This document shows positions 1-64,000 of a stretch of 64,000 nucleotides of DNA, in pieces. The notes under the pieces are model-generated. The model saw nothing but the letters and a program-made list of their open reading frames with translations. It was not told the origin of the DNA and ran no database searches. Source of the DNA: Candidatus Zhuqueibacterota bacterium. Its GTDB lineage: Bacteria; Zhuqueibacterota; Zhuqueibacteria; Residuimicrobiales; Krinioviventaceae. The translations under genes and the position numbers were made by a program. Each line of letters starts with the position of its first letter. Within the stretch, counting starts at the first letter, position 1. Location of the stretch: NCBI GenBank assembly GCA_034521575.1, contig JAXHMJ010000001.1:263282-327281 (forward strand), in the 5' to 3' direction.

Positions 1-64
1 AAACAATATCATTATTTTTCAATGTATCTTCAAGTTTATCCATTGTAAGATTTACAGTTGCCAT
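1..64 (-). CDS. trxA: thioredoxin, 5' end only (runs off window start)
   Basis: Reverse strand from ATG at 64 reads MATVNLTMDKLEDTLKNNDIV, like a thioredoxin N-terminus; AAGGAG RBS just upstream. The CxxC would lie outside the window. Confidence 0.55.
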   Translation of the reverse strand, partial: MATVNLTMDKLEDTLKNNDIV

Positions 65-195
65 GAATGATCTCCTTTACAAAAAGTGTAACCTTTTACA
101 TATTTATTAATTAGATGTATGAATCTAAAAAAGATTCAGAAAGATTTGCTTTTTTCCGGCTTTTACAGTTAGAAGCGGATTGACAGGAGAAAGAG

Positions 196-217
196 CACCG
201 GGCAGATCTGCCCGGTG
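196..217. repeat. perfect 22-bp palindrome (REP-like)
   Basis: CACCGGGCAGATCTGCCCGGTG is self-complementary and intergenic. Confidence 0.5.
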
Positions 218-339
218 ACAGAGGAAGGCTTGTTTGCGAACCGGAATAGTAACCTTGTTTTTCCCGACCATTCACCGTTTTCATCCTAAACAGGCTCGCT
301 CAGGTCTGTGTTTCATAATGGATCAAAGGCTATACCTCC

Positions 340-750
340 ATGATGATGGTGATTGATCCGCCTGGCAATGAATCGCGCCGTATCATGACTGAACAGATGG
401 AAAAGGGTTTTTACCGGTTCTGCGAACCATTTGATTTACAGGCTCGGGTGGTGCATCGTATATCTGAGGTGAATGTAGAATCCGGCATGTGCTTTGTAAT
501 CCATGAGGATGAAGAACGGGTCGCCCTGGTGGGGCGACTGGAATCAGAGAATTATCGTCCCGGTCGGGATGTCGGCATTATTTCTTTTAATGAAACGCCT
601 TTGAAAGCAAAGGGTCAATTGACGCCCATTCAGGCTGATGTGTTTGTCACATCGCGGCCGGAAGAGGAATTGTACGATTACCGCACGGATTCGCTGCAGC
701 TGTTCAATATCGCTTCCCTGCGCGCTATCAGGATACACTTGCGGAACTGA
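340..750 (+). pseudogene. remnant of GntR/LacI-type regulator ligand-binding domain
   Basis: GRDVGIISFNETPLK resembles the C-terminal periplasmic-binding-protein-like domain of Bacteroidota-type GntR regulators. No HTH N-terminus is visible. Confidence 0.4.
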
Positions 751-1009
751 GAACGGTTTTACAGGAATGAATGCGTAAAATCGGTCCCGGCGGTACAATG
801 ATTAAAACCGATCGAACATTGATTCTGTTTAGGATAAACCGGGCGCTTTTAAATCATTCCGTTTTTTTTATCGACTATTCAAAATATGCCGGATATTTAT
901 TGCTTTATTCATCTTTTTTTAATAATGTTGTTATCTACCTATTTGCTCAAAAAAAAGTTGTTACTTTGCGTTTCGAATGGAACAGAAATAGATTTTCCCG
1001 GGAGTCATC

Positions 1010-3016
1010 ATGAAAACCTCACGCTGTTTGCTTTTTGTACTGTTTATTTCGTCAATTTTATCTGCTGCCAGCTCCTATAAATGTGTTTCACCGGACGGTC
1101 GTGTAGAGGTTACAGCCGCATTGACGCAGAACAAACGATTGGTATTCTGGGTTGATTTCAAAGATCGACCGCTCATCCAACAGTCGAATACCGGTTTGGT
1201 TTTCAAAGATATGCCTGAGATGATTTCTAACTGGCAGGTCCTTGATGCCCGGAAAACGGAATATACTCATACCTGGCAGCGTCTTTGGGGCAAACGAAAA
1301 AATGTCATGAATCACTATCGTGAGCTCATTCTTGAACTGCAGGAATCAGAAAAGCCGAACCGACATTTAAACATGCATTTCCGGGTTTATAATGACGGTG
1401 TTGCCTTGCGTTACCATATCCCCAAACAGTCTGCAATTGATTCATTTTCGTTGACGGGGGATTTGACGGAATTTGATTTGGGATTTGATTGCGATGTCTG
1501 GGCGGTCAGCTACGGCGGCTATGCCTCGCATCAGGAGTCTGAATTTTATAAACAGCGAATTGCCGACCTTGATTCTGAAACCGTGTACGGCCTGCCGATG
1601 CTCATTCAACATTCTGATTCCGTGTGGCTGTCGATTGCGGAAGCGGATTTAACGGACTGGGCCGGGATGTATCTCGGGCGCGCCGGAAATGACTATTCAT
1701 TGCGGACTTTGATGGCTCCGCTGCCCGGACATGACCCGGTGTGTGTGCGCTCTGCTGCGCCGCGCGTTTCACCGTGGCGTGTGATCATGATCGGTGAATC
1801 TGCCGGCGATTTTATCGAATCGGATTTAATCGCCAATCTGAATGACCCGTGCGCCATAGAACATACGGACTGGATCAAACCGGGAAAATGCGCCTGGGAC
1901 TGGTGGTGGTGCAACCGCTACGCCCCGGATGCGGAGTTTGAGCTGGGTTCAAATACCCGAACCATGCAGTATTTTATCGACTTTAGTTCAGAAATGAGCT
2001 GGCCGTATCAATTGGTGGACTGGCAGTGGTACGGCGAGCCGTTTCAGCCCACAGAGGATCATCCGAATGCACCGAATCCGGATGTGAATATTACCCGGTC
2101 TACAGATCAAATTGACATCCCCGGCCTGGTCGAGTATGCGCGTGAAAAGAATGTGCGCCTGTGGCTGTGGCTGGAATGGAATCATGCCGACCGGCAGATG
2201 CAGGAAGCGTTTCCGCTGTATGAAAAATGGGGCATTGCCGGCGTCAAAGTGGATTTCATGGCGCGGGATGATCAGGAGATGGTGAATTTTTATCACCGGT
2301 TGGTGAAAAAAGCGGCGGAACATCATTTGTTGGTAAATTTTCACGGCGCTTATAAACCCACCGGATTCAGTCGCACCTACCCGAATCTGTTGACCCGCGA
2401 AGGCGTTCTGGGCAATGAATATAACAAATGGAGTGACCGCATCACCCCGGAACATACTTTGACTCTGGCCTATACACGCGCTATGCTGGGCGAAATGGAT
2501 TTTACGCCTGGCGGATTTGTCAATGTGATGCCGGATTCTTTTGTCACAGAAAATAAAGCACCGTCACCGATGGTCATGGGAACCCGCTGCCGCCAGCTGG
2601 CCATGATGATCGTTTATGAGAGCGCGCTGCAGGTGCTGTGCGATTCGCCCTATAACTATCGCAACAGTCCGGCCGGTCTGGATGTGCTGCGCAATGTGCC
2701 CACCACCTGGGATGACACCAAAGTGCCGGTTTCCAATGTGGATGATTATATTGTGGTTGCCCGTAGAACCGGTAAAGACTGGTATATCGGCGCTCTGACC
2801 GACGGACAAGCCCGGACGGTGGATATTCCGTTGGGATTTCTTCAGGAGGATGTGTCTTATTCGGCTCAAATTTGGCGGGATGCACCGGACGCTGATCGGT
2901 TCCCGCAAAAACTGACAAAAAGAACAATAAATGTGATGAAAGAAACGGTGATTCAGGCTGAGATGGCGCCGGCAGGCGGATTTGTGATGCATATACAGCC
3001 TGAACAGGTGAAATAA
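1010..3016 (+). CDS. glycoside hydrolase family 97 (alpha-glucosidase/alpha-galactosidase, SusB-like)
   Basis: Signal peptide; FRVYNDGVALRY, WIKPGKCAWDWW, GVKVDFM, NFHGAYKPTG-RTYPN--TREGV-G-EY, DFTPG motifs. Confidence 0.9.
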   Translation: MKTSRCLLFVLFISSILSAASSYKCVSPDGRVEVTAALTQNKRLVFWVDFKDRPLIQQSNTGLVFKDMPEMISNWQVLDARKTEYTHTWQRLWGKRKNVMNHYRELILELQESEKPNRHLNMHFRVYNDGVALRYHIPKQSAIDSFSLTGDLTEFDLGFDCDVWAVSYGGYASHQESEFYKQRIADLDSETVYGLPMLIQHSDSVWLSIAEADLTDWAGMYLGRAGNDYSLRTLMAPLPGHDPVCVRSAAPRVSPWRVIMIGESAGDFIESDLIANLNDPCAIEHTDWIKPGKCAWDWWWCNRYAPDAEFELGSNTRTMQYFIDFSSEMSWPYQLVDWQWYGEPFQPTEDHPNAPNPDVNITRSTDQIDIPGLVEYAREKNVRLWLWLEWNHADRQMQEAFPLYEKWGIAGVKVDFMARDDQEMVNFYHRLVKKAAEHHLLVNFHGAYKPTGFSRTYPNLLTREGVLGNEYNKWSDRITPEHTLTLAYTRAMLGEMDFTPGGFVNVMPDSFVTENKAPSPMVMGTRCRQLAMMIVYESALQVLCDSPYNYRNSPAGLDVLRNVPTTWDDTKVPVSNVDDYIVVARRTGKDWYIGALTDGQARTVDIPLGFLQEDVSYSAQIWRDAPDADRFPQKLTKRTINVMKETVIQAEMAPAGGFVMHIQPEQVK

Positions 3017-3055
3017 ATTCGTACTGTTTCTGAATATCTGTGAAATGAGGTTGAA

Positions 3056-4840
3056 ATGAAGATTCATATTCTTTTTCTATTTTTACTGTTTGCTGTAAAT
3101 TTAAGGGCTATGCCGCTCATCAATGTGGATCATCGCGAAACGGTGTCCCTGAACGGCAAGTGGTCCATTGTGATCGATCCCTATCAGATGGGTTATTACG
3201 ATTATCGGTACCAACCCAGCGCCAACGGATTTTTTAAAAATGAAAAACCGCAAAAGCGCTGGGAGCGCGTAGAGTACAGCTTTGATACAGACCTGCAGCT
3301 GAATGTTCCGGGTGACTGGAATTCTCAGAAAGAATCGCTTTATCTGTACGAAGGCACTATCTGGTATCAGAACTATTTTCAGGTGCAGCCCAAACCTGAT
3401 GAACGGCTGTTCCTGTATTTCGGGGCTGTTAATTATCACGCCCGGGTCTATTTGAACGGTGAAAAACTGGGTGAACATATCGGGGGATTCACGCCGTTCC
3501 ATTTCGAGATTACCGATCAGGTCAAAGCGGGGAAAAATGACCTGATCCTCATGGTGGACAATACACGTCATATGCAAGCGGTGCCCACTGTAAATACGGA
3601 CTGGTTCAATTACGGCGGTATCACCCGACGGGTCATGCTGGTGCGCACCCATGAAACATTTATCCGGGATTACAGGATACAACTGGATCCTGAAAACAGT
3701 GAGAAAATGACGGGATTTGTGCAGCTGGACGGTGTACAAAAGAAACAAAAAATAGAAATTCATATTCCGGAGGCAGGCATCCGGGAGGCAACCGAGACAG
3801 ATGCGGATGGCCGGGCTGAAATACAATTCAATCATAATCTGAAACTTTGGTCTCCTGAAACACCAAAATTGTACGATGTGATCATCAAGACAGAAACGTA
3901 TACGCTGTCCGACCGGATCGGATTCCGCTCTATCGGGACCGAGGGAACATCGATACTGCTCAACGGTGAACCCGTCTATTTGCGTGGAATCTGTATTCAC
4001 GAAGAAGCCCCGTATGAAGACGGCTCGCGTGCTTTTTCCGAGGATCATGCGCGGATCTTGCTCGGATGGGCCAAAGATTTGGGCTGTAATTTTGTGCGAC
4101 TGGCGCATTATCCGCACAACGAATGGATGACCCGGGTGGCGGATGAACTGGGTTTGATGCTGTGGTCCGAGATACCGGTGTACTGGACGATACAGTGGAA
4201 GAACCAGCACACCTATGAAAATGCGGAAAATCAATTGACGGAAATGATCAACCGCGACAAAAACCGCGCGTCCGTGATTCTCTGGTCTATGGCCAATGAA
4301 ACGCCGCTGTCGGAAGCGCGGCTCGATTTTCTGACCTCACTGGCGCAACAGGCGCGCGCTCTGGACCCGACTCGGCTGCTCACGGCGGCCATGGAACGGC
4401 ATTACACGGACGAGTATACCCTGTTGATTGATGATCCCTTTGGTGAGGTCGTGGATGTGCTGGGCTGCAACGAATATATCGGCTGGTACGACGGGCTGCC
4501 CGCCAAATGCGATAGTATCACCTGGACGAGCGCCTACAACAAGCCCGTGATCATCAGTGAATTTGGCGCTGGCGCGCTGTACAATATGCATGGAGACTCT
4601 CTGACGCGCTGGTCCGAGGAATTTCAGGCCTCTGTTTATCGACACAATATCGATATGCTGAACAAAGTGGATTTTATTCAGGGCATGACCCCCTGGATTC
4701 TCAAGGATTTTCGCTCCCCGCGCCGCCCCCTGCCACGTATTCAGGATTTCTGGAACCGCAAGGGATTGATTTCGGACCAGGGTCAGAGGAAACTGGCGTT
4801 TTATGAGCTGCAAAAATACTATAAATGTAAAGCCGAATAA
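3056..4840 (+). CDS. GH2 beta-glucuronidase
   Basis: Signal peptide; SLNGKW, DWFNYGGITR, NFVRLAHYP, WSMANE (acid/base), ISEFGAG (nucleophile), and WNRKG (N-x-K motif typical of glucuronidases). Confidence 0.9.
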   Translation: MKIHILFLFLLFAVNLRAMPLINVDHRETVSLNGKWSIVIDPYQMGYYDYRYQPSANGFFKNEKPQKRWERVEYSFDTDLQLNVPGDWNSQKESLYLYEGTIWYQNYFQVQPKPDERLFLYFGAVNYHARVYLNGEKLGEHIGGFTPFHFEITDQVKAGKNDLILMVDNTRHMQAVPTVNTDWFNYGGITRRVMLVRTHETFIRDYRIQLDPENSEKMTGFVQLDGVQKKQKIEIHIPEAGIREATETDADGRAEIQFNHNLKLWSPETPKLYDVIIKTETYTLSDRIGFRSIGTEGTSILLNGEPVYLRGICIHEEAPYEDGSRAFSEDHARILLGWAKDLGCNFVRLAHYPHNEWMTRVADELGLMLWSEIPVYWTIQWKNQHTYENAENQLTEMINRDKNRASVILWSMANETPLSEARLDFLTSLAQQARALDPTRLLTAAMERHYTDEYTLLIDDPFGEVVDVLGCNEYIGWYDGLPAKCDSITWTSAYNKPVIISEFGAGALYNMHGDSLTRWSEEFQASVYRHNIDMLNKVDFIQGMTPWILKDFRSPRRPLPRIQDFWNRKGLISDQGQRKLAFYELQKYYKCKAE

Positions 4841-5148
4841 ATATCACGCAGAGAAGCAGAACTCGCAAAGAAAAACAAAAGTTAATATAAATTATGCTTT
4901 CAAATAGTTGGGAATCTTTAAGGGCCTGAATATTATTTTTGAATGGTTGTATTTCTATATGAATGTTTGGTTCTTGGTTTTCCCTCTGCGTCCAATGATT
5001 CCATAATTAAGTTACGCATAGAATCAGGCTTGCAAAGAAAATACTGTCTATTAGCCGGTCTTTTCAATTGCTGCTGATTTGAATTTGAAAAAATATTTGT
5101 TTTACAATGAAAAGAGTTTTCGAACTTTGACCTTAAGAAAGGACACCT

Positions 5149-6651
5149 ATGTCAACCCGACGTCAATTTTTAAAATCCGGTGCCGCGGCAGCACTGTTGG
5201 CAACTGGATGGCAGACCAAAACTGTTCATGCTGATCCGGAAAAACCGAATTTTGTGCTGTTTATTGGTGATGATATATCTGTATCGGATTTCGGCTGTTA
5301 CGGCCATCCGACCATACGGACCCCGAATGTGGATCAATTGGCTGCCGGGGGCATTCGCTTTACCAATATGTGTCTGACCACCAGTTCCTGCAGTCCCACC
5401 CGCACCAGTCTGATTACCGGCCGCTATCCGCATAACACCGGCGCGCCGGAACTGCACATGACCGATGCCCCGTATTTGAAAGACCTGCCGCAGTTTCCGC
5501 ATGAACTGCGCAAGGCCGGTTACTTTACCGCTCAGGCCGGCAAGTGGCATTTCAATGGTGACGTCACTCATTCTTTTGATCAAAAATATGAGGGGGGTGT
5601 CAGTGGAGCGGTAAACTGGGTGAAAAGTTTACAGGAACGTCCCAAAGACAAACCGTTTTTCATGTGGTTTGCAGCGATTGATGCGCATCGGGACTGGGAT
5701 TTGGCTATGACCGAAGGCCCGCATCTCCCGGAGGACGCGGTAGTGCCGCCGTATCAGGTGGACGGTGTGGGGACGCGCACGGATCTGGCGCATTATTATG
5801 ATGAAGTGCACCGTTATGATACCAATATCGGCAAGGTGGTCGATGAACTTGAAAAGCAGGGCGTCTATGAAAACACGGTGATCATTGTCATGACGGACAA
5901 CGGTCGGCCGTTTCCGCGTGACAAAACCTGGCTCTATGACAGCGGTATCAAAACACCGTTTGTCGTGCATGCGCCGTGGAAATGGAAAGAGCCTTCTGTT
6001 GTTTCCGGACTGGCCAGTACGATTGATCTGGCGCCCACCCTTCTGGAACTTGCCGGGGTTCCGGTACCGGCATCCCTGCAGGGCGTGAGTCTGCTGCCCA
6101 TGCTCGATAATCCGGATCGAACGCTACGTGATTTCGCCTTTGCCGAACGCAACTGGCACGGTCAGCGCTATCATGAGCGCATGCTGCGACATGGCGAATT
6201 CGTCTATATCCGCAATCAATTGCCGCAGTATACCGGATTCAACATTATCCATTACGGCAAACTGTTCCAGTCCGCTTATCTGGAACTGGTGGAACATCAG
6301 AAACGCGGACAATTGAACCTGGCCCAGTGTCGGGTTCTTGACAAGCCGAGGCATCCGGAGGAACTTTACAATGTAACAACCGATCCACATCAGCTGAACA
6401 ATCTGGCTCTGGAACCGGACTATGCGGAGACCCTGCAGTTGATGCGACGTGTTCTGGATCAGTGGACCGAGGAAACCGGCGATACCGTGCCCCCGGTTGA
6501 AGACATGACCCCGGACCGCAATGACCGTGAAACCTGGGAACCCATCTGGAACAGTGGCAGACCGCAAGGCGGTGTGGTGCCGGGCCAAAGTACGCAGGCC
6601 TGGACGATAAATCGACGCGGTCCGGTGCGCGCTGATGATGTAGAAGGGTAG
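5149..6651 (+). CDS. Cys-type sulfatase, Tat-exported
   Basis: Twin-arginine TRRQFLK; PNFVLFIGDD; CSPTRTSLITGRYPH (CxPxR); GKWH; TDNG; ELY---DPHQL-NLA. Confidence 0.9.
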   Translation: MSTRRQFLKSGAAAALLATGWQTKTVHADPEKPNFVLFIGDDISVSDFGCYGHPTIRTPNVDQLAAGGIRFTNMCLTTSSCSPTRTSLITGRYPHNTGAPELHMTDAPYLKDLPQFPHELRKAGYFTAQAGKWHFNGDVTHSFDQKYEGGVSGAVNWVKSLQERPKDKPFFMWFAAIDAHRDWDLAMTEGPHLPEDAVVPPYQVDGVGTRTDLAHYYDEVHRYDTNIGKVVDELEKQGVYENTVIIVMTDNGRPFPRDKTWLYDSGIKTPFVVHAPWKWKEPSVVSGLASTIDLAPTLLELAGVPVPASLQGVSLLPMLDNPDRTLRDFAFAERNWHGQRYHERMLRHGEFVYIRNQLPQYTGFNIIHYGKLFQSAYLELVEHQKRGQLNLAQCRVLDKPRHPEELYNVTTDPHQLNNLALEPDYAETLQLMRRVLDQWTEETGDTVPPVEDMTPDRNDRETWEPIWNSGRPQGGVVPGQSTQAWTINRRGPVRADDVEG

Positions 6652-6706
6652 AGAGGGGGATGACCGATAAGGATGATCAGTCATGTGCCATCGGTAAGGA
6701 CAGCGC

Positions 6707-6734
6707 GTAAGGACGATGCATGCATCGTCCTTAC
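6707..6734. repeat. 28-bp perfect palindrome, REP-like, between convergent genes
   Basis: GTAAGGACGATGCATGCATCGTCCTTAC; partial degenerate copies (GATAAGGATGATC, GGTAAGGACAG) lie immediately upstream. Confidence 0.6.
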
Positions 6735-7117
6735 TGATCATCATCCTTCCAGGTATTCAAAGACAGGATATGCACCGTCACACCGGTCGCAATTACAAAC
6801 AGCAGTCCGCGCAGCCACCAGCTTTGTACGGCCGTGAACGCGGATATGCTGATCACGATCCACAGCAGCGAGATGGATACAATTTTGTTCCTCCGGGTCA
6901 CCGCACGGTGTTCCCGGTAACGGCGAATGTATTCACCGAAATACCGGTGCCCAATCAGCCATGAATACAGACGGTCCGAACTGCGGATAAAACAGGCGGC
7001 CGACAGCAGCAGAAACGGGGTCGTGGGCAGAAGAGGCAGAACCACTCCGACCGCTCCCAGTACAAACGAGATCAATCCTGCCGAAACCAGCAGTATGTTG
7101 CGCAAAGAGTATTTCAT
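6731..7117 (-). CDS. YbaN/DUF454 family membrane protein
   Basis: GAVGVVLPLLPTTPFLLLSAACFIRSS is the YbaN signature. Confidence 0.85.
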   Translation of the reverse strand: MKYSLRNILLVSAGLISFVLGAVGVVLPLLPTTPFLLLSAACFIRSSDRLYSWLIGHRYFGEYIRRYREHRAVTRRNKIVSISLLWIVISISAFTAVQSWWLRGLLFVIATGVTVHILSLNTWKDDDQ

Positions 7118-7203
7118 TGTCCAGGGTGTTTCATTAAATGAATGACCATTAGCCTGTAACGGGCATTAATTTAAGAAATGAAACGCATAGTTGAAACAAG
7201 AGA

Positions 7204-7635
7204 TTACGCCGGTTTTCCGAAACGGTTTGTCAGCGACACGATATCTTCCATGATCATGTAAAGACACGGGACAATGATCAGAATAATGGCCGTTGAAAAA
7301 ATGATCCCGAATCCCAGAGAGATCGCCATGGGGATTAAATAATACGCCTGCCGGGAGGTTTCCAGTATGATCGGTGTGAGTCCGCCAAACGTGGTCAACG
7401 TCGTCAGAATGATCGGTCTGAAACGCCGCAGACCGGCCCGGTGAATGGCTTTAAATGCTGTTGTGTCTTTTCGCTGCCGGTTGGCATAATCGATCATAAT
7501 CAGGGAATCATTGACTACTACGCCGGACAAGGCAATGACCCCCATCAGGCTGATCAGGGAGAGATCGTATCCGAGCAGAATATGTCCGATCACCGCGCCG
7601 ACGATTCCGAACGGAATGCCCACCATCACGATCAA
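7204..7635 (-). pseudogene. RND efflux permease, C-terminal fragment only
   Basis: [18 protein letters not shown] and [18 protein letters not shown] are the last AcrB-type transmembrane helices. About 140 aa remain of a typical ~1000 aa protein. Confidence 0.8.
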
Positions 7636-7985
7636 AGGCTTTTTACATAATCTTTAGCCGGTTCAAATCCGCCTGCCAGCGCCCGGTACAGATCAATCCG
7701 GTATTCGATTAGATCCATTTGCGCTGACAGCCGATCGCGGCGCAGTCGCTGTTCATCGGTCAATGCGGTCAACACATCAATGTAATTGCCGACCCCCTTA
7801 AAGTACTCGATGCGCAATTGTCTGTAGGTCTCAACCGTCAGGGCGATCTGTGTTTCGATGCTTTTTAGCCGCTCGCTTTGTTTACGCTCCCGGATCAGGG
7901 CGGTTTCCACCTCCTGAAACGCCCGCAGGTAACTCTAGAGTCTGGCCGGGCGGACGTCCGAGCAGCAGATTGAATCGATGCTTTA
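7632..7985 (-). pseudogene. TolC/NodT outer membrane efflux protein, C-terminal fragment
   Basis: [22 protein letters not shown]...[11 protein letters not shown]; the upstream FNLLLGRPPGQ piece is in a discontinuous frame; N-terminus missing. Confidence 0.7.
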
Positions 7986-8193
7986 AAACACGCAAAAACA
8001 CAGCGCCTTTGGCTTTAGGGTTATGAGGCACAATTGAACTCGCCGGCAATTCGTACGTATATCCGGATCGATTTTATATATAATGAATGAACGCTCCCGA
8101 AAATTCACACTGCCAAGGGGCTTTGAACTTTCTTTTCCCTTAAAACTTAATTGCTTGCATCTTTCGCAAAAAATCAATAAAATCGGTATATGA

Positions 8194-8552
8194 TAAAACG
8201 CGGGGTAGCGTGTGGGGTTGTGCAGAGGCAGGAATCAACTATATCGGGTGCGGGATGTACGGCAACTTTTGCGGTGTATAATGGTGGAAATTTTTGGCCG
8301 CCTGATACCATTTCATCAATTTCCACACCTTTACCTGAACAAGGCACAGATTTGCGATATATCCGGTCATTCGGGTAAAATGGTTTAAAAATGATGGAGA
8401 TTTTACCTTTTGTTTTTAAGCAGTTGACAACACTCGGTACCCAATAGATGAATTCTCTGAATAAATTTACTTTTGCTATATTTGAAATATAAACAATTGT
8501 CCTTATATTTCCAATACAGCGGTATAAAAACAATAGAATATATACAGACGTT
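8194..8552 (+). pseudogene. array head copy 1: decayed tyrosine recombinase 3' end plus attI-like site
   Basis: [30 protein letters not shown] aligns by eye to [31 protein letters not shown]. Ends TATATACAGAC-GTT directly at the first cassette. No left attC arm is present. Confidence 0.6.
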
Positions 8553-8582
8553 ATGCCCAATTTAACGAACTTATACGATAAT

Positions 8583-9419
8583 ATGAAACAGATTGAAACA
8601 TTACATTTATTCCCAAAACTGACAGAAGAACTCTTGAAATTATTGCAAGGATTAGAGATTTCTGATTGGTTAAAGCCTTCTCCAATAAATGGAAGAACCG
8701 TTAAGGATTTGGTTTCACATATAATCGACGGTTCATTGAGAAATTTATCTATTCAACGAGACAATTTTGTGGATGATTCAAATGTTCCAAATATTAATTC
8801 GTATAAGGATTTAGTTGAGCACATTCAAAAATTAAATAAAGACTGGATGATTGTTTCGCGGAGATTAAGCCCTACAATACTTATTGATTTGTTGGAATAT
8901 TCAGACAAACAATTTTATGACTTTTTGAAAAGTAAAAATCCAAATGACAAAGCAATATTTGCAGTCGCTTGGGCTGGAGAAACTGAATCGGAAAATTGGT
9001 TTGACATAGCAAGAGAATATACCGAAAAATGGCATCATCAAATGCAAATTCGATTGGCTCTAGATAAACCAATTCTATTAGATACTGAATATTCTGAGCC
9101 ATTATACGACACTTTTATGTTTGCCTTGCCTTATTTATATCGTGATTTTACCAATTATGACAATGGAACAAAAATTAAAACCAGTTTGACCGGTAAATTG
9201 AGAAAAGATTGGGTGATTGAAAGACAAACAGATAAATGGGATTTTATTGATTTGGGAAGTTCAGATATTCATACTTCAGTAGAAATACCCGATGATATTG
9301 CGTGGATTATATTCACAAATACGGATAGGGACAAAGAGAAATATAAAACTAAGATTAAGATAATTGGAGACAATTCAATAGGATTAAAACTATTAGATTT
9401 AGTAACAGTAATGAGTTGA
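8583..9419 (+). CDS. cassette 1: MDMPI_N/DinB-superfamily (maleylpyruvate isomerase N-terminal-like) protein
   Basis: W--PS------RTVKDLVSHIID and REYTEKWHHQMQIRLA motifs. Confidence 0.7.
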   Translation: MKQIETLHLFPKLTEELLKLLQGLEISDWLKPSPINGRTVKDLVSHIIDGSLRNLSIQRDNFVDDSNVPNINSYKDLVEHIQKLNKDWMIVSRRLSPTILIDLLEYSDKQFYDFLKSKNPNDKAIFAVAWAGETESENWFDIAREYTEKWHHQMQIRLALDKPILLDTEYSEPLYDTFMFALPYLYRDFTNYDNGTKIKTSLTGKLRKDWVIERQTDKWDFIDLGSSDIHTSVEIPDDIAWIIFTNTDRDKEKYKTKIKIIGDNSIGLKLLDLVTVMS

Positions 9420-9432
9420 AAATAAAAACTGG

Positions 9433-9563
9433 GCATAACATCGTATATAAAACATTTGGCAGTCAGTGGGTTATCGAGCGTTTCAGCTCGTATCAAAAGC
9501 ACTTGTAACTTGACAGGAAAGTGCTTCGAATCGCCAAACGTTTCATATACGTAACCGTTAGTA
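9433..9563 (+). repeat. attC site 1
   Basis: R'' GCATAAC, L arms CGTATATAAAAC / TTTCATATACG, R' GTTAGTA. TGGGCATAAC is the reverse complement of the cassette start GTTATGCCCA (8550). Confidence 0.85.
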
Positions 9564-9599
9564 GCCATTTTAAAGAAATACCCCACAAATGAATAAACT

Positions 9600-11105
9600 G
9601 TGAAAATACTGATTGATACAAATATTCTGATTCAATTAGAGGATAACAGAGTTATCGAAAGGGAATTCTCTAAATTTTATAATCTCGCAATCTCAAATGA
9701 TTGTAAGATTTTATATCACCCCGACGCAATTCCTAAAGATATTGAGCGAGACAAAAACACAGAACGAAAAAATGTAATATTATCAAAGCTTGAAAAATAT
9801 CAAAGACTTGAAAATTTTGCAAAACCAACAGAAGAGTTTCTTGAAAGCATCAAAGACGAAAAAATTAATGATAAAATTGATAATAGACAACTATTTCAAT
9901 TATATAAAGGATATGTTGATTTTTTTGTAACTCAGGATAATGGTATTCACTCCAAATCAATGAAATTTGGATTTGAAGATAAGGTGCTGACAGTCAGAGA
10001 TGCACTTGGGATATTAGAAAAACAATTTATAATTGAAATACCACAACACCCAATTTTACGGGAACATAGTATTCGATTCATTGAAAAGCATTTTGATAAA
10101 GAGTTTTTTGACAGCTTGCGTAATGATTATGAAGCTGATAAATTTCAAAACTGGTTAAATAAATGCGTAAAAGAAGATAGAAAATGTTATTCTCTGATAG
10201 TTGAAGATAAATTGCAAGCTCTTTTAATTTATAATTCTGAGAAAGTAGAAGACCATAAGATAGAGGGAATATTCAATAAAGTTCTCAAAATATGTACATT
10301 AAAAGTTTCTAATGATGCTTTCGGCATTAAGTTGGGAGAACTATTCTTAAATAAAATGTTTACATATTGCATCAATCATAAAATAGCGCATTTATACTTA
10401 ACCGTTTATGAAAAACAAGAACAGTTAATATCGTTACTTGAAAAATTTGGGTTTCAAAAACAAGTTTTTACAAATTCACAAGGACTTGGTGAAATCAGAA
10501 TGATAAAGAGTTTAGACAAAAACAAAATTGAAAGTAATGAGAATTTAATGGTAATTCATCCATTTTATCATGACGGAAAAACCATAAATAAATTCGTAAT
10601 ACCAATACGTCCAGAATATTACGGTAGTTTGTTTAAGGATGGGAAATTAAGACCTCCAACTTTATTTGATTCTGCACCTGATAGCGTAAATGAAATTCAA
10701 GGAAATACAATTGTAAAAGCTTATATTTCAAATACCCGAGTTAAGAATTTTAAACAAGGTGATTTACTTTTCTTTTATTCATCCAAGACTAATAAAGCAA
10801 TAGAGCCAATTGGGATTTTGGAATCAGCGACAAAGGTGGATAACTTTGAAGATTTATGGAATATTGTCAAGAAAAAGACAGTATTTTCGCAACAGCAATT
10901 GAATGAAATGTTACAAGAAAAGGGATGGCTACATGTAATTATCTTTAGGCTAATTACATATATGGATAAGAAAATTCGATTGCAGAAAATTAATGAAATT
11001 GACAGCTTCAAAAATAAATTGCAGACTGTCACTAAAATAAATGAAGAAGATTATTTAAGTTTGAAAAATGAAGGATATTTTGACAAGCGTTATATTATCA
11101 ATTAA
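9600..11105 (+). CDS. cassette 2 gene A: PIN nuclease - GNAT - PUA/ASCH-like fusion protein
   Basis: N-terminal ILIDTNILI...IDNRQL...FVTQDNGI (PIN); central LKICTLKVS--AFGIKLGELFL (GNAT); C-terminal FVIPIRPEY...KAYISN...KQGDLLFFYSS (PUA/EVE/ASCH-like). Confidence 0.75.
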   Translation: MKILIDTNILIQLEDNRVIEREFSKFYNLAISNDCKILYHPDAIPKDIERDKNTERKNVILSKLEKYQRLENFAKPTEEFLESIKDEKINDKIDNRQLFQLYKGYVDFFVTQDNGIHSKSMKFGFEDKVLTVRDALGILEKQFIIEIPQHPILREHSIRFIEKHFDKEFFDSLRNDYEADKFQNWLNKCVKEDRKCYSLIVEDKLQALLIYNSEKVEDHKIEGIFNKVLKICTLKVSNDAFGIKLGELFLNKMFTYCINHKIAHLYLTVYEKQEQLISLLEKFGFQKQVFTNSQGLGEIRMIKSLDKNKIESNENLMVIHPFYHDGKTINKFVIPIRPEYYGSLFKDGKLRPPTLFDSAPDSVNEIQGNTIVKAYISNTRVKNFKQGDLLFFYSSKTNKAIEPIGILESATKVDNFEDLWNIVKKKTVFSQQQLNEMLQEKGWLHVIIFRLITYMDKKIRLQKINEIDSFKNKLQTVTKINEEDYLSLKNEGYFDKRYIIN

Positions 11106-11484
11106 ACCGATTTATGCTAAAGCTATTATGTCAGGCATAAAAAAGGTAGAGTTTAGAAAGAAAATATTTAAAAAACCTGTAGACAAGGTGTTTGTATATT
11201 CTTCTTCTCCTGAAAAGAAGATTATTGGATATTTTAGAATAGGAGAAATTGTTGAAGATTCTCCAGAAAGACTTTGGGAAAAATTCAGTAAAGTTGGTGG
11301 AATTAGTAAAAAGGACTTTTTTGAATACTATAAAAATGTAGAAACAGGATTTTCGATAGGCATTGATACATATGAGGAATTTGAAGAAGGTGTTGACCCT
11401 GCAGATTTTTTTGAAAAATTCTGTGCTCCTCAATCATATATATACTTAGAAGAAAAAACGGCTACTAACATTTTGTATAAGTAA
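11068..11484 (+). CDS. cassette 2 gene B: ASCH domain protein
   Basis: VILSIKPIYAKAIMSGIKKVEFRK...VFVYSSSPEKKIIGYF is the ASCH signature; overlaps the end of gene A. Confidence 0.85.
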   Translation: MKDILTSVILSIKPIYAKAIMSGIKKVEFRKKIFKKPVDKVFVYSSSPEKKIIGYFRIGEIVEDSPERLWEKFSKVGGISKKDFFEYYKNVETGFSIGIDTYEEFEEGVDPADFFEKFCAPQSYIYLEEKTATNILYK

Positions 11485-11594
11485 TAGCAGGTGATGTAGT
11501 AAATATCAAGGTTTGTAGCCCGCTCAAACTGCGTAGCGGTTTGACGGGAAAGTGCCACGCAATCTGCCACTACTCATACAATATACCGTTGTGC
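11463..11594 (+). repeat. attC site 2
   Basis: GGCTACTAAC is the reverse complement of GTTAGTAGCC (9557); R' GTTGTGC at 11588. Confidence 0.85.
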
Positions 11595-11633
11595 GTCATG
11601 CTGGGAGACCGCAAACAGTAACTTTTTCAAATT

Positions 11634-12449
11634 ATGATAATTGAAAAAACAACAATTGATAGAATCAAAAAATATCGGACAGATTATTTGAATTCATTAC
11701 CTGAATTTCAGGAATTATTCATAGAGATAATGATAAATAATTCTGATTATTATCTTCTTCAGGTTAATAATGAAGAGATTGGTTATGCAATTAAAAATAA
11801 TGATGGTATTCTGATAGAGTTTTATTTGATTGACAAATTTATCACAGAGAGCAAAGAATTCTTTGGTCAGGTTTTAAAGGATTTATCAATTACAGATATA
11901 TATTGCAAGTCATTTGATTCTCTATTGCTAAGCAATTGTTTATTATGTTCTTTTTACTATTCAGTTCTTGGAGCAATGTATCGTGATTATATTGAGCCGA
12001 CAATTAAAAAGGATTTGGAAATAAAAATGGAAAAAGTAAACCTTTCATCAGTCGGATTATTGCTAATACAAGACGATTCAATAAAGGAACTTTTTGAGAC
12101 AGAACAGCAATTAACTGATTTTATAAAAAATGAGAGTGTTTTTACATTTAATAAAAATGATGAGTTAATTGGATGTGGAATGGTAATTCGGACACATTTG
12201 GATTGGAATTTCTGTGATTTGGGTGTTTGGGTTAATCCTTTAAAAAGAGGAAAATACTTTGGTTCTCAGATTTTATTAAACCTGAGAGAGTTTGCAATAA
12301 ATAACAATATGAAACCGAGTTGTGGATGTGCAATAGAAAATTTGGCATCACAGAAAACTATTGAAAAAAGCGGATTTGTAAGTAGATATAAACTGATAAA
12401 GTTTCAAACAAAAAAAAGCACGAACGCACAACACGCAATAAAAAAATAG
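11634..12449 (+). CDS. cassette 3: GNAT-family acetyltransferase
   Basis: C-terminal DLGVWVNPLKRGKYFGSQIL...CAIENLASQKTIEKSGF. Confidence 0.75.
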   Translation: MIIEKTTIDRIKKYRTDYLNSLPEFQELFIEIMINNSDYYLLQVNNEEIGYAIKNNDGILIEFYLIDKFITESKEFFGQVLKDLSITDIYCKSFDSLLLSNCLLCSFYYSVLGAMYRDYIEPTIKKDLEIKMEKVNLSSVGLLLIQDDSIKELFETEQQLTDFIKNESVFTFNKNDELIGCGMVIRTHLDWNFCDLGVWVNPLKRGKYFGSQILLNLREFAINNNMKPSCGCAIENLASQKTIEKSGFVSRYKLIKFQTKKSTNAQHAIKK

Positions 12450-12556
12450 GGCGTAAAGTACTAAATTTGAACGATATAACAATTAATAAACGGCTTGGTA
12501 ACTTGACAGGTAGGGGCTTTGAAATGCCCTGCGTTTCTTATTGCCAACCGTTATGC
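12426..12556 (+). repeat. attC site 3
   Basis: ACGCACAAC is the reverse complement of GTTGTGCGT (11588); R' GTTATGC at 12550. Confidence 0.8.
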
Positions 12557-12627
12557 CCAATATTAACAGGACACTACAAAGGAACAATTCAAAATGATTA
12601 AAATAATTTTTAAACAAAACTAAATAA

Positions 12628-13467
12628 ATGAATACTGTAATATATTATTTCTCAGGGACAGGTAATTCATATGTTGTTGCAAGGGATATTGCAAAAGAAC
12701 TAAATGGAGTCAAGATACCTATTGCTAATGTAATTGAAGAGGATATCGTTATTCCTGAGTTCGATATAATTGGAATTGTTTTTCCCGTTTATAATGCAGT
12801 TGTTCAAGGGATGCCTGTGATGGTTAAAAAGTTTGCAGAGAAACTAGAAAAAATTAATTCAAAATATATTTTTGTTATTTGTACCTGTTTAGGTTGGTCC
12901 CATACGACTATAACTAATTTTGATAAAATATTAATAGAAAAAGGCGGAAAATTATCTGCCGGTTTTACCGTAATCATGCCAGATAATTCTAGTCCAGTTT
13001 CTACGAGAAAACAAGAAAAGATTTTTAATAATTGGGCAAAGAAAAGAAAAGCTATATCTCAATATGTTAAGAGCAAAAAAAAAGGGAGATATGAAAATCC
13101 AGCTTTTTTGAACTTAATTATGACCCCATTCTTATCAAATGGTAAGAAAAAAACATTATCTCTTTATCGTAATTTAGCCAACGACAATTATTTGTCTTAT
13201 GAAGAAGCGGTAAAATATTCCGACAAAAGTTTTAAAGTAAATAGTAATTGTAATGGATGTGGAATTTGTGCAAATATATGTCCTGCAAATGATATCCAGA
13301 TAATTGAGGGTAGACCAGTTTGGCAAAACCTTTGCGAATCTTGCTTGGCTTGTATCAATTGGTGCCCACAAGAGGCAATAACAGGAGGAATTGTTTCAGT
13401 TGATAAATCCCCAACAGGATATCATCATCCTGACATTAAAATATCGAATATGATATTGAGAAATTGA
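12628..13467 (+). CDS. cassette 4: EFR1-family flavodoxin-fold/4Fe-4S ferredoxin
   Basis: IYYFSGTGNS, GIVFPVY, CNGCGICANICP and CESCLACINWCP. Confidence 0.85.
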   Translation: MNTVIYYFSGTGNSYVVARDIAKELNGVKIPIANVIEEDIVIPEFDIIGIVFPVYNAVVQGMPVMVKKFAEKLEKINSKYIFVICTCLGWSHTTITNFDKILIEKGGKLSAGFTVIMPDNSSPVSTRKQEKIFNNWAKKRKAISQYVKSKKKGRYENPAFLNLIMTPFLSNGKKKTLSLYRNLANDNYLSYEEAVKYSDKSFKVNSNCNGCGICANICPANDIQIIEGRPVWQNLCESCLACINWCPQEAITGGIVSVDKSPTGYHHPDIKISNMILRN

Positions 13468-13483
13468 AATAGATAAATACTGG

Positions 13484-13621
13484 GCATAACATAACAGCAA
13501 AATATAATTAATTGCGGTTTCAGTGCTGATAATCAACATTATCACCCGCACAAACCTCGGTGCATCTCGACAGGAAAGTGCCCCGCATTCCGCAACTAAT
13601 CATATTTGCGGAACGTTGTGC
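13484..13621 (+). repeat. attC site 4
   Basis: GGGCATAAC is the reverse complement of GTTATGCCC (12550); arms GCAAAATATAATTAATTGCGG / CCGCAACTAATCATATTTGC; R' GTTGTGC at 13615. Confidence 0.85.
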
Positions 13622-13668
13622 CGCATGCAAAAAAACACCCTGCTAAACGATAAACTAAATTGATAATT

Positions 13669-13992
13669 ATGGACTTTTCAAGTATTACAAACGGAATTTG
13701 ACAAGGAATAAAAACCTGGGAATCAAAACTGACGGAATTACCTAAAGATACGATTATGAATAAACGAAATAGTCAGAACCGGACAATAAAGCAGATACTT
13801 GGTCATATGGTTGATTCTGTTTCAAATAATACACATCGGATTATTCATTTACAATATCAAGCCAGTCCATTTAAATTTCCAAACTACGCTACCAATGGCA
13901 ATAATGACAGGTGGATTGCAATACAGAATTACCAAAACGAGAATTGGGAAAACCTGATTCAATATTGGAAATTATACAATGATAATTGGTGA
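13669..13992 (+). pseudogene. cassette 5: DinB-family gene with premature stop and 3' truncation
   Basis: MDFSSITNGI*QGIKTWESKL...TIKQILGHMVDSVSNNTHRIIHLQY; TGA at codon 11. Confidence 0.6.
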
Positions 13993-14161
13993 GATACTTG
14001 AAACTCATATCGATAACGATAAATTCATTGACGATAAAAAAGTTGACATTAAAATGCTTAACCCTTTGATTTATTGTTCAACTATAAGAGAATATTGGTC
14101 AATTGGAGAAAAACTTGGCGATGGATTTAAATGCGGTAAAGAATTAAAAACACATAATTAA
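13979..14161 (+). pseudogene. cassette 5: flavin reductase-like protein, C-terminal fragment
   Basis: IIGEILETHID...VDIKMLNPLIY...YWSIGEKLGDGFKCGK resembles the C-terminus of flavin reductase domain proteins. Confidence 0.55.
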
Positions 14162-14176
14162 AAAAAATGCACGACG

Positions 14177-14306
14177 GCACAACACATGGTATAGTGCATG
14201 CGGGTTTCAGAGGGTATTCCAGCGTTGTAGCCTGCTCAAGCCTTCGTATCGGTGGACAGGCAAGTAGCCCGCAATCCCTTACGGCACATACACTCAACCG
14301 TTGTGT
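14177..14306 (+). repeat. attC site 5
   Basis: CGGCACAAC is the reverse complement of GTTGTGCCG (13615); R' GTTGTGT at 14300. Confidence 0.8.
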
Positions 14307-14330
14307 GAAATAGCGTGCCGATAACTAATA

Positions 14331-16057
14331 CCTAAATTGATCGATTTATAAGGGCACCAAATAAAAACGGCGCAAAATGTTGCCGGTGCCGTCTTTTTCT
14401 ATTTGTTTTCATCTGAAATAACTTCTTATTACGCAATCAACCTTGCTTTTTGAACTGATTTTGCATTAAAGTCAGAGAATTATCAGTGTAACGGCATACT
14501 TCTCCCATTGTTTAGCTCTTTAATACGATTAATTTTTATTATGTTTTACGTCACAAATGCGGGTTCATACTCCTCAATGAATGACCATAATTTTAAAATC
14601 TTCAGGGAATCATAGACTGTCTGTGTTACCCTTAGTATAATTTTTCCGCCTGTTGTCACAATTTTGGCTGCAAAATCAATCATGATCCGACGAAAGGTAT
14701 TGGGGTAAGCGGTAACTGGTACTGCTTCACAGGGGATGTCCCTTTTATATGCTTCAAAAAGAAAATGGCTGATGATCATCAAATAGTAAAAAACTCTATT
14801 CATACCGAAACGCTTAAATGGTAACTGTTCTCTTCCAGCAAATTCTTTCTGTGATCGGTGTACTAATTCAGCTCTACCTCGACTGTGGTTTAACTCGATA
14901 ATCTTTTCGGCCTTGAGATAATTGCCACTACCAGCATTGATTAGTTTTTCATCCAAGCTCACTGTTTCGGCCTATATTGGTATAGATTACTGAATCCGGT
15001 TGTGCAAAATCAAATAAGAGTTGACCATTTTCCTCAGCTTTCTAAGAGGTAAAAATACAACGGCGAAATGTCTTCCATGATTTGAGGCGATTAGCAAATT
15101 CGACAAAAGTCCATGTCTGTCTATAAGAACGAAAAGCATCATAACTAAGATTGTTAACATATTGTTTAATATCGTTATATATTTTCCCGGCACAAACATA
15201 ATGAATACCAAGGCGTTGTTCAAAGAACCGAAAGTTCTGGTCATCCATAAAACCACTGTCTGTTAGCAGAATGATTGGAACATCTTTATAGCGACGTCGA
15301 ATAGCTTTGACCAGACGCCCCACTGACTTTATAAAGTCGCTGCCATGATTACAATGAACATCTCCGGCTCGGAACAGCGCATCAACAACATAAGGCCCCC
15401 AACTAATTTGCATAGGCTGGAATCCTTTTTTATTTTTATAGGTCACATTTGAGCCTTCACGCTTTTTAGCGCCGTCATTGTCGAAAACTACGCTGTCACC
15501 AAAAAGAATAACTTCTTTGGGTTGTTCAATAATAAGTCGCCAAATAAACATCTCCAACAAAAGAGACCGAAATATCATTTGCCCAACAAAACTGAACTTG
15601 CGAAACATCCTTTTGATTTGATGGGATGTTGCCATTTGTTCCGGGCGATTTTCGAGCACGGCAGCATAGGCTTCATCGTTTTTTCGACGATCAAAAGAAC
15701 AGATTGACATATCCGTACCATCAATAAACCAAGCAAAAAGCTGTTTGACAAACTGACGGTATCCCAGTCCTTTAGAAGAGCCTTTTAAAAAGCTAAAAAC
15801 GTTTTCAAATAGAGAATAGAATCGAATTTGGTCAATATATCTAAGAAAAAACAACAGACCACCACGACCGCTAATTTTATCTTTTGTGATCTCAATTTTT
15901 GATATTTTAGGTTGCGTTGTATCGGTTTTTTTCTGCATATTATGGCTACCTTTTGGGTTTTGTTGTTATTCTTTTTATTGGTTACACAACTAAAATAATA
16001 ACAAACTATTATAAACCCAAAAGGTTTTTTATTTTTTTAAAAACCGCTCAATTTAGG
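14331..16057 (-). mobile_element. IS1380-family insertion sequence, 1727 bp
   Basis: Terminal IRs CCTAAATTGATCGATTT / reverse complement CCTAAATTGAGCGGTTT; 5-bp direct repeat TAATA on both flanks (14326-14330, 16058-16062). Confidence 0.85.
14546..15938 (-). pseudogene. IS1380-type DDE transposase, interrupted
   Basis: KISGRGGL, DSVVFDND, YKNKKGFQP, FRAGDVH, TDSGF, RGRAELVH and KRFGMN motifs; in-frame TAG at 15042 and a +1 shift near 14955. Confidence 0.8.
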
Positions 16058-16205
16058 TAATAGAAAACCGTGCATCCGTGAACGGTTAAAGTCAAAGGAA
16101 TAGAAATGAAGATAAGAAAAACTTGCTACTGTTGGTGGAGAGGCGACTGATTAATCATTTTTAATCAATCTTTACTTTATCACTACAAATATTAGGAAAA
16201 CAACA

Positions 16206-16610
16206 ATGAACAAGATAGACGAAATACTGAAATCAATGACATTTGATTTTTTTGGTAGCGGAAAACATAAAATTACTCCATCAATGCATCTTTCTTCAAA
16301 AAATTCTTTATTTCTGGATGTAAGATCTAAAGAAGAATTAGAGACAATTGCATTTAGCCTTGTGCATCATATGCCGGTTTTACATATTCCCATTAATGAA
16401 ATACCGGATCGCTTATCAGAAATACCTCGCGACAAAACTGTTGGTATTTTTTGTTCTTCCGGTGTTCGTTCAACAATGATTTATTTTTATTTGCGAACAT
16501 TCGGCTTTGAAAATGTAAGAATATTTGAAGGGGGTTACGCTGAACTAGTAGATGATTTTAAACCCGGTAAATTGCTGAAACATATTACACAAGGTAAGAG
16601 CAAAGAATGA
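16206..16610 (+). CDS. cassette 6 gene A: rhodanese-like sulfurtransferase
   Basis: LDVRSKEE, LHIPINEIPDRL, IFCSSGVRS active-site loop, FEGGY. Confidence 0.85.
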   Translation: MNKIDEILKSMTFDFFGSGKHKITPSMHLSSKNSLFLDVRSKEELETIAFSLVHHMPVLHIPINEIPDRLSEIPRDKTVGIFCSSGVRSTMIYFYLRTFGFENVRIFEGGYAELVDDFKPGKLLKHITQGKSKE

Positions 16611-17398
16611 CAAAGATAATAATAATTAGTTTGTCGGTTTTTGCCATTGGCCTTATTATGACCATGTCTGGAAGAGGCGGAGGCAATTTCTACGTCCCAC
16701 TGCTTGTTATTGCAGGACTGGGAATGCATCAAGCCGCTACTATGGGTCAATTTATTCTTATGATTGCAGCATTAACGGGGATGCTTGTCTTTAACAAGAA
16801 AAAAATGGTCGATTGGAAACTTGCTTTGGTTATTGATCCGCCGACTGATATAATGGCATTTGTCGGAGGCTACTTTTCCAGCTATATAAGCGGGGTAACT
16901 CTTAAAATAGTTTTGTCAGCATTCCTGGTTTTGGCAGGCTTTTCTATGCTTGTTAAAATTAAAGAAAGACCTATTCAAACGGATAAACGGTTTGGTTATT
17001 GGCATAGAAACTTCAATGGTGAAAAGTATGTTGTAAATCTTTGGTATACAATACCTATTACAGCATTCGCCGGTTTGGTGGCTGGGGCTGTCGGAATATC
17101 ATGCGGTTCATTCAAGATTCCTCTAATGGTTTTATTGTGTGGGGTCCCTATGCATATCGCAGTCGGGACATCATCAGCCATGATTGCTGCTACTGCAATC
17201 ATGGGGTTTATAGGTCATACTATGCGTGGACACTTTGAGCCGGAATATGCTATTCCTTTGGCTATTGCTGCTATATTGGCTGGTATTCTCGGTGGCAAAT
17301 TGGCAATTAAAACAAACCCAAAGTATTTAAAGCTGATTTTTGCTGTAACAACATTTATCGCAGCAGTCGTCATGTCAATTAATGCCCTGGCAATATAA
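16607..17398 (+). CDS. cassette 6 gene B: sulfite exporter TauE/SafE (TSUP) family
   Basis: GRGGGNFYVPLL and GISCGSFKIPLMV...AVGTSSAM; overlaps gene A by ATGA. Confidence 0.85.
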   Translation: MTKIIIISLSVFAIGLIMTMSGRGGGNFYVPLLVIAGLGMHQAATMGQFILMIAALTGMLVFNKKKMVDWKLALVIDPPTDIMAFVGGYFSSYISGVTLKIVLSAFLVLAGFSMLVKIKERPIQTDKRFGYWHRNFNGEKYVVNLWYTIPITAFAGLVAGAVGISCGSFKIPLMVLLCGVPMHIAVGTSSAMIAATAIMGFIGHTMRGHFEPEYAIPLAIAAILAGILGGKLAIKTNPKYLKLIFAVTTFIAAVVMSINALAI

Positions 17399-17470
17399 AG
17401 AGATTTTTTACCAGTGTGAATACGTCCTGTCTTCACACTGGGTATTTCGTTGGAAGAGGCACGCCACTTC

Positions 17471-17568
17471 ACATAACAGCGGCTATGCGGTTCGGGCGGA
17501 GTACCGCCCTCTCCCAAATTGTCCTGCGCTGCGCTTCGGGCAACTTTGCATAGCAGTAAACGTTGTGC
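17471..17568 (+). repeat. attC site 6 (shorter, different sequence family)
   Basis: TTCACATAAC matches the reverse complement of GTTGTGTGAA at 9/10; arms GCTATGC / GCATAGC; R' GTTGTGC at 17562. Confidence 0.8.
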
Positions 17569-17667
17569 CATGTTTGGAATAACTCAAGACCAAAAATGAA
17601 TTGGAAACAATATGAGTGCGCCAAGCGAAGCTAATATAAGCAAGCCGGACAATCCGGAACGTGCAAA

Positions 17668-17758
17668 GGCTAACCACCAGCACGGAACCATGCGTATGAG
17701 GCGGCAACAAATCATACGAAGCCATGTTGAAGGCAGTTTGTCAGCCATAACGTTAGCC
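17668..17758 (+). repeat. tentative attC site 7
   Basis: GGCTAAC...GTTAGCC with an inner CGTATGA/TCATACG stem; outer L arms pair poorly. Confidence 0.35.
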
Positions 17759-17759
17759 T

Positions 17760-18642
17760 GTGCGTGCCAGCACCCAGACAGGCAAGTTCACCCTGTTAGA
17801 TTTATATTTGATAAGGTGAATCCTGTTGGAATACTGTTATCTAACAGGGTGAAGGTATCGAGTCCCGAAATATTCCATATTGCTTTGGGTTAAAGGTTTC
17901 ATTTCCTGGAAGCCAATATCAAGACAAACGTTAGAGGTGAGTTTGAGTTTGACGAGCCGGGCAAGCGAATGAACGGTTTTTGTGATTTGATCCGTTACGC
18001 GGATGATTTTGTGTGCGTGGTACGGTATGCAAAAGAAGCGCACCGTATAGAACGGGGCTTACAAAACCGATTCACCCAGTATGGACTGGAGATTCATTTG
18101 ACGAAGAGCCGGAACATAAGTTTTGGACGGTTTGAACGGGAGAACGCCAGGAGCCAGAAACGCCGCGCCAATACATTTGATTTTCTGGGATTTACTCACT
18201 ACTGTGACTGGTCGAGGCGAGGCTATTTTAAGGTAGGCCGCAAAACCAGTCGCAAGAAATATACAGCCAAATGCAAGGAGATGAATGCGTGGCTTAAATC
18301 TATCAGGAATTAGATAGCAACGAAAGACTGGTGGAAGATACTGAGAGCCAAATTACGAGGACATTTTCAGTATTATGGAGTGAGTGAGAACTACAGAGGG
18401 ATAGCCAGGTTTTACAGATTTACCCTGAATATGGTGAAGAAATGGTTAAACCGACATAGTCAGAAACGGAAAATGAACTGGAAGAGATTCAAAGAATATC
18501 TTGATCATTATCCGTAGCCCGAACCGAAAATCATGCACAGCTTTTATGGGTCACGTGTAAGGTGAGATAAACTGAGGAGCCGGATGTGGAAAATTCACAA
18601 GTCCGGTTCTGTGAGGGGCATTGAAGTTCCTCACAATAAAGT
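17760..18642 (+). mobile_element. group II intron remnant (internal deletion, truncated in domain VI)
   Basis: GTGCG at 17760; domain I-like stem TTCACCCTGTTAGAT/ATCTAACAGGGTGAA; RT remnant; domain V GAGCCGGATGTGGAAAATTCACAAGTCCGGTTC at 18577-18609; no branch-point 3' end. Confidence 0.75.
17969..18565 (+). pseudogene. group II intron reverse transcriptase/maturase, C-terminal third
   Basis: LIRYADDFV, TFDFLGFTHYC, KLRGHFQYYG, WLNRHSQKR; in-frame TAG stops at 18311 and 18515; RT N-terminus absent. Confidence 0.85.
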
Positions 18643-18998
18643 TAAAACGCGGGGTAGCGTGTGGGATTGTACAGAAGCAGGAATCAACTATATCGGGTGC
18701 GGGAGGTACGATAACTTTTGCGGTATATAATGGTGGAAATTTTTGGCCGCCTGATTCCATTTCATCATTTTCCATACCTTTACCTGAACAAGGCACAGAT
18801 CTGCGATATATCCGGTCATTCGGATGAAATGGTTTAAAAATGATGGAGATTTTACCTTTTTTTTAAGCAGTTGATAACACTCGGTACCCAAAAGATGAAT
18901 TCTCTGAATAAATTTACTTTTGCTAATTGGAAATATAAACAATTTTCCTTATATTTCCAATACAGCGGTATAAAAACAACAGAATATATACAGACGTT
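18643..18998 (+). pseudogene. array head copy 2: decayed tyrosine recombinase 3' end plus attI-like site
   Basis: About 21 differences from 8194-8552 by hand alignment; same EQGTDLRYI; ends TATATACAGAC-GTT at the next cassette. Confidence 0.6.
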
Positions 18999-19018
18999 GG
19001 CAATAATTTAAAGAGAAC

Positions 19019-20233
19019 ATGAAGGTAAAAGGATACATAAAAAAAGATTATACTGAAATAGCCGACTCGTTTAGAAAAAACTTTGAAATATTTGGAGAGT
19101 TAGGTGCATCACTTTGCATATATCACAACAATGAAAAGGTGATAGATATTTGGGGTGGATATAAAGATCTGAAAAAAGGCAACGAATGGGATGAAAATAC
19201 TGTTGTACCTATATTTTCAACCACAAAAGCTATAGCCTCAACTTGTTTAGCTATTTGCCACAGCAGAGGATTATTTGACTATAACAGTAAAGTCTGTGAA
19301 CATTGGCCTGAGTTTGGGATGGAAAACAAGAAAGAAATAACTGTTGAGCAATTACTTCAACACAGAGCTGGACTTTCGGCCATAGATGAAAAATTAAATT
19401 CCGAGAAAATAAAAAACCGGAAGTTTTTAGACAAAGTAATAGCTAAACAAAAGCCATTTTGGTACCCTGGACATTATCAAGGATATCATGTTTGGAACAT
19501 AGGATGGTATATTAGCTCATTACTTTCAAGAATTGAACCCCGGAAAAGATTTCTTAAAGAATTTATTGAACAGGAAATACTTCCAAATATTGAAGGTGAA
19601 GTCCGAATTGGTGTTGAAAATAACTATAATTGGTCAAAAATTGCCACATTAAGACCTTTCTCAAAGCTAAAAGGACTATTTTCTATGCCTTTTAAGTTTG
19701 TTTTTGAATTCTTTAAGCCTTGGTCACTTTCTTTCAAATCAATGTTAAATCCTCCGTTTGTTAGTAATCATTCCAACTTTAATAAACCTGAGATACTTCA
19801 ACTTGAGATGGGGGCTGGTGGAGGCATTGGGAATGCAAGAGGATTAGCCTCTCTAATTGATTCATTAACGGATGGGAATCATTCTTTACACTTAAAAAAA
19901 GAGACACTGGAATATTTGATGAAATATCCTGAAGCCCCAATAAAAGGATGGGAAGATATTGTTTTTAAACAGGATGCATTTAGATTCCACGCTGGATTTA
20001 TGAAACCATCTAAAAAGCATGATTTTGCAAAAACTATAAAAGCTTTTGGTGGATTTGGTGCGGGAGGAAGTTTTGTATTTCATGATCCTGAGTATAAACT
20101 TACAGTTGCATATACAATGAATAAAATGTCTTCTAAAATGATGAACATGAATAGAGAATTAAATATCAGAAATTCGGTATATAAAACTATTGCCAACAAA
20201 GCATCAAACCCAATAGCCGCGGGTGTTTCATAG
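19019..20233 (+). CDS. cassette 8: serine hydrolase, beta-lactamase/family VIII esterase fold
   Basis: IFSTTK (SxxK), LLQHRAGL, GYH, FGGFGAGGSF; no signal peptide. Confidence 0.85.
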   Translation: MKVKGYIKKDYTEIADSFRKNFEIFGELGASLCIYHNNEKVIDIWGGYKDLKKGNEWDENTVVPIFSTTKAIASTCLAICHSRGLFDYNSKVCEHWPEFGMENKKEITVEQLLQHRAGLSAIDEKLNSEKIKNRKFLDKVIAKQKPFWYPGHYQGYHVWNIGWYISSLLSRIEPRKRFLKEFIEQEILPNIEGEVRIGVENNYNWSKIATLRPFSKLKGLFSMPFKFVFEFFKPWSLSFKSMLNPPFVSNHSNFNKPEILQLEMGAGGGIGNARGLASLIDSLTDGNHSLHLKKETLEYLMKYPEAPIKGWEDIVFKQDAFRFHAGFMKPSKKHDFAKTIKAFGGFGAGGSFVFHDPEYKLTVAYTMNKMSSKMMNMNRELNIRNSVYKTIANKASNPIAAGVS

Positions 20234-20318
20234 GATAGTGATGAAGTTAAATGAAAATTTCGTACTTTTATGAAACGACAGTGGAAGCGGCTACAGGGTT
20301 TATGCTCGAACGTTGGCT
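20191..20318 (+). repeat. attC site 8
   Basis: TATTGCCAAC is the reverse complement of GTTGGCAATA (18996); arms AGCATCAAACCC / GGGTTTATGCT with an extrahelical C; R' GTTGGCT. Confidence 0.85.
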
Positions 20319-20379
20319 GCTATTATAAAAGACTTTGCAAGTAAATTAAATTCGAAAAAATAAACGAAATACAGAACAA

Positions 20380-20628
20380 ATGAACCAGAATGAACTATCT
20401 CAATTATCCAATAAGGAATTGCTCGAAGTAGTAAAGAACAGCAAACCCTCACCTATAATAGACGCATTTTTTATTGGGTTTTTGGTTGGAATAATAATTT
20501 ACAGCGTAGCTGCTAACTCGTGGGGTTTTCTCACCTTAATTCCATTGTATTTAATTTATATTTTCTTGAAAAAACCAAAGAAATACGAAGCATTGAAAAA
20601 TGAATTAAAAAAACGAAACTTGGAATAG
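20380..20628 (+). CDS. cassette 9 gene A: small two-TM hypothetical protein
   Basis: 82 aa with two hydrophobic segments; plausible start after the cassette leader. Confidence 0.6.
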   Translation: MNQNELSQLSNKELLEVVKNSKPSPIIDAFFIGFLVGIIIYSVAANSWGFLTLIPLYLIYIFLKKPKKYEALKNELKKRNLE

Positions 20629-20631
20629 ATG

Positions 20632-21342
20632 ATGTCGGGAATCTGTCAAAAATGCAAATCAGAGGTAACTCAAAAATACTGTTAACTTTGAGGTCATCCA
20701 AAAGCAATGACAAGAATTGATGCAAATTATTTGCTTCAAGAACTTTGTTCTGTCTTGAGTTTTGAAAAAGGTTTTTTATTTACCGTTCGCGAACTATCCA
20801 CTAACCCAGGGAAAAGCATAAAAGACTTTTTAAATGAAGATAGAAATAGATTGGTAAAACCAGTATTGTTTTTAATAGTAACGTCTTATTTATACTATAT
20901 TCAATAATATTTTTCACTTTGAGGATGGTTACGTACAATTGTCAGGCAACAAAGACTCAGCGACTCTTTCAATATCCAAATGGATACAAGGAAATTATGG
21001 CTATGCAAATATTATCATGGCTATCTTTATTGCAGGATGGGTCAAACTTTTTTTCAGAACGCAAAGTCAACATATTTGAAATTCTAGTACTTTTTTGTTT
21101 CGTTATGGGTATGGGAATGCTTATTTATGCGGCTTTTGGTGTCGTTCAAAGTCTGATAGATTTTAATCTAATACAGGTTGCAGTGATTGTTGGGTTCATA
21201 TATATGACTTGGACAATTTTATGGAAAAGGAAAGATTATCAATTATGTTAAAGCGTTTTCTGCTTACATATTGGGCATGATAACTTTTTCAATAACGGCA
21301 ATATTAATCGGTACAGTAATTGATTTACTTGCTAGACAATGA
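20632..21342 (+). pseudogene. cassette 9 gene B: DUF3667-like membrane protein, fragmented
   Basis: CQKC---TQKYC Zn-knuckle start and EKGFLFTVREL-TNPGKSIKDFL-EDRNRLVKP; multiple stops and frameshifts. Confidence 0.55.
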
Positions 21343-21352
21343 AAATAACAGC

Positions 21353-21484
21353 AGCCAACAGCGTATATAACTCATGGCGGGGAAAGTGGTTAATTCAAGC
21401 TTTGAGCATTTAAGGAAGTTTATTTCAAGCCGACAAGAAAGTGCTTTAAAAACCGCCACAAGTCATATACGCAAACCGTTGTAT
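21353..21484 (+). repeat. attC site 9
   Basis: AGCAGCCAAC is the reverse complement of GTTGGCTGCT (20312); arms GCGTATATAACTCATGGCGG / CCGCCACAAGTCATATACGC; R' GTTGTAT at 21478. Confidence 0.88.
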
Positions 21485-21570
21485 GCAAGTGTGCCCCATT
21501 TTTGTAGCCAAGGACTATGCATATTGCGAAAGGAATGCCGATTATGAGAGCAAAGAAGGAGAAGCAAGTT

Positions 21571-24375
21571 ATGAACCACATTTTCAGAGCATTAGTTTTT
21601 TTCTCTATCATCAGTATTTTATTTATTGAAAGTTGTAACAACGCAACACCAGGCAATTGGCAATGGGAAACTATCACAACGGTAGGAAAACCAACAGCAC
21701 GCCATGAGGCAGGTCTTGTAGCTTACAATGACAAATTATATTTAATGGGTGGGAGAAGAATTAATCCTACTTCGGTATTTGATCCTGCCACAAATACATG
21801 GACAGAGAAATCGGCTACGCCTATTGAGTTACATCACTTTCAACCAGTAGTTTTTAACGATGCAATTTATTTGATTGGTGCCATGACCGGAGGATGGCCA
21901 AACGAAACGCCTGTTGATAGGGTTGTTATTTATTATCCCGAACGTGATGAATATGTATATGGTGACACTATTCCTGAGCATCGAAGAAGAGGTGGAGCTG
22001 GCGCAGTGGTTTATAATAATAAAGTCTATTTAATTGGTGGTATTACAAATGGCCATATGAATGGTTATAAACCTTGGTTTGATGAATATAATCCCGAAAC
22101 TGGCGAATGGAAAACATTGGCTGATGCGCCGAATGCACGTGATCATTTTCAAGCTGTAGTTGTCGACAATAAGCTTTATGCATTTGCCGGCCGAACCACT
22201 TCAAAAATAACAGATCAAGATATGGCTTTAACTGTTAGTCACGGTAATGTATACAACTTCAAAACTCAAAAATGGGAAGCAGTAACCAATAATTTAGCCA
22301 TTCCAACCATGAGAGCCGGAAATTTTGCTTTTGGCTGGAACAATTCAATTATAATTGGCGGGGGCGAAACCGCCGAACAAGAGGATGCCCATAATGAAGT
22401 AGAAGCCTATAACGCCAAAACAAAACTATGGAGTAAATGGCCTTCTCTAAATCAAGGCAGGCATGGTACCGGGTTTGCCGTTATTGGAAACTATGTATAC
22501 ACTGCATCAGGCTGTGGAAGACATGGTGGTGAACCTGAACTAACAACGGTTGAAAGATTGGAATTACCCAAAGGAGATGTAGCGCCCCTATCTAAAATAT
22601 TAGATACCACAAAAGTATTTATGCAATGGCATACCATCACACTTTCTTTCAAAGGTCCCGAAACATCTGAAGCGGCTCAAGAAAATCCATTTTTAAACTA
22701 TCGATTAAGTGTTGAATTTAAAAACAAAGATACTAAGCAAAGCATTCGTGGTTTTTATGCAGCTGATGGAGATGCAGCCGAAACCAGTGCTAAAAAAGGA
22801 AACATTTGGCAAGTGAGATTTACTCCTGACAAAACAGGGAAATGGTCATACTCGGCAAAACTAAGCAAAGGGGATCGTATTGCCCTAAACGATGATCTAA
22901 ATATGGGAGAAACAGTTTCTGTCTCGAATGCTAAAGGCAACTTTATAGTTATTAAATCAGATAAAGACGGTGATGATTTTCGGGCTCACGGCCGAATAGA
23001 AGCCTCTCATGAATATTTTAAATTTAGGGGCACCGATAATTATTGGCTTAAAGCCGGAACAAATAGTCCGGAAAACCTATTGGCTTACATTGATATTGAT
23101 GGTACATATCGCACCAAAGCTGAGGCCAGAGAAGGAGAAGCTGCTGCGCCAGAAAATATACATGCTTACGAGCCCCATTTAAATGATTGGAAAACGGGTG
23201 ATCCTACCTGGAAAAACGGAAAAGGAAAATCATTGATCGGGGCTATCAATTATTTAGCGTCAAAAGGAATGAACTCAGCCTACTTTTTGACTTTAAATAT
23301 TTTAGGCGATGGAAAAGATGCATGGCCTTATGTGAGTCCTGATGATTTTACCCGATTTGATGTGAGCAAATTAGATCAATGGGAAATTATATTTGAATAT
23401 ATGCAATCAAAAGGCATTTTATTGCATGTGGTGTTACAGGAAACAGAAAATGAAACCATGCTCGATAATGGAGATACCGGACCTTTTCGCCAATTATACC
23501 TTCGGGAACTTGTTGCAAGGTTTGGACATCATTTGGGGTTGGTGTGGAATCTGGGTGAAGAGAATGGGCCGGTACCCTGGGCGAAAGATATGCCATCTCA
23601 GAATGATAAACAACGAAAGACAATGGCAAAATTTATTAAAGAACACGACCCGTATAATCATCCGGTCGTATTACATACCTTACCGAGTGAGGGTATACGA
23701 AAGGACATTTTAACAAATTTGCTTGGTTTTGAGTATCTGGATGGTATTTCTCTCCAACATGCAGAACGGGAAACAGCACCAGAGATAGTCTCTAACTGGA
23801 GGTTAAAATCTGATAGTGCTGGTCACCCCTGGCTGATTACTATGGATGAAATTGGGATGTGGTACGATGGTGCCATGACGGATGCTGAAGATCCTAATCA
23901 TTCTACACTTAGACGGTACGCCCTTTGGGGCACCTTGTTATCGGGAGGAGCTGGTGTTGAATGGTATTTTGGAGCAAAGCATCCACATAATGATTTAACT
24001 TCGGAAGATTGGCGACAAAGAAACCGTCTTTGGGAAATTACAAACTATGCTAAAGAATTTTTTGATACATACCTGCCCTATTGGGAAATGCAACCCGAAC
24101 ATGGTTTGGTTAACTCAAAAGAAGCGTATTGCTTGCGCAAGAAGGATGAGATTTATGCTATTTATTTGCCAAATTCTAAATCCTATACGCTCGATTTAAG
24201 CATTTCCAAAAACAGCTTTAGCGTACACTGGTTTAACCCATTAACCGGAAGTGAATTGCAAATCGGCTCAATAAAATCAATAAATGGCGGCGGAATTCGT
24301 TCATTGGGAAATCCACCAGAATTTGAGAATAATTTACCTGATCAGGATTGGGTGGTATTGATAAAACGGTTATAA
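21571..24375 (+). CDS. cassette 10 gene A: lipoprotein, Kelch beta-propeller + DUF5060-like + putative glycoside hydrolase TIM barrel
   Basis: Lipobox FIES-C; repeated LYLMGG/IYLIGA/VYLIGG/LYAFAG Kelch blades; GFYAADG, WQVRFTPDKTGKWSY, RFDVSKLDQW, VWNLGEEN; C-terminal FSVHWFNP. RBS GAAGGAG precedes ATG 21571. Confidence 0.75.
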   Translation: MNHIFRALVFFSIISILFIESCNNATPGNWQWETITTVGKPTARHEAGLVAYNDKLYLMGGRRINPTSVFDPATNTWTEKSATPIELHHFQPVVFNDAIYLIGAMTGGWPNETPVDRVVIYYPERDEYVYGDTIPEHRRRGGAGAVVYNNKVYLIGGITNGHMNGYKPWFDEYNPETGEWKTLADAPNARDHFQAVVVDNKLYAFAGRTTSKITDQDMALTVSHGNVYNFKTQKWEAVTNNLAIPTMRAGNFAFGWNNSIIIGGGETAEQEDAHNEVEAYNAKTKLWSKWPSLNQGRHGTGFAVIGNYVYTASGCGRHGGEPELTTVERLELPKGDVAPLSKILDTTKVFMQWHTITLSFKGPETSEAAQENPFLNYRLSVEFKNKDTKQSIRGFYAADGDAAETSAKKGNIWQVRFTPDKTGKWSYSAKLSKGDRIALNDDLNMGETVSVSNAKGNFIVIKSDKDGDDFRAHGRIEASHEYFKFRGTDNYWLKAGTNSPENLLAYIDIDGTYRTKAEAREGEAAAPENIHAYEPHLNDWKTGDPTWKNGKGKSLIGAINYLASKGMNSAYFLTLNILGDGKDAWPYVSPDDFTRFDVSKLDQWEIIFEYMQSKGILLHVVLQETENETMLDNGDTGPFRQLYLRELVARFGHHLGLVWNLGEENGPVPWAKDMPSQNDKQRKTMAKFIKEHDPYNHPVVLHTLPSEGIRKDILTNLLGFEYLDGISLQHAERETAPEIVSNWRLKSDSAGHPWLITMDEIGMWYDGAMTDAEDPNHSTLRRYALWGTLLSGGAGVEWYFGAKHPHNDLTSEDWRQRNRLWEITNYAKEFFDTYLPYWEMQPEHGLVNSKEAYCLRKKDEIYAIYLPNSKSYTLDLSISKNSFSVHWFNPLTGSELQIGSIKSINGGGIRSLGNPPEFENNLPDQDWVVLIKRL

Positions 24376-24410
24376 TTGATAGTAAAAAAAATCGAAATAA
24401 GGAACGAAAA

Positions 24411-26573
24411 ATGAAAAATTATAAAAACATATTATCATTTCAAATCAAACACATTCTATTAAGTATCTGCGTTATTGCACTATTCTCTTGTCAGCAATCA
24501 ACAAAAAATACGGCGGTTCCTGCCGTTCAAAAAATTGATCCAACCGTAGATACTTCAATTTGGTGGGAAAAAAATAACCTTCGACTGATACAAACAAACT
24601 TGCCTGCACCCGAAGGAGCTTTGAATCCTGATTCTTTGGTTAAGGATTTAATCAAGTTTTCGGCAAATACCTTGCTTATAAATGCAGGCGGGATAATGGC
24701 TTTTTATCCTACAAAACTTTTTTTTCATTATAAAAACCCGCATGTTAAAGGCGATATGCTGGGCCGGGTAATTTCTTTATGTCATGAAAATGGAATAAGA
24801 GTTATTGTTCGTTTTGACTTTAGTCGTGCACATAAGAGTTTTTTAAAAGACCATCCCGATTGGTTCTATATATCACCTAAAGGTGAAAGAGTCGATAATT
24901 ACGACATGTTGGTAACCTCTGTGAATGGTGAATACATGCAAAAACATGCATTTGCAATTATTCAGGAAGTACTTGATAATTATCCGATTGATGGTATTTT
25001 TATTAATATGTTTGGTTACAAAACATGGGATTATTATCATGGGGTATATCATGGTATTGATCAAAACCCGAACGATAAAAGACGGTTTAAAGAGTATTCC
25101 GGTGGAATGGAACTACCAACAGTTGAAGATCCGAATGATCCCGTATTTCAAAAGTATGATGAATTCAGAAAGCATACAACCAACGAATTACTAAAAAGGG
25201 TACATGATTTATTAAAGTCGAAAAGACCCAATATTGCTTTATGCACTTATAATGACGATTATGTTGACATAATGCGACATGAAGCCCAGGGTGAACTTCA
25301 CCATCTGCCTTATTTCGCGTACATAGCCTCTGAAAATGTTAATACAGTTGAATCAACCTTTGATGATAAAATATCAAGCAGTTCAAGTATACAACAAATA
25401 ACATTTGGTTCAAGATATCATGCTGTACCGCCCGTAAGAATTCGAAATCGATTATATCAGAATTTGGCTCATGGTTCTGGACTTGATATTAGTTTGATGG
25501 GTGACCTTCGTGATTACGAAGATGAAAGAGGTTTTGATGTAATTAAAAAGGTTTATTCTTATGCCGCCAGGAACGAAAAGTATTACGGTGACTATAAAAG
25601 TATGGCAGAAATTGCCATTATAAAAGAGGCTTACTGGCCAGGCGGGCCTGTTATGGAAGAAATGCGTGGAATTGAGCAAAACCTCAAAGAGGAACATATT
25701 CAATTCGATCTTATTCTTAAAAAACACTTTGCTGTTAGCTACAAAAAACTTAAAAACTATAAAATAATTATACTTGGACATCTCAGGAATTTCAATAAAA
25801 AGGAAATAGAGGCGCTTACCAGGCTCACGAATGATGGTGTAAATGTTATTGCTACTAATCAGGCATTGATGGATACACCTGGCGCATTAAAAGAATTATT
25901 TGGTACAAAAGTTAAGGAATCTTCTTTTGATGCATTTAAATATTATCTGCAATTAAAAGATCAGGCTGTTATTAAAAGGCAGGATAAATTGCATCAGTGT
26001 TTTCTTAAATGTAATTTTATGAAATGTAAATTCTCGGATGAAAGTGAACTTTACCTGCCTTTGCTTGATAAAGGAAGAGAAGGTCCGCCCGAAAGAATTG
26101 GAGGACATGTGCCCACCGGGTGGTTTGGTATTAGTATTTATCAGAAGAACAAATCAAAAATGGTTTATATACCATGGGAAATTGGAAGAATGTATCACAC
26201 CTATGGTTTTTTTGCACATAAAGATATCTTGTTGGATGTGATAGACTATATTAATCCTGAAATCACACAGGATTTTAATACCAATGCTCCTCCACAAGTT
26301 GAAATAACATTTAATAAATTCAGGTATAATTCCGATACAACAGATTCTTATAATAAATACATCATTAATTTGATCAACTTGTCGGGGTTCAATGGCCGCA
26401 GCTATTTTGAGCCTTTAGAAATAGATAATATCAACTTTGAATTTAAAGTGGATATAAAACCTGAAAAAGTATATGGTTTAAAGTCGGACAACACAATAAA
26501 ATTTGAGGGTGACACAATCATTAAATTTACATTAGATCATCTTCAGGATTTTGACGCAATAGTAATTGAATAA
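24411..26573 (+). CDS. cassette 10 gene B: lipoprotein, GHL6-like putative glycoside hydrolase with beta-galactosidase trimerisation-like domain
   Basis: Lipobox LFS-C; LRLIQTNL, NAGGIMAFYPT, GIRVIVRFDFS, HPDWF, YPIDGIFIN. Confidence 0.65.
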   Translation: MKNYKNILSFQIKHILLSICVIALFSCQQSTKNTAVPAVQKIDPTVDTSIWWEKNNLRLIQTNLPAPEGALNPDSLVKDLIKFSANTLLINAGGIMAFYPTKLFFHYKNPHVKGDMLGRVISLCHENGIRVIVRFDFSRAHKSFLKDHPDWFYISPKGERVDNYDMLVTSVNGEYMQKHAFAIIQEVLDNYPIDGIFINMFGYKTWDYYHGVYHGIDQNPNDKRRFKEYSGGMELPTVEDPNDPVFQKYDEFRKHTTNELLKRVHDLLKSKRPNIALCTYNDDYVDIMRHEAQGELHHLPYFAYIASENVNTVESTFDDKISSSSSIQQITFGSRYHAVPPVRIRNRLYQNLAHGSGLDISLMGDLRDYEDERGFDVIKKVYSYAARNEKYYGDYKSMAEIAIIKEAYWPGGPVMEEMRGIEQNLKEEHIQFDLILKKHFAVSYKKLKNYKIIILGHLRNFNKKEIEALTRLTNDGVNVIATNQALMDTPGALKELFGTKVKESSFDAFKYYLQLKDQAVIKRQDKLHQCFLKCNFMKCKFSDESELYLPLLDKGREGPPERIGGHVPTGWFGISIYQKNKSKMVYIPWEIGRMYHTYGFFAHKDILLDVIDYINPEITQDFNTNAPPQVEITFNKFRYNSDTTDSYNKYIINLINLSGFNGRSYFEPLEIDNINFEFKVDIKPEKVYGLKSDNTIKFEGDTIIKFTLDHLQDFDAIVIE

Positions 26574-28762
26574 TGGATGAGGACATGCAAAATATATTAA
26601 AGTTATTGTGCGCATTCATATTGTTAATATTCTTTTCATGTGGTAATAGTAAAACAATTCACGTCAGTTTTAACCAGGGTTCTTCTGTGTTAAAGTACGG
26701 AGTATCGAAACTTGAAGAACATGCTCAAGAGTCAGGATTTGTGGTTCGACAAAATGAACTCGACAAGGCAAACCAGGGAATAATTATCATCACTAAAAAT
26801 GATTCGCTTAACCCGAAACTGGAAGGTTACCGCTCAGAAAATAAAGATGACGGATATAACATTATTTTAAACGAGGGCCAAATTTATATTATTGGAAACT
26901 CTGAAAGAGGATGTTTATATGGGTTATTCGACTTGATAGAACAAACAGGAACTGATTGTGATATTTCTAAAGTTGAGGCCAAACAAATAAATCCTGCTAA
27001 TGCGTTTAGGGCGGTAAAAATAAATCTTCCGTGGTCACCATACCGACCGGGTCCAACAAACGATGTGCACTTGGAAACCTGCAAGGACTTGAAATTTTGG
27101 GAAGCATTTTTAGATATGTGTGTGAAAAACAGGTTTAATGCGGTGAGTCTCTGGAATAACCACCCTTTTCCATACATGATTCGGGCAAAGAATTATCCCA
27201 AAGCCACTCCATTTAATGACGAGGAGCTTGCGAAATGGCAAGATTTTTACAAAACGCTTTTTAAAATGGCAAAAGAAAGGGGGCTCGAAACATATCTTGT
27301 TAATTGGAATATTGTGGTATCGCCCGAATTTGCCGAAAATTATGGAGCAAAAGAATATTTCGATCGTTCAGAATTGGTGAAAAAATACACCAGAGAATCG
27401 GTAACTCAATTGATAAATGAATATAAAGATCTGACAGGATTTGGAACGACACTGGCAGACTGGATGGGAAATTGGGGCGATGAAAAAATGACGCCGGAGG
27501 AACGGGAAGAATGGATCAAAGAAACCATTGTTGAAGGAATAAAAAATGCAGACAGAAAAGTAAAGTTCATTCACAGAGCTGTTTTATCAGGTGATCCGAA
27601 ATTAATGAGAGAAGTGATTGATTATGCGGATTTACCGGAAAAAACCATCGTTGAGATTAAGTTTAACTGGTCGCACGGGCACTCAACGCCCAATCTTTCT
27701 TTAACCCATTCCAATGACGATGGTACCATTATGAGTGGATTTTGGGATCCAAATCCCGGGAATTTTTTTATAGCCTGGATGGTACGGAATGAAGATTTTT
27801 TTGTACTTTGTTGGGGGGATCCTGAATTTATCAGAGACCATATCAATACTAATAAACACGATTATGTTCAAGGATATTTCATCGGTTCTGAGGGCTACAT
27901 TCCTGCAAAAGATTATTCTTATATTGAACCTCATCCTCAAAAAACATGGAAATATGCTTTTGAAAAACAGTGGTTGTTTTATCACCTTTGGGGACGATTA
28001 CTTTTTGACCCAAATGAAAAAGATAGTACCCTTGCCAATGAGATTGAAAAAAGATATCCAGCTATTGATGCTCTAGCTTTCTTAAAAACATATTCACTGG
28101 CATCAAAGGTTCCTTTGAATATTGCCACATTTTATAAAGGCACATGGGATTTAACATTATACAGCGAGGGCTTTTTAGCACCCTGGCAACCTGATATCGA
28201 AGATGGAAGATCACCATTTATTTCTCTCCAGGAGTTTATTGATCATGAAACATTGGATAAACGGTACATGAATATTGGGGATTACGTTACAAAAGTTCAT
28301 GAAAATATTCCACTAGACAAGGAAATGATAACCCCCATTGAGCTTGCAGAAAGAACCAAAAGCAACTGCGATAAATCATTAGGGATCATCGACAGTCTTG
28401 AAAAACAGAGTAATGATCCTACATTCCATTCCGAAATTGAGGATCTTAAAACCTGGTGCTATCTTGGATATTATTTTGCAGAAAAGATTTATGCAGGAGT
28501 TGCCTTAAAAACTTACATGTTGTCAAAGGATATAAGAGATAAAGAAACCTCCCTTCAACATGCGGAGAAAGCATTACAGCATTGGAATAGAATTGTGGAA
28601 CTAACAAAAACCAGATATCAAATAATGCCTTATGTAATGATGACACATCCTGAGAACAGGTGGCCTGATTTTAAAGGTTTTCATTGGAAAGATTACCTGA
28701 AAGAGGTTGAGTATGATATTGAATATATAGAGAGTATTGAGTATGATATATTAATTCAGTGA
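26573..28762 (+). CDS. cassette 10 gene C: lipoprotein, putative glycoside hydrolase (GH20/GH67-like N-terminal domain + TIM barrel)
   Basis: Lipobox FFS-C; DDGYNI...IYIIGNSERGCLYGLFDL, FRAVKINLPW, RFNAVSLW; TAATG overlap with gene B. Confidence 0.55.
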   Translation: MDEDMQNILKLLCAFILLIFFSCGNSKTIHVSFNQGSSVLKYGVSKLEEHAQESGFVVRQNELDKANQGIIIITKNDSLNPKLEGYRSENKDDGYNIILNEGQIYIIGNSERGCLYGLFDLIEQTGTDCDISKVEAKQINPANAFRAVKINLPWSPYRPGPTNDVHLETCKDLKFWEAFLDMCVKNRFNAVSLWNNHPFPYMIRAKNYPKATPFNDEELAKWQDFYKTLFKMAKERGLETYLVNWNIVVSPEFAENYGAKEYFDRSELVKKYTRESVTQLINEYKDLTGFGTTLADWMGNWGDEKMTPEEREEWIKETIVEGIKNADRKVKFIHRAVLSGDPKLMREVIDYADLPEKTIVEIKFNWSHGHSTPNLSLTHSNDDGTIMSGFWDPNPGNFFIAWMVRNEDFFVLCWGDPEFIRDHINTNKHDYVQGYFIGSEGYIPAKDYSYIEPHPQKTWKYAFEKQWLFYHLWGRLLFDPNEKDSTLANEIEKRYPAIDALAFLKTYSLASKVPLNIATFYKGTWDLTLYSEGFLAPWQPDIEDGRSPFISLQEFIDHETLDKRYMNIGDYVTKVHENIPLDKEMITPIELAERTKSNCDKSLGIIDSLEKQSNDPTFHSEIEDLKTWCYLGYYFAEKIYAGVALKTYMLSKDIRDKETSLQHAEKALQHWNRIVELTKTRYQIMPYVMMTHPENRWPDFKGFHWKDYLKEVEYDIEYIESIEYDILIQ

Positions 28763-28784
28763 GGCTCCATAAATAAACACCAGC

Positions 28785-28914
28785 ATACAACATGCGGTAT
28801 AAAACATTGGGATTTAAGTGGTTATTTAAAATTCCTGCTACACATCAAGTTTGGAGTAACTGGCCAGGAGATTAGGCTGCAATCTCCAACGATTTCATAC
28901 CGTCACCGTTGTGC
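28785..28914 (+). repeat. attC site 10
   Basis: GCATACAAC is the reverse complement of GTTGTATGC (21478); arms CGGTATAAAAC / TTTCATACCG; R' GTTGTGC at 28908. Confidence 0.88.
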
Positions 28915-28961
28915 CGCATGCAAAAACCGTAGTGCAACTAAATTTGGATTTTGAACAAGTG

Positions 28962-29246
28962 ATGAATAAAAGCAAGAAAAAGATTTATAGAGATAAAAAC
29001 GGATGTGAATTTATAAAGGAGACCTACTTTGTCGGTGGAAGAATGAAATTCCGTAGAATTTATGTAATTGATGGCATTCCAGCAGATGAATTTTACGAGA
29101 AAAATGCGACTGATTTGGATTTCTATTTGAATGGAGACTATGAGTTAATGAATAGCGAAAAAGATTCTAATAATCATTGCAATGAGCAAAACAAGAAAGA
29201 ATCCGATTTGCCTGATAATGAAGATGAGAAAGATTTACCATTTTAA
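28962..29246 (+). CDS. cassette 11 gene A: small acidic hypothetical protein ending DLPF
   Basis: ORF after the cassette leader; C-terminus DNEDEKDLPF. Confidence 0.55.
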   Translation: MNKSKKKIYRDKNGCEFIKETYFVGGRMKFRRIYVIDGIPADEFYEKNATDLDFYLNGDYELMNSEKDSNNHCNEQNKKESDLPDNEDEKDLPF

Positions 29247-29272
29247 AATTAAAAATAATACTAAAAAGCTTA

Positions 29273-30127
29273 ATGATTATGATTTCAAGTTGTAATAGTC
29301 TTAAAAAATTATATCTCTCAGAAATTGGTGAGACAATAAATGATACTCCTATTAAAAAAGGGGGAATCTATACTGAGAATGATTTCTTTACTTTACCTGC
29401 GCAAATTCAAAATTATTTCAAAAATTGTGGATACATAGGTAAAGAAAAAATAGAAAACATCAAGATAGATTACAGCAATTCATTTATTAAAATGTCTCCA
29501 GAAAAGAAATGGCTAAAGATAAAGTATTATCAAGTCAATTTTACTCATAATCCAACTCGATTAGCATATATTTCAAGTAAAATAATTGGGATATTCTCGT
29601 TTGAGGGGAGAGATAAATACCAAGCTGGTAAAGGCAATATGTTGATAAGACTGTTAAAATTGTTTACCGTTGCTGATGCAAAAGGGAAGGAAATGGATAA
29701 ATCAGCACTGGCAACACTATTGAGTGAAGTTTTATTTATGCCAAGCTTTGCGACAAGAGAACAAATAAAGTGGAAAAGCATTGATGAAAATTCAGTTGAA
29801 GCAAAATATAGGGATAATGATAATGTGGTTTCTGGAATTTTTTATTTCAACGGTAATCATGAGTTTATAAGATTTACGACTGACGATAGATTTTATTCAC
29901 TAAAAGATGGGAGTTATAAAAAAACAAAATGGTCAGTAGAATTAAGCAATTATAAAGATTTTAAAGGAATAAAATTTCCTGAAAATGTAAAAGCCATATG
30001 GCATATGGATGACAAAGATTACGAATACTTTAGAACACAAATAAAAGATGTTCAATATAATATAAATAAGCAAAGCACCAACGCACAACATCTTTATAAT
30101 AAATTCAAATTCACCCCTTACCCATAA
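29273..30127 (+). CDS. cassette 11 gene B: DUF6544-like hypothetical protein
   Basis: LPAQIQNYF--CGYIGK, GRDKYQAGKGNM-I-LL-LF-VADAKG-EMD motifs. Confidence 0.65.
   Translation: MIMISSCNSLKKLYLSEIGETINDTPIKKGGIYTENDFFTLPAQIQNYFKNCGYIGKEKIENIKIDYSNSFIKMSPEKKWLKIKYYQVNFTHNPTRLAYISSKIIGIFSFEGRDKYQAGKGNMLIRLLKLFTVADAKGKEMDKSALATLLSEVLFMPSFATREQIKWKSIDENSVEAKYRDNDNVVSGIFYFNGNHEFIRFTTDDRFYSLKDGSYKKTKWSVELSNYKDFKGIKFPENVKAIWHMDDKDYEYFRTQIKDVQYNINKQSTNAQHLYNKFKFTPYP
30083..30105 (+). repeat. half attC (left arm only) at array end
   Basis: AAAGCACCAACGCACAAC mirrors the attC3 left end (AAAGCACGAACGCACAAC); no right arm or GTT follows before GC-rich backbone resumes. Confidence 0.55.
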
Positions 30128-30212
30128 CAATTCTCCATTCCCCATCTCTGTTTTACCTTGCTTTTATGCGGCAAAATATTATTTTATGAGTGTTTTCAGG
30201 AAAGGATGAATC

Positions 30213-31565
30213 ATGTTCAATGTCTATCTGGGCGCCTGTTCAATCTATGATTCACAGCAGATTGCAGATGTCATTCAAACCGGTCTTGACGCCATTCAAT
30301 TCAACCAGTCCATTTCCGGCCATGTGGTCATCAAACCCAATCTGGTGATGGCGCATCCGGCTGTGGCCACGGAAGGCTATACGCGTCCGGCTGTGGTGGA
30401 CGCGCTGCTCGGCCTGCTGCGGCGCGATCATCCGCAGATCCGCAAACTGGACATTGTGGAGAAATCAGGGCTCGGCATCACCACCTCTGCCATGTTCAAA
30501 ACTGCCGGATATCACAAACTGAAACAAAAGCACGGCGTGCGCCTGCGCGCCATGGAGGCCATTGCCAAAGTGAATGTGCCGCTGCACAACGCTCAGGTGC
30601 ATGACACCGTGACCGTGGCCCGGGAAATGGCGGAACGAGATGTTCTCATTTTTATGCCCAAGTTGAAATCCAACGTGCTGTCGCACGGACTCTCCGGCGC
30701 TCTCAAACTGAACATCGGCACTCTTGACGGCCGGGAACGCCTGCATCGGCATCATTATGACCTGCCGCACAAGATTGCGGATATGCTGGAAATCGCCAAT
30801 CCCGATCTGATTGTCACCGACGGCATCCGCATGGCCTACGGCGGCAATCAGATGACTCAGCACGGCACGCATCTGGGTGTGATTGTGATGGCGGACAATG
30901 CTGTGGCGCATGATCTGGTGTGCGCCCGTTTATTGAATCTGAATCCTGCCGGCATTGAACACATTCAGGAAGCGGCGCGTCGCGGTTATGGTCCCGCAAC
31001 CCTAAATGAGGTCCGGATTGTCGGTGATTATCCGGTTAAAAAAGCGCAATCCATAACAGCTGGACTGGATCTGGGGTTCCGGCCGGTGGATCAGGTCGAG
31101 AGTCCCATGACGGTGCACAGCGGCGCCCCGTATTGCACCGCCGGTTGTCACGGTATTTTCCTGGACTGGATCTATATGATCAAAGACCGCAAACCGAAAT
31201 TGTTTGCAAAACTGCCCGCCTTGAACGTCATTGTCGGCAAGGTGGAAAAGGACCTGCAGTCGGGACGCTTTGTGCTCATTGGCGACTGTGCCAAAACCTC
31301 GCGGCTGCCTGTGCGCGGCCGCAAGGTCTGGATTCGCGGCTGTCCGCCCAGTCACAAGCGCATTGTCTGGGATATGATGGTCCATTATCTGATCTTTAAT
31401 CCCCTGGTGCGTCCTTCTTTGATTGTTGACGCTTATATTCGCTATCCTTTGAATAAACTGAAATCATTTTGGCTGAACGCCATCTGGTACCGACACATTC
31501 GCAACACAGGAACCCGCTATGCCCACCACAAAACAGCTGAACTCGATCAATCCGGCAACCGGTGA
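30213..31565 (+). CDS. DUF362 family protein with C-terminal Cys-rich extension
   Basis: VVIKPNLV, MPKLKSN, SGALKLNIG, PDLIVTDGI, DAVAHD-like AVAHDLV, C--GC and GCPP. Confidence 0.8.
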   Translation: MFNVYLGACSIYDSQQIADVIQTGLDAIQFNQSISGHVVIKPNLVMAHPAVATEGYTRPAVVDALLGLLRRDHPQIRKLDIVEKSGLGITTSAMFKTAGYHKLKQKHGVRLRAMEAIAKVNVPLHNAQVHDTVTVAREMAERDVLIFMPKLKSNVLSHGLSGALKLNIGTLDGRERLHRHHYDLPHKIADMLEIANPDLIVTDGIRMAYGGNQMTQHGTHLGVIVMADNAVAHDLVCARLLNLNPAGIEHIQEAARRGYGPATLNEVRIVGDYPVKKAQSITAGLDLGFRPVDQVESPMTVHSGAPYCTAGCHGIFLDWIYMIKDRKPKLFAKLPALNVIVGKVEKDLQSGRFVLIGDCAKTSRLPVRGRKVWIRGCPPSHKRIVWDMMVHYLIFNPLVRPSLIVDAYIRYPLNKLKSFWLNAIWYRHIRNTGTRYAHHKTAELDQSGNR

Positions 31566-33096
31566 AATCATCGGTTCGGTCACCCGCTCTACTGAACAGG
31601 ATGTTGTAAATGCCGTACAGATGGCCCGGCAACATTGTCCCGACTGGCGGGAGACATCCGTCAGACAACGACAAACCATTCTGGCTGCGAGTCGGCAACT
31701 GCTGTTGCAGCGCCGGGATGAGTTTGCTGAACTGATCACCGCGGAGATGGGGCGGCCGATCACCGAATCCCTGGTGATGGAGGTGCAGGCGTCTCTGGAA
31801 CTGATCGGCTATTACGCCGGACACGCCGCCAAAATGTTAAAGCCGGAACGGCTGCAGCTGCACAATTTGTTTTTCGCCCGCCGCCGCAGTCTGGATATCA
31901 AAAAACCGCTCGGTGTCATCGGTGTGATCTCACCGTGGAACTGGCCGCTGCTCATTCCCCTGGGCTGCATTGTGCCCGCGCTGCTGGCCGGCAACTGTGT
32001 CGTCCACAAACATTCCGAACATACACCGCTGATCAATGAAACGCTGCTCAGGCTGTTCCGCGATGCCGGTCTGCCCGAGGGTGTGTTTCAGATCGTGCAC
32101 GGGGCTGGGGAGGCCGGACAGGCGCTCATTGATGCGCAGGTAGACAAGCTGTTTTTCACCGGCAGCACCCGAATCGGCAGCCACGTGATGTCCGAATGCA
32201 GCAAAAATTTGATTCCGGTGGTGCTGGAACTGGGCGGACAGGACGCGACGCTGGTGTGTGCGGATGCGCATCTGGAGACCGCTTCCAGCGGACTGGTGTG
32301 GGGCGCGTTTATGAATGCCGGACAAAACTGCAACGCTGTGGAGCGCATCTATGTGCATCAATCCGTGGCGGACGCATTTGTACGACGGTTTGTCGAGAAA
32401 ACAAAACGCTTGCGCATGGGCGATCCCATGAATCCCGAGGTGGATATGGGACCGCTGGCCCTAAAACAGGAATTCGGCAAGATGCAGATGATGCTGAAAT
32501 CCGCACAGGAGCGGGGGAGCATCATCCGCTGCGGAGAACATCGGCAACAGGACGGTCACTATTTTGCGCCGACCGTGGTGGTTACTGAAACCGATCAGCC
32601 GAACATCTGGGGCGATGAGGTGTTTGGTCCGCTGGTGTCCGTGACGCCGGTTACGGATATGGAAAAAGCCGTGCAGCTCGCCAATGACAATCCCTTTGGA
32701 CTCACCGCATCCGTCTGGACACGACAACCCAAAGCAGGCGAGACGCTGGCTATGCAACTGGAAACCGGCACGGTGATGATCAATGACTGTATCGTGTCAT
32801 TCGGGTTCCCGGAGGCGCCCTGGACCGGATTGAAACAAAGCGGCATCGGCTGGATGCACGGTAAAAAAGGATTTGAGGAAATGTTGTCCGTTCAGTACAT
32901 CAATGCCGACCGGCAGTTCCGGCGTCAGAAATTCTGGTGGTTTCCCTATGGCGAGCGCATGCTCGACAGCATGCAAGCCGGACTGACATTTCTGCACAGC
33001 CGGAATGTGCTGAATAAAATTAAGGTGGTTATAAAGGTGATTGGGCGGTTCTGGCGGGAACTGTTGTTGAACCGGAACAATCCGGATAAACTGTGA
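31519..33096 (+). CDS. NAD(P)-dependent aldehyde dehydrogenase
   Basis: ISPWNWP, FTGST, LELGG (catalytic Glu), GQNC (catalytic Cys), EVFGP, FGLTASVWT. Confidence 0.92.
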   Translation: MPTTKQLNSINPATGEIIGSVTRSTEQDVVNAVQMARQHCPDWRETSVRQRQTILAASRQLLLQRRDEFAELITAEMGRPITESLVMEVQASLELIGYYAGHAAKMLKPERLQLHNLFFARRRSLDIKKPLGVIGVISPWNWPLLIPLGCIVPALLAGNCVVHKHSEHTPLINETLLRLFRDAGLPEGVFQIVHGAGEAGQALIDAQVDKLFFTGSTRIGSHVMSECSKNLIPVVLELGGQDATLVCADAHLETASSGLVWGAFMNAGQNCNAVERIYVHQSVADAFVRRFVEKTKRLRMGDPMNPEVDMGPLALKQEFGKMQMMLKSAQERGSIIRCGEHRQQDGHYFAPTVVVTETDQPNIWGDEVFGPLVSVTPVTDMEKAVQLANDNPFGLTASVWTRQPKAGETLAMQLETGTVMINDCIVSFGFPEAPWTGLKQSGIGWMHGKKGFEEMLSVQYINADRQFRRQKFWWFPYGERMLDSMQAGLTFLHSRNVLNKIKVVIKVIGRFWRELLLNRNNPDKL

Positions 33097-33173
33097 TGTT
33101 GCAGTGAGCCGTTGGACAGGATCGGACGGATCAACAGGATTTCAATTTTTGCACGGAATGCAATACAAGCATA

Positions 33174-33224
33174 GGGGGCTTGAGCCCCCCTTTCATTTCT
33201 CAGCCCCGGAGTTCACGCCGGGGC
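33174..33224. repeat. two GC-rich REP-like hairpins downstream of ALDH
   Basis: GGGGGCT-TG-AGCCCCC followed by TTT (possible terminator) and GCCCCGG-AGTTCACG-CCGGGGC. Confidence 0.45.
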
Positions 33225-33979
33225 GGTTGAGCGTTGCGGCAGACGCTGAATATATCGGTCACAGATTCTGACGGACACCTGAGCTTCCCGGCTTTGCCCG
33301 GCACGGCAGCATGGCAGATGCCGCACTTTATATGCTGACCTCGTCGTACAATTCCCCAATTATGCAACGAGTGGTCGCGGCACAATAGAGGGCGGTGAAT
33401 GAGAGCGGCACAATAAAGCAAAAGACATTCAATTTTTTACCTGTGATGCTATTCTTTGTTCATCATTCAATGTTTTGTTTGTATCGTTCCTTGCTGAATA
33501 TCGGGGCAGCGAACAAAACGAACGACACGAACTGAAATTCTAAAAATCCACTATTAGAATTGTAGGTACTTTTGCAATACCAATCTTTGACATTCAGGCA
33601 TGTATTGGTGAATGATCTGAGCTGCATGTTTCATTTTTATCAGGAACTGATAAAAATGAAACATGCCGGGCTTGTTTATTTGTTCGTCTTGTTCGTTGCT
33701 GATTTTCTTTGAACAGCGAACAAAACAAACGGCACGAACTGCAACGGCGAATCCGGTAAAAGATATCGGATAATATCAAAATATTAAATGATTGCTATTT
33801 CATGATTATTGGATCTTGCACAGCAGCATCGCGGATGCTGAACTTTACACCCGCAATTTTATAATTCCCCTTGATATTTGTCAAACAAATGGTTAAATAT
33901 CAGTATGAAATATTATTCATGCAGAGATTTTTGCGATTACACATTATTAAACAAAGGAGTTAGGCTTTTGAAATTATTG

Positions 33980-34612
33980 ATGAAACGAAAATCGTTTTTC
34001 GTTGTTTTGCTTTTCTTTACAATCATATTGTCCTGCGCTGACATTGGCAGAAAAAAGTATGCACTTGATAAAACGATCACGCCTGATAATATCAAATATG
34101 CCGGCGCCCGCTCGTCCTCCTATGGTATCGAACCGTTTCCGGCTCCCCGGGTCTGGGAAACCGTCATGAACAGCATGCAAGAACATTTCAACGGTTCCGC
34201 GCCCTGCGGCATCTGGATTGTCGGACGAATGCATCAAGAAACCCGATGCAAACTGGAATTTCCGTCCGAGGGACAGCCGGACACCAATCTGGTGTTCCTG
34301 GATCATAACAAACATAACGCTTACCTGTGGATGCCGCCCGAGTATCGCGGAGATTTGATTTTTGTGTCAGACAGCCAGATTTTTGAAAGCATGGACGCGA
34401 TGATACAGGAATTTGTCGAGTACTGGGCGGATTATTTTAAACCCAATCCAGTGGGGTTTCAATACGGATATCCCAGTGACAGACCCTGGTGGCGTCAGCT
34501 GCAGAATCCGCCCGCCGATATCGGCCATACCATCGCTCAGCATCATTTCCAGGACTGCGGTCTGCTCTGGGTTGATTTTACACTAAGAGAGGTGTTTCCG
34601 GGATTGGACTAA
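33980..34612 (+). CDS. hypothetical lipoprotein, possibly internally deleted
   Basis: Lipobox IILS-C; GARSSSYGI-PFP, VGFQYGY-SD--WW. Confidence 0.45.
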   Translation: MKRKSFFVVLLFFTIILSCADIGRKKYALDKTITPDNIKYAGARSSSYGIEPFPAPRVWETVMNSMQEHFNGSAPCGIWIVGRMHQETRCKLEFPSEGQPDTNLVFLDHNKHNAYLWMPPEYRGDLIFVSDSQIFESMDAMIQEFVEYWADYFKPNPVGFQYGYPSDRPWWRQLQNPPADIGHTIAQHHFQDCGLLWVDFTLREVFPGLD

Positions 34613-34910
34613 TAGTAATCTACTTGTGATCGGCGGGATAAAATATAAATTGGATAAATTTGTCCGAATTATTTCTGCAAGAGAGATGAGTGAAAAGGAA
34701 AAAAGCGCGTATGAAAAACGAAAAAATCCCTGATTTTAAATCAAAAGAACAGAAACAGTATGTACTGGAGTACGTACTGTTTCGACATGATTCAAACTAT
34801 TGTAAAATAACAAAATAAAATAGGTAATTCTGAGGCTGTTTTGTTTGTTGTTAAAACTGCCGGACTTGTCCGAACGACAGAGAATTCAAATCGATAAAAC
34901 CTGGATAACT

Positions 34911-36281
34911 ATGAACTGGAACACTATTATTTCCGGAAACCGCACCGGGGGGACCACAATTAGCTCTGAAATCCGTACGGATTATCAACGCGATTTTGAC
35001 CGATTGGTGTTTTCATCCGCGTTTCGGAGACTGCAGAATAAAACCCAGGTCTTTCCGCTGCCGGGGGCCACGTTTGTTCACAATCGATTGACCCATTCTC
35101 TCGAAGTGGCGAGTGTGGGGCGTTCGCTGGGAAAAATCGTCGGCAAACAACTGGTCGATAAAGGATATATTGATGCACACTATCAAGAGTTTTACCAATA
35201 TGAACTGCAAAATGTGATTGCGTCCGCCTGTCTGGCGCATGATATCGGCAATCCGTCGTTTGGACATTCCGGTGAAAAGGCGATATCCGCTTACTTTGAA
35301 TCTAATGCGCATGTTGGTATTGAACCGGGTAAAGCGTTACAGGATTATTTCAAACCGGAAGAATGGCTTGACCTGATTTCCTTCGAAGGCAATGCTAATT
35401 CGTTCCGGACATTGACGCATCAATTCAAGGGCAAGTCCGCTGGCGGCTATCAGTTGACCTATTCCACATTGGCGTCTATTCTCAAATACCCCTGCGAGTC
35501 TACGGCCATTAAAACAGAGAACATCAATACAAAGAAATTCAGCTTTTTTCAGTCTGAAAAGGCGTTGGCCGTCGATATTTTAAACGCCCTGACTATCAGT
35601 AAACAATCGGATGATCCTTTGGTGTACAGTCGGCATCCTTTTGTCACTCTGACCGAAGCGGCGGATGATATCTGTTACCGGATTGTCGATTTTGAAGATG
35701 CCCAGCGCATGCATATTCTGCCGCACAAACAGGTCGCGGAACTGTTTTCAAGTTTGATTGAAAACATTGGCAGAAAAACGGACGATATGGATGCGATCAG
35801 GGCAACGTACAATCGGATTTCAGACAAGAACGAACAGATCGCGTATCTGCGGGCAAAGTGTATCAATACATTGACCCGGGAATCGGCTGATTTGTATATC
35901 CACAATGCCGACCGCATCATAAACGGGAGCTACAACAATGGACTGCTGGATGTCCTGACGGATCAGAATGCGCTGTTGTCCGAAATTAAAAAAATATCCA
36001 TTGACAACATTTACAATCACGATTCGGTTCTCGAACTGGAAATTGCCGGATTTAAAATTATGAGTGATCTGCTCTCCCTGTTTGTCCCTGCCATGCTGAA
36101 ACAAAACCCGGATCACCGGGATCAGAAAATACTGCGATTGATTCCCGAACAATTCCATTCCGGGGATGATACGGTCTATAAAAAGGTGCTGTCCGTGCTC
36201 GATTATTTGTCCGGTATGACAGACCCGTATGCCATTGAATTGTATCGAAAATTGTTTGGTATCGAAATACCAAAATATTAG
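34911..36281 (+). CDS. dgt: deoxyguanosinetriphosphate triphosphohydrolase (dGTPase)
   Basis: RRLQNKTQVFPL, HNRLTHSLEV, LAHDIGNP-FGHSGE, FEGNAN, EAADDICY, DYLSGMTD. Confidence 0.9.
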   Translation: MNWNTIISGNRTGGTTISSEIRTDYQRDFDRLVFSSAFRRLQNKTQVFPLPGATFVHNRLTHSLEVASVGRSLGKIVGKQLVDKGYIDAHYQEFYQYELQNVIASACLAHDIGNPSFGHSGEKAISAYFESNAHVGIEPGKALQDYFKPEEWLDLISFEGNANSFRTLTHQFKGKSAGGYQLTYSTLASILKYPCESTAIKTENINTKKFSFFQSEKALAVDILNALTISKQSDDPLVYSRHPFVTLTEAADDICYRIVDFEDAQRMHILPHKQVAELFSSLIENIGRKTDDMDAIRATYNRISDKNEQIAYLRAKCINTLTRESADLYIHNADRIINGSYNNGLLDVLTDQNALLSEIKKISIDNIYNHDSVLELEIAGFKIMSDLLSLFVPAMLKQNPDHRDQKILRLIPEQFHSGDDTVYKKVLSVLDYLSGMTDPYAIELYRKLFGIEIPKY

Positions 36282-36522
36282 AGTTTACGATTTTAGAGGA
36301 ATCGGATTTTTTATTTCGACGATAACCCACTATATGGAATAAATAAACGTCCAGAGACAGTTTTCATTAAAATGGCCTGCGATATTGCAACGGACTGTTC
36401 CGGACAAGAGGTTTTTAATAGTACTCTTGTTCCAAAGGGGTTGTTGATGAGAGGGCGTTTTTCAGGAATAAACCGAATGAATTGGCTTTATCGGCGCTAC
36501 AACCTTGACAAGGGCAACAGAT

Positions 36523-38358
36523 ATGGCATACCAAAATATTGAAGATTACGGAATAGTCGGGGATATGGAAACGGTCGCACTCGTCGGGATAAACGGCTCA
36601 ATAGATTGGTTCTGTTATCCGCGTTTCGATTCGCCCAGTGTGTTCGGAGCAATCCTTGATGATAAAAAGGGCGGCCGATATTCCATCTCTCCGGATGGCA
36701 AAAGTTTGAAACAAAAACAATTTTACTGGCCCGAAACCAATGTGTTGATCACCCGATTTCTGTGCCGGGAGGGGGTGGGTGAAGTGATCGATTTTATGAC
36801 CATACCGGACAAATACGACGAGCATAATCCGCATGCTCACAGACGCCTGTACAGAAGGGTTCGGCAGGTTCGGGGATCTTTGACGTTTCGCATGCACTGT
36901 AATCCGGCATTCAACTATGGACGGGATAGTCTGGACGTATCCCCGACAGCGTCCGGTGTTGCTTTTTCCTCATCCGCTTTGAACATGCAGCTTTCTGCTG
37001 ATGTGCCGATAGAGATTACCAATGAGGGCTGTCGCGCAGAGCTCAATCTGCATGAAGGAGATTCCGTGCTTTTTATATTGCAGGAAATGTGTCCGGCGTG
37101 TGCGGCGGCGGGAATCAGCAAGGGCGAAGCACAGGAAGAATTCAGACGCACCGTGGAGTATTGGCGTGCATGGATCTCAACATGCAGTTATACAGGACGG
37201 TGGCGGGAAATGGTGCATCGATCCGCACTGGCTCTGAAACTGCTTACTTTTAAACCGACGGGCGCCATTGTGGCGGCTCCCACATGCAGCCTGCCCGAAG
37301 CGATCGGCGGGGAACGCAATTGGGATTATCGCTATACCTGGATACGCGATGCGGCATTTACGCTTTATGGATTGCTGCGCATCGGATTTACTCAAGAAGC
37401 CGAGCAGTTTATGAACTGGCTGGAGGCGCGCTGCCGGGAACTCTCTACCGATGGCTCGCTGCAGGTCATGTACGGTCTTGGCGGCGAACATAAACTGGAC
37501 GAACAGGTGCTTTCCCATTGGGAAGGGTATCGGGGCTCCGGCCCGGTGCGGATCGGAAACGGTGCCTATGGCCAATTGCAGCTTGATATTTACGGCGAGT
37601 TGATGGATTCGGTCTATCTTTACAACAAGTATGGCAGTCCTATCTCATATGATTTATGGAATCAGTTGCGCCGGCTGATGAACTGGGTCGCCAAAAACTG
37701 GAACACGCCTGACGAAGGGGTATGGGAAACCCGCGGCGGGCGGCAGCATTTCGTATACTCAAAAGTTATGTGCTGGGTCGCCCTGGACAGAGCCCTGCGG
37801 CTCGCGGATAAACGCTCGTTCCCGGCGGACCGCAATGCATGGCTGTCTGCCCGGGATATGATCTATGAAACTGTAATGAAACAAGGCTGGAATGAAAAAC
37901 GCAAGGCGTTTGTGCAGCATTTCGGCAGCCGGGACCTCGACGCCTCAACCCTTATTATGCCTTTGGTCTTTTTTATGTCGCCTGATGATCGGAGAATGCT
38001 CAGTACATTGGATGCGGTGCTCGAATCTCCTCAAAACGGCGGCCTGGTCTCGGACAGTCTGGTATATCGTTACAATACCCAAACATTTTCAGACGGTCTG
38101 CAAGGCTCGGAAGGTACTTTTAATATTTGCTCATTCTGGCTTGTGGAAGCTTTGACGCGCGCTGGTCGGGTGCACCCGAAACGGCTGGAACAAGCCCGCC
38201 TGATATTTGAACAGATGCTGGGCTATGCGAATCATCTGGGATTATATGCCGAAGAGACAGGTCCCACAGGTGAGGCATTGGGGAATTTCCCGCAGGCCTT
38301 TACCCATCTGGCATTAATCAGCGCGGCTTATAACCTGAACCGGGCTCTGGATCGATAA
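36523..38358 (+). CDS. GH15 family glycoside hydrolase (glucoamylase/trehalase-like)
   Basis: [54 protein letters not shown]. Confidence 0.92.
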
Positions 38359-38649
38359 TATCGATTAGGGTGCAGTCCGGTAAAAGACAGGCGCCGGAAT
38401 CCAGGATAGACAACGTTTCTTCTGCTAAATATGTGCGTTTCTGGTGATTTATGCATTATTTTATTAATATATTTTTGTTTGTATTGGTGAATCATCCTGA
38501 AATTATCCCGTCTATCATGAATATGCCTGGTCGTTATTTGCGAAAACATTCTGACACGAGTCATTATATAGGCAGGTTGTTTTTGCTGGATTCTTACAGA
38601 ATGAGAGTCAAGTCTTGAAAATTAAATTTTCCATGAACGAATTTATCTG

Positions 38650-38865
38650 CTATGCATCCAACTCTGTGATCAATTCCGTCAGCGCCTCGGCAATTTCCAC
38701 GCATTTGCCCGGCTCTACAATATCCGGATTATCTTCAGACGAGTGTGTGATCCTGTGGGTGTCCAGGTGTTCGATCAGCCAATCGGATGACAAGGCAAGG
38801 GCCGGACATCCGTTTTGGATGAAAATGCTGTGATCGCCCTGTACCCACTGACTGCCGTGTGTCAT
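38650..38865 (-). pseudogene. M28 peptidase C-terminal fragment
   Basis: QGDHSIFIQNGCPALA...THSSEDNPD; N-terminus absent. Confidence 0.5.
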
Positions 38866-39405
38866 GCCCGGATATCTGGAAAAAATCTGTTGTGCCTTGC
38901 TTTGAAATGCGGCCGGCAGATTGTAAAATGTTATTTTGAAATGTTTAGAATATACTAAACCATTATTGAAATAAAAATGATGTTACACCGCTTTGCAAAT
39001 GGTTCAACCCGGCCTTTGACCGGAACATGATTTATACTTGATTTAACTGAATTTTTTACGTATAATGAATTGTCTCATTGTATTGTAGAATAGTGGTGTA
39101 CGCTGTTGGCCGGATGATTGTTTCACTGCAAGACCATTGCGAGGACAAGGGTCTGCGATTGCGGCGGGAATAACAGGAGCGGGAGAGTTTATGACTCGGC
39201 CGGGTAAGAGATACCGTTTGACGGGATTTTTGATTTGCAGGGTGATGAACCACAACGGGGTAAAAATCGATAGAGCATATACTGTATCCTGCAGACCAAG
39301 AATGGCCCCGGCGGAGTTTGACAGTCCCGCCGGAAAGGGGGTATCTATGAAGAAAAATAAAATTGGGAAAACAGGACAACAGACGGCTGTCGTGGTCGGC
39401 GCCTC

Positions 39406-41694
39406 ATGAGTAGCAACGGAAAAAACAAAGCCGTAGCTCTGCGACGACGGGCGGAAAAACTGTTGAACGAATCCCCCGAGACCTATAAAGTCTCTGAACT
39501 CCAGGACGTGAACAAGCTGGCGCATGAACTGGCGGTGCATCAGGCTGAACTGGAACTGCAGCATGAAGAGCTGCGCAATACGCAGCTCATTTTGCAGAAA
39601 ACCCGCGACCGGTTTGCCGCATTGTTTGAACACGCGCCGGTCGGATATGTGGTGCTGGATGACGCGGGAATGATCCGCCAGACCAACAGCACCTGGGGAG
39701 ATATGTTGGGCCGTCCAGGTGAGGAATTCCGCGGCAAACCATTTTCTGAATTTATTCTGAAAGAGGATGCGCCGATTCATCATCCCGATGATCTGGAACG
39801 GGTGACAAAATGGCTGAATGACTGTATTGAATCCGGCAGTGATCAACTGGAGCCGAATGAATACAGGCTCGTTAAAAAAGACGGTCAAGTGATTACCGTG
39901 CACGCCCTCGGTGTTATCGAGCGAGATAAAGAGAACGTCAAGGTGTTTGCAACGCTGCAAGATATTACTGAACAGAAACACGCCGAGGAAGCGCTTCGCA
40001 AAAGTGAAGAAAAGCACCGGATTACACTCAATTCAATAGGCGATGCGGTGATCGCTACGGATGTAAAAAGCCGAATTATACATATGAATCCGGTGGCCCG
40101 GGATCTGACGGGCTGGGAATTAAAAGAGGCCCTGGGTCAGGATTTGAGAACAGTTTTTAACATTCAGAATGCAAAGACCGGAAAACGGGTTAAAAACCCG
40201 GTTGAACCGGTGCTGAAATCGGGGAACATTATTGGTTTGGCCAATCATACCAAACTCGTATCCAAGGACGGTCAGGAATACCAGATCGCCGACAGCGGCG
40301 CGCCGATTAAAAATGCAACGGGTGAAATAACCGGTGTGGTGTTGGTGTTTCGGGATGTCAGCAAAGAATATCAAATGCGGGAGGCGTTGAGAGAGCGCGA
40401 ACAGAGATTCCGTTCTGTTTTTGAAACGGCCAATGTGGGAAAATGTATCACGCAGCCGGACGGTCAGGTGTTTTTTAACAAAGCATTTTGCGAGATGCTG
40501 GGATATACAAAGGAGGAGTTGAGAGACAAAACCTGGCAGGAATTAACTCCTGATGCAGATATAGAAAAAAGCACAACACAAATAGCACCATTGCTGAATG
40601 GAGAAAAGGATTCGGCCCGATTCGAGAAACGATATCTTGATAAAAATGGATCGATCATTTGGGCGGATGTCAGTACGGTTCTGCATCGCGATGATCAGGG
40701 TGACCCTCAATTTTTTATTACAACCGTCATTGATATATCAGAGCGCAAACAAATGGAAGATGCGCTGCGGCAAAACGAGCAGAATCTGAAAGAAGCCCAG
40801 CGCCTGGCCAAGATCGGCAGCTGGTTGTGGTATTTTGACAGCGATGAACTCTATTTGTCGGACGAGATGTACAATATTATGGGTGCAAAGAAAGACAAAA
40901 TCTTGCTGCGGGTTGATCAGCACAAGCGCTATTACACGCCTGAAAGCTGGCAGAGATTTCAAAAGGCCGTGGAAACCGCTAAAAAAACCGGTGAACCCTA
41001 TGAAATCGAGCTTGAACTGATACGCAAAAAAGGTGAAAACCGATACACTGTGGCCCGGGGAGAACCCGTGTTTGATCATGAGAAAGTGATCGGTCTGCGC
41101 GGAACCCTTCAGGATATCACCGAGCATAAAAAAACAGATCAGATCATTAAAGAAAATGAGCGGAAATTCAGGACTTTGGTGGAACAGATCGCTGACGGCC
41201 TGCTTTTGCATGATCTGGACGGAAAGATTCTGGCCGTAAATCAAACCTCTGTCAATCAATACGGCTATTCCCGCGATGAATTGCTGAACATGAATGTCAG
41301 TGATATTGATCCGGATTATGATGAACGCGAAGAAAAAGGCGCATTTTATGATCAGATGAATTTTAACGATCCCGTTCGCTTTGAAGCCCGGCAACAACGC
41401 AAAGACGCCGAGATATTCCCGGCCGAGGTGACTCTGACCAAAATCCGGTTGCAGGATCAGGTTTATATCATGGGACTTTGCCGCGATATCAGTCAACGCA
41501 AAAAAGCGGAAAATGAATTGAGAACGCTTAAAGACAGGCTTGAACAAGAAGTGGAGAAAAAAACAAAAGAGTTGCAGCAGAGACTCCAGGAGCTTGAACG
41601 CTTTCATGACGCCACCATTGAACGCGAGTTTCGCATGAAAGAACTGCGGGATGAAAATGATGAGCTCCGCGAAAAGATAAAAGACATTCAATGA
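39406..41694 (+). CDS. multi-PAS sensor protein without output domain
   Basis: HELAVHQAELELQHEELR coiled coil, about six PAS/PAC repeats (D-TE-K), C-terminal ERFHDATIEREFRMKEL coil; no HisKA, HATPase or GGDEF. Confidence 0.8.
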   Translation: MSSNGKNKAVALRRRAEKLLNESPETYKVSELQDVNKLAHELAVHQAELELQHEELRNTQLILQKTRDRFAALFEHAPVGYVVLDDAGMIRQTNSTWGDMLGRPGEEFRGKPFSEFILKEDAPIHHPDDLERVTKWLNDCIESGSDQLEPNEYRLVKKDGQVITVHALGVIERDKENVKVFATLQDITEQKHAEEALRKSEEKHRITLNSIGDAVIATDVKSRIIHMNPVARDLTGWELKEALGQDLRTVFNIQNAKTGKRVKNPVEPVLKSGNIIGLANHTKLVSKDGQEYQIADSGAPIKNATGEITGVVLVFRDVSKEYQMREALREREQRFRSVFETANVGKCITQPDGQVFFNKAFCEMLGYTKEELRDKTWQELTPDADIEKSTTQIAPLLNGEKDSARFEKRYLDKNGSIIWADVSTVLHRDDQGDPQFFITTVIDISERKQMEDALRQNEQNLKEAQRLAKIGSWLWYFDSDELYLSDEMYNIMGAKKDKILLRVDQHKRYYTPESWQRFQKAVETAKKTGEPYEIELELIRKKGENRYTVARGEPVFDHEKVIGLRGTLQDITEHKKTDQIIKENERKFRTLVEQIADGLLLHDLDGKILAVNQTSVNQYGYSRDELLNMNVSDIDPDYDEREEKGAFYDQMNFNDPVRFEARQQRKDAEIFPAEVTLTKIRLQDQVYIMGLCRDISQRKKAENELRTLKDRLEQEVEKKTKELQQRLQELERFHDATIEREFRMKELRDENDELREKIKDIQ

Positions 41695-41715
41695 TGATCA
41701 TCAGCGCGCATATGA

Positions 41716-41830
41716 TCTGGTGTGTGGTATTGTGGTACGGGGTATGAGATGTGAGGTGTTGAGGTATGCGGTATTGCAGTATGCGGTACGGGGTATGAGG
41801 TGTGAGGTGTGTGGTGTGTGGTGTGAGGGT
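41716..41830 (+). repeat. degenerate heptamer tandem repeat (TGxGGTR)
   Basis: About 16 units such as TGTGGTG, TGTGGTA, CGGGGTA, TGAGGTG, TGCGGTA. Confidence 0.7.
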
Positions 41831-41913
41831 TAGTTGGTTGGTTGAGACGAGTATTGGGCGGATAGATCGTGTATACGTTAGAGAATCTGAATAAACTGTT
41901 TTCTGCATAGGAT

Positions 41914-43049
41914 GTGATGATTATTGATGCCATAAATATTTCTTTACTGGTGCTGATCGGTTTCAGGTTGGTGGCTCTACTGTTCTTTTTTGAGCTTTAT
42001 GTGAGGAAAAGAGATCTGAAATATGCAGTGCTTGCGTTTGCCTGGTTTGCTTATCTGCTCGGTCCGATTCTTGGTTTGTGGGGGTACAATAATACCGGAC
42101 AAATTAATCACCCGGTTTTTGGACTTTCGGCTGCAATCGGGACCTATTTGCTGCTTTGGGCAGTCCTGCTTTATTTTTATCATATTTCCAAACGCGCGGT
42201 ACTGTTCTGGACGTTTTCCCCGATCCTCATACTCGGACTTGCGATGCTGTACGTCCCGGAACTGGGGAGTAAATCCGCTGTATTTTTGCAAACACTTTTT
42301 ATTATGCTGGCATTGGTGATTGTACTGTTCAAACGCAAAGAATTTGTGGCCTATGCCGGAAGCAGTTATACATGGCTGGTGATTTTTCTTGTTGTTGCAT
42401 TGACGCATGCGTTCGGGTTTCTTCAAATTTATCCCAATGCACCCTTGTCCCTGAAATTTTTCTTTACCTTTATCCTCAATGCTTTCCTGTTTATGTTTTT
42501 TGTCAGGTTTGATCATCATATTGCTTTGAATGAGTTAAAAGCAAGCGAGGCGCGATTCCGGTCCATCACGGAAAATTCGGCGGATGCGATCTTTATTGTG
42601 GATCAAAAGGGTGATTATCAATATGTAAATGAAAAAGCTTGTGAACTGTTTGGATATTCAGAACAAGAATTCTGCGGTATGAATATCACGGACTTGAATC
42701 GGAAAACATTACCGGATACGTTCAAATATTTGGTTGAAACCGGCAGTCTTTTCACTGAACTCGAGCTGCGAAAGCGGGATGGAACGAGTATTCCGGTGGA
42801 TATTAATGCAGTTCGGTTGCCCAATGGCTGTTTTTACTCAAGCTGTCGGGATATTACCGAAAGGCGGAAAACCGAGGATGAACTCTATCAGTTGAAAAAT
42901 GAACTTGAAGAGAAAATCAGAGAAAATACGATCGAACTGCAGGAAAAGATAGCTGATTGCAGCAGTTCCGGGATGCGACCATTCACCGTGAATTGCGTAT
43001 GGAAGAGTTGCGACAAGAAATCAAGGCATTGAAAGAGGAACGGGATTAA
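41914..43049 (+). CDS. membrane (about 7 TM) + PAS sensor protein, frameshift near 3' end
   Basis: Hydrophobic N-terminal half, RFRSITENSADAIF PAS. A one-base shift near 42956 restores LQQFRDATIHRELRMEEL...ERD* ending at 43049. Confidence 0.7.
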
Positions 43050-43319
43050 AAAAGTTTTTCGAAAACATGAATATTCATGCAAAGAATTCTCCGTTGATAT
43101 GTCTTGTTATTGAATGCTGAATTTTTTATACTGGACTTGTCAAAGCATTACATCTATGCAGTGCTAACGCAAGAGTGTGCCCCCGGCATTTCAAAGCATA
43201 TAATAATAGAGGTCGCGGAAATTGCTTTAGGCATGGTGCAATAACGTTTGAGTGATTGGAAGCCAAGTGTTGTACAATAGCAAAACAAACAGGGTCAGCA
43301 AGTTCTGTTCTTCTTATGT

Positions 43320-46300
43320 ATGGTGTTTACATCAGGGTTAGCACAGTACAATCCATCAAACCTGCAGTTTTATCAAATTGATACTGAAGATGGCCTGTCT
43401 GATAATACAATAACGGCGATACAAAAAGGACCGGATGGATTCATGTGGTTTGGTACTACATCCGGTTTGAATAAATATAATGGATATGATATTCAAATTT
43501 ACCCTGCCCGTACGGATAGCCTCTCACTTTCCGATAGCTGGATCACGGATATTGAAATTGATGCTTCAGGAAATCTGTGGATTGGCACTCAGAATGGGGT
43601 GAATCGTTATATCCCGGAGTATGATGGATTCGAACACCACCTAAAGGGTATCTATATCCACAAGCTTGCTGTATTGCGCGGAGAGCAATTGGCTGTCTGC
43701 ACGCATAGCGGATTGGCGCTTTATAATGCGGAGCAAAACGATTTCCGTCTGTTTGAACATGATCCGGAGAATGGCAATTCGATCAATAACAACACTGTCA
43801 TGGATATCATTTCTCTTTGCAATGGAGATATCCTAATTGCGACAGCGGATCAAACCATTCAAAGATTCGATCCGGTGAACAAAAGATTTACATCCGCGCT
43901 TGATTTTCAGGGACTGCCCCATAGCCGTTATGAAAAATATCTTTTTCAGGATACCAGCGGATGTATCTGGGTCGGTACGGATGCACACGGTGTTATACGT
44001 TATCAGCCGAAGGACAGCAGCTTTGTAGATTATACCGGAAACCCTGCAAAAGATTTGTCTTGTGATTTTATTCAGATACAATCGTATTTGTTTGTTGGGA
44101 CTGAAGGCGGCGGTGGACTGCAGTGTTTTAATCTTGACGCCAAAGCGTTTTCCACTATTTTACCCGATCCCAAAGATCAATTTTCACTCTCCAATGGAGA
44201 TGTTTTTTCTCTTTATTATGACCGAGTCAGCCAAATTCTCTGGGTGGGTACCCTGTCGGGTGGTGTAAATGTTCATGATCCGCGCCGTAAAAAATTCGAT
44301 TTGATCAAAAACAATCCCTATGATTCTACCTCACTCAGCCCCAATCCGGTTGCAAGCATCTTTCAGGATTCAAAAAACAGACTTTGGATGGGCACTGATC
44401 ATGGAGGGCTTTGTTTGTATAGAGGACCGGAACAGGGATTCCGTCATTACACAACGGCGAACAGCGCCCTGAGTTCGGATGCTGTTATGGATGTGGAAGA
44501 GGCGCCGGATGGCCGGATTTTGATCTCGACCTGGGGCGGGGGTGTCAATGTATTCAATCCCGAACGCGGTCATTTCACCCGCTTTATGGAAAATCCCGCT
44601 GATGATCGATCCCTTTTATCGAATAATGTAGCTGATATGTATGTGGATCAGCAATCCAGAATCTGGCTCACCGTGTCTAAACCCGGCGCCGCACGTTTTG
44701 AATATGAAAGCGGCTCCTTTCAACCGCTTGCCGGGTATTTGGAACTGCCTGACTATTTGCAGGCCATAGGATCGGACGCCAACGGTGATGTTTGGATGAC
44801 GGGGCAGCGGCAGGGTGTGTGGATTTATCAACCGGATCGTCAACAGGTGCACCCGATTGGTCATTTTACAGATGATTCTTTATCTGTAAGCGTCTTAAAG
44901 GGTGGAAATCAAATTTACCGTTCTGACAGCAATGATATCTGGATACCGGCTGAAAACGGGCTGTTTCGGATTCATCCTCACACAAAAAACACCATCAAAC
45001 GTTATACACGCGAGGATGGACTGCCCGGCAATTCCGTTGCGAGTATTATTCAGGATCACAAAGGCCTGTACTGGCTGGGCACCTCTCATGGACTGTCGCG
45101 ATTCGATCTTTCTACGGGTGAATTTGTCAATTTTGATCTTTCTGACGGTTTACAGGGGTACCAATTCGAAAGCGGTTTGGCTTGCAAAGATTCCAGCGGC
45201 TATTTGTATTTTGGCGGCAGTAAGGGGTATAACAGGTTTCATCCGGATAACATTGCTTACAATCGAACACCGCCGCCGATTGTGTTTACGGATTTTAAAC
45301 TTTTTAACGAATCGGTAAATTTCGGCAATGAGAATTCTCCGCTGTCCCGCCATATTAATGAAACAAAGCGTATCGAGTTGAATGATACACAAAAGGTATT
45401 GACATTTGAATTTGCCGCTTTGAATTTCACGAATCCGTCGCAAAATAAATACGCCTGTAAGCTAACGGGATTTGATGAAACATGGATTCAATTGGGGCAC
45501 AAACGCACCGTGACCTATACAAATCTTGATCCCGGAGATTATACGTTTTCTGTAAAAGCGGCCAATAATGACGGGATATGGAATGAAACCGGCCGGCGTG
45601 TCGAACTTGAAATTATTCCGCCTTTTTGGCAAACCGCCTTGTTCAGGATCACGGGCCTGTTTGCAGGACTGGCGCTCATTCTATTTCTAATCCGACATAG
45701 AACCCGAACGATTCGCGCGAGAAACCTTCGACTTGAGGAAATGGTCGCCGAGCGCACTCGTGAACTGCAAGTCTCAAAACAGGCGCTACAGCAGTCGCGG
45801 GATGACCTCGAAGACAGAGTGCGGGAGCGTACCGCTGAACTTACAGAACTCAAGAAAAGTCTTGAACAAAAAGTGGAACAAAGCACAAAAGAACTGCAGA
45901 AAAGGGTTCAAGAGTCTGAAAAAAGTCAGAAAGCCATGCTTTATATGGTCGAGGATCTGAACCGAATCGCATCGGAACTCAAGACAGAACGCCGCAAACT
46001 GGAATTTTCCAATCAGGAGCTTGAATCTTTTGCCTATTCCGTATCGCATGATTTGCGGGCGCCGTTACGCGCCATGGACGGATTCAGTCGGGCGCTGTTG
46101 GAAGATTATCAGGACAAACTGGATGAGCAGGGCCGTGATTATGCGCGGCGAGTACGTGACGCCAGCCAGAGAATGGGACATCTGATTGATGACTTGCTGC
46201 AATTGTCGCGCGCGTCACGATATAAAATGAGTCCGAAAACCATTGACTTTAGTAAAATGGTTCGCGACGAGTATGAACGGCTGAAAACCGCCGAGCCGGA

Positions 46301-46737
46301 CCGGAATGTAAAATTGATCTGTGCTGACGGGATGAGCGCTTACGGTGATGTTCACCTTCTGTCTCTGGTGATCCAGAATCTGCTGGGTAATGCATGGAAG
46401 TTTACAAAAAAAACAAAACAGGCGTGTATCGAGTTTTCTGCGCAGAGCAATTTTAAGTGCAAAGCCCCGAATGCGGAAATAGATGAGGAAGAACTTGTTT
46501 ATTTCGTTCGAGATAACGGCGCCGGATTTGATCAGGATTATATTGATAAACTGTTTCAGCCGTTTCAGCGCCTGCATACGGACAACGAGTTTCCCGGCAC
46601 AGGTATTGGACTTGCCACGGTTCAGCGTATCATTCGTCGACACAACGGCAGCGTCTGGGCGCAGGGGGGTGTTGGAAAAGGCGCTGTGTTTTATTTTACA
46701 TTGTTTGAAAAAAAAAATAAAAATCCGAGAGGTATGA
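43320..46737 (+). CDS. sensor histidine kinase with Reg_prop/Y_Y_Y beta-propeller
   Basis: Repeated LW-GT propeller blades, YTNLDPGDYTF, TM, SVSHDLRAPLR H-box, NLLGNAWKF, DNGAGF, GTGIGL. As written the frame runs on to 46793; one fewer A in the A10 run stops it at 46737. Confidence 0.88.
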
Positions 46738-46738
46738 C

Positions 46739-47191
46739 ATGCGGGAAAAAAGAATACTGCTGGTTGAGGATGACGAAAATGACATGCTGCTGACCTTGCG
46801 TTCTCTCAAGGACAGCAATATAGTCAATCCGATCGATGTGGTTCGAGACGGTGTGGAAGCTCTGGATTATCTCCTGGGTCGGGGTCAATATTCTGACCAT
46901 CAGGAAAGAGACGCGCCGGCGGTTGTGCTTTTGGATTTAAAACTTCCCAAACTCGGTGGCCTTGAGGTTTTACGGCATATTCGCTCTGAACCGCGCACAA
47001 AACATTTGCCTGTTGTCATTCTGACCTCATCTTCTGAAGAAAAAGATATAATTAACGGTTATAAGCTGGGCGCCAACAGCTATGTGCGCAAACCGGTCGA
47101 ATTTGAACAATTCTGCAGCGCGGTAAAACAATTGGGATGTTACTGGGTGCTGCTGAACCAGGCGCCGCCGATTGAAGGGAATTGCTTATGA
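46739..47191 (+). CDS. single-domain response regulator (Rcp1-like)
   Basis: LLVEDDEND, VRDGVEALDYL, LLDLKLPK, GANSYVRKPV. Confidence 0.92.
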   Translation: MREKRILLVEDDENDMLLTLRSLKDSNIVNPIDVVRDGVEALDYLLGRGQYSDHQERDAPAVVLLDLKLPKLGGLEVLRHIRSEPRTKHLPVVILTSSSEEKDIINGYKLGANSYVRKPVEFEQFCSAVKQLGCYWVLLNQAPPIEGNCL

Positions 47192-48780
47192 GTGAAACTA
47201 TCCGAGTGCTTGTTGTAGAAGATTCTGAGGATGACGCTTTACTGGTGCTGCGTACGTTGCGGCGTGGCGGCTATGAACCGGATTGGCTGCGCGTGCAGAC
47301 CAGAAAAGAGATGCAATCCGCTCTCAAAGAGCGAGAGTGGGATGTTGTGCTGTCGGATTACAAATTGCCGCGTTTTGATGCTCCATCCGCCCTGCGCGTA
47401 CTTTTCGATAGCGGGCTGGATATCCCCTTTATTGTGGTTTCCGGCACCATCGGTGAGGAGGTGGCGGTAGATGTTATGAAAGCCGGAGCGCATGATTATT
47501 TTTCGAAAGATAAATTAATGCGGCTGACATCGGCTATCAAACGTGAAATTCAGGAAGCAGAAAACAGACGCCGGAGGTTAGTCGCAGAACAGGAACGCGA
47601 AAAACTGCAAGAGCAACTGAGCCAGGCTCAGAAACTTGAATCTATTGGCCGATTGGCCGGCGGGGTAGCGCACGATTTTAATAATATGCTGAATGTTATA
47701 CTGGGTCATACTGAAATGCTTTTGGATGACCTGCCTCGGCAAAGTATATGGCGGGCATCGCTTGAGGAAATCCGAAAAGCCGCACAGCGTTCTGCGGATC
47801 TCACCCGACAACTTTTGGCGTTTGCCCGAAAACAAACAACCACTCCCAAAGTGATCGATCTTAATGATACCATTCAGGGAATGCTCGGTATGCTGCGTAA
47901 ACTCATTGGGGAGAATATAGAGTTGGTCTGGCAGCCGAGTCGAAAAACCGGGTGTGTACGCATGGACCCGAGTCAATTGGATCAAATCCTTGTAAATTTA
48001 TGTGTCAATGCGCACGATGCCATCGACAAGGTGGGCAGCATCACCATTACGACTGATCATGTTGCTTTTGAAAAAGAAGATTATTCCCAAAATTTTGATA
48101 TTGTGCCGGGCGATTATATGCTTCTGGTCGTCACAGATACCGGACATGGTATGAGTAAAGAGACTCTGGCCCAGATATTTGAACCTTTCTTTACGACAAA
48201 AGATGTCGGCAAAGGAACCGGTCTGGGGTTGTCCACGGTGTTTGGGGTTGTAAAGCAAAATAACGGATACATACGAGTGTACAGTGAACCCGGACAGGGG
48301 ACGACCTTTAAACTTTATTTCCCCGAGTGTTCGACCCAACAGGATCGGCATGATGTGAAAGAGATCCCGACGGCATCTGCACCAGGTGAAGAAACCATTC
48401 TGCTTGTAGAGGATGAACCTGCTATTTTAAAAATGACCGGTACGCTTCTTGAGCGTTTAGGATATAACGTGCTGAGCGCAGCGACACCGGTTGAAGCGAT
48501 TCAACTTGCCGGAGAGTATGCAAAACAGTTAAAAGAACAGAAAACCGACAATAACATTCATCTGCTGATTACGGATGTGGTGATGCCCGAGATGAACGGG
48601 CGCGATCTGGCGGCAAAACTGGTTGACATTTACCCCGATATCAAAGTCCTGTTTATGTCGGGATATACCAGTGAGCATATTTCGCATCAAGGCATGCTTG
48701 AGAATAGTGTTGATTTTTTGCAAAAACCCTTTTCACACAAGATGATAGCAAACAAAGTGCGGGAGGTAATGAAGAAATAA
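47188..48780 (+). CDS. hybrid REC-histidine kinase-REC (CckA-like)
   Basis: VLSDYKLP, LAGGVAHDFNN, NLCVNAHDA, FTTKDVGKGTGLGL, LLITDVVMP. Confidence 0.92.
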   Translation: MSETIRVLVVEDSEDDALLVLRTLRRGGYEPDWLRVQTRKEMQSALKEREWDVVLSDYKLPRFDAPSALRVLFDSGLDIPFIVVSGTIGEEVAVDVMKAGAHDYFSKDKLMRLTSAIKREIQEAENRRRRLVAEQEREKLQEQLSQAQKLESIGRLAGGVAHDFNNMLNVILGHTEMLLDDLPRQSIWRASLEEIRKAAQRSADLTRQLLAFARKQTTTPKVIDLNDTIQGMLGMLRKLIGENIELVWQPSRKTGCVRMDPSQLDQILVNLCVNAHDAIDKVGSITITTDHVAFEKEDYSQNFDIVPGDYMLLVVTDTGHGMSKETLAQIFEPFFTTKDVGKGTGLGLSTVFGVVKQNNGYIRVYSEPGQGTTFKLYFPECSTQQDRHDVKEIPTASAPGEETILLVEDEPAILKMTGTLLERLGYNVLSAATPVEAIQLAGEYAKQLKEQKTDNNIHLLITDVVMPEMNGRDLAAKLVDIYPDIKVLFMSGYTSEHISHQGMLENSVDFLQKPFSHKMIANKVREVMKK

Positions 48781-48799
48781 GCGCTTTATTGATATATCT

Positions 48800-49795
48800 T
48801 TAAACCGTGTTGCCGTAAATATCCAGTATCACCTCAGTTGCCAGTTTCGCTTCTTCCCCCGGCACACAGGGTTTTCGGTTTTGCTGCACCGCCTCGATAA
48901 AATCGCGTACAATTGTTTCGTGCCCCGCCGTCTGTGTGACCGCTGCGCTGCCGGCTCCGGAATGAAAATTTTGCCCCTGACATTCGCTGGGATTTTCAAG
49001 GTCCGGCACATCCCACACGCTGATGATATCATTTTTCATGCTGAACGATCCCTTTTCTGCATGGACCTGCAGCTCCGGCGCATATCCCGGCCAGGCCACA
49101 GTGGATGCAACCATGCTTCCGATCATACCGTTCGGGTGCCTCAGCAGGACAGCCCCGTGGTCCTCGGCCTGAATGCGGTGGGCAAAGGTGTCGGTCATGC
49201 TCACAACTTTATCGGGCTTGCCGAAAAACCAGCAGTAAATATCGACATTGTGACAGGCCTGCTGGATAAAGGGGCCGCCGCCGTCAATCTCCCGGCCGCC
49301 CCGGTACGGCGCGCTGTCATAATAATCCTGACCGCGCCAGAATTTCACCCACAAATCCGCGGCGTAAACACGCCCCAGTTTACCCTCATCAAGCAATTGT
49401 TTGATGGTCTGATTGTCCCGGCTCATGCGGCGCTGGTACGCCACGCCCAGCTTGACGTTGGCGTGGCGGCACGCCTGCAGCATGGCAGCCATGTTTTCCC
49501 GATTAATATCCAGCGGTTTTTCCACCAGTACATGTTTGTTCAGCGCCGCGGCATCGATAGCGCCACGGTGATGCAGGCCGTTCGGTGTGGTGACAATGAC
49601 GGCATGGTAACTTGACTCAATCTGTACAAGCGTTTTTTGGATCTCAACCGGCCGGTCTTTGGGTACATAGTCCGGACGTGTCAGTGAGCGTGAAACAAAT
49701 CCGGCTACCTCGGCCTGATCGAGATTTTCAATCACCTGCCAGTAGGTTTGACTGATATTGCCGGTGCCGATGATGACAAAACGAAAGGAGGACAT
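48800..49795 (-). CDS. Gfo/Idh/MocA oxidoreductase
   Basis: IIGTGNI, HVLVEKP, GVAYQRR, GGGPFIQQACHNVD. Confidence 0.9.
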   Translation of the reverse strand: MSSFRFVIIGTGNISQTYWQVIENLDQAEVAGFVSRSLTRPDYVPKDRPVEIQKTLVQIESSYHAVIVTTPNGLHHRGAIDAAALNKHVLVEKPLDINRENMAAMLQACRHANVKLGVAYQRRMSRDNQTIKQLLDEGKLGRVYAADLWVKFWRGQDYYDSAPYRGGREIDGGGPFIQQACHNVDIYCWFFGKPDKVVSMTDTFAHRIQAEDHGAVLLRHPNGMIGSMVASTVAWPGYAPELQVHAEKGSFSMKNDIISVWDVPDLENPSECQGQNFHSGAGSAAVTQTAGHETIVRDFIEAVQQNRKPCVPGEEAKLATEVILDIYGNTV

Positions 49796-50250
49796 GGCCG
49801 TTCCCGGTTTTTTTGCTGTTCTAACCTGTGACTAAAATATAGGCAAATTACGGGCATTTTGCAAGATTTTTACAGATATTCTATTGATTATTATATGCTT
49901 GCTTGGTTTGATTTTTTCAGCCGTTCCTCCATAAACGGCAGAGACGGGGTCTGTAGAAACCAAGCGTGTGGTTTCAGGGAGGACAGTACAATATTGGAAA
50001 GCATAAAATACTCTGCCGGTCGTGCTTTTTCATACTTGACTGTGTCGTCTCACTTATTTTCTGTTTGGGAACTGTATGATCAGCCCGGTTTTTGCGGATT
50101 TAGCGCCGGGTAAAATGTGTTGAAATTTGATGAATTTTAGTGTATATTACAGACTTGTGATTGAATGGTCATCTGTGCGGTAAGAGCTTCCGCCCTGTTT
50201 GAAATATCACTGGTTTTAGAGACCATTTTTAATTTTAAAGGTGAACGGGT

Positions 50251-51960
50251 ATGAGTGAAAAAACTATTAAAAGCGATTCAGCGTCGGATTCTTTGAATAA
50301 CGAAAAGACACATTTTATTCGGGACATTGTCGAGCAGGATCTCAAAAGCGGCAAGCACTCTGAGATCATCACCCGATTTCCGCCTGAACCCAACGGTTAT
50401 CTGCACATTGGGCACGCCAAATCCATTTGTCTGAATTTTGGTCTGGCGGAACGTTATAACGGCCGCTGTCATCTGCGATTTGATGATACCAATCCGATCA
50501 AGGAAGAACAGGAATACATCGATTCCATTATTAAAGATGTCAAATGGCTGGGGTTTGACTGGGGCGATCACCTGTATTATGCCTCGGATTATTTTGAACG
50601 CATGTATGAACTTGCTGTCCAACTGGTAAAAAAAGGCAAGGCTTATGTGGACAGTTTGAACAGCGAACAGATCCGCCAATACCGCGGTACACTGACCGAG
50701 CCGGGCCAGAAAAGTCCGTACCGGAACCGTAGCGTCGAGGAAAATCTGGATATGCTGCAGCGCATGCGCAATGGCGAATACAAAGACGGTGAACACGTGC
50801 TGCGCGCCAAAATTGATATGGCCTCTCCCAATTTAAATATGCGCGATCCGGTCATGTACCGGATTCTGCATGCGCCGCATCCACGCACCGGCGACAAATG
50901 GTGTATTTATCCCATGTATGACTGGGCGCATGGCCTGGAAGATTCCATTGAAAAGGTGACGCATTCCTTGTGTACGCTGGAATTTGAGAATCATCGTCCG
51001 CTTTATGACTGGTTTTTGGAGCAGCTCGAGGTTTATCATCCGCAGCAGATCGAGTTTGCGCGTCTGAATTTGAGCTACACGATCATGAGCAAACGCAAAC
51101 TCATGCGTCTGGTCAAAGAAGGTGTGGTTCGGGGATGGGACGATCCGCGCATGCCTACGATTTCCGGACTACGTCGGCGCGGATACACCCCGGAATCCAT
51201 TCGTGATTTTTCAGATCGTATTGGTGTGGCCAAACGTGACAGTGTGGTGGATGTTGCGCTATTGGAGCATTGTCTGCGTGTTGATTTGAACAAGCGAGCG
51301 CCGAGATTTATGGGTGTACTGCGGCCGCTCAAGGTTGTCATTACCAATTATCCCAAAGACCAGGTAGACGAATTGGAGGCGATTAATAATCCCGAAGACC
51401 CGGATGCAGGCAAACGACCGGTCTCCTTCAGCCGGGAGTTGTATATTGAGCGCACTGATTTTATGGAAGATCCGCCGAAAAAGTTTTTCAGACTGGCTCC
51501 GGGACGCGAAGTCCGGTTGCGCTATGCCTACTATATTACCTGTCAGGATGTGATCAAAGATGAGAACGGCCGGGTGACCGAGCTTCATTGCACGTATGAT
51601 CCGGAGACCCGCGGGGGATCTTCGCCGGATGGTCGTAAAGTAAAAGGCACACTGCACTGGGTCAGCGCCCGACATGCCCTGGATGCGCAGATTCGTCTTT
51701 ACGATTACTTGCTCACGGTAGAGAATCCGGATACACAGGAAGATAAAGATTTTATAGAGTATATTAACGCGGATTCACTGGAAGCGCTGCAGGGCAAGGT
51801 GGAACCCGGTCTGCAGGATAAAGAACCGGGTTTTATTTGTCAATTTGAACGGCTGGGATATTTTGTTTTGGATCTGGACTCGACCCCGGATGAAAAAGTT
51901 TTTAACCGCTCTGTCGGGCTGCGGGATACCTGGGCTAAAATCCAGAAAAAGCAGAAATAA
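50251..51960 (+). CDS. glnS: glutamine--tRNA ligase
   Basis: [38 protein letters not shown]. Confidence 0.97.
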
Positions 51961-51967
51961 AATAGCA

Positions 51968-52035
51968 GCGCCCGTAGCTCAATTGGATCATCCGGCTTTG
52001 AGCCAGAGGGCTCTCGAGTCCATCCGGGCGCGCCC
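51968..52035 (+). pseudogene. degraded tRNA (Arg-like body, anticodon reads TTG)
   Basis: Acceptor stem GCGCCCG/CGGGCGC, TAGCTCAATTGGAT D-arm 5' half, CT-TTG-AG loop, TCGAGTCC T-loop. The D-stem 3' strand and part of the T-stem are missing; 68 nt, ends CCC. Confidence 0.65.
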
Positions 52036-52053
52036 AACCCCCTTAAGGGGCTT

Positions 52054-52872
52054 TTATGTTATGATTTCCAATACAAAACAAACAATGGTCAATAACGCGG
52101 TCGCCAGCGCGGCAATCTGGTGACTCTGATTTTCAGGTTTGATATCGTTGAATTTGAGAACCAGGGCTGCGAGGTATCCGCCTGCAAATCCACCCGCGTG
52201 GGCCAGGTTGTTCACGCCCGGCATCAGAAAACCCATGACGAAGAGAATGATCGCCCAGGTCCCGACCTGCCTGTAGACGGCGTTGCCAAACTCTCCGCCG
52301 CTTTTTCTGCCGAAATAGACCAGAGCGCCCAATAAGCCGAATATAGATCCACTGGCGCCGACCGTGAACGGAATATTGACCATATCGGATATATAAAACC
52401 CCAGAATTCCGGAAAATGTAAAAATGAGAAAAGAACGGCCGGATCCGAACCATTGCTCAACCAGATGTCCCAGCTGTCGAAGCCATAGCATATTAAAAAG
52501 AATATGCAAAATACTGCCATGCAGATAAATCGCGGTGATCAAGGTCCACCAGCGTCCCTGAGCCATGGCGTAGCGTCCGGTCATACCCAGGGCATCAAGC
52601 GACTGCATACTGGGAGACAAGAGTCCCAAAAATCCCCGGGTTTGGAATATGGCGGCCAAATCCGCCAGCAAACTGGCGATGTACAAAAAAATACTGGTTC
52701 CCAGAATTAGCTTGACCATGTCAAAATCACCGAACAAACGGCGTACGGACGGACCATATCCCCATAAACCGGGATTCCAGCGCCCGCAAAACGAACATTT
52801 TTTTGAATTTGCCGAGATCAAACGTCCGCATTTGGGGCACTTTATGGAACCGCTTGTCTGACGTTTCAGCAC
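52054..52872 (-). CDS. rhomboid intramembrane serine protease with N-terminal Zn ribbon
   Basis: CPKC...CSFC, WWTLITAIYLHGSILHILFNM, VGASG, AHAGG. Confidence 0.92.
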   Translation of the reverse strand: MLKRQTSGSIKCPKCGRLISANSKKCSFCGRWNPGLWGYGPSVRRLFGDFDMVKLILGTSIFLYIASLLADLAAIFQTRGFLGLLSPSMQSLDALGMTGRYAMAQGRWWTLITAIYLHGSILHILFNMLWLRQLGHLVEQWFGSGRSFLIFTFSGILGFYISDMVNIPFTVGASGSIFGLLGALVYFGRKSGGEFGNAVYRQVGTWAIILFVMGFLMPGVNNLAHAGGFAGGYLAALVLKFNDIKPENQSHQIAALATALLTIVCFVLEIIT

Positions 52873-53048
52873 GTTATTCTCCTTTTTTGATAAAGGTAAT
52901 TAAAAATCATTACTTTATCAAACAAATTCACGCGCAAATGGTTCCCCTGTCAGGGAATGAGCATGATTTTAATATTTCACTTGCAATTCATTGCACAAGC
53001 CTTAAATTTAGTTATTAAAAAAAATGGTTTTGAATTATTGAGGATATT

Positions 53049-54137
53049 ATGAAAATAGGAATTGTTGGACTCGGCCAATCAGGTAAGACCACATTGTTTA
53101 ATGCGTTGACAGGGTCTGCCGCTCAGACCGGGTTCGCGTCCGGCAAAGCGGAAGCCAATAAAGCCAATGTTCAGGTCCCGGATGAACGGGTAGAGACATT
53201 AACTGAAATATATCAGCCGGAAAAAAAAGTGCCGGCGGTTATTGAATATATCGATCTGGCCGGATTGACCGCATCCGAACAGAAGAAAGGCGGATTAACG
53301 GATGAATTTCTTGGGAATTTACGGACAGTGGATGCGGTATTGATTTTAACGCGCGCTTTTCACAACGACAGCGTACCGCATCCGTTAAACTCTATAGATC
53401 CGAAACGCGATTTTGATCTGATCCAATCCGATCTTTTGCTGAGTGATCTGAACGTGATCGAAAATCGGATGCAGAGACTGGAAAAACAGATCAAAGCTAA
53501 AAAGACTGCGGAAGATCAACGGGAATATGATCTTTTGCAGAGTTTCAGCGAGGCGCTGGAAAACGAAACCCCGCTGCGGGACCTGGAAATCAGCCGGGAA
53601 CAGGAGATGATGATCCGGGGCTATCAGTTTCTGACATTAAAACCATTGATTGTGGCGCTGAATATCGGTGAAGAGGAGATCCCGGATTCGGAAACTATCC
53701 CTGAGGCTTTTGAGGAACTTTTCAAGGCGGAACAGAGCACGGTGGTGTTAATATCCGCTCAGATTGAAATGGAAATTCAACAGCTGTCCGATGAAGAGGC
53801 GGAAGCCTTTCGCCGGGATATCGGCATTACCCACTCTGCCATGCAGCGGTTGATCCGTCTGTCCTACGAGTTCCTGGGTCTGATTTCCTTTTTCACGGTC
53901 GGCAGTGACGAGGTGCGCGCCTGGACGATTCCGTTGAACACAGCTGCGCCTCAGGCTGCCGGGGCTATCCATACTGATTTTGAACGCGGTTTTATTCGAG
54001 CTGAAGTGGTTTCTTATGATGAGTTTATTCAGAGAAAATCATTGCAGAAATGCAAGACCGATGGTGTGTTGCGTCTGGAAGGCAAAGATTATATCGTCAA
54101 GGATGGTGATATAATCAGTTTTCGTTTTGCGGTGTAG
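53049..54137 (+). CDS. ychF: redox-regulated ATPase YchF
   Basis: GIVGL--SGKTTLFN, DLAGL, ISFFT-G-DEVRAW, IHTDFERGFIRAEV, EGKDYIVKDGDI. Confidence 0.95.
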   Translation: MKIGIVGLGQSGKTTLFNALTGSAAQTGFASGKAEANKANVQVPDERVETLTEIYQPEKKVPAVIEYIDLAGLTASEQKKGGLTDEFLGNLRTVDAVLILTRAFHNDSVPHPLNSIDPKRDFDLIQSDLLLSDLNVIENRMQRLEKQIKAKKTAEDQREYDLLQSFSEALENETPLRDLEISREQEMMIRGYQFLTLKPLIVALNIGEEEIPDSETIPEAFEELFKAEQSTVVLISAQIEMEIQQLSDEEAEAFRRDIGITHSAMQRLIRLSYEFLGLISFFTVGSDEVRAWTIPLNTAAPQAAGAIHTDFERGFIRAEVVSYDEFIQRKSLQKCKTDGVLRLEGKDYIVKDGDIISFRFAV

Positions 54138-54158
54138 ATTCCAGGCCGGGGGGCGTGT

Positions 54159-56720
54159 TTAATCGCTCAGAACGTGCTTTACGTTGTCTACCAGGGTGTT
54201 CATGGTAAACGGTTTCTGCAGCCATCCGAACGAGTGAGATTCAATATAACCGGAGAGTTCCGTATCGGCCGGTGCACCGCTGGTGAAAATAATGTCAAGA
54301 GAAGGTTTGATCTGCAGCAGTTCACGTGCACAGTCCAGACCGCTGCAGGTTTCGAGATGATTGTCAATCACCACTATCTGGATTTTTGCCTGCTCCTTTT
54401 TTAATGTTTTTACAGCATCCTCAGGGGAATTGCTCTTGAATGACAGAAATCCGTAATGTTTTAAAGCTGTCGCAGACGTTTCTGCGATCCCTTGATCATC
54501 ATCAACCACCAAAACACCCGGTGTTGACGTTTCTTTCTCTTGTTCATGTTTTGGCGTGTCAGCCTCGTATTGCAGTGGAAATCTCAAAGTTACTGTACTG
54601 CCGTTTTCATTTGTATCGATATCGATCCATCCCTGATGGGCCAGCATGATGCCTTTAATCGAAGACAGGGTCAATCCTTTGGCAATACCGTTTTTGCCGG
54701 ATGTAAAAGGTTTAAACAGGTTTTCCAGAATAGCCGGATCCATACCTTGTCCCGAATCGCTGACTGTGATTAAAAGTTCATTTTCTGTTGCATGTGATTC
54801 AATCCGGATGATTCCGCCCTGCGGCATGGCGTCAACTGCATTTTTACACAATGAGCCGAGGATGTGGACTATTTTAAACTGATCCAGGCGGGCAGGCGGC
54901 AGGTGGCCCGGCAGATTGAGGCGTATTTCAAATTGTTCCGGCAGAAAGCGCTCGAGTTTGTTGCGAATGGATTCGATGAGATGTTTGATATTTACCGGTC
55001 GTTTGTCGAGCTGTATATCTCCGGTATAGGACTGGAGCTTGTGTGCACCGTCCGACAGTACATGCGCCAGGCTTTTTAGGTGATTTAGAGATTTTTGCTG
55101 TTTGGTATTTAGCTTTAAATCTCCCGGAAAATGTTTCAAGTGCTCAATGATAAGGCAAGAGATGGAAGCGAATTGGGCTTTTATGTGGTTCAAGAGTTCT
55201 TTGTTTTGATCTGGGGTCTCAGTCTGACAGAGTTGAGGTTGAGAATTCTGTTCAGATGATTCCAGCAGGATCGATATGTAATCCTGTCCCATAATATCGG
55301 TTCGGCTCAGATGAACCTGTACCGGGATAATATCAGCTTTTTTGCTAATGACCAATAATTTCGAATTTGGCTTGTAATCTGTTTGTTCCTTTCCGTATAA
55401 TGTATCACGCCATTCCTGCCAGTCCTGCTGCATTTCATCGACAATCAGGCTGCTGAATTCAGAGTCAAGCATGGAGACGGCTGATATGTTGAGCAAGTTC
55501 TCAACCGCTTTGTTCCAGATGCGGATTTTATCATTAGAATCCGTAACCACAATCGGAAAAGGCACAGCATCCAGGAGTTGAGAAACTCCTTTAAAAGAGT
55601 AGGAAAAAAGACCGGGTTTGTTCAATCTGTTTACGGACAGGAGGTCGGGTTCCTGCTCCTCCGTGGTTTCGGGCGCGGATTCTTTATAATGTTCGACCAG
55701 TTCGTTCATAGAAGCATTTTCTTCCTGCAGCATATGATTGGCGATAACTCCGAGAGCGGATCTATCGTCATTTTCTTCATCCAGGGTTTCTTTCTGACGC
55801 ACTTTGATGTAACACTCATATCCGACTATGGTCTGGTCGTCTTTTTGCGGAACAAGCGTGATATCCGCCAGAACAAACCGGTCGTCCGGTGTACGCAGGG
55901 TGACCGATTCCCATTCTGTTTCAGTTTCAGAGTTGATAATGCTTTTTATTTTTTCAAGATCGTCGGTATCCGCTGTCAGATCGGAGATTAGACTTTTTCC
56001 GACCAGGTTCTCCTGTTCGCCCAGTCCCAGGAGGGCATTTGTACCTTCCTGCGTGTCCACAATGACACCGTCCGGTGTGCAAAACAGCAGAGCTGTTTCC
56101 TCCGGCTCTTCCTGGTCATGTGTTTCCGGGGTGTCTTCAATATAGTTGGCCCGCACCTGTCCGGCTTCAAACAATAGATGGATCAGGTTTTCAAATTCTT
56201 CGACAAGAAGGCTTGATTCAATATTGTTGGGAGTGGTATAGTCTTTGATGTCTTCAATATCCTGTTGCCCGTTAAATATCTGTTCGAGAAGGCCCAGAGC
56301 TTCCGCGTTTTGATCGGGTTTCAGAGTGTTGTTAACCTTGATCAGACAGACAAATCCAAACAGTTCGTTTTTGAAAAGCAAAGGGAAAACGGTCTGGATG
56401 ACCAGGCCGTTAAGAAAACTTTGATAGAGCGGCTGCCGGTCATTAAACACAAACCCGGTGTCGATATGTTCCACAGCATAGAGCACATTAAAAAAAGTCC
56501 GTTCTTCCTTGTTGAGATTGGCAATAGCGGGGAATGAATCCGTTATCGATGTAAGCAGCTGCGAGTCGTCATCGTAGATACACAGACCAATGTTGTGTTT
56601 TCTGGAAAAAGTGGATTGAATTTCGTTCAGGACGCTTTTGTCAATGAGGTCGAGTAGGTGTGTGGTCGATTCTTGCACGGCCGTTCCTCTGATAAGAGAT
56701 AATTTTGCTGATTCTATCAA
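54159..56720 (-). CDS. PocR-like/PAS sensor with degenerate histidine-kinase core and C-terminal receiver
   Basis: LLDLID...EIQSTFS PocR-like start, PAS, KNAVDAMPQGG, DSGQGM, VLVVDDD...QKPF. The canonical H-box (AHDFNN) is not recognisable. Confidence 0.65.
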   Translation of the reverse strand: MIESAKLSLIRGTAVQESTTHLLDLIDKSVLNEIQSTFSRKHNIGLCIYDDDSQLLTSITDSFPAIANLNKEERTFFNVLYAVEHIDTGFVFNDRQPLYQSFLNGLVIQTVFPLLFKNELFGFVCLIKVNNTLKPDQNAEALGLLEQIFNGQQDIEDIKDYTTPNNIESSLLVEEFENLIHLLFEAGQVRANYIEDTPETHDQEEPEETALLFCTPDGVIVDTQEGTNALLGLGEQENLVGKSLISDLTADTDDLEKIKSIINSETETEWESVTLRTPDDRFVLADITLVPQKDDQTIVGYECYIKVRQKETLDEENDDRSALGVIANHMLQEENASMNELVEHYKESAPETTEEQEPDLLSVNRLNKPGLFSYSFKGVSQLLDAVPFPIVVTDSNDKIRIWNKAVENLLNISAVSMLDSEFSSLIVDEMQQDWQEWRDTLYGKEQTDYKPNSKLLVISKKADIIPVQVHLSRTDIMGQDYISILLESSEQNSQPQLCQTETPDQNKELLNHIKAQFASISCLIIEHLKHFPGDLKLNTKQQKSLNHLKSLAHVLSDGAHKLQSYTGDIQLDKRPVNIKHLIESIRNKLERFLPEQFEIRLNLPGHLPPARLDQFKIVHILGSLCKNAVDAMPQGGIIRIESHATENELLITVSDSGQGMDPAILENLFKPFTSGKNGIAKGLTLSSIKGIMLAHQGWIDIDTNENGSTVTLRFPLQYEADTPKHEQEKETSTPGVLVVDDDQGIAETSATALKHYGFLSFKSNSPEDAVKTLKKEQAKIQIVVIDNHLETCSGLDCARELLQIKPSLDIIFTSGAPADTELSGYIESHSFGWLQKPFTMNTLVDNVKHVLSD

Positions 56721-56743
56721 TATATTTTAAAATTGTCTAAATG

Positions 56744-57505
56744 TCAATCTTTATTTAGCAGCTCTTTAACCTGATAGAGAAGCGGCGGCTCCAGACCCAG
56801 TTCACGGATGCGGGCGCTGTTTTTAAACAGGGTGGCGGGCCGCTCGTCGTGGACAATGCTTCCCTTGTAAAATATAATCAGCCGGTGCGCATCAAGCGCC
56901 TCTTCAGGAAATTGAGTAATGAGTATGGAAGCGAGTTCAGTATCTTTGGAGTGCAGGACTTGAAGGGTGTGGCAAATGCTTTTTCGATTTGCCGGATCCA
57001 GCAGGGAAGTGGGTTCATCAAGGACGAGGTAGCGGGGCTGCATGGCCATAACAGATGCCAGAGCGAGCCGCTGTTTTTCTCCGCCGGAAAGTTTGTGCGG
57101 AGAATGACGTCGATATTTTTCGATATTGAATTGCTGCAGCATCGACTCGACTCGCTGATGCATTTCCTGTTCCGGCACGCCCAGGTTTTCCAAGCCAAAG
57201 GCAATTTCCCGTTCAACTGTAGCAGAGACAATCTGATTGTCCGGATTCTGAAATACCATTCCCACCTTACGGCGGATTTCGAGGAGTGATCGCGGGTCGT
57301 GCAGGTCCAGACCATCCACGCTGATGCTGCCGCTGGACGGGGTTAACAGTCCATTCAGACAGCGGGCAAATGTGGTTTTCCCGGAGCCATTGTGCCCCAT
57401 CACTGCAATACGTTCGCCGGGTTCTATTCCAAGATTGAGGTGTTTTAGGGTAGAAGAAGTGCGGGCAGGCTCGTAATGATAATTCAGATTTTCTATCTTT
57501 ATCAT
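56744..57505 (-). CDS. ecfA: energy-coupling factor transporter ATPase (EcfA/CbiO)
   Basis: GHNGSGKTT, VGMVFQNPDNQIV, LSGGEKQR, LDEPTSLLDP. Confidence 0.88.
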   Translation of the reverse strand: MIKIENLNYHYEPARTSSTLKHLNLGIEPGERIAVMGHNGSGKTTFARCLNGLLTPSSGSISVDGLDLHDPRSLLEIRRKVGMVFQNPDNQIVSATVEREIAFGLENLGVPEQEMHQRVESMLQQFNIEKYRRHSPHKLSGGEKQRLALASVMAMQPRYLVLDEPTSLLDPANRKSICHTLQVLHSKDTELASILITQFPEEALDAHRLIIFYKGSIVHDERPATLFKNSARIRELGLEPPLLYQVKELLNKD

Positions 57506-57509
57506 TGCA

Positions 57510-57938
57510 TCACTGATTGCGTTGACCCATGATCTGCAGGATAACCTGACGGCTGCGAGGCCGGTTGTCAAAATCAATCAGAACAACCTGCTGCCAGGTG
57601 CCGAGCATCATTTGTCCGTTGACAAACGGCACGACCAGTGAGGGACCCTGGAATGCGGCTCTGACATGCGAGTTGCCGTTTCCGTCATGCCAGGTGGCAT
57701 CGTGATGGTAATCCGCACCTTCCGGAGCCAGTTTTTCATAGAATTCAGGCAGGTCCTTGAGCAGGCCGGGTTCATACTCTATGGTTGTGAGTCCTGCCGT
57801 GGCTCCGGCAATAAAAAAAGTGATGGTGCCGGTTTTTAGACCGCTTTGCTGCAGAATGTCCTGAGCCCGTCCGGTGATATCTATGATATCAGAGTGGCCT
57901 TTGGTTTTTAACGGTATTTTTTCTGTAATAATATCCAT
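57510..57938 (-). CDS. yjbQ: YjbQ/UPF0047 family protein
   Basis: TAGLTTIEYEP, Y-HD---HDGNGNSH-RA, LGTWQQV--IDFD. Confidence 0.9.
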   Translation of the reverse strand: MDIITEKIPLKTKGHSDIIDITGRAQDILQQSGLKTGTITFFIAGATAGLTTIEYEPGLLKDLPEFYEKLAPEGADYHHDATWHDGNGNSHVRAAFQGPSLVVPFVNGQMMLGTWQQVVLIDFDNRPRSRQVILQIMGQRNQ

Positions 57939-57941
57939 AGT

Positions 57942-58865
57942 TTAAATCCAGATGTTATCTCGCTCCAATTCGAACAAGGACACCAATTCACGGATTCGCG
58001 CTTTGATTTCCTGTTCATTCAGTGTTTTCAATTTATCGGTGCTAAAACTTTCCACACAAAAAGAAGCCATGACTGTTCCCACAATCATCGCACGCCGCAA
58101 ACTTTCGGGCGTTGTCAGGTCTGTGGCAGTTAGATAGCCCATAAATCCACCGGCAAAGGAATCTCCGGCGCCGGTCGGATCAAAAAGATTTTCCACAGGA
58201 AAGGCTGGGCACATGAAATATTTATCACCGCTGACCAATATGGATCCGTGCTCGCCTTTTTTAATAATCAGGGTTTCAGGACCCCATTCACGAATTTTCT
58301 GAGCGCCCTTGAATATATTGTGTTCGCCGGAGAGCAGCCGAACTTCCGAATCATTGATGATCAGGCAGTCTACTTTTTTCAGAGTGGTGCGGAGATTGTC
58401 CAGATCGCCGGTTATCCAGAAATTCATGGTGTCCATGGCAACAAATTTGGCGTTTTTTACCTGCTGGATCACGTTGTACTGCAGGTTCGGCTGGATGTTT
58501 GCCAGAAAAATATATTCGCTGTTTTGATAGGAGGGCGGCAATATCGGATCAAAAGATTCAAATACGCCGAGATGTGTGTACAGGGTCTCACGGTCGATCA
58601 TATTATCCAGATATTTTCCGCCCCATCGAAATGTCTGGCCGGTTTCGTTTGTGAGCCCTTTTAGATCGACTTTTTTTTCCACGAGATAATCGATCAAAGA
58701 GCGGTTAAAATCATCGCCCACAACCGCAACAAGATTCACCGGTGTAAAATAGCTGGCTGCTGTGGAAAAATAAGTTGCCGAACCGCCCAGAGCGTCTTTT
58801 CTTTTGTCAAACGGTGTTTCGATATCATCATAGGCCATGGATCCGACTACGAGTAAACTGCTCAT
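57942..58865 (-). CDS. PfkB family carbohydrate/nucleoside kinase
   Basis: LGGSATYF, LANIQP, IKKGEHG, DPTGAGDSFAGG. Confidence 0.92.
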   Translation of the reverse strand: MSSLLVVGSMAYDDIETPFDKRKDALGGSATYFSTAASYFTPVNLVAVVGDDFNRSLIDYLVEKKVDLKGLTNETGQTFRWGGKYLDNMIDRETLYTHLGVFESFDPILPPSYQNSEYIFLANIQPNLQYNVIQQVKNAKFVAMDTMNFWITGDLDNLRTTLKKVDCLIINDSEVRLLSGEHNIFKGAQKIREWGPETLIIKKGEHGSILVSGDKYFMCPAFPVENLFDPTGAGDSFAGGFMGYLTATDLTTPESLRRAMIVGTVMASFCVESFSTDKLKTLNEQEIKARIRELVSLFELERDNIWI

Positions 58866-58882
58866 AAATAAAAGCTCCTTGG

Positions 58883-60539
58883 TTACATGTTTTCAGGGGT
58901 TGATATGCCGAGTATGGTTAGACCGTTGAAAAGAACCTGACGTGACGCTTTGCACAGCATCAGTCTGGCTCTGGTCAACTGTTTGTTGTCTGTCACCACC
59001 CGATGATCGTGATAAAATCGATGAAATACAGTAGCCAGTTCATGCAGATAATTGGTCACCCGGTGCGGTTCCATAAACTGGGCCGCTTTGCTCAGGATTT
59101 CCGGAAACTCGCCGCATTTTTTGATCAATTCCAATTCAGAGGGTTCGGTTAACGGGCTGGTGTCGCCGGCATCCGGGATATCTACGTTGTTCTCTTTCGC
59201 AAACCGCAATATATTACAGATGCGCGCGTGGGCGTACTGTACATAGTAAACCGGATTTTCATCGGTTTGTTTTTTGGCCAGATCAATGTCAAAATCCAGG
59301 GGTTGAGAAATTCTGCGGTCGACGAAAAAATAACGCGCCGCATCCACACCGACTTCATTGATCAGTTCGTTCATTTCCACGATCTCTCCGGCGCGTTTGC
59401 TCATTTTGACCACCCGGCCGTTGCGCAAAAGGTTGACCTGTTGTATAATGCTGACGCTAAACTGTTTTTCATCATACCCCAGAGCCTGCAGTGCAGCCGA
59501 CATGCGCGGAATATACCCGTGGTGATCCGGGCCCCAGAAATCAACGAGTTTGTGAAAGCCTCTAAAATATTTGTTTTCGTGGACTGAAACCGTCGACCAG
59601 AAAATAGGTCGGCCGTCCTTTACTTGTCACCAGAACACGGTCTTTTTCATCTCCGTAATCCGTTGATTTGAACCAGATTGCGCCATCCTTTTCACAGGTG
59701 TGACCGCTTTGCTCCAAGCGTTGCAAAACCTTTAGGTGTTCTTCATTTTTACGCAATTCGCTTTCATGAAACCAGACATCAAAATCTACACCGAATTCGT
59801 GCATACTTTGTCTGTGCTGATCGAGCATATAGCTCAGCGCTTTTTCACTGAACAACGGGATGCGTTCGGTTTCCGGCAGGGATTTCAGCGATTCGGCGTC
59901 CGATTCGGCCATCTGCCTGGCCAGGTCGCGCAAATAGTCCCCATGGTATCCGTCCTCCGGTATCGGGGTTTCCTGTCCGATCTCTGTCAAAAACCGGGCA
60001 TTCAGTGATTCGCCCAAAAGCCGAATCTGTCGACCCGCATCATTGACATAATACTCTTTTTTTATGTCAAATCCGGTTGTGCGGTAAATATTGGCCAACA
60101 CATCACCCACCGATGCCGCGCGTGCACTGACCACGTTCAGGGGCCCGGTTGGATTGGCGCTGACAAATTCAAATTGAATTTTCTCACCGCCGCCGAACTC
60201 GCTTTTCCCGAACTCGGCCCCCTGTTTTAAAACATCATGTATGGTCTGCTGCAAAAGCAAGGGCGCAAGGTAAAAGTTGATGAATCCCGGCCCTGCAATC
60301 TCAATTTTTTCCACAACAGAAGCGTCCGGCTCAAAATTCTGAACAATCTCTTCTGCAACAAGGCGTGGCGCTTTTTTGGCTATCTTGGCCAGATTCATAG
60401 CCACCGGAGTGGCAATATCTCCGAAATTTTCCTGTTTGGGTTGTTCTAATACGATAGACCGGCTGTCAACCTCATAGCCGGCCTTTTTCAAAGCTTTTTC
60501 GAGTTTCTCCTCAATCAGCGCTTTATGATTCATCATCAT
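58883..60539 (-). CDS. argS: arginine--tRNA ligase, split by a single +1 frameshift near 59580
   Basis: FGDIATPVAM, AGPGFINF, EFVSANPTGP, YVNDAGRQ. After the shift: HENKYFRG...FWGPDHHGY, MSKRAG, VYYVQYAHAR, LGISTPENM. Confidence 0.93.
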
Positions 60540-60879
60540 CCTTTATTTCCATAAATTGTGCGTCTCCCCACATTCGCTCCAGTCCGTAAAATTCGCGTGC
60601 CTGCTCCTTAAATATATGCACCACGACATCGACATAGTCCATTAATATCCATGGGTCGCCCGATCGGCCTTCTTTATGCCATAGCCGGATACCTTGTGAT
60701 TTCATTTCTTTTTCGATGGTTTGCACCTGCGCCTGCGCCTGAACATCAGCCTGCACGGTGCATAATACGAAAAAGTCTGTCATTGTAGTGACGGCACGCA
60801 GGTCCTGGATCACGATATCACTGCCCTGTTTCTCTTTTAATATTCGGGCAATCTGTTTTGCAAGTTTTTCAGAATTCAA
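60523..60879 (-). CDS. rsfS: ribosome silencing factor
   Basis: KQGSDIVIQDL--VTTMTDFFV, WILMDYVDVVVHIF---AREFY-LERMWGDA. Confidence 0.93.
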   Translation of the reverse strand: MNSEKLAKQIARILKEKQGSDIVIQDLRAVTTMTDFFVLCTVQADVQAQAQVQTIEKEMKSQGIRLWHKEGRSGDPWILMDYVDVVVHIFKEQAREFYGLERMWGDAQFMEIKDDDES

Positions 60880-61181
60880 TGGCTCTCCTGTTTATTTCTA
60901 TAAAATATGAATTTATACCTTTTTTATCAAGATAAAACTGTATAACCCGAATTCTCTTTTGTTACTTTAATGTCCCAATTTATAAAATATGATTCCGGTA
61001 CTTTCATTTATTGTCAATTTATAGTTATAAGTTAAATAAAATCAAGTTATTTTATGTGGCGCCGGCCGGAATAATTTCAATCATTTTGGCGCAATAATTG
61101 CCGATTTATCGTTGGATGCTTTTATTCCGGCTCTGTTTTTATGCGAAATTAGTGTATGACTACTGACTGAATGGAGAAAAC

Positions 61182-62582
61182 GTGCTGCCGAGATCAAATA
61201 TCCTTTTGCCTGTTCTAAAGCCGTTGATTGATTTGATAGAACAGCGGATTGGGATGAGTTTCAATGAGGACGAGTATGCTGATCTTTACAAGATCATGAA
61301 CCGTATGTCTGAATCTCAGGGATATCGTTCGGTTGGCAGCTATATTAATGATCTTTTGCAAAACCGGATTAATTACGGGCAGCTTAATCTCCTGGTTTAC
61401 GAGTTGACAAATGGAGAATCATATTTTTTTCGCGAAAGTGAATATCTGCATGCTGTGTTTAAATGGACCGGTCCGATGATACAGAAAGCCGCTCCAAGCG
61501 GTAAAAAAATCCGCATTTGGTCTGCGGGCTGCAGCTGCGGCCAGGAACCGTATTCCATTGCCATTTTGCTGGATCGTTATTATCCGGCATTTTATCAAGC
61601 TAACTTGACCCTGCTGGGCACGGACATTAACCACGAGTTTCTGGTAACTGCACGTCAGGGGTTGTATAAAAGCTGGTCGTTCCGAAATTCCTTGTCCTGG
61701 TTGATGGGACATTATTTCCTTCAACAAAAAAACGGGTCTTATCGTCTCAAAGAATCAATCCGGAGCAAAGTCAAATTCAAGCAATTGAATCTGCTTGATG
61801 ATTCATATCCGGATGTACAACAGGATACCGGTGAGGTGCATTTTTTGTTTTGCCGCAATGTTCTTTCATATATGACTCCCCAGGCGATATCTGTAATTCT
61901 GGAAAAGTTTTGGAAATCACTAAAGCCGAATGGCTGGCTTGTGGTAGGGCGCTGCGAGACCGGATTGGTGCATCATTCCGGCTTTAAAGCAGTATCTTTT
62001 GATGGAGTGACTCTGTTCCAGAAACAGCGTCAAAAAAAGATACAGGCACCTGAATACAACATAGTTACTGTGAAACACAAACACGGCACTCCGGACGATG
62101 TGCTGAAGGAGCATTTGATTTCGATCCCGGAAAAATTTTACCAGCTGGGTCAGTTTGAAAAGGCTTACTCTCTATTAAATCAGGAAAATGGAAACCTTTC
62201 CGCCGGGGACTGTCTGTTGATGTCAAAATGTGCCCAAGGGATGAATCGAATCAATGAGGCCATGCAATGGTGTGATGAGGCGGTTCAGCATGACTGGTTC
62301 AATCCTTCTTGCCATTATCAGCGAGCTATTATACAACAGGAACGAGGTGACTCGGATGCAGCCATTCTTTCGTTTCAGCGTGCGATTGCTCAGGATTCCC
62401 AATATCTGCCGGCGTATATGGGGTTGTCATTTATTTATAAAACTCGGAACAAGAATGAACTGGTGGTAAAATTGATTCATGTGGTGCGTAAAATGCTGAA
62501 TCAGTTGGATGACCAAACTGTTATTCCGGAAATGGATGGAATGACCGTTAAACGATTAAAGGAATTTGTAAATAGCGTATGA
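61182..62582 (+). CDS. cheR: CheR-type methyltransferase with C-terminal TPRs (WspC-like)
   Basis: LTNGESYFFRE, RIWSAGCSCGQEPYSIA, GTDIN, LFCRNVL; TPR helices at the C-terminus. Confidence 0.85.
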   Translation: MLPRSNILLPVLKPLIDLIEQRIGMSFNEDEYADLYKIMNRMSESQGYRSVGSYINDLLQNRINYGQLNLLVYELTNGESYFFRESEYLHAVFKWTGPMIQKAAPSGKKIRIWSAGCSCGQEPYSIAILLDRYYPAFYQANLTLLGTDINHEFLVTARQGLYKSWSFRNSLSWLMGHYFLQQKNGSYRLKESIRSKVKFKQLNLLDDSYPDVQQDTGEVHFLFCRNVLSYMTPQAISVILEKFWKSLKPNGWLVVGRCETGLVHHSGFKAVSFDGVTLFQKQRQKKIQAPEYNIVTVKHKHGTPDDVLKEHLISIPEKFYQLGQFEKAYSLLNQENGNLSAGDCLLMSKCAQGMNRINEAMQWCDEAVQHDWFNPSCHYQRAIIQQERGDSDAAILSFQRAIAQDSQYLPAYMGLSFIYKTRNKNELVVKLIHVVRKMLNQLDDQTVIPEMDGMTVKRLKEFVNSV

Positions 62583-64000
62583 ATGATTTGGAGCGGACAA
62601 TCCTGATTATTGAAAACAGCTCTGCTCAGCAGCTGTTGATTCGAAACAAGCTACAAAAGGCAGGTTACAATCCAGTGTTGTTTTCCGATGTGCCGGGCGG
62701 TATGGAATATCTGGAAACGCAGCGCACTGACGGGATCATTTGTGATCTAATGCTGCCATCCATGGGAGGCGTTCAGTTTTGTCAGGCCGTAAAGACAGAC
62801 AATCGGTTCAGACATATCCCGGTCATCTGCTTTACCTTGTCAAATGATGATGAATTGCTGACCGAGGCGGAACATGTGTTTGACAGCTGTGTATCCAAAA
62901 GCCACGGGACCGAGGCTCTGATCAAAGAATTGGAGCATTGCTTAGAACGTGAATCCCGTTATGATATACTGCTGGTGGAGGACAGTCGTCCTCAAATTAT
63001 GTGTCTTGAGCGTCTGTTGAATAAACACAGTATTTCTCATCAGGTCTGTTACGACAGCAATGAGGCATTTTCCGTCATTGAAAATAACCCTCCTTCTTTG
63101 GTCATCAGTCATATCAGTTTGCCCAATATGGATGGAATTCACCTGAGCCGTCAAATAAAATCCCTGTCCCCCGGAAACAATATTCCGGTGATCTTGTACG
63201 GCTCTATTCATGAAATTGATTTTTATGATGTACTGTCTTCCAATGCAGACTATTTTTTACCCCAGCCGTTGAATGAACAGTTGTTTGTTAAAAAGATACA
63301 AGCAGCGCTGGCCAGTAGTCACGGCGCCTATAAACCGGGTCCCAGGTACAGTATTGTGCCCATAGATGGGAATGGTGAATCAGTTTTCACGGTTTCGCAT
63401 GCACAAATGCTGGAATTCATGGAGACTCTATATCAAACGGTTAATTTTCAGATCCAGGAAATTCGTAATATACGCAAGCAAAAAATATCCCCTGTTCAAC
63501 AGGAACCTGCCGCGGCTGCTGTACCGGCGAAACCTGAAGACAAAAACAGAGACGATAGCATACCAGGGGCTTTGTCGGATTTGCTGTGGGAGTGGCACAT
63601 ATCCGGTCATACGATTCATTGCGAGCCGTCTTTTTGGCAATTTTTGGGAAAAAACGATTCCGATACTGATATATCACCGCACGAATGGGAGAATCGAATT
63701 CATCCTGATGATGTTAACCGGGCTCAGAATGACATCCAGACTGCGTTCGAAATCGGTGTGATGCGCTGGTCAGAGTATCGGCTTCGTATGGAATATGGAG
63801 ACTGGGTTTGGGTGGTTCGCCGCGGTAAAGTTGTGAAAATTGATCAGAACGGGCACCCGTTGATCATGTCCGGGCATTTAATGATCATGCCGGTAGCCGG
63901 TTCGCATCTTGATCATTCCCGGCGCAATAATGACACAGGCGATATTGAATATGATATTAAACGCAGTACCATGTTTGAATGGGATATTTATACCAATCAG
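62579..64000 (+). CDS. REC-REC-PAS signalling protein, partial (runs off window end)
   Basis: MNDLERTILIIEN...IICDLMLPSMGG; second REC ILLVEDS...LVISHISLPNMDG; PAS_3 WEWHI...RIHPDD...EYRLR. No stop seen before 64000. Confidence 0.75.
   Translation, partial: MNDLERTILIIENSSAQQLLIRNKLQKAGYNPVLFSDVPGGMEYLETQRTDGIICDLMLPSMGGVQFCQAVKTDNRFRHIPVICFTLSNDDELLTEAEHVFDSCVSKSHGTEALIKELEHCLERESRYDILLVEDSRPQIMCLERLLNKHSISHQVCYDSNEAFSVIENNPPSLVISHISLPNMDGIHLSRQIKSLSPGNNIPVILYGSIHEIDFYDVLSSNADYFLPQPLNEQLFVKKIQAALASSHGAYKPGPRYSIVPIDGNGESVFTVSHAQMLEFMETLYQTVNFQIQEIRNIRKQKISPVQQEPAAAAVPAKPEDKNRDDSIPGALSDLLWEWHISGHTIHCEPSFWQFLGKNDSDTDISPHEWENRIHPDDVNRAQNDIQTAFEIGVMRWSEYRLRMEYGDWVWVVRRGKVVKIDQNGHPLIMSGHLMIMPVAGSHLDHSRRNNDTGDIEYDIKRSTMFEWDIYTNQ

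Follow-up and report, generated by a model that had tools for sequence, protein, structure and literature searches.

The window analysed here, a 64-kb stretch of DNA from an uncultured salt-pan bacterium, contains a cassette array on the forward strand (8551-30130), in which the cassettes are co-oriented and of low G+C and no intI is found. Its chain of R′/R″ repeats places the crossover G residues at 9557, 11588, 12550, 13615, 14300, 17562, 18996, 20312, 21478 and 28908; folds are available for two of the ten R′/R″ pairs. No integrase was detected in the 64 kb by tblastn with seven integrases, and no PF00589 protein occurs among the window ORFs tested, so that an adjacent functional intI is missing. 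Thus, the array belongs to the CALINs, clusters of attC sites lacking an integron integrase (IntegronFinder, PMC4889954), which are recognized by at least two attC and no intI nearby. The left flank carries fragments of RND efflux genes on the reverse strand (AcrB and OEP C-termini, 7204-7910); these correspond to the broken tolC that the first-pass annotation placed next to the head of the array, but they lie about 280 nt away from it. As taxonomic markers, GlnRS and DUF362 gave no close relative, the best match of GlnRS being at 72-73% to MAGs of Sumerlaeota and Pirellulales.

The head of the array is formed by a module of 359 nt (copy 1, 8194-8552, + strand; crossover G at 8550, then TT), and a second copy of 356 nt (copy 2, 18643-18998, + strand) lies within the array, where its slot is delimited on either side by a G|TT (17562 and 18996). 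The repeat had been recognized previously and is borne out by the alignment: the copies are about 94% identical, with 18 substitutions, 12 of which are transitions, and 3 gap positions. No further long repeats were found within the 64-kb window. Differences are evenly spread along the module (6.9, 5.2 and 5.6 per 100 nt in the successive thirds) and show no codon-position bias (6:5:3), as expected from the earlier proposal that the module is not under coding constraint; the same 25-residue peptide can be read in one frame of both copies. The G+C content falls along the module from 0.50 to 0.40 and 0.28; the first ~100 bp are host-like, and by its G+C the 5′ part resembles host sequence and not the cassette pool.

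The right end of both copies reads ...AGAATATATACAGACG|TT. The claim that both end at a cassette GTT is correct, the G being a genuine crossover point, with cassette boundaries that recur elsewhere: the boundary of the cassette behind copy 2, G|TTGGCAATAATTT, is identical in four other contigs, and the cassette behind copy 1 contains an R″ (TGGGCATAAC) that is exactly complementary to the 5′ end of this cassette. The upstream edge of copy 1 has no G|TT, the sequence there being AAAAC|TT. No relatives of the module were revealed by exact-pattern scans of genome contigs and two such scans of metagenome contigs, nor by a peptide-pattern scan; a known RNA was considered and rejected, there being neither an Rfam match nor an unusual RNA fold.

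The group II intron and the left edges of the module

Copy 2 is preceded by a decayed group II intron (17616-18646, + strand), which matches Rfam RF02005 at 62.9 bits. Of the features that define such introns (5′ GUGYG, domains I-IV, domain V and an RT/maturase ORF), domain V (18577-18609) scores 35.7-37.5 bits and the ORF is represented by an RVT_1 fragment; the element also contains a 96-nt insert (17753-17848) and one in-frame stop, and it has lost the N-terminal half of the RT. Its relatives (L010-L014) have 59-80% RT identity, and all of them, together with one contig from the same sample, possess a conserved 3′ tail that is absent at copy 2. Intron and module overlap by 4 nt (TAAA), the break between them falling at 18646/7. 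The first-pass annotation had copy 2 cutting the intron; this holds for the missing tail, but domain V and the hairpin that follows it are intact.

The cassette hosting the intron starts after the crossover G at 17562 (corrected position) with a 53-nt 5′ exon (17563-17615, + strand), which ends in an RBS-like sequence and ATGA; in six of six loci this intron family is found at a gene start, directly after RBS-ATGA. In hypersaline integrons, group II introns have been described that lie just after attC and share the orientation of the cassettes (PMC7923331). The present one has in common with them the habitat, the orientation, the truncation and a cassette array in which toxin-antitoxin or accessory genes abound; however, it is separated from the attC by 53 nt and directly follows the ATGA of a gene start, and its family has a conserved 3′ tail carrying an RBS and an ATG.

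Upstream of copy 1, a weak similarity at 8099-8146 (+ strand) may represent a remnant of the same intron, comprising the loop of domain V and the hairpin behind it; when this segment is compared with 18589-18648, its score is reached by 1 of 2000 shuffles with a 100-nt flank and by 28 of 2000 with a 150-nt flank. The 47 nt that separate it from copy 1 have TAAAAC on both sides and bear a weak resemblance to the 53-nt 5′ exon (p ~0.03) and to the intron tail (p ~0.05). No homology was found between the sequence upstream of copy 1 and that upstream of the intron.

The recombinase-like stretch and the 3′ site

A 38-residue reading at 8298-8414 (+ strand), with its counterpart in copy 2 at about 18747-18860, is probably a dead remnant of the box II region of a tyrosine recombinase. 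Its EQGTDLRYI matches box II exactly, while the R, both H and the Y of the motif HxLRH...GxDxRxIQxxLGH...Y are replaced; among viral loci, GTDLRYIQ is the mark of a tyrosine recombinase in 22 cases out of 27. An anchored flank test gives z 5.6-6.0 against a comparison set picked for the same motif, and hhalign gives 93.5% (P 2e-7) with a template set also picked for it. Profile and database searches do not recover this similarity: there is no match at E<=10 in Pfam (PF00589) or in NCBIfam, which includes the integron-integrase model TIGR02249, and none in PDB, in a phmmer search of 1.84 billion proteins or by plasmid tblastn. Local tblastn values (E 0.002-0.09) carry no information here, since a false positive, the gene of a rhomboid protease, reached E 0.003. 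The part of the gene that corresponds to the IntI-specific additional domain is absent from the module. The integrase tail suggested by the first reading of the locus is backed by the anchored test and hhalign and by none of the searches; a tyrosine-recombinase origin of this stretch of ~115 bp can be considered no more than moderately supported.

The last ~70-85 bp of each module copy look like a working attI-type cassette-insertion site (8466-8552 in copy 1 and 18912-18998 in copy 2, both on the + strand). Both ends show a G|TT crossover within a GTTRRRY-type core, with a cassette directly 3′, and in fold tests neither forms the R″-L″/L′-R′ hairpin, as would befit a site recombined as a duplex. 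The DNA fold of the whole module on the two strands gives z -0.1 and -0.5, compared with -3.7 and -5.1 for real attCs; the last 93 nt fold into nothing but an internal palindrome, which leaves the R′ arm unpaired. No R″ 10-mer, even with one mismatch allowed, was found for the slot that begins with GTTGTGCCAT, and the attC palindrome is lacking. These fold values and the missing R″ partner rule out that the module is a complete long attC, a possibility that had been raised at the outset. The site in copy 1 includes an imperfect palindrome of 13-17 bp (8476-8519), over which a putative sigma-70-like promoter can be read on the + strand (TTGAAA-16-TATATT, 8482-8509); the counterpart in copy 2 (18922-18965) reads TTGGAA-17-TATATT, and both are consensus matches only.

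Related units and a common cassette in a second genome

When anchored on the crossover G, the last ~70 nt of the module resemble both in sequence and in register the ends of a repeat of ~400 nt, devoid of ORFs, on an unrelated metagenome contig of 2.1 Mb (L008). The anchored similarity between the module ends and the ends of these units has z 4.8-6.2 (5.5 for copy 2), a score reached by none of 2000 shuffles, whereas nine attC ends in the same test against the same units range from z -2.1 to +2.5. Among 2,200 GTT-anchored segments, copies 1 and 2 rank first and second, with scores of 19 and 18, and the next best segment scores 10. The module site can be aligned collinearly with the ends of the L008/L046 units, about half to 60% of the positions being common as estimated by eye. 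The likeness is confined to this junction-anchored portion: nhmmer found no homology between the whole module and the ~400-nt unit, and the module is not reached by nhmmer profiles of the unit or of the site without anchoring.

The L008-type unit recurs at least 12 times; several copies are bounded upstream by an attC G|TT, and one heads an intI-less array of its own (L046:8321-8598). No integrase remnant lies beside the homologous L008 site, and no intI was found within ~48 kb around the array of the second genome; in the ~27 kb followed upstream in the L008 contig no integrase was found, the genes there being chromosomal ones and those of a type I restriction-modification operon.

The cassette directly behind copy 2 (18997-20312, + strand) encodes a beta-lactamase-fold protein and has 99.0% nucleotide identity, over all its 1316 nt, to L008:9979-11294, where it stands behind unit u9978. 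In three other contigs the cassette is 93-95% identical and is found there behind an ordinary attC. The presence of 99%-identical cassettes behind copy 2 and behind the L008 unit suggests that they were captured recently and independently at the two sites; for these homologous sites of two genomes, it is also an indirect indication of recombination by a cognate integrase.

Origin of the module and comparison with known integrons

With moderate confidence, we favour the interpretation that each module copy is a noncoding array head with an attI-type end, which has been copied inside an integrase-less array. The last ~70-85 bp would be a double-stranded, non-hairpin site ending at G|TT, where circular cassettes insert; the ~115 bp upstream of it would be what is left of the C-terminal part (box II) of a gene for a tyrosine recombinase. 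This gene would formerly have been directed toward the site, an arrangement seen in integrons whose intI is co-oriented with the cassettes. The 22-kb array is headed by copy 1, and copy 2, in its G|TT-bounded slot behind the decayed intron, would be a copy of this head in cassette position, that is, an attI-type cassette with no ORF. Indeed, copy 2 has crossovers on both sides, and its 3′ part, 94% identical to the head copy, provides a 3′ site derived from the attI of the integron itself, as in ΔattI/attI-type cassettes. Both sites would have served as landing sites, with the integrase supplied from elsewhere. The platform proposed by the first-pass annotation thus persists as a noncoding, non-hairpin site with a true crossover, conserved in a second genome, but with no intI in the window; that the module is itself mobile is suggested by a single feature, the G|TT on both sides of the copy 2 slot, which copy 1 lacks upstream. 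Several observations speak against the array-head interpretation: intI is found neither in the window nor within ~48 kb around the array of the second genome, all unbiased searches for recombinase similarity are negative, no relative of the module itself was detected, profiles of the unit or site of the second genome miss it unless anchored, and the left edge common to the two copies is left without explanation, the sequences just upstream of them being only weakly alike (p ~0.03).

Alternatively, the repeat could be functionless at present and stem from neutral segmental duplication, from gene conversion or from an error of assembly; the G|TT edge would then simply mark the point at which the flanking cassettes begin to differ. 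There are just two copies in view, and their differences are even and neutral-looking. Moreover, the copy 1 junctions (8146-8187 and 8553-8658) fall outside short-read contig coverage and have no independent read support, and in short-read contigs from the source sample module sequence of the copy 1 type runs into the cassette that stands behind copy 2. However, the sample contains both types of module sequence, either of them with a left flank of its own, and the mosaic contigs switch at common stretches of 33-34 nt, as in de Bruijn graphs. A random duplication would not stop exactly at the crossover G before two different cassettes; furthermore, the junction-proximal part is conserved in the second genome, and a 99%-identical cassette is found behind both sites. 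On balance, we regard this origin as rather unlikely.

It also appears decidedly unlikely that the module is a duplicated ordinary small cassette, with a 62-codon ORF or none, whose 3′ site is a degenerate attC and whose recombinase likeness arose by chance. Such a cassette would fit the G|TT on both sides of the copy 2 slot and the ORF itself (8190-8378, + strand), which spans the 5′ half of the module and is open in both copies, with the stop codon at the same position despite being TAA in copy 1 and TGA in copy 2. It would also fit the sequence ...GGTATATGA|TAAAAC at copy 1, resembling an unoccupied site of the intron family that follows RBS-ATGA, and the last 15 nt of the module, which resemble the attC 3′ ends of the array. 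Nevertheless, a phmmer search of 1.84 billion proteins gave no homologue of the ORF, and its 8 nonsynonymous and 4 synonymous changes between copies (our own count) are not significant, the ratio being indistinguishable from neutrality. In addition, there is neither an R″/L″ partner nor a hairpin, copy 1 has no upstream G|TT, and the 3′ end matches the non-attC units of the second genome and not attCs.

Finally, mobilization of the module with the group II intron, as its 3′ flank or exon, would account for left edges located at intron 3′ ends, with copy 2 abutting the intron and a weak domain V and hairpin remnant standing 47 nt before copy 1, with TAAAAC on both sides of these 47 nt, but it is highly improbable, since five related introns in other phyla have a different conserved tail and no module, the intron beside copy 2 has lost that tail, the remnant before copy 1 is only ~77% identical with three indels (own count) compared with 94% for the module, and the right edge of the module is the integron crossover.

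An array head with a co-oriented recombinase gene has a precedent in Treponema, where intI and the cassettes have the same orientation (Treponema denticola type; PMC3607928). Like the attI of this type, the module site is found at the head of a co-oriented array, with a G|TT crossover and no hairpin, and the recombinase-like reading frame runs toward it; differently from it, the module has no intact intI but a putative remnant of ~40 codons with all catalytic positions lost, and a second copy is present inside the array. A parallel for copy 2 is found in class 1/2 mobile integrons, which include unusual cassettes of the attI-ORF-attI and ΔattI types (PMC12901181, citing Partridge 2009); in these integrons, attI or ΔattI in an internal position is recombination-proficient (PMC12901181). 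In both cases an attI-derived site bounded by crossovers replaces the attC inside an array. Conversely, the 356-bp module carries no resistance gene, is unrelated in sequence to attI1 and attI2 and has a sister system with at least 12 copies in a second genome; internal sites of both kinds had thus been recognized before, in mobile integrons of classes 1 and 2, and the setting here differs in being sedentary, chromosomal and integrase-less. The array resembles other CALINs in having at least 10 attC sites and no intI nearby, but CALINs are by definition without a recognised attI, and here an attI-type head unit is kept, twice.

CALINs are usually regarded as decaying remnants, and attI is taken as unique to each integron. 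A bolder and more tentative possibility, which we consider rather doubtful at present, is that in one lineage of chromosomal integrons attI has become a mobile, ORF-less unit that multiplies in integrase-less arrays (two copies here and at least 12 in the second genome), providing additional landing sites and possibly promoters, with the integrase acting from elsewhere. The module offers a candidate site of ~70-85 bp in a lineage with no defined attI. Taken with the many-copy sister site and the common cassette, the occurrence of an attI-type site both at the head and inside the array suggests that such arrays still capture cassettes at several positions; if so, models of cassette order, expression and turnover in sedentary integrons would change.

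The cassette array and its repeated module

The array occupies a low-G+C island between about 8,000 and 30,100 (G+C 0.30-0.40, versus 0.45-0.53 in the flanks), where the cassettes are co-oriented and 10-mers, exact or with one mismatch, tie each 5' end to the R'' in the attC of the same cassette. This chain places the crossover G at 8550, 9557, 11588, 12550, 13615, 14300, 17562, 18996, 20312, 21478 and 28908. True attCs of the array fold strongly (z -3.7 and -5.1), and the cassettes carry typical accessory genes. Neither the ORFs tested against Pfam nor tblastn using seven integrases revealed a tyrosine recombinase gene in the window; thus the array is formally a CALIN, a cluster of attC sites lacking an integron integrase. 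The source sample is a salt pan metagenome, and the genome collection contains no close relative of the host organism.

Unrelated cassettes have identical 10-nt core sites in common, those at 8550 and 12550 sharing GTTATGCCCA (with R'' TGGGCATAAC) and those at 13615 and 28908 sharing GTTGTGCCGC. The slot 14301-17562 carries rhodanese and TauE genes, together with a DDE_Tnp_1_4 transposase gene (14546-15938, minus strand) broken into two ORFs. The last cassette closes with a truncated attC (30080-30130): an R''-like AACGCACAAC is kept, and the right arm is lost where the island stops. At the opposite end (7204-7910, minus strand), an OEP C-terminal fragment is followed directly by an AcrB C-terminal fragment, an order unlike that of the normal operon, indicating rearrangement of the array's left flank as well.

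The two-copy module reported by the first-pass annotation was confirmed: copy 1 at the array head (8194-8552, 359 nt) and copy 2 inside the array (18643-18998, 356 nt) align with about 94% identity, 18 substitutions (12 of them transitions) and three gap positions, and the window contains no second long repeat. The differences are evenly distributed (6.9, 5.2 and 5.6 per 100 nt by thirds) and fall 6:5:3 on codon positions in the frame named by that annotation; a common peptide of 25 residues is readable in one frame of both copies. A 62-codon ORF (8190-8378) is also open in both, with a common stop codon, TAA in copy 1 and TGA in copy 2; the copy alignment shows, by our count, 8 nonsynonymous and 4 synonymous changes, a ratio indistinguishable from neutrality, and phmmer against 1.84 billion proteins found no homologue.

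Both module types, each with its own left flank, are present in short-read contigs of the source sample; these contigs give no coverage of 8146-8187 or 8553-8658. Contigs of runs X1 and X2 also join a copy-1-type module (8188-8552) to the cassette behind copy 2 (18997 onward). This may be a path switch, the switches being located in 33-34-nt stretches common to both copies, as de Bruijn graphs produce, or the joined contigs may represent a real recombinant without the first sub-array.

A putative recombinase remnant

As a whole, the earlier interpretation of the module as a decayed integrase tail attached to a copied and retained attI site is partly supported. The G+C content falls along the module from 0.50 through 0.40 to 0.28, as would fit an A+T-rich site placed behind the remnant of a resident gene. 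The recombinase tail is favoured by anchored flank and profile-profile comparisons and went unrecovered in every unbiased search: no module frame matches Pfam or NCBIfam at E<=10, PDB sequences and tblastn against plasmids gave no recombinase similarity, and phmmer on 1.84 billion proteins returned only two false matches to repeat proteins. Local tblastn with seven real integrases gave its best matches on copy 1 (E 0.002-0.09), which is no evidence, since a rhomboid protease gene reached E 0.003.

Scanning viral contigs for GTDLRYIQ identified tyrosine-recombinase box II at 22 of 27 loci. With this motif fixed, the module flanks match real box II flanks at z 5.6-6.0 (0-1 of 3,000 shuffles), and four non-recombinase proteins with the same or a near-identical motif have far lower flank scores. 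Profile-profile comparison with box II gave 93.5% probability over 32 columns, in a comparison set chosen for the motif; because of this choice, the segment is graded as a probable remnant of box II. The R, both H and the Y are indeed lost, replaced identically in the two copies as previously stated. The putative remnant comprises 40 codons of a gene that may have been an IntI gene.

The left edge and the group II intron

A decayed group II intron directly precedes copy 2. Its five relatives, found in MAGs of other phyla (59-80% RT identity), set its 5' end at 17616, immediately 3' of the ...ATATGA of the 53-nt cassette start 17563-17615; the 5' exon ends in RBS-ATGA at all six intron loci. 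Hypersaline integrons are known to hold co-oriented non-IIC introns right behind attC (PMC7923331). All relatives have a conserved tail 3' of the hairpin after domain V, ending ...GGAG..CATATTATGTCTACTCGACAA, and a same-sample contig runs on past the break as ...AATAAAGTTAAA followed by TTTTGGAAAGGAACGATATTATGTCTACTC; thus the window intron breaks off at 18646/7, overlapping the first four bases of the module, TAAA. The proposal that copy 2 cuts the intron therefore holds for the truncation and loss of the tail, with domain V and the hairpin preserved.

A weak trace of the domain V loop and hairpin precedes copy 1 at 8099-8146; its score was reached by 1 of 2,000 shuffles when the flanks were 100 nt and by 28 of 2,000 when they were 150 nt. 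The 47 nt between it and copy 1 have a TAAAAC repeat on either side and end in GGTATATGA; they resemble the intron 5' exon and tail, not significantly (p 0.03-0.05). The common start base of both copies may best be traced to a deletion or recombination linked to the intron.

Across five phyla, the intron relatives (L010-L014, tail about 110 nt after domain V) always lie directly after the RBS-ATGA of a gene start; the conserved tail contains GGAG and ATGTCTACTCGACAA, and in L012 and L013 its ATG shares the reading frame of the downstream ORF (MSTRQ-...). The family thus seems to supply the interrupted gene with a substitute start of translation. Domain I of the window intron carries a 96-nt insertion (17753-17848), absent from the five relatives, with a perfect 13-bp inverted repeat (CACCCTGTTAGAT...ATCTAACAGGGTG) and an internal GTGCG.

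The right edge and a homologous site in another genome

Both copies end ...AGAATATATACAGACG before TT, with a genuine crossover at the G: in four other contigs, the cassette that follows copy 2, of the beta-lactamase fold, starts identically, with G followed by TTGGCAATAATTT. The module was rejected as an attC: folded whole, neither strand is more stable than its shuffles (z -0.1 and -0.5). In its last 93 nt the sole structure is an internal 13-17 bp palindrome, with the arm beside GTT unpaired, and a 10-mer search found no R'' partner for the 5' end of the module's slot. Within the palindrome, sigma-70-like matches face the cassettes (TTGAAA-16-TATATT in copy 1, TTGGAA-17-TATATT in copy 2).

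The same cassette occurs in L008, a 2.1-Mb ENA metagenome contig from another genome (9979-11294), 99.0% identical from boundary to boundary over all 1,316 nt, preceded there by an ORF-less repeat of about 400 nt and not by an attC. Units of this repeat lie in a long co-oriented cassette array (L008:2286-17994; L044; L046:8321-8598), with 9-10 occurrences in 21 kb of L008 and at least 12 over the stretch examined. Every L008 unit ends ...GGTATAAATGCAATTGGGTTTATGGAGATG (also written ...GGTTTATGGAGATG) before TT, and several start exactly at the G/TT of the preceding attC; the unit ends have no attC fold and the repeat no Rfam match. A nearly invariant TATAAT about 70 nt before the crossover aligns with the TATATT of copy 1. 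The array opens with the partial unit L046:8321-8598; upstream, the sequence holds chromosomal genes and an operon for type I restriction-modification, and no integrase.

A profile of the entire unit did not retrieve the window module. Over the last 70 nt with the crossover G fixed, both copies match four L008 units at z 4.8-6.2 (0 of 2,000 dinucleotide shuffles), versus z -2.1 to +2.5 for nine window attC ends; of all 2,200 GTT-anchored 70-mers in the window, counting either strand, the two with the highest scores are the module ends (19 and 18, next best 10). The alignment is collinear over about 85 nt. By eye, about half to 60% of positions are alike between the two sites, versus 99% for the cassette behind them, so the cassette was not inherited together with the site. 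It was probably inserted at each of the two sites separately and recently, as would be expected at an attI-type landing site.

In Treponema, intI is co-oriented with the cassettes and attI lies after the gene 3' end (PMC3607928), and in class 1 and 2 mobile integrons attI and ΔattI inside arrays replace attC and are recombination-capable (PMC12901181). Compared with these systems, what is new is that a sedentary integrase-less array retains an attI-type head plus an internal copy, that another genome has at least 12 copies of a homologous site, and that internal copies bear apparent signs of recent cassette capture; the novelty resides in setting and extent, not in the existence of internal attI-type sites. 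For the two hosts, the separate insertions imply that an integrase was active in both not long ago.

What the first reader, a model, noticed from the sequence alone, without database searches (positions are those of the whole stretch)
9560..11588. PIN-GNAT-PUA/ASCH fusion plus ASCH partner as a single cassette: candidate defence or toxin system
Seen: an intact two-gene overlapping operon inside one cassette with a 10-bp R'/R'' match. Gene A has the PIN acidic motifs (DTN, D, TQD), a GNAT core and a PUA-like C-terminal domain; gene B is a stand-alone ASCH domain. Established: PIN domains are RNases, some GNATs are tRNA-acetylating toxins, PUA/ASCH/EVE folds bind nucleic acids or modified bases, and integron cassettes are enriched in toxin-antitoxin and anti-phage genes. 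Inference: a modified-nucleic-acid sensor coupled to RNase/acetyltransferase effectors, possibly abortive infection. I am not aware of an experimental characterisation of this architecture.
Basis: partly seen in the sequence, partly recalled or inferred. Interest (0 to 1): 0.7.

Follow-up and report, generated by a model that had tools for sequence, protein, structure and literature searches.

The report
PIN-GNAT-EVE/ASCH pair as integron cassette
Two overlapping genes in one mobile integron cassette encode a nuclease-acetyltransferase-reader fusion and a small ASCH partner; the pair is real and intact, but it belongs to a widespread family already catalogued as an untested anti-phage or toxin-antitoxin candidate.

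Summary
Gene A (9600-11105, 501 aa) and gene B (11068-11484, 138 aa) overlap by 38 nt. They sit in one attC-bounded cassette (9558-11588). Its first bases, GTTAGTAGCC, are the exact reverse complement of GGCTACTAAC at 11460-11469.

Domain calls are weak for this sequence alone but solid for the family. PIN Asp6, Asp94 and Asp113 are invariant in 86 relatives at about 32% identity. The GNAT and PUA-like folds are confirmed by structure search. B is closest to ZmASCH.

The architecture is not new. It is PADLOC candidate PDC-M11 (A: E 7.6e-257; B: E 4.4e-49). It is also the (PIN)-GNAT-EVE + ASCH operon of Iyer 2013 and Bell 2020, and a PIN-less coliphage homologue is annotated GevT toxin/GevA antitoxin. 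I found no published functional test.

B is adjacent to A in 74 of 77 usable genomes, in either gene order.

What this locus adds is evidence that the pair moves as a single integron cassette among Bacteroidota. Nucleotide homology to other genomes stops at the recombination points.

Most likely function: a toxin-antidote or abortive-infection module. A speculative version has B erasing the acetyl mark that A writes.

The parts
9430..9566 (+). attC of the preceding cassette. R'' is TGGGCATAAC at 9430-9439. Its composite R' is GTTAGTAGCC at 9557-9566. The recombination point G9557|T9558 is the left boundary of the A/B cassette.
   Evidence: Fold and arm complementarity. TGGGCATAAC pairs with GTTATGCCCA at 8550-8559.
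9558..11588 (+). The integron gene cassette (2031 bp, about 30% G+C) that carries both genes.
   Evidence: Exact 10-bp R'/R'' complement. Nucleotide homology to L007, L009, L001 and L010 runs only from about 9553-9588 to about 11551-11592. Composition profile. Independent contigs of the source sample break at 11588.
9600..11105 (+). Gene A: PIN-GNAT-EVE/PUA-like fusion protein, 501 aa (PADLOC PDC-M11A).
9600..10031 (+). PIN nuclease domain of A (aa 1-144). Residues D6, D94 and D113 are invariant. T7, N8, E14 and T111 are nearly invariant.
   Evidence: Alignments A3 and A5. PIN_3 hit in 19 of 86 members, best E 8.9e-7. Top PDB profile hit is PIN protein 1O4W, weak at E 0.04. pLDDT 80-90 with alternating beta/alpha elements.
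10050..10529 (+). GNAT acetyltransferase domain of A (aa 151-310). It has a conserved G242-x-K-x-G246-E247 loop and the motif LLxKFGF.
   Evidence: Acetyltransf_1 hit in 59 of 86 members, best E 1.6e-10. PDB profile hits Naa50 and PaiA. Foldseek hits to PaiA, 4E2A and 8OSP at E about 1e-6.
10566..11081 (+). PUA-like (EVE/ASCH-type) reader domain of A (aa 323-494). It lacks the Lys/Glu octapeptide of catalytic ASCH proteins.
   Evidence: EVE hit in 31 of 86 members. Foldseek to ZmASCH with target TM-score 0.75-0.78. In-register but weak profile match to B.
11068..11105 (+). 38-nt dual-coding overlap. The C-terminus of A (NEGYFDKRYIIN) and the N-terminus of B (MKDILTSVILSI) are both conserved. 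The same offset is kept across the Bacteroidota-type clade.
11068..11484 (+). Gene B: stand-alone ASCH protein, 138 aa (PADLOC PDC-M11B). It has the GKER octapeptide G23-x-K25-x-x-E28-x-R30, plus Y44, K50 and S123.
11460..11597 (+). attC of this cassette. R'' (GGCTACTAAC, 11460-11469) lies inside the last codons of gene B. The recombination G is at 11588, followed by the TTGTGCGTC of the next cassette.
   Evidence: The next cassette's R'' at 12423-12432 matches 9 of 10 bases.

Best explanation
The two genes are one self-contained, horizontally mobile toxin-antidote or abortive-infection-type module of the (PIN)-GNAT-EVE + ASCH family (PADLOC PDC-M11; 'GevTA' in one phage record). Here it is packaged as a single integron gene cassette.

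Shown:
- The pair is intact and translationally coupled by a 38-nt overlap.
- It is bounded by attC sites.
- It is shared as a unit with other Bacteroidota genomes.
- A has a PIN domain with a conserved acidic triad, a GNAT fold and a PUA-like reader domain.
- B is a ZmASCH-type ASCH protein that keeps all residues known to matter in its characterised relatives.
- A and B are almost never found apart.

Inferred:
- A is the effector. Its reader domain docks it on a nucleic acid, most likely tRNA or another RNA, possibly carrying a modified base.
- The GNAT domain acetylates that target and the PIN domain cuts RNA, which stops growth.
- B is the antidote. It is made in step with A and either binds A or acts on the same nucleic acid.
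- In the array, the pair would stabilise the cassette by addiction, and when expressed it may abort phage infection.
For: - Family identity: PDC-M11A at E 7.6e-257 over the full length and PDC-M11B at E 4.4e-49.
- Catalytic residues under selection: D6, D94 and D113 are invariant, and T7, N8, E14, T111, G242, G246 and E247 are nearly invariant, in 86 sequences at about 32% identity.
- Folds: GNAT and ZmASCH-like hits for A. ZmASCH at TM 0.74 for B, and E 4e-18 by sequence profile.
- Coupling: B is adjacent in 74 of 77 usable genome loci. It is downstream in 66 and upstream in 8. Seven of those eight (L074, which has a frameshifted A, was not in the tree) come from Pseudomonadota or Bdellovibrionota, and six of them form one well-supported clade.
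- Mobility and patchiness: 1435 cluster representatives. The family occurs in Bacteroidota, Spirochaetota, Chlorobiota, Pseudomonadota, Myxococcota and several archaeal phyla, and the tree conflicts with taxonomy.
- It is also found on plasmids and in prophages.
- Contexts of relatives: a GmrSD/NERD/KAP island; between a type II REase and MTase; a mobilisable element with a relaxase; the rexAB-like slot downstream of cI in a lambdoid phage, annotated GevT toxin/GevA antitoxin, with GevA 42% identical to B.
Against: - No toxicity, neutralisation or phage phenotype has been published for any member that I could find. The GevT/GevA labels are an unsupported GenBank annotation.
- Neighbouring cassettes here have no PADLOC hits. 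Some relatives sit among ordinary genes.
- This sequence alone scores below the Pfam cut-offs for PIN, GNAT and EVE.
- The GNAT loop departs from the canonical Q/R-x-x-G-x-G/A motif.
- ZmASCH, a PDC-M11B member, has a neighbour that is not an A homologue. It was purified from E. coli without reported toxicity, so B-type proteins can exist without A.
- A-B binding could not be modelled with the tools available.
Confidence: 0.6

Rival explanations
1. Writer-eraser version (a refinement rather than a contradiction). The GNAT domain of A writes an acetyl mark on a nucleobase, for example N4-acetylcytidine on tRNA. B is an enzymatic antidote that removes it. This would be analogous to DarT/DarG, with acetyl in place of ADP-ribose.
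For: - B has the invariant GKER octapeptide G23, K25, E28, R30.
- A 2026 preprint reports that all 19 ASCH proteins tested removed ac4C from E. coli tRNA in vitro. These included ZmASCH and TthASCH (2DP9, B's next-best structural hit after ZmASCH).
- In that preprint the Lys/Glu dyad was essential.
- ZmASCH itself hits PDC-M11B at E 3e-29.
- A carries a GNAT domain next to a non-catalytic PUA-like reader.
- Coupling is strict in both gene orders.
Against: - ZmASCH did not lower ac4C when expressed in E. coli and was inactive on the free nucleoside.
- The only other reported activity of ZmASCH is ssRNA cleavage.
- No substrate of the GNAT domain is known.
- Characterised GNAT toxins acetylate the amino group of aminoacyl-tRNA, not a base (general knowledge, cited).
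- The model does not explain the PIN domain.
Confidence: 0.2
2. Addiction-only module. The pair is a toxin-antitoxin system that merely stabilises the cassette array or other mobile elements and has no role against phages.
For: Toxin-antitoxin cassettes are the commonest recognisable systems in chromosomal integrons and have been shown to stabilise them. The pair occurs on a mobilisable element and on plasmids. No known defence genes sit in adjacent cassettes.
Against: Relatives are embedded in restriction-modification systems and defence islands. One occupies the cI-adjacent exclusion slot of a lambdoid prophage.
Confidence: 0.15
3. Roles reversed. B (a ZmASCH-type ssRNA ribonuclease) is the toxic effector, and A regulates or neutralises it, for example by acetylation or by sequestering substrate.
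For: ZmASCH cleaves ssRNA in a Mg-dependent manner. Its Y47, K53 and S128 correspond to the invariant Y44, K50 and S123 of B.
Against: - ZmASCH was overproduced and purified from E. coli.
- In loci where A is frameshifted, B remains (L045, L081, L082, L074). This pattern is easier to explain if B is harmless.
- The GenBank annotation calls the ASCH partner the antitoxin.
- A carries two enzyme domains typical of toxins.
Confidence: 0.07
4. Housekeeping or metabolic RNA-modification pair with no conflict role.
For: ASCH and PUA domains are generally linked to RNA metabolism. Some relatives lie among ordinary genes.
Against: - The distribution across bacteria and archaea is patchy, and the tree is incongruent with taxonomy.
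- The cassette is about 30% G+C in a chromosome of about 48% G+C.
- The pair is carried on an integron cassette, a prophage, plasmids and a mobilisable element.
Confidence: 0.03

Closest known systems
PADLOC phage defence candidate PDC-M11 (Payne et al. 2024 preprint, 10.1101/2024.01.29.577857)
   Same: Both proteins match the M11A and M11B models over their full length, and the two genes are adjacent.
   Different: PDC-M11 was defined from copies embedded in BREX, DISARM or type I restriction-modification systems and is untested. This copy is an attC-bounded integron cassette with no recognised defence gene next to it.
(PIN)-GNAT-EVE + ASCH operons (Iyer et al. 2013; Bell, Wolf & Koonin 2020, PMC7641849)
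   Same: Identical domain order PIN-GNAT-EVE with an ASCH gene in the same operon. Predicted to be a toxin-antitoxin system.
   Different: There is no AAA_17 ATPase and no HTH fusion on the ASCH protein. The locus is not beside a type I restriction-modification system. The integron-cassette form was not mentioned in the passages I read.
GevT toxin / GevA antitoxin of Escherichia phage PhiR47_2 (GenBank PV340567.1; also in 275 of 5426 complete E. coli genomes)
   Same: GevA is 42% identical to B over 121 aa (E 8e-32). GevT aligns with A residues 169-449 at 27% identity (E 2e-23). The gene order is the same and the genes overlap.
   Different: GevT lacks the PIN domain (357 aa against 501 aa). 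It sits downstream of cI in a lambdoid prophage. I found no paper behind the names.
ZmASCH (ZMO0922; PDB 5GUS, 5GUQ) and other GKER-type ASCH proteins such as TthASCH (2DP9)
   Same: B matches at E 4e-18 by profile and at TM 0.74 by fold. The GKER octapeptide and Y47, K53 and S128 are conserved. ZmASCH hits PDC-M11B.
   Different: The neighbour of ZmASCH is an unrelated 375-aa protein, not a GNAT-EVE protein. Its reported activities (ssRNA cleavage; tRNA ac4C removal in vitro) have not been tested for B.
GNAT/RHH type II toxin-antitoxin systems (TacAT, AtaRT, KacAT, ItaRT) and VapBC
   Same: They contain a GNAT or a PIN enzyme that acts as a translation-blocking toxin, in a two-gene operon on mobile DNA.
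   Different: Those toxins are small single-domain proteins neutralised by an upstream DNA-binding antitoxin (RHH/DUF1778 or VapB). Here PIN and GNAT are fused with a reader domain, and the partner is a downstream ASCH protein.
Defence and toxin-antitoxin cassettes of chromosomal integrons (Darracq et al. 2024 preprint; Kieffer et al. preprint, 'Mobile Integrons Encode Phage Defense Systems')
   Same: A complete multi-gene system held within one cassette of a co-oriented array.
   Different: The host is a Bacteroidota-type genome, not Vibrio or a mobile class 1 integron. No integrase is present in the window. This family was not among the systems named in the passages I read.

Membership tests
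PADLOC PDC-M11 | Protein matching a PDC-M11A model | tested here: met
   PDLC04417 at E 7.6e-257, residues 1-501 of 501.
PADLOC PDC-M11 | Adjacent protein matching a PDC-M11B model | tested here: met
   PDLC04425 at E 4.4e-49. The genes overlap by 38 nt.
PADLOC PDC-M11 | Anti-phage activity | not testable with these tools
   The family itself is listed as an untested candidate.
(PIN)-GNAT-EVE + ASCH operon | N-terminal PIN domain with conserved acidic residues | tested here: met
   D6, D94 and D113 are invariant in 86 sequences. PIN_3 hit in 19 of 86 members. The PDB profile hit is only weak.
(PIN)-GNAT-EVE + ASCH operon | Central GNAT fold | tested here: met
   59 of 86 members hit Acetyltransf_1. 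Foldseek hits to PaiA and other GNATs. PDB profile hits to Naa50 and PaiA.
(PIN)-GNAT-EVE + ASCH operon | C-terminal EVE/PUA-like domain | tested here: met
   EVE hit in 31 of 86 members. Foldseek to ZmASCH with target TM-score about 0.77.
(PIN)-GNAT-EVE + ASCH operon | ASCH protein encoded in the same operon | tested here: met
   ASCH above the Pfam cut-off. B is adjacent to A in 74 of 77 usable loci.
(PIN)-GNAT-EVE + ASCH operon | Frequent (not obligatory) neighbours: type I restriction-modification or other defence genes, or an AAA_17 ATPase | tested here: not met
   Neighbouring cassettes have no PADLOC hits. Such neighbours are seen in relatives L003 and L091.
GevTA (GenBank annotation) | Homology of both partners | tested here: met
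   B against GevA: 42% identity, E 8e-32. A residues 169-449 against GevT: 27% identity, E 2e-23. A has an extra PIN domain.
GevTA (GenBank annotation) | Toxicity of the GNAT-EVE partner and its neutralisation by the ASCH partner | not testable with these tools
   No publication found.
GNAT/RHH type II toxin-antitoxin systems (TacAT, AtaRT, KacAT) | Small stand-alone GNAT toxin with an upstream RHH/DUF1778 antitoxin | tested here: not met
   A is a 501-aa three-domain fusion. The partner is a downstream ASCH protein. There is no RHH or DUF1778 hit.
VapBC | Stand-alone PIN toxin with an upstream VapB-type antitoxin | tested here: not met
   PIN is the N-terminal domain of a fusion protein. No gene lies between the cassette start (9558) and gene A (9600).
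Integron gene cassette | attC: an imperfect palindrome with AAC...GTT ends | tested here: met
   Arm scores of 14.5 and 13.0, against 0 hits at that threshold in shuffled sequence. Covarying inner stem.
Integron gene cassette | The first bases of the cassette are complementary to the R'' of its own attC | tested here: met
   Exact match over 10 of 10 bases, unique in the window. The same holds for five neighbouring cassettes.
Integron gene cassette | The unit is shared between genomes with different neighbours, with homology ending at the recombination points | tested here: met
   L007 aligns over 9556-11591 and L009 over 9555-11592. Nothing aligns outside the cassette.
Integron gene cassette | Integron integrase and attI at the head of the array | tested here: not met
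   No tyrosine recombinase domain in any large ORF of the window. The ORF in the 8174-8560 head module has no Pfam hit. The array may be a cluster of attC sites that lacks an integrase.
GKER-type ASCH proteins (ZmASCH, TthASCH) | ASCH beta-barrel fold, the G-x-K-x-x-E-x-R octapeptide, and the cleft residues Tyr, Lys and Ser | tested here: met
   TM 0.74 to 5GUS. G23, K25, E28, R30, Y44, K50 and S123 are invariant, aligned to ZmASCH and matched to the mutagenesis data.
GKER-type ASCH proteins (ZmASCH, TthASCH) | ssRNA cleavage or tRNA ac4C deacetylase activity | not testable with these tools
   Needs biochemistry.

The most novel reading that the evidence does not exclude
The pair is a reversible nucleic-acid acetylation toxin-antidote system. 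The GNAT domain of A, guided by its reader domain, writes an acetyl mark (for example ac4C) on tRNA or another nucleic acid. The PIN domain cleaves the marked or unmarked target. B is an enzymatic eraser that removes the mark. This would be an acetyl counterpart of DarTG, spread between genomes as an integron cassette.
Probability: 0.2. Interest if true: 0.75.

Novelty: new member of a known kind. Interest (0 to 1): 0.32.

Why it matters
The family is large, with 1435 representatives of 50%-identity clusters, and it spans bacteria and archaea. It has been flagged several times as a likely immune or toxin-antitoxin module, yet I found no published test. It combines two toxin-type enzymes with two PUA-like modules, so its mechanism may be new chemistry, namely acetylation of nucleic acid in a conflict system.

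This locus does not change that picture. It adds two useful facts. First, the pair travels as one compact 2-kb integron cassette among marine and saline Bacteroidota, which extends the idea of integrons as stores of defence genes beyond Vibrio and clinical integrons. Second, the cassette is a natural minimal unit, with defined ends, that could be cloned and tested directly.

Tried and rejected
- My first two attC scans were too strict and missed the known sites. A relaxed arm-complementarity scan with shuffle controls worked.
- Rfam at gathering thresholds returned only a group II intron hit and nothing at the attC sites.
A1 worked.
- I tested whether the neighbour of ZmASCH is a GNAT-EVE protein, which would have tied the only biochemistry directly to this system. 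It is not: no PADLOC hit and hhalign probability 0.4%.
- Profile comparison of B with the C-terminal domain of A is in register but not significant (probability 2%). Paralogy is suggested by fold only.
- A PDB profile search with the PIN region gave PIN proteins as the first and third hits, but at E 0.04 and 0.15.
- The sigma-70 promoter scan was below the shuffle expectation and is uninformative for a Bacteroidota-type host.
- Literature searches for GevT, GevA and 'GNAT-EVE' found no experimental paper. Iyer et al. 2013 could not be opened.
- No RNA runs hold the cassette, so co-transcription could not be checked.
- Modelling the A-B complex was not possible with the single-chain predictor.
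Full report
**What is there**

Two ORFs on the + strand fill the interval. Gene A runs 9600-11105 (GTG start, 501 aa) and gene B runs 11068-11484 (ATG, 138 aa). They overlap by 38 nt in different frames. Homologues start at the same residues, so both starts are correct.

In the overlap, the conserved C-terminus of A (NEGYFDKRYIIN) and the conserved N-terminus of B (MKDILTSVILSI) are read from the same bases. The same offset is kept in essentially every Bacteroidota-type relative. This argues for translational coupling.

**The cassette**

GTTAGTAGCC at 9557-9566 is the reverse complement of GGCTACTAAC at 11460-11469. These are the only two copies in the window, with none expected by chance. This is the signature of an integron cassette cut between G and TT of its own attC.

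- The R'' box lies inside the last codons of gene B.
- Both flanking attC sites are imperfect palindromes of about 130 nt with AAC...GTT ends. Their arm scores were never reached in shuffled sequence.
- Across seven attC sites of the array, 8 of 10 inner-stem pairs show compensatory changes.
- The same start/R'' complementarity links the neighbouring cassettes: 8550/9430, 11588/12423 (9 of 10), 12550/13481, 18998/20188, 20312/21350 and 21478/28782 (9 of 10).
- The array (about 8.2-30 kb) has 30-40% G+C, against 45-53% in the flanks. The A/B cassette is about 30%.
- No integrase was found in the window. The rest of the genome could not be searched.

**Mobility as a unit**

Nucleotide homology between the window and the closest genomes is confined to the cassette.

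| Locus | Source | Window interval aligned |
|---|---|---|
| L007 | Cryomorphaceae MAG | 9556-11591 |
| L009 | Winogradskyella epiphytica | 9555-11592 |
| L010 | Marinilabiliaceae MAG | 9588-11589 |

Nothing aligns in the 2.5 kb before or the 3.4 kb after the cassette.

- Seven of the 69 loci analysed show attC evidence, each in one or both of two forms. The first is an exact 10-bp R'/R'' bracket around the pair: L009, L013, L014, L019, L024 and L029 (L009 with the identical 10-mer). The second is an attC directly after B: L007, L009, L021, L024 and L029.
- A more sensitive scan adds L005 and L013 as loci with an attC directly after B.
- L001 and L002 also carry an attC after B, by eye.
- All of these fall in the Flavobacteriia-centred crown of the tree. 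The window sits in a 100/99-supported clade with L001, L007 and L008.
- Logan contigs from a salt-pan metagenome that holds 85% of the cassette's sampled words break at 9431-9436, 11588 and 12554. They continue differently from there, which suggests the array is polymorphic in that sample.

**Domains of A**

For this sequence alone Pfam is weak: GNAT E 9e-4, EVE 1.4e-3, PIN_3 0.16. The family settles the question.

- In 86 relatives at about 32% identity, 59 hit Acetyltransf_1 (best E 1.6e-10), 31 hit EVE and 19 hit PIN_3 (best E 8.9e-7).
- D6, D94 and D113 are invariant. T7, N8, E14, T111, G242, G246 and E247 are nearly invariant.
- The AlphaFold model (pLDDT 73.9) has three domains separated by low-confidence linkers at residues 145-150 and 311-322.
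- Foldseek finds GNAT enzymes (PaiA, 4E2A, 8OSP) for the middle domain. For the C-terminal domain it finds ZmASCH with target TM-score about 0.77.
- The PIN domain has only weak PDB profile support: 1O4W at E 0.04.
- The C-terminal domain lacks the Lys/Glu octapeptide of catalytic ASCH proteins, so I read it as a reader domain.

**Gene B**

- ASCH scores above the Pfam cut-off.
- By profile, B matches ZmASCH (5GUS, 5GUQ) at E 4e-18 over its whole length. By fold the TM-score is 0.74. The next hits are TthASCH (2DP9), the TRIP4 ASCH domain and YqfB.
- B keeps the octapeptide G23-x-K25-x-x-E28-x-R30, and Y44, K50 and S123, all invariant.
- Y44, K50 and S123 correspond to ZmASCH Tyr47, Lys53 and Ser128. 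Mutating those residues reduces nucleic-acid binding, and for Tyr47 also ssRNA cleavage.
- A 2026 preprint reports that all 19 ASCH proteins tested, ZmASCH and TthASCH among them, remove ac4C from E. coli tRNA in vitro. The Lys/Glu dyad of the octapeptide was essential. ZmASCH was inactive in cells and on the free nucleoside.
- ZmASCH hits PDC-M11B at E 3e-29, but its own neighbour is an unrelated 375-aa protein.

**It is a known candidate**

- PADLOC matches A to PDC-M11A (E 7.6e-257, full length) and B to PDC-M11B (E 4.4e-49).
- PDC systems are 145 untested candidates picked because copies are embedded in BREX, DISARM or type I restriction-modification systems.
- Bell, Wolf & Koonin (2020), crediting Iyer et al. 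(2013), describe PIN-GNAT-EVE proteins whose operons almost always encode an ASCH protein. [quoted passage not shown] The authors state that none of the modules had been characterised.
- In Escherichia phage PhiR47_2, the PIN-less homologues sit just downstream of cI and are annotated 'GevT toxin' and 'GevA antitoxin'. GevA is 42% identical to B, and GevT is 27% identical to A residues 169-449. The locus is present in 275 of 5426 complete E. coli genomes.
- I found no paper behind these names.
- The two papers I opened that mention PDC-M11 only list it.

**Distribution and coupling**

- A has 1435 representatives among 50%-identity clusters at E <= 1e-3.
- Seventy-nine genome loci span Bacteroidota, Spirochaetota, Chlorobiota, Pseudomonadota, Myxococcota, Omnitrophota and archaea, including Promethearchaeota. 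The tree conflicts with taxonomy.
- B is adjacent in 74 of 77 loci that have room for it. It is downstream in 66 and upstream in 8. Seven of those eight (L074, which has a frameshifted A, was not in the tree) come from Pseudomonadota or Bdellovibrionota, and six of them form one well-supported clade.
- Only one locus with an intact A lacks a detectable B (L069).
- Contexts of relatives: a GmrSD/helicase/NERD/KAP island; between a type II REase and MTase; a mobilisable element with a relaxase in a gut Culturomica; rhizobial and haloarchaeal plasmids; the archaeal provirus psiM100.
- Some contexts are unremarkable.

**Mechanism**

The best-supported reading is a toxin-antidote or abortive-infection module. 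A is the effector: its reader domain docks it on a nucleic acid, the GNAT domain acetylates, and the PIN domain cleaves RNA. B is the co-translated antidote. As a cassette, the pair would also stabilise the array by addiction.

All of the activity steps are inferred. What is shown is the architecture, the conservation of catalytic residues, the obligate pairing and the mobility.

A more specific and more novel version is that B enzymatically erases the acetyl mark that A writes. This rests on the new ASCH deacetylase data and the invariant Lys/Glu dyad of B, and I give it about 0.2. Rivals are listed with their tests: addiction only, B as the nuclease toxin, and a housekeeping role.

**Verdict**

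Earlier notes of this scan, read after I had reached the same identification, report the same family in many genomes. None of those I saw describes it as a true attC-bounded integron cassette. That is the modest new element here.

Noticed in passing
window 21479-28908: A 7.4-kb cassette bounded by attC sites (R'/R'' match 9 of 10). It holds three large ORFs with Kelch/DUF5060, GHL6/GHL10 and GH-like domains. This is unusually large cargo for an integron cassette.
   Followed up: partly
window 8194-8568 and 18643-19014: A module of about 375 bp is duplicated at 89-96% identity. Each copy ends exactly at a cassette GTT and heads a sub-array. Its 128-aa ORF on the minus strand has no Pfam hit.
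   Followed up: partly
window 17649-17971: Rfam group II intron D1-D4-6 hit (62.9 bits, E 2.9e-15) on the + strand inside the cassette array. Only short ORFs follow it, so it is probably a decayed intron.
   Followed up: no
window 14546-15938 (- strand): A DDE_Tnp_1_4 transposase is split into two ORFs (298 aa and 138 aa) inside the array. It is probably a frameshifted insertion-sequence copy.
   Followed up: no
window 7204-7910 (- strand): Only the C-terminal end of an AcrB-type RND pump is present (profile positions 890-1020), right at the left border of the array. In L001 a related array lies next to an RND pump gene (ACR_tran), which runs off the end of the fetched locus, and its membrane-fusion protein. 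The pump gene here may have been truncated by the array or by a rearrangement.
   Followed up: no
window 10265: One Logan contig of run X1 (same sample as X2) lacks one base here, in a GGG run. That would frameshift gene A. X2 does not show it. At about 5x depth this cannot be told apart from an assembly error.
   Followed up: no
L092 4825-5952: The gene just upstream of ZmASCH (ZMO0922) in Zymomonas mobilis encodes a 375-aa protein with no Pfam or PADLOC hit and no similarity to gene A. It may be a different partner for a PDC-M11B-type ASCH protein.
   Followed up: partly
L091 7901-11704: In a Prevotellaceae MAG the PIN-GNAT-EVE/ASCH pair is inserted between a type II restriction enzyme (E 2e-85) and its D12-class methylase (E 7e-111). 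The whole block sits between two GTPase genes that look like era and der (a reading from their Pfam domains).
   Followed up: partly
L095 2501-4346 (Methanothermobacter provirus psiM100): ORFD (492 aa) is a full-length homologue of gene A, and the overlapping ORF5 (129 aa) sits in the position of B. They lie at 'inserted fragment IFa', which the record annotates across 1054-3846 of the locus and which covers most of ORFD.
   Followed up: no
L014: A contig binned as Algicola (Gammaproteobacteria) carries a cassette copy that nests among Flavobacteriaceae copies in the tree. This is either cross-phylum cassette transfer or a mis-binned contig.
   Followed up: no
window 11634-13467: The next two cassettes encode a two-domain GNAT (Acetyltransf_19 plus Acetyltransf_1/3) and a flavodoxin/4Fe-4S protein. 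The preceding cassette encodes a DinB/MDMPI_N-like protein. None has a PADLOC hit.
   Followed up: partly

Follow-up and report, generated by a model that had tools for sequence, protein, structure and literature searches.

Three large genes in the same orientation, here called g1, g2 and g3, lie between two attC sites, attC9 and attC10, within a low-GC array in the window, the whole 64-kb stretch of DNA that was analyzed (Table 1). The preliminary description had treated this 7.4-kb interval as a single unit, and its boundaries proved exact.

Table 1. Features of the three-gene unit and the surrounding array (G/TT, crossover point at the slash)
Feature	Coordinates	Strand	Description
Low-GC attC array holding the cassette	8553-30130	+	Delimited by composition and covariance-model matches
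attC9	21350-21484	+	R'' AGCAGCCAAC (21350-21359); R' GTTGTAT (21478-21484)
Cassette	21479-28908	+	7,430 bp; from TT of the attC9 G/TT to G of the attC10 G/TT
Leader	21479-21570	+	Extended R' box TTGTATGCAAGTGT, followed by 75 nt, the last six being AAGGAG (21555-21560)
g1	21571-24375	+	934-aa lipoprotein, ATG behind AAGGAG
g2	24411-26573	+	720-aa lipoprotein; GHL6/GHL10 type ("hypothetical glycoside hydrolase")
Second GCATACAAC	25172-25180	+	Inside g2; chance copy, not a site
g3	26573-28762	+	729-aa lipoprotein, distantly related to GH138 (alpha-galacturonidase family)
attC10, the cassette's own attC	28783-28914	+	R'' GCATACAAC (28783-28791); R' GTTGTGC (28908-28914)

The three genes and their products

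The open reading frames had been put at ~935, ~720 and ~730 aa, close to the lengths found, and the reported spacing (35 bp between g1 and g2, a 1-nt TAATG overlap between g2 and g3) was reproduced. All three genes are intact, with dN/dS values (∼0.07 to 0.17) that indicate purifying selection, and their products are ∼85% identical to proteins of marine Bacteroidota. The AAGGAG of the leader stands 10 nt before the ATG of g1; such a ribosome-binding motif is missing from most other cassette genes of the array and present in many host genes. Neither promoters nor terminators scored above shuffled sequence in scans around the two ends of the cassette.

Pfam matches and a predicted structure (pLDDT 79.7) divide the g1 product into a Kelch beta-propeller, a DUF5060 domain, a GH5-like (beta/alpha)8 barrel and a Collagen_bind_2 beta-sandwich. 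The C-terminal 584 residues matched no solved structure in a sequence search; only the fold search found relatives, the GH5 mannanase ManDH5 and BVU_0362 (E, ∼1e-23; target TM, 0.68 to 0.70). Glu663 and Glu664, which follow a predicted strand at residues 657 to 661, and Glu760, in a strand at residues 755 to 761, are invariant in 26 homologues. Glu664 and Glu760 can be read as a candidate GH5 catalytic pair of the clan GH-A type, after putative barrel strand 4 and in putative strand 7, respectively. The g2 product was recognized by the Pfam families GHL6 (E, 5e-28) and GHL10 (E, 7e-12), and a sequence search among solved structures returned no relatives.

The g3 product is related to BPa0997 (PDB 6HZE and 6HZF) in protein (E, 2.6e-30) and profile (E, 2.8e-46) comparisons, and its predicted structure (pLDDT 85.6) matches the GH138 fold of 6HZF and 6HZG over its whole length (TM, 0.73 to 0.78; E, ∼3e-31; Foldseek). 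It scores 151 bits against the NF049878 model, for which the cut-off is 1300, and so falls outside the curated GH138 sequence family; the alignment runs over positions 6 to 320 and 566 to 689 of the profile and does not confidently cover the region of BPa0997 Glu361. Thus, of the glycoside hydrolase-like folds proposed earlier, Kelch/DUF5060 for g1 and GHL6 for g2 were borne out, and GH20/67 for g3 gave way to a GH138-like assignment.

Each of the three products begins with a hydrophobic signal that ends in a cysteine (FIESC, LFSC and FFSC in g1, g2 and g3, respectively), in agreement with the lipoboxes reported. Acidic residues after the lipid-bearing cysteine are an export signal in Bacteroidota. 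The residues that follow it here (NNAT, QQST and GNSK) include no acidic export signal, and the description of the module as surface anchored is therefore not supported. Besides the three enzyme-like genes the cassette has no others, and a SusC/SusD pair and a regulator are both missing. It is thus an enzyme set rather than a polysaccharide utilization locus (PUL). The three lipoproteins would act together on a complex glycan, probably one that contains uronic acids.

Boundaries of the unit and the attC array

The unit starts at the G/TT of the preceding attC and carries its own attC at its 3' end. The R' core G of attC9 is at 21478 and its TT is at 21479-21480, so that the sequence runs from CCG/TTGTATGC at the end of attC9 into a cassette that opens as G/TTGTATGC; the R' core G of attC10 is at 28908. 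GTTGTATGC (21478-21486) and GCATACAAC (28783-28791) are exact reverse complements at all nine positions. With GTT/AAC and the register fixed, a match of the remaining six bases has a chance of ∼1 in 4,096. The same complementarity between cassette start and own R'' is kept in the seven other cassettes of the array that can be checked (starts at 8553, 9557, 11589, 12551, 13621, 19000 and 20313), as claimed for the small cassettes; for example, the R'' of attC9, AGCAGCCAAC, is complementary to GTTGGCTGCT, the start of the preceding cassette at 20313. GCATACAAC is not unique, as the R'/R'' pair had been thought to be: it recurs within g2. The covariance model finds no attC at this second copy, which is absent at the homologous position in L003, L004, L007, L063 and L028. 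From these alignments, it is judged to be coding sequence specific to the window and a chance copy.

Covariance models put the number of attC sites at nine, every one of them on the + strand (9425, 11455, 12418, 13476, 14169, 17463, 20183, 21345 and 28777), so that attC10 is not the tenth site that its name implies. Compensatory changes were seen in 12 of the 20 stem pairs of this attC family. A leave-out model (R2), built without attC9 and attC10, recovered attC9 at 83.8 bits (E, 2.5e-20) and attC10 at 68.4 bits (E, 3.4e-16), both as members of the array's attC family. The R boxes of both sites pair when the bottom strands are folded, a check that had been proposed. In attC9, the R-box pair is accompanied by a 20-bp stem (z = -3.1). 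In attC10, the R boxes and L arms are paired, with bulges, in the minimum-energy and centroid folds, and the fold energy is unremarkable, being no better than that of shuffled sequence (z = -0.9). A strict RYYYAAC/GTTRRRY pattern scan gave zero matches because the R boxes deviate from this consensus (for example, ATACAAC). Between 21479 and 28908, the best covariance-model matches were 12.7 and 8.5 bits (E, 0.35 and 4.6), the background level of host DNA, and no degenerate site was found, which upholds the claim that the unit has no internal attC.

The GC content of the array is 30 to 41%, compared to 45 to 55% in its flanks; that of the three-gene block is 33 to 41%. Among the window's open reading frames of at least 90 aa, none matched Phage_integrase or another tyrosine recombinase. 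The segment at 8194-8552, considered as a decayed integrase tail, had no Pfam match even at an E value of 10. The window thus has nine co-oriented attC sites with no intI beside them, the arrangement of a CALIN (cluster of attC sites lacking an integrase) rather than of a complete integron. With no integrase in the window, this copy may need IntI from elsewhere or be frozen. The array also contains a group II intron remnant, an observation that fits the old intron-mediated model of cassette genesis.

Copies of the unit and the origin of the operon

Four further metagenomic contigs (L004, L063, L064 and L069) have this cassette start, in each case after an unrelated attC site. L004, a Bacteroidales contig, has the whole g1-g2-g3 block after an attC, with the start GGCTGTATGCAAATG and different neighbors. 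GCATACAAT, with the same GCATACAA box as the window cassette, lies 40 nt 3' of its g3 stop codon. The R' core there has decayed to GCT, and the region 3' of g3 does not fold as an attC; therefore, only the R'' box survives. A search for an integrase on the extended contig found a mannan PUL instead, with SusC/SusD, beside the array and outside it. In the other three contigs, the unit begins directly after a different attC, with CCGTTGTATGCAAGTGTG in L064, GTCGTATGCAAGT in L063 and GGTTGTATGCAAGTGT in L069. The 95-nt leader of the window copy is shared by L069, and the leaders of L064, L063 and L004 are AT rich and diverge after ∼25 nt. Flanking cores are mutated (GCT, GTC and TTT) in L004, L063 and the Aestuariivivens sediminis locus described below, and several copies are therefore fossils.

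Versions of the operon free of attC sites are found in ordinary Bacteroidota sugar loci (L066, L001 and L007). The order and tight spacing of the cassette genes are the same in L007 (g1-g2-g3) and L066 (g1-g2). The order g1-g2-g3 is confined to a group of 80 to 90% identity, with members in Flavobacteriaceae, Sphingobacteriia, Bacteroidales and the present host. In the g1 tree, copies linked to attC and copies linked to a DUF1080 gene are separated by one change (support, 92/97). A derivation of the window leader from the 3' part of the DUF1080 gene, the neighbor of g1 in native loci, was considered and rejected, as the local alignment was no better than that of shuffled sequence (P about 0.4).

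The occurrence of the same start in other arrays, together with the attC-free native loci, suggests that a three-gene glycoside hydrolase operon of marine Bacteroidota was most likely captured once and then spread as a cassette. We consider it very probable that the block is one integron-type cassette, made once from this operon and moved between attC arrays by an integrase. The earlier proposal that a whole glycan-enzyme module was packaged and mobilized as one attC cassette is, at the level of sequence, supported by L004, L064, L063 and L069. Spread would have occurred by integron-integrase recombination at G/TT: IntI would synapse attC9 and attC10 through their folded bottom strands and excise a 7.4-kb circle that could be reinserted at attI or attC. 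The circle junction would read attC10 L' arm-G/TTGTATGCAAGTG, and the emptied site would join attC9 directly to TTGTGCCGCATGC. The window copy lies within a 22-kb chromosomal array, and its host, a salt-pan bacterium, looks KSB1-like.

The unit may instead be a secondary composite, in which a g1-only cassette was captured and later enlarged when it recombined by homology with a native operon of all three genes. Variants that open with the same start but are shorter do exist (g1 only in L069, g1-g2 in L063), from which it follows that the content of the unit changed over time, and the mosaic identity along the block (69 to 97% per 500 bp between copies) indicates frequent recombination. However, the R'' that complements the start stands after g3, not after g1, in both the window and L004, and in mutated form in A. 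sediminis. Furthermore, L064 keeps deleted pieces of g3 behind g1, and thus at least this short form derives from a long one. A composite origin therefore appears improbable, and whichever history holds, two different arrays now have the three-gene form with cassette ends on both sides.

It is still less likely that low-GC Bacteroidota DNA was misjoined to the KSB1-like contig at a repeated attC. The sequence comes from a metagenome assembly, the block and the host differ in GC content, short-read contigs break at a 360-bp repeat, and 8146-8187 is uncovered. However, among the Logan assembler contigs of two salt-pan runs, X1 and X2, independent X1 contigs cross both ends of the cassette, one joining attC9 to g1 (21449-25127) and another joining g3 to attC10 and the cassette beyond it (27958-29040), and an X2 contig spans the right junction between array and host (29996-30395). 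Read depth is similar (about 4 to 7) across host, array and cassette, and a single 552-kb contig has host DNA to the left and right of the array.

Multigene cassettes can arise by the loss of attC sites, and three separate cassettes might have fused in this way. This seems very remote given gaps of only 35 and -1 bp, the same order and spacing in the attC-free L007 and L066, and no attC remnants above background. Equally hard to credit is the reading of the flanking palindromes as another family of repeated intergenic elements in ordinary island DNA: the missing integrase and the nonconsensus R boxes would agree with it, but there is one site per gene unit, in a single orientation, with AAC...GTT cores, unit-specific R-box complementarity of 9 to 10 bp, covarying stems around variable central parts and a group II intron remnant within the array, and the unit stands behind different sites in other contigs.

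With the block taken as a cassette made from a Bacteroidota operon, the locus of A. sediminis bears on how it was made. A DUF1080 gene lies upstream of g1, as in other Bacteroidota, and a decayed attC homologous to attC10, with a mutated copy of R'', lies 40 nt behind g3. It is conceivable, although rather unlikely, that this locus is a snapshot of cassette birth, in which the chromosomal operon gained its attC before the 5' end was cut. If so, this family would provide a concrete intermediate for the unsolved origin of cassettes and their attC sites. Alternatives are recombination between cassette and native copies or insertion outside att sites, which leaves a single attC (bioRxiv 10.1101/2022.09.11.507474) and could explain the locus. 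However, the 5' side in A. sediminis is continuous with the native DUF1080-g1 arrangement, and simple insertion of a whole cassette therefore does not fit.

Significance and comparison with known systems

These results suggest that entire enzyme operons can be moved by integrons and go unnoticed at standard detection settings. In 2016, the largest known cassettes were put at ∼2 kb, and attC sites were clustered with a limit of 4 kb (Cury et al. 2016, PMC4889954); a metagenome survey used the same 4,000-nt limit (PMC7370490). Genome and metagenome surveys of this kind assume small cassettes, mostly of one gene, and leave attC sites more than 4 kb apart unlinked. The 7.4 kb between attC9 and attC10 is far more than ∼2 kb and exceeds the 4-kb limit, and default settings would split the array here. 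Median cassette coding sequences are 362 to 575 bp, and excision is rarer with longer cassettes, tested only to about 3 kb (PMC5371416). We found no report of a cassette of ∼7.4 kb or of CAZyme cassettes in a literature search of incomplete coverage, and no record is claimed.

Five arrays, drawn from different samples, share the cassette or at least its start, and the host phylum here differs from that of the Bacteroidota source. If such large units are common, the range of integron cargo is underestimated, marine and hypersaline bacteria have in integrons a route for exchanging sets of carbohydrate-active enzymes, and the size limit of integrase excision needs to be measured again. In addition, an operon that is available in both native and cassette-borne form is rare material on the origin of cassettes.

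As in the cassettes of sedentary chromosomal integrons and CALINs (PMC4889954), there is a 3' attC, a G/TT crossover and an array of co-oriented promoterless units, with a homogeneous attC family and a composition unlike that of the host; unlike them, the unit is 7.4 kb long and has three genes. Several cotranscribed genes that share a single attC are also known from the Vibrio toxin-antitoxin and streamlined anti-phage cassettes (bioRxiv 10.1101/2024.07.02.601686), which are streamlined for small size, whereas the genes here are full length, with 720 to 934 codons each. The Vibrio cargo serves defense or addiction, and the cargo here consists of catabolic enzymes. Among characterized enzymes, the GH138 proteins BT0997 and BPa0997 of the rhamnogalacturonan-II degradome (6HZE, 6HZF and 6HZG) share their full-length fold with g3, at an identity of only 18 to 19% and with 893 aa versus 729 aa in g3. 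The PULs of Bacteroidota spread on conjugative elements. Like them, the cassette comprises cotranscribed lipoprotein glycoside hydrolases transferred horizontally between distant taxa, but it travels without SusC/SusD or a regulator, and its vehicle would be attC recombination rather than a conjugative element.

The array and its attC family

The low-GC island in the window (30-41% GC, versus 45-55% in the surrounding DNA) was flanked by usual chromosomal genes (GH97, GH2, sulfatase, GlnRS, YchF, ArgRS, and sensor kinases). It consisted of gene units in the same orientation, and behind each of them lay an imperfect palindrome (~130 bp) framed by AAC...GTT. Seven of these palindromes could be aligned as a single family with the conserved center GACAGGAAAGTGC and a consensus fold of 20 pairs, 12 of them with compensatory changes. 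A covariance model trained on the seven detected nine sites in the window, every one on the + strand and two of them outside the training set, and scored the rest of the window at ≤22.6 bits. No integrase gene was found within the 64-kb window, and thus the locus is a CALIN in the strict sense. Because both copies of a direct repeat of ~360 bp stop exactly at a cassette start, this repeat resembles an attI-like array head that has been duplicated; translation of the module and comparison with Pfam (E up to 10) gave no recombinase signal. At its left edge, the island may have taken the place of some of an efflux operon.

Features of the array region, with positions in the window unless stated otherwise
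Feature	Position	Strand	Details
Efflux gene fragments, left array edge	7204-7910		truncated AcrB-type pump (C-terminal 130 residues); outer-membrane efflux protein fragments
Low-GC island	~8.0-30.1 kb
Look-alike of intron remnant 3' end	near 8100-8190		short; ahead of first repeat copy
~360-bp repeat, copy 1	8190-8552		ends ...TATATACAGAC-GTT at cassette start GTTATGCCC (8553)
attC outside training set	12418-12562	+	74 bits
Cassette broken up by insertion sequence	from 14301		rhodanese and TauE genes; attC at 17463, R'' box 2 mismatches from expected complement
Insertion sequence	14320-16000
Split DDE_Tnp_1_4 transposase	14546-14962, 15042-15938	-
Group II intron remnant	17616-18640	as cassettes	Rfam D1-D4 match at 17649-17971 (62.9 bits); 114-aa ORF, C-terminal part of RVT_1 only; domain V-like hairpin near 18575
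~360-bp repeat, copy 2	18643-18998		ends ...TATATACAGAC-GTT at cassette start GTTGGCAATA (19000)
Cassette gene	19019-20233		404-aa serine beta-lactamase/transpeptidase family protein (PF00144, E 3e-46); attC overlaps gene end
attC outside training set	20183-20324	+	30 bits
attC9	21345-21490	+	83.8 bits, E 2.5e-20 (leave-out model)
Cassette start GTTGTATGC	21478-21486
Studied cassette	21479-28908		7,430 bp, from crossover positions
AAGGAG	21555-21560		10 nt ahead of g1 ATG
g1	21571-24375	+	934 aa
g2	24411-26573	+	720 aa
Second copy of GCATACAAC	25172-25180		within g2
g3	26573-28762	+	729 aa
attC10	28777-28920	+	68.4 bits, E 3.4e-16 (leave-out model)
R'' box GCATACAAC	28783-28791
Last array unit	28908-30130		begins GTTGTGCCGCATGCAAAAA, 19 bases identical to cassette start at 13621; 111-aa ORF and DUF6544 gene; no attC ahead of host DNA, which resumes near 30130
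~100-bp element, locus L004	9668-9770, 17362-17465 (L004)		both copies end CCAGTTGTGGCA; one just before attC upstream of block, other just after block

Limits of the large cassette and soundness of the assembly

The crossover positions yielded exactly the cassette coordinates of the preliminary description. As a guard against circularity, the two bounding sites, there named attC9 and attC10, were scored with a leave-out model built from five sites that excluded both. The top matches of this model between them (21491-28776) reached 12.7 bits (E 0.35) and 8.5 bits (E 4.6), the level of host DNA, so that the cassette contains no degenerate internal attC of the array's family. Folded as single-stranded DNA, the bottom strand of attC9 formed the R-box pair and a 20-bp stem (z = -3.1), and that of attC10 took an attC9-like shape with bulges and ordinary energy (z = -0.9).

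Circularization of a cassette brings together the R'' box of its attC and the bases just behind the crossover (G|TT) as halves of a single site. The start of the studied cassette complemented its R'' box at 9 of 9 positions, and start/R'' complementarity also held in seven other cassettes of the array, with the pairs GTTATGCCC/GGGCATAAC (two cassettes), GTTAGTAGCC/GGCTACTAAC, GTTGTGCGT/ACGCACAAC, GTTGTGCC/GGCACAAC, GTTGGCAATA/TATTGCCAAC, and GTTGGCTGCT/AGCAGCCAAC (one cassette each). The exact 9-bp reverse-complement ends reported earlier were thus confirmed, and the supposed uniqueness of the pair was not, GCATACAAC being present again in g2. This copy is due to chance, because it was missing from all homologues and no attC signal was detected there.

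The host contig (552 kb) came from a salt-pan metagenome. Logan contigs from one run of the source sample (X1) extended from attC9 into g1 (21449-25127, 1 mismatch) and linked g3 to the next cassette by way of attC10 (27958-29040, 0 mismatches), and a contig from a second run (X2) spanned the right array-host junction (29996-30395). At the left junction, contigs covered the sequence to 8145 and from 8188 onward, a gap attributable to the 360-bp repeat there. Depth was similar throughout host, array, and cassette. Other contigs from the source and sediment runs shared attC9 to 21476-21483 and attC10 from 28787-28789 and diverged beyond, which is how shuffled cassettes should look, although the evidence comes from assembled contigs and not from reads.

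The three cargo genes

The g1 product combines a Kelch propeller, DUF5060, and Collagen_bind_2. Its predicted structure (pLDDT 79.7) matched ManDH5, a GH5 mannanase, and the putative hydrolase BVU_0362 (E about 1e-23) across DUF5060, barrel, and sandwich, and Glu664 and Glu760, positioned after or in predicted strands 657-661 and 755-761, were invariant in 26 homologues. The g2 product belongs to GHL6/GHL10. The g3 product matched BPa0997 (E 2.6e-30 with the protein, 2.8e-46 with a profile), and its predicted fold matched GH138 structures (TM 0.73-0.78); its score against the curated alpha-galacturonidase model was far under the cutoff. By these comparisons, g3 encodes a distant GH138 relative. 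The earlier fold labels for g1 (Kelch/DUF5060) and g2 (GHL6) stand, and the GH20/67-like label for g3, which arose from a shared N-terminal domain, is replaced by GH138-like.

All three products begin with a lipoprotein signal, in agreement with the lipoboxes first noted. Lipoproteins exported to the surface in Bacteroidota carry acidic residues after the lipid-bearing cysteine. The residues in this position were nonacidic in g1, g2, and g3, which by that rule argues against surface display, and the description of a surface-anchored module was not borne out. The dN/dS values of the cassette genes (0.07-0.17 versus two relatives) point to maintenance by selection.

Purine-rich ribosome-binding motifs precede many host genes in the window and are absent from most cassette genes. 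Three related leaders (L004, L063, and L064) were AT-rich and had no AAGGAG-type motif, and a fourth (L069) had the leader of the window followed by ~95 extra AT-rich bases up to the g1 ATG. It is possible that a deletion fitted the translation of g1 to a host outside the Bacteroidota.

Related blocks and comparison with known cassettes

Marine Bacteroidota, among them Aestuariivivens sediminis, Algoriphagus lutimaris, and metagenome-assembled Cyclobacteriaceae genomes, encode proteins with 80-87% identity to the g1 product. The host differs from these: its GlnRS had ≤78% identity to any protein in the collection searched, with candidate division KSB1 (73%) and Calditrichaeota (71%) as the nearest named matches. 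The order g1-g2-g3 was restricted to a group with 80-90% identity, spread over Flavobacteriaceae, Sphingobacteriia, Bacteroidales, and the present host. More remote g3 homologues (≤63%) were not accompanied by g1, and only in L014 was a g2 relative beside g3.

Three loci had no attC: L066 (GntR, MFS, isomerases, DUF1080, g1, g2), L001 (DUF1080, g1), and L007 (g1-g2-g3, then directly another lipoprotein gene). The block with the same ends, which the preliminary description had proposed to seek in other arrays, was found in L004, a Bacteroidales contig whose array adjoins a GH26-GH130-SusC-SusD PUL. There, an attC (36 bits) ending ...GGCTGTATGCAAATG precedes g1-g2-g3, and GCATACAAT lies 40 nt past the stop. 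Its neighbors differ from those in the window, with Gabija-like genes (an OLD-nuclease/UvrD pair) and a PAS kinase upstream and Y4jL_N and UPF0158 cassettes downstream. The core of the 5' attC is mutated to GCT, and the region behind the block no longer forms an attC fold. Shorter versions follow an attC in L064 (54 bits, ending CCGTTGTATGCAAGTGTG, then g1 and an internally deleted g3), L063 (41 bits, with a short remnant and then GTCGTATGCAAGT between the attC and g1-g2), and L069 (24.5 bits, ending GGTTGTATGCAAGTGT, then the 95-nt leader of the window and g1). Arrays also had attC sequences in common, L064 with window site 9425 and L004 with window sites 12418 and 14169.

In the g1 tree, a single change separated attC-linked from DUF1080-linked copies (support 92/97), which fits one capture event as the origin of the attC-linked copies. 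Identity along the block was mosaic (69-97% per 500 bp), and therefore the copies also recombine with one another. Block relatives with 90-95% DNA identity were abundant in sediment runs. In one sediment contig (run X4; compared with window 24374-28360), the end of g1 directly adjoined the final 400 bp of g3, with 3,985 bases skipped, a deletion variant like that of L064.

Two A. sediminis strains had the block with its native upstream gene still in place. DNA homology to the window passed the g3 stop and reached ~30 nt into attC10, and a weak attC (23-26 bits in the covariance model) with mutated R boxes lay behind g3. This locus may be a proto-cassette, or it may have arisen by recombination with a cassette copy or by insertion away from att sites.

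The bounding attC sites, the 9/9 complementary ends, and the four attC-linked loci support the original proposal that the three-gene module was packaged and mobilized as a single attC cassette, and the interval is very probably one genuine cassette that moved between arrays. Excision of the studied copy is what we infer from these comparisons. In published assays, excision rates dropped with length, and tests extended only to about 3 kb (PMC5371416); in a recent capture screen, longer cassettes gave fewer reads (bioRxiv 10.64898/2026.03.17.712381). Cury et al. (2016) gave about 2 kb for the largest known cassettes and derived a 4-kb linking rule from that (PMC4889954), and Buongermino Pereira et al. 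applied this limit in their metagenome survey as well (PMC7370490). A literature search of incomplete coverage turned up neither a cassette of such size nor any glycoside-hydrolase operon described as a cassette. Cassette-borne defense systems have been described as streamlined for small sizes (bioRxiv 10.1101/2024.07.02.601686), whereas the studied cassette extends over 7,430 bp and carries three genes for proteins of 720-934 aa. Its mechanism is that of known integron cassettes, and its scale and cargo are unusual.
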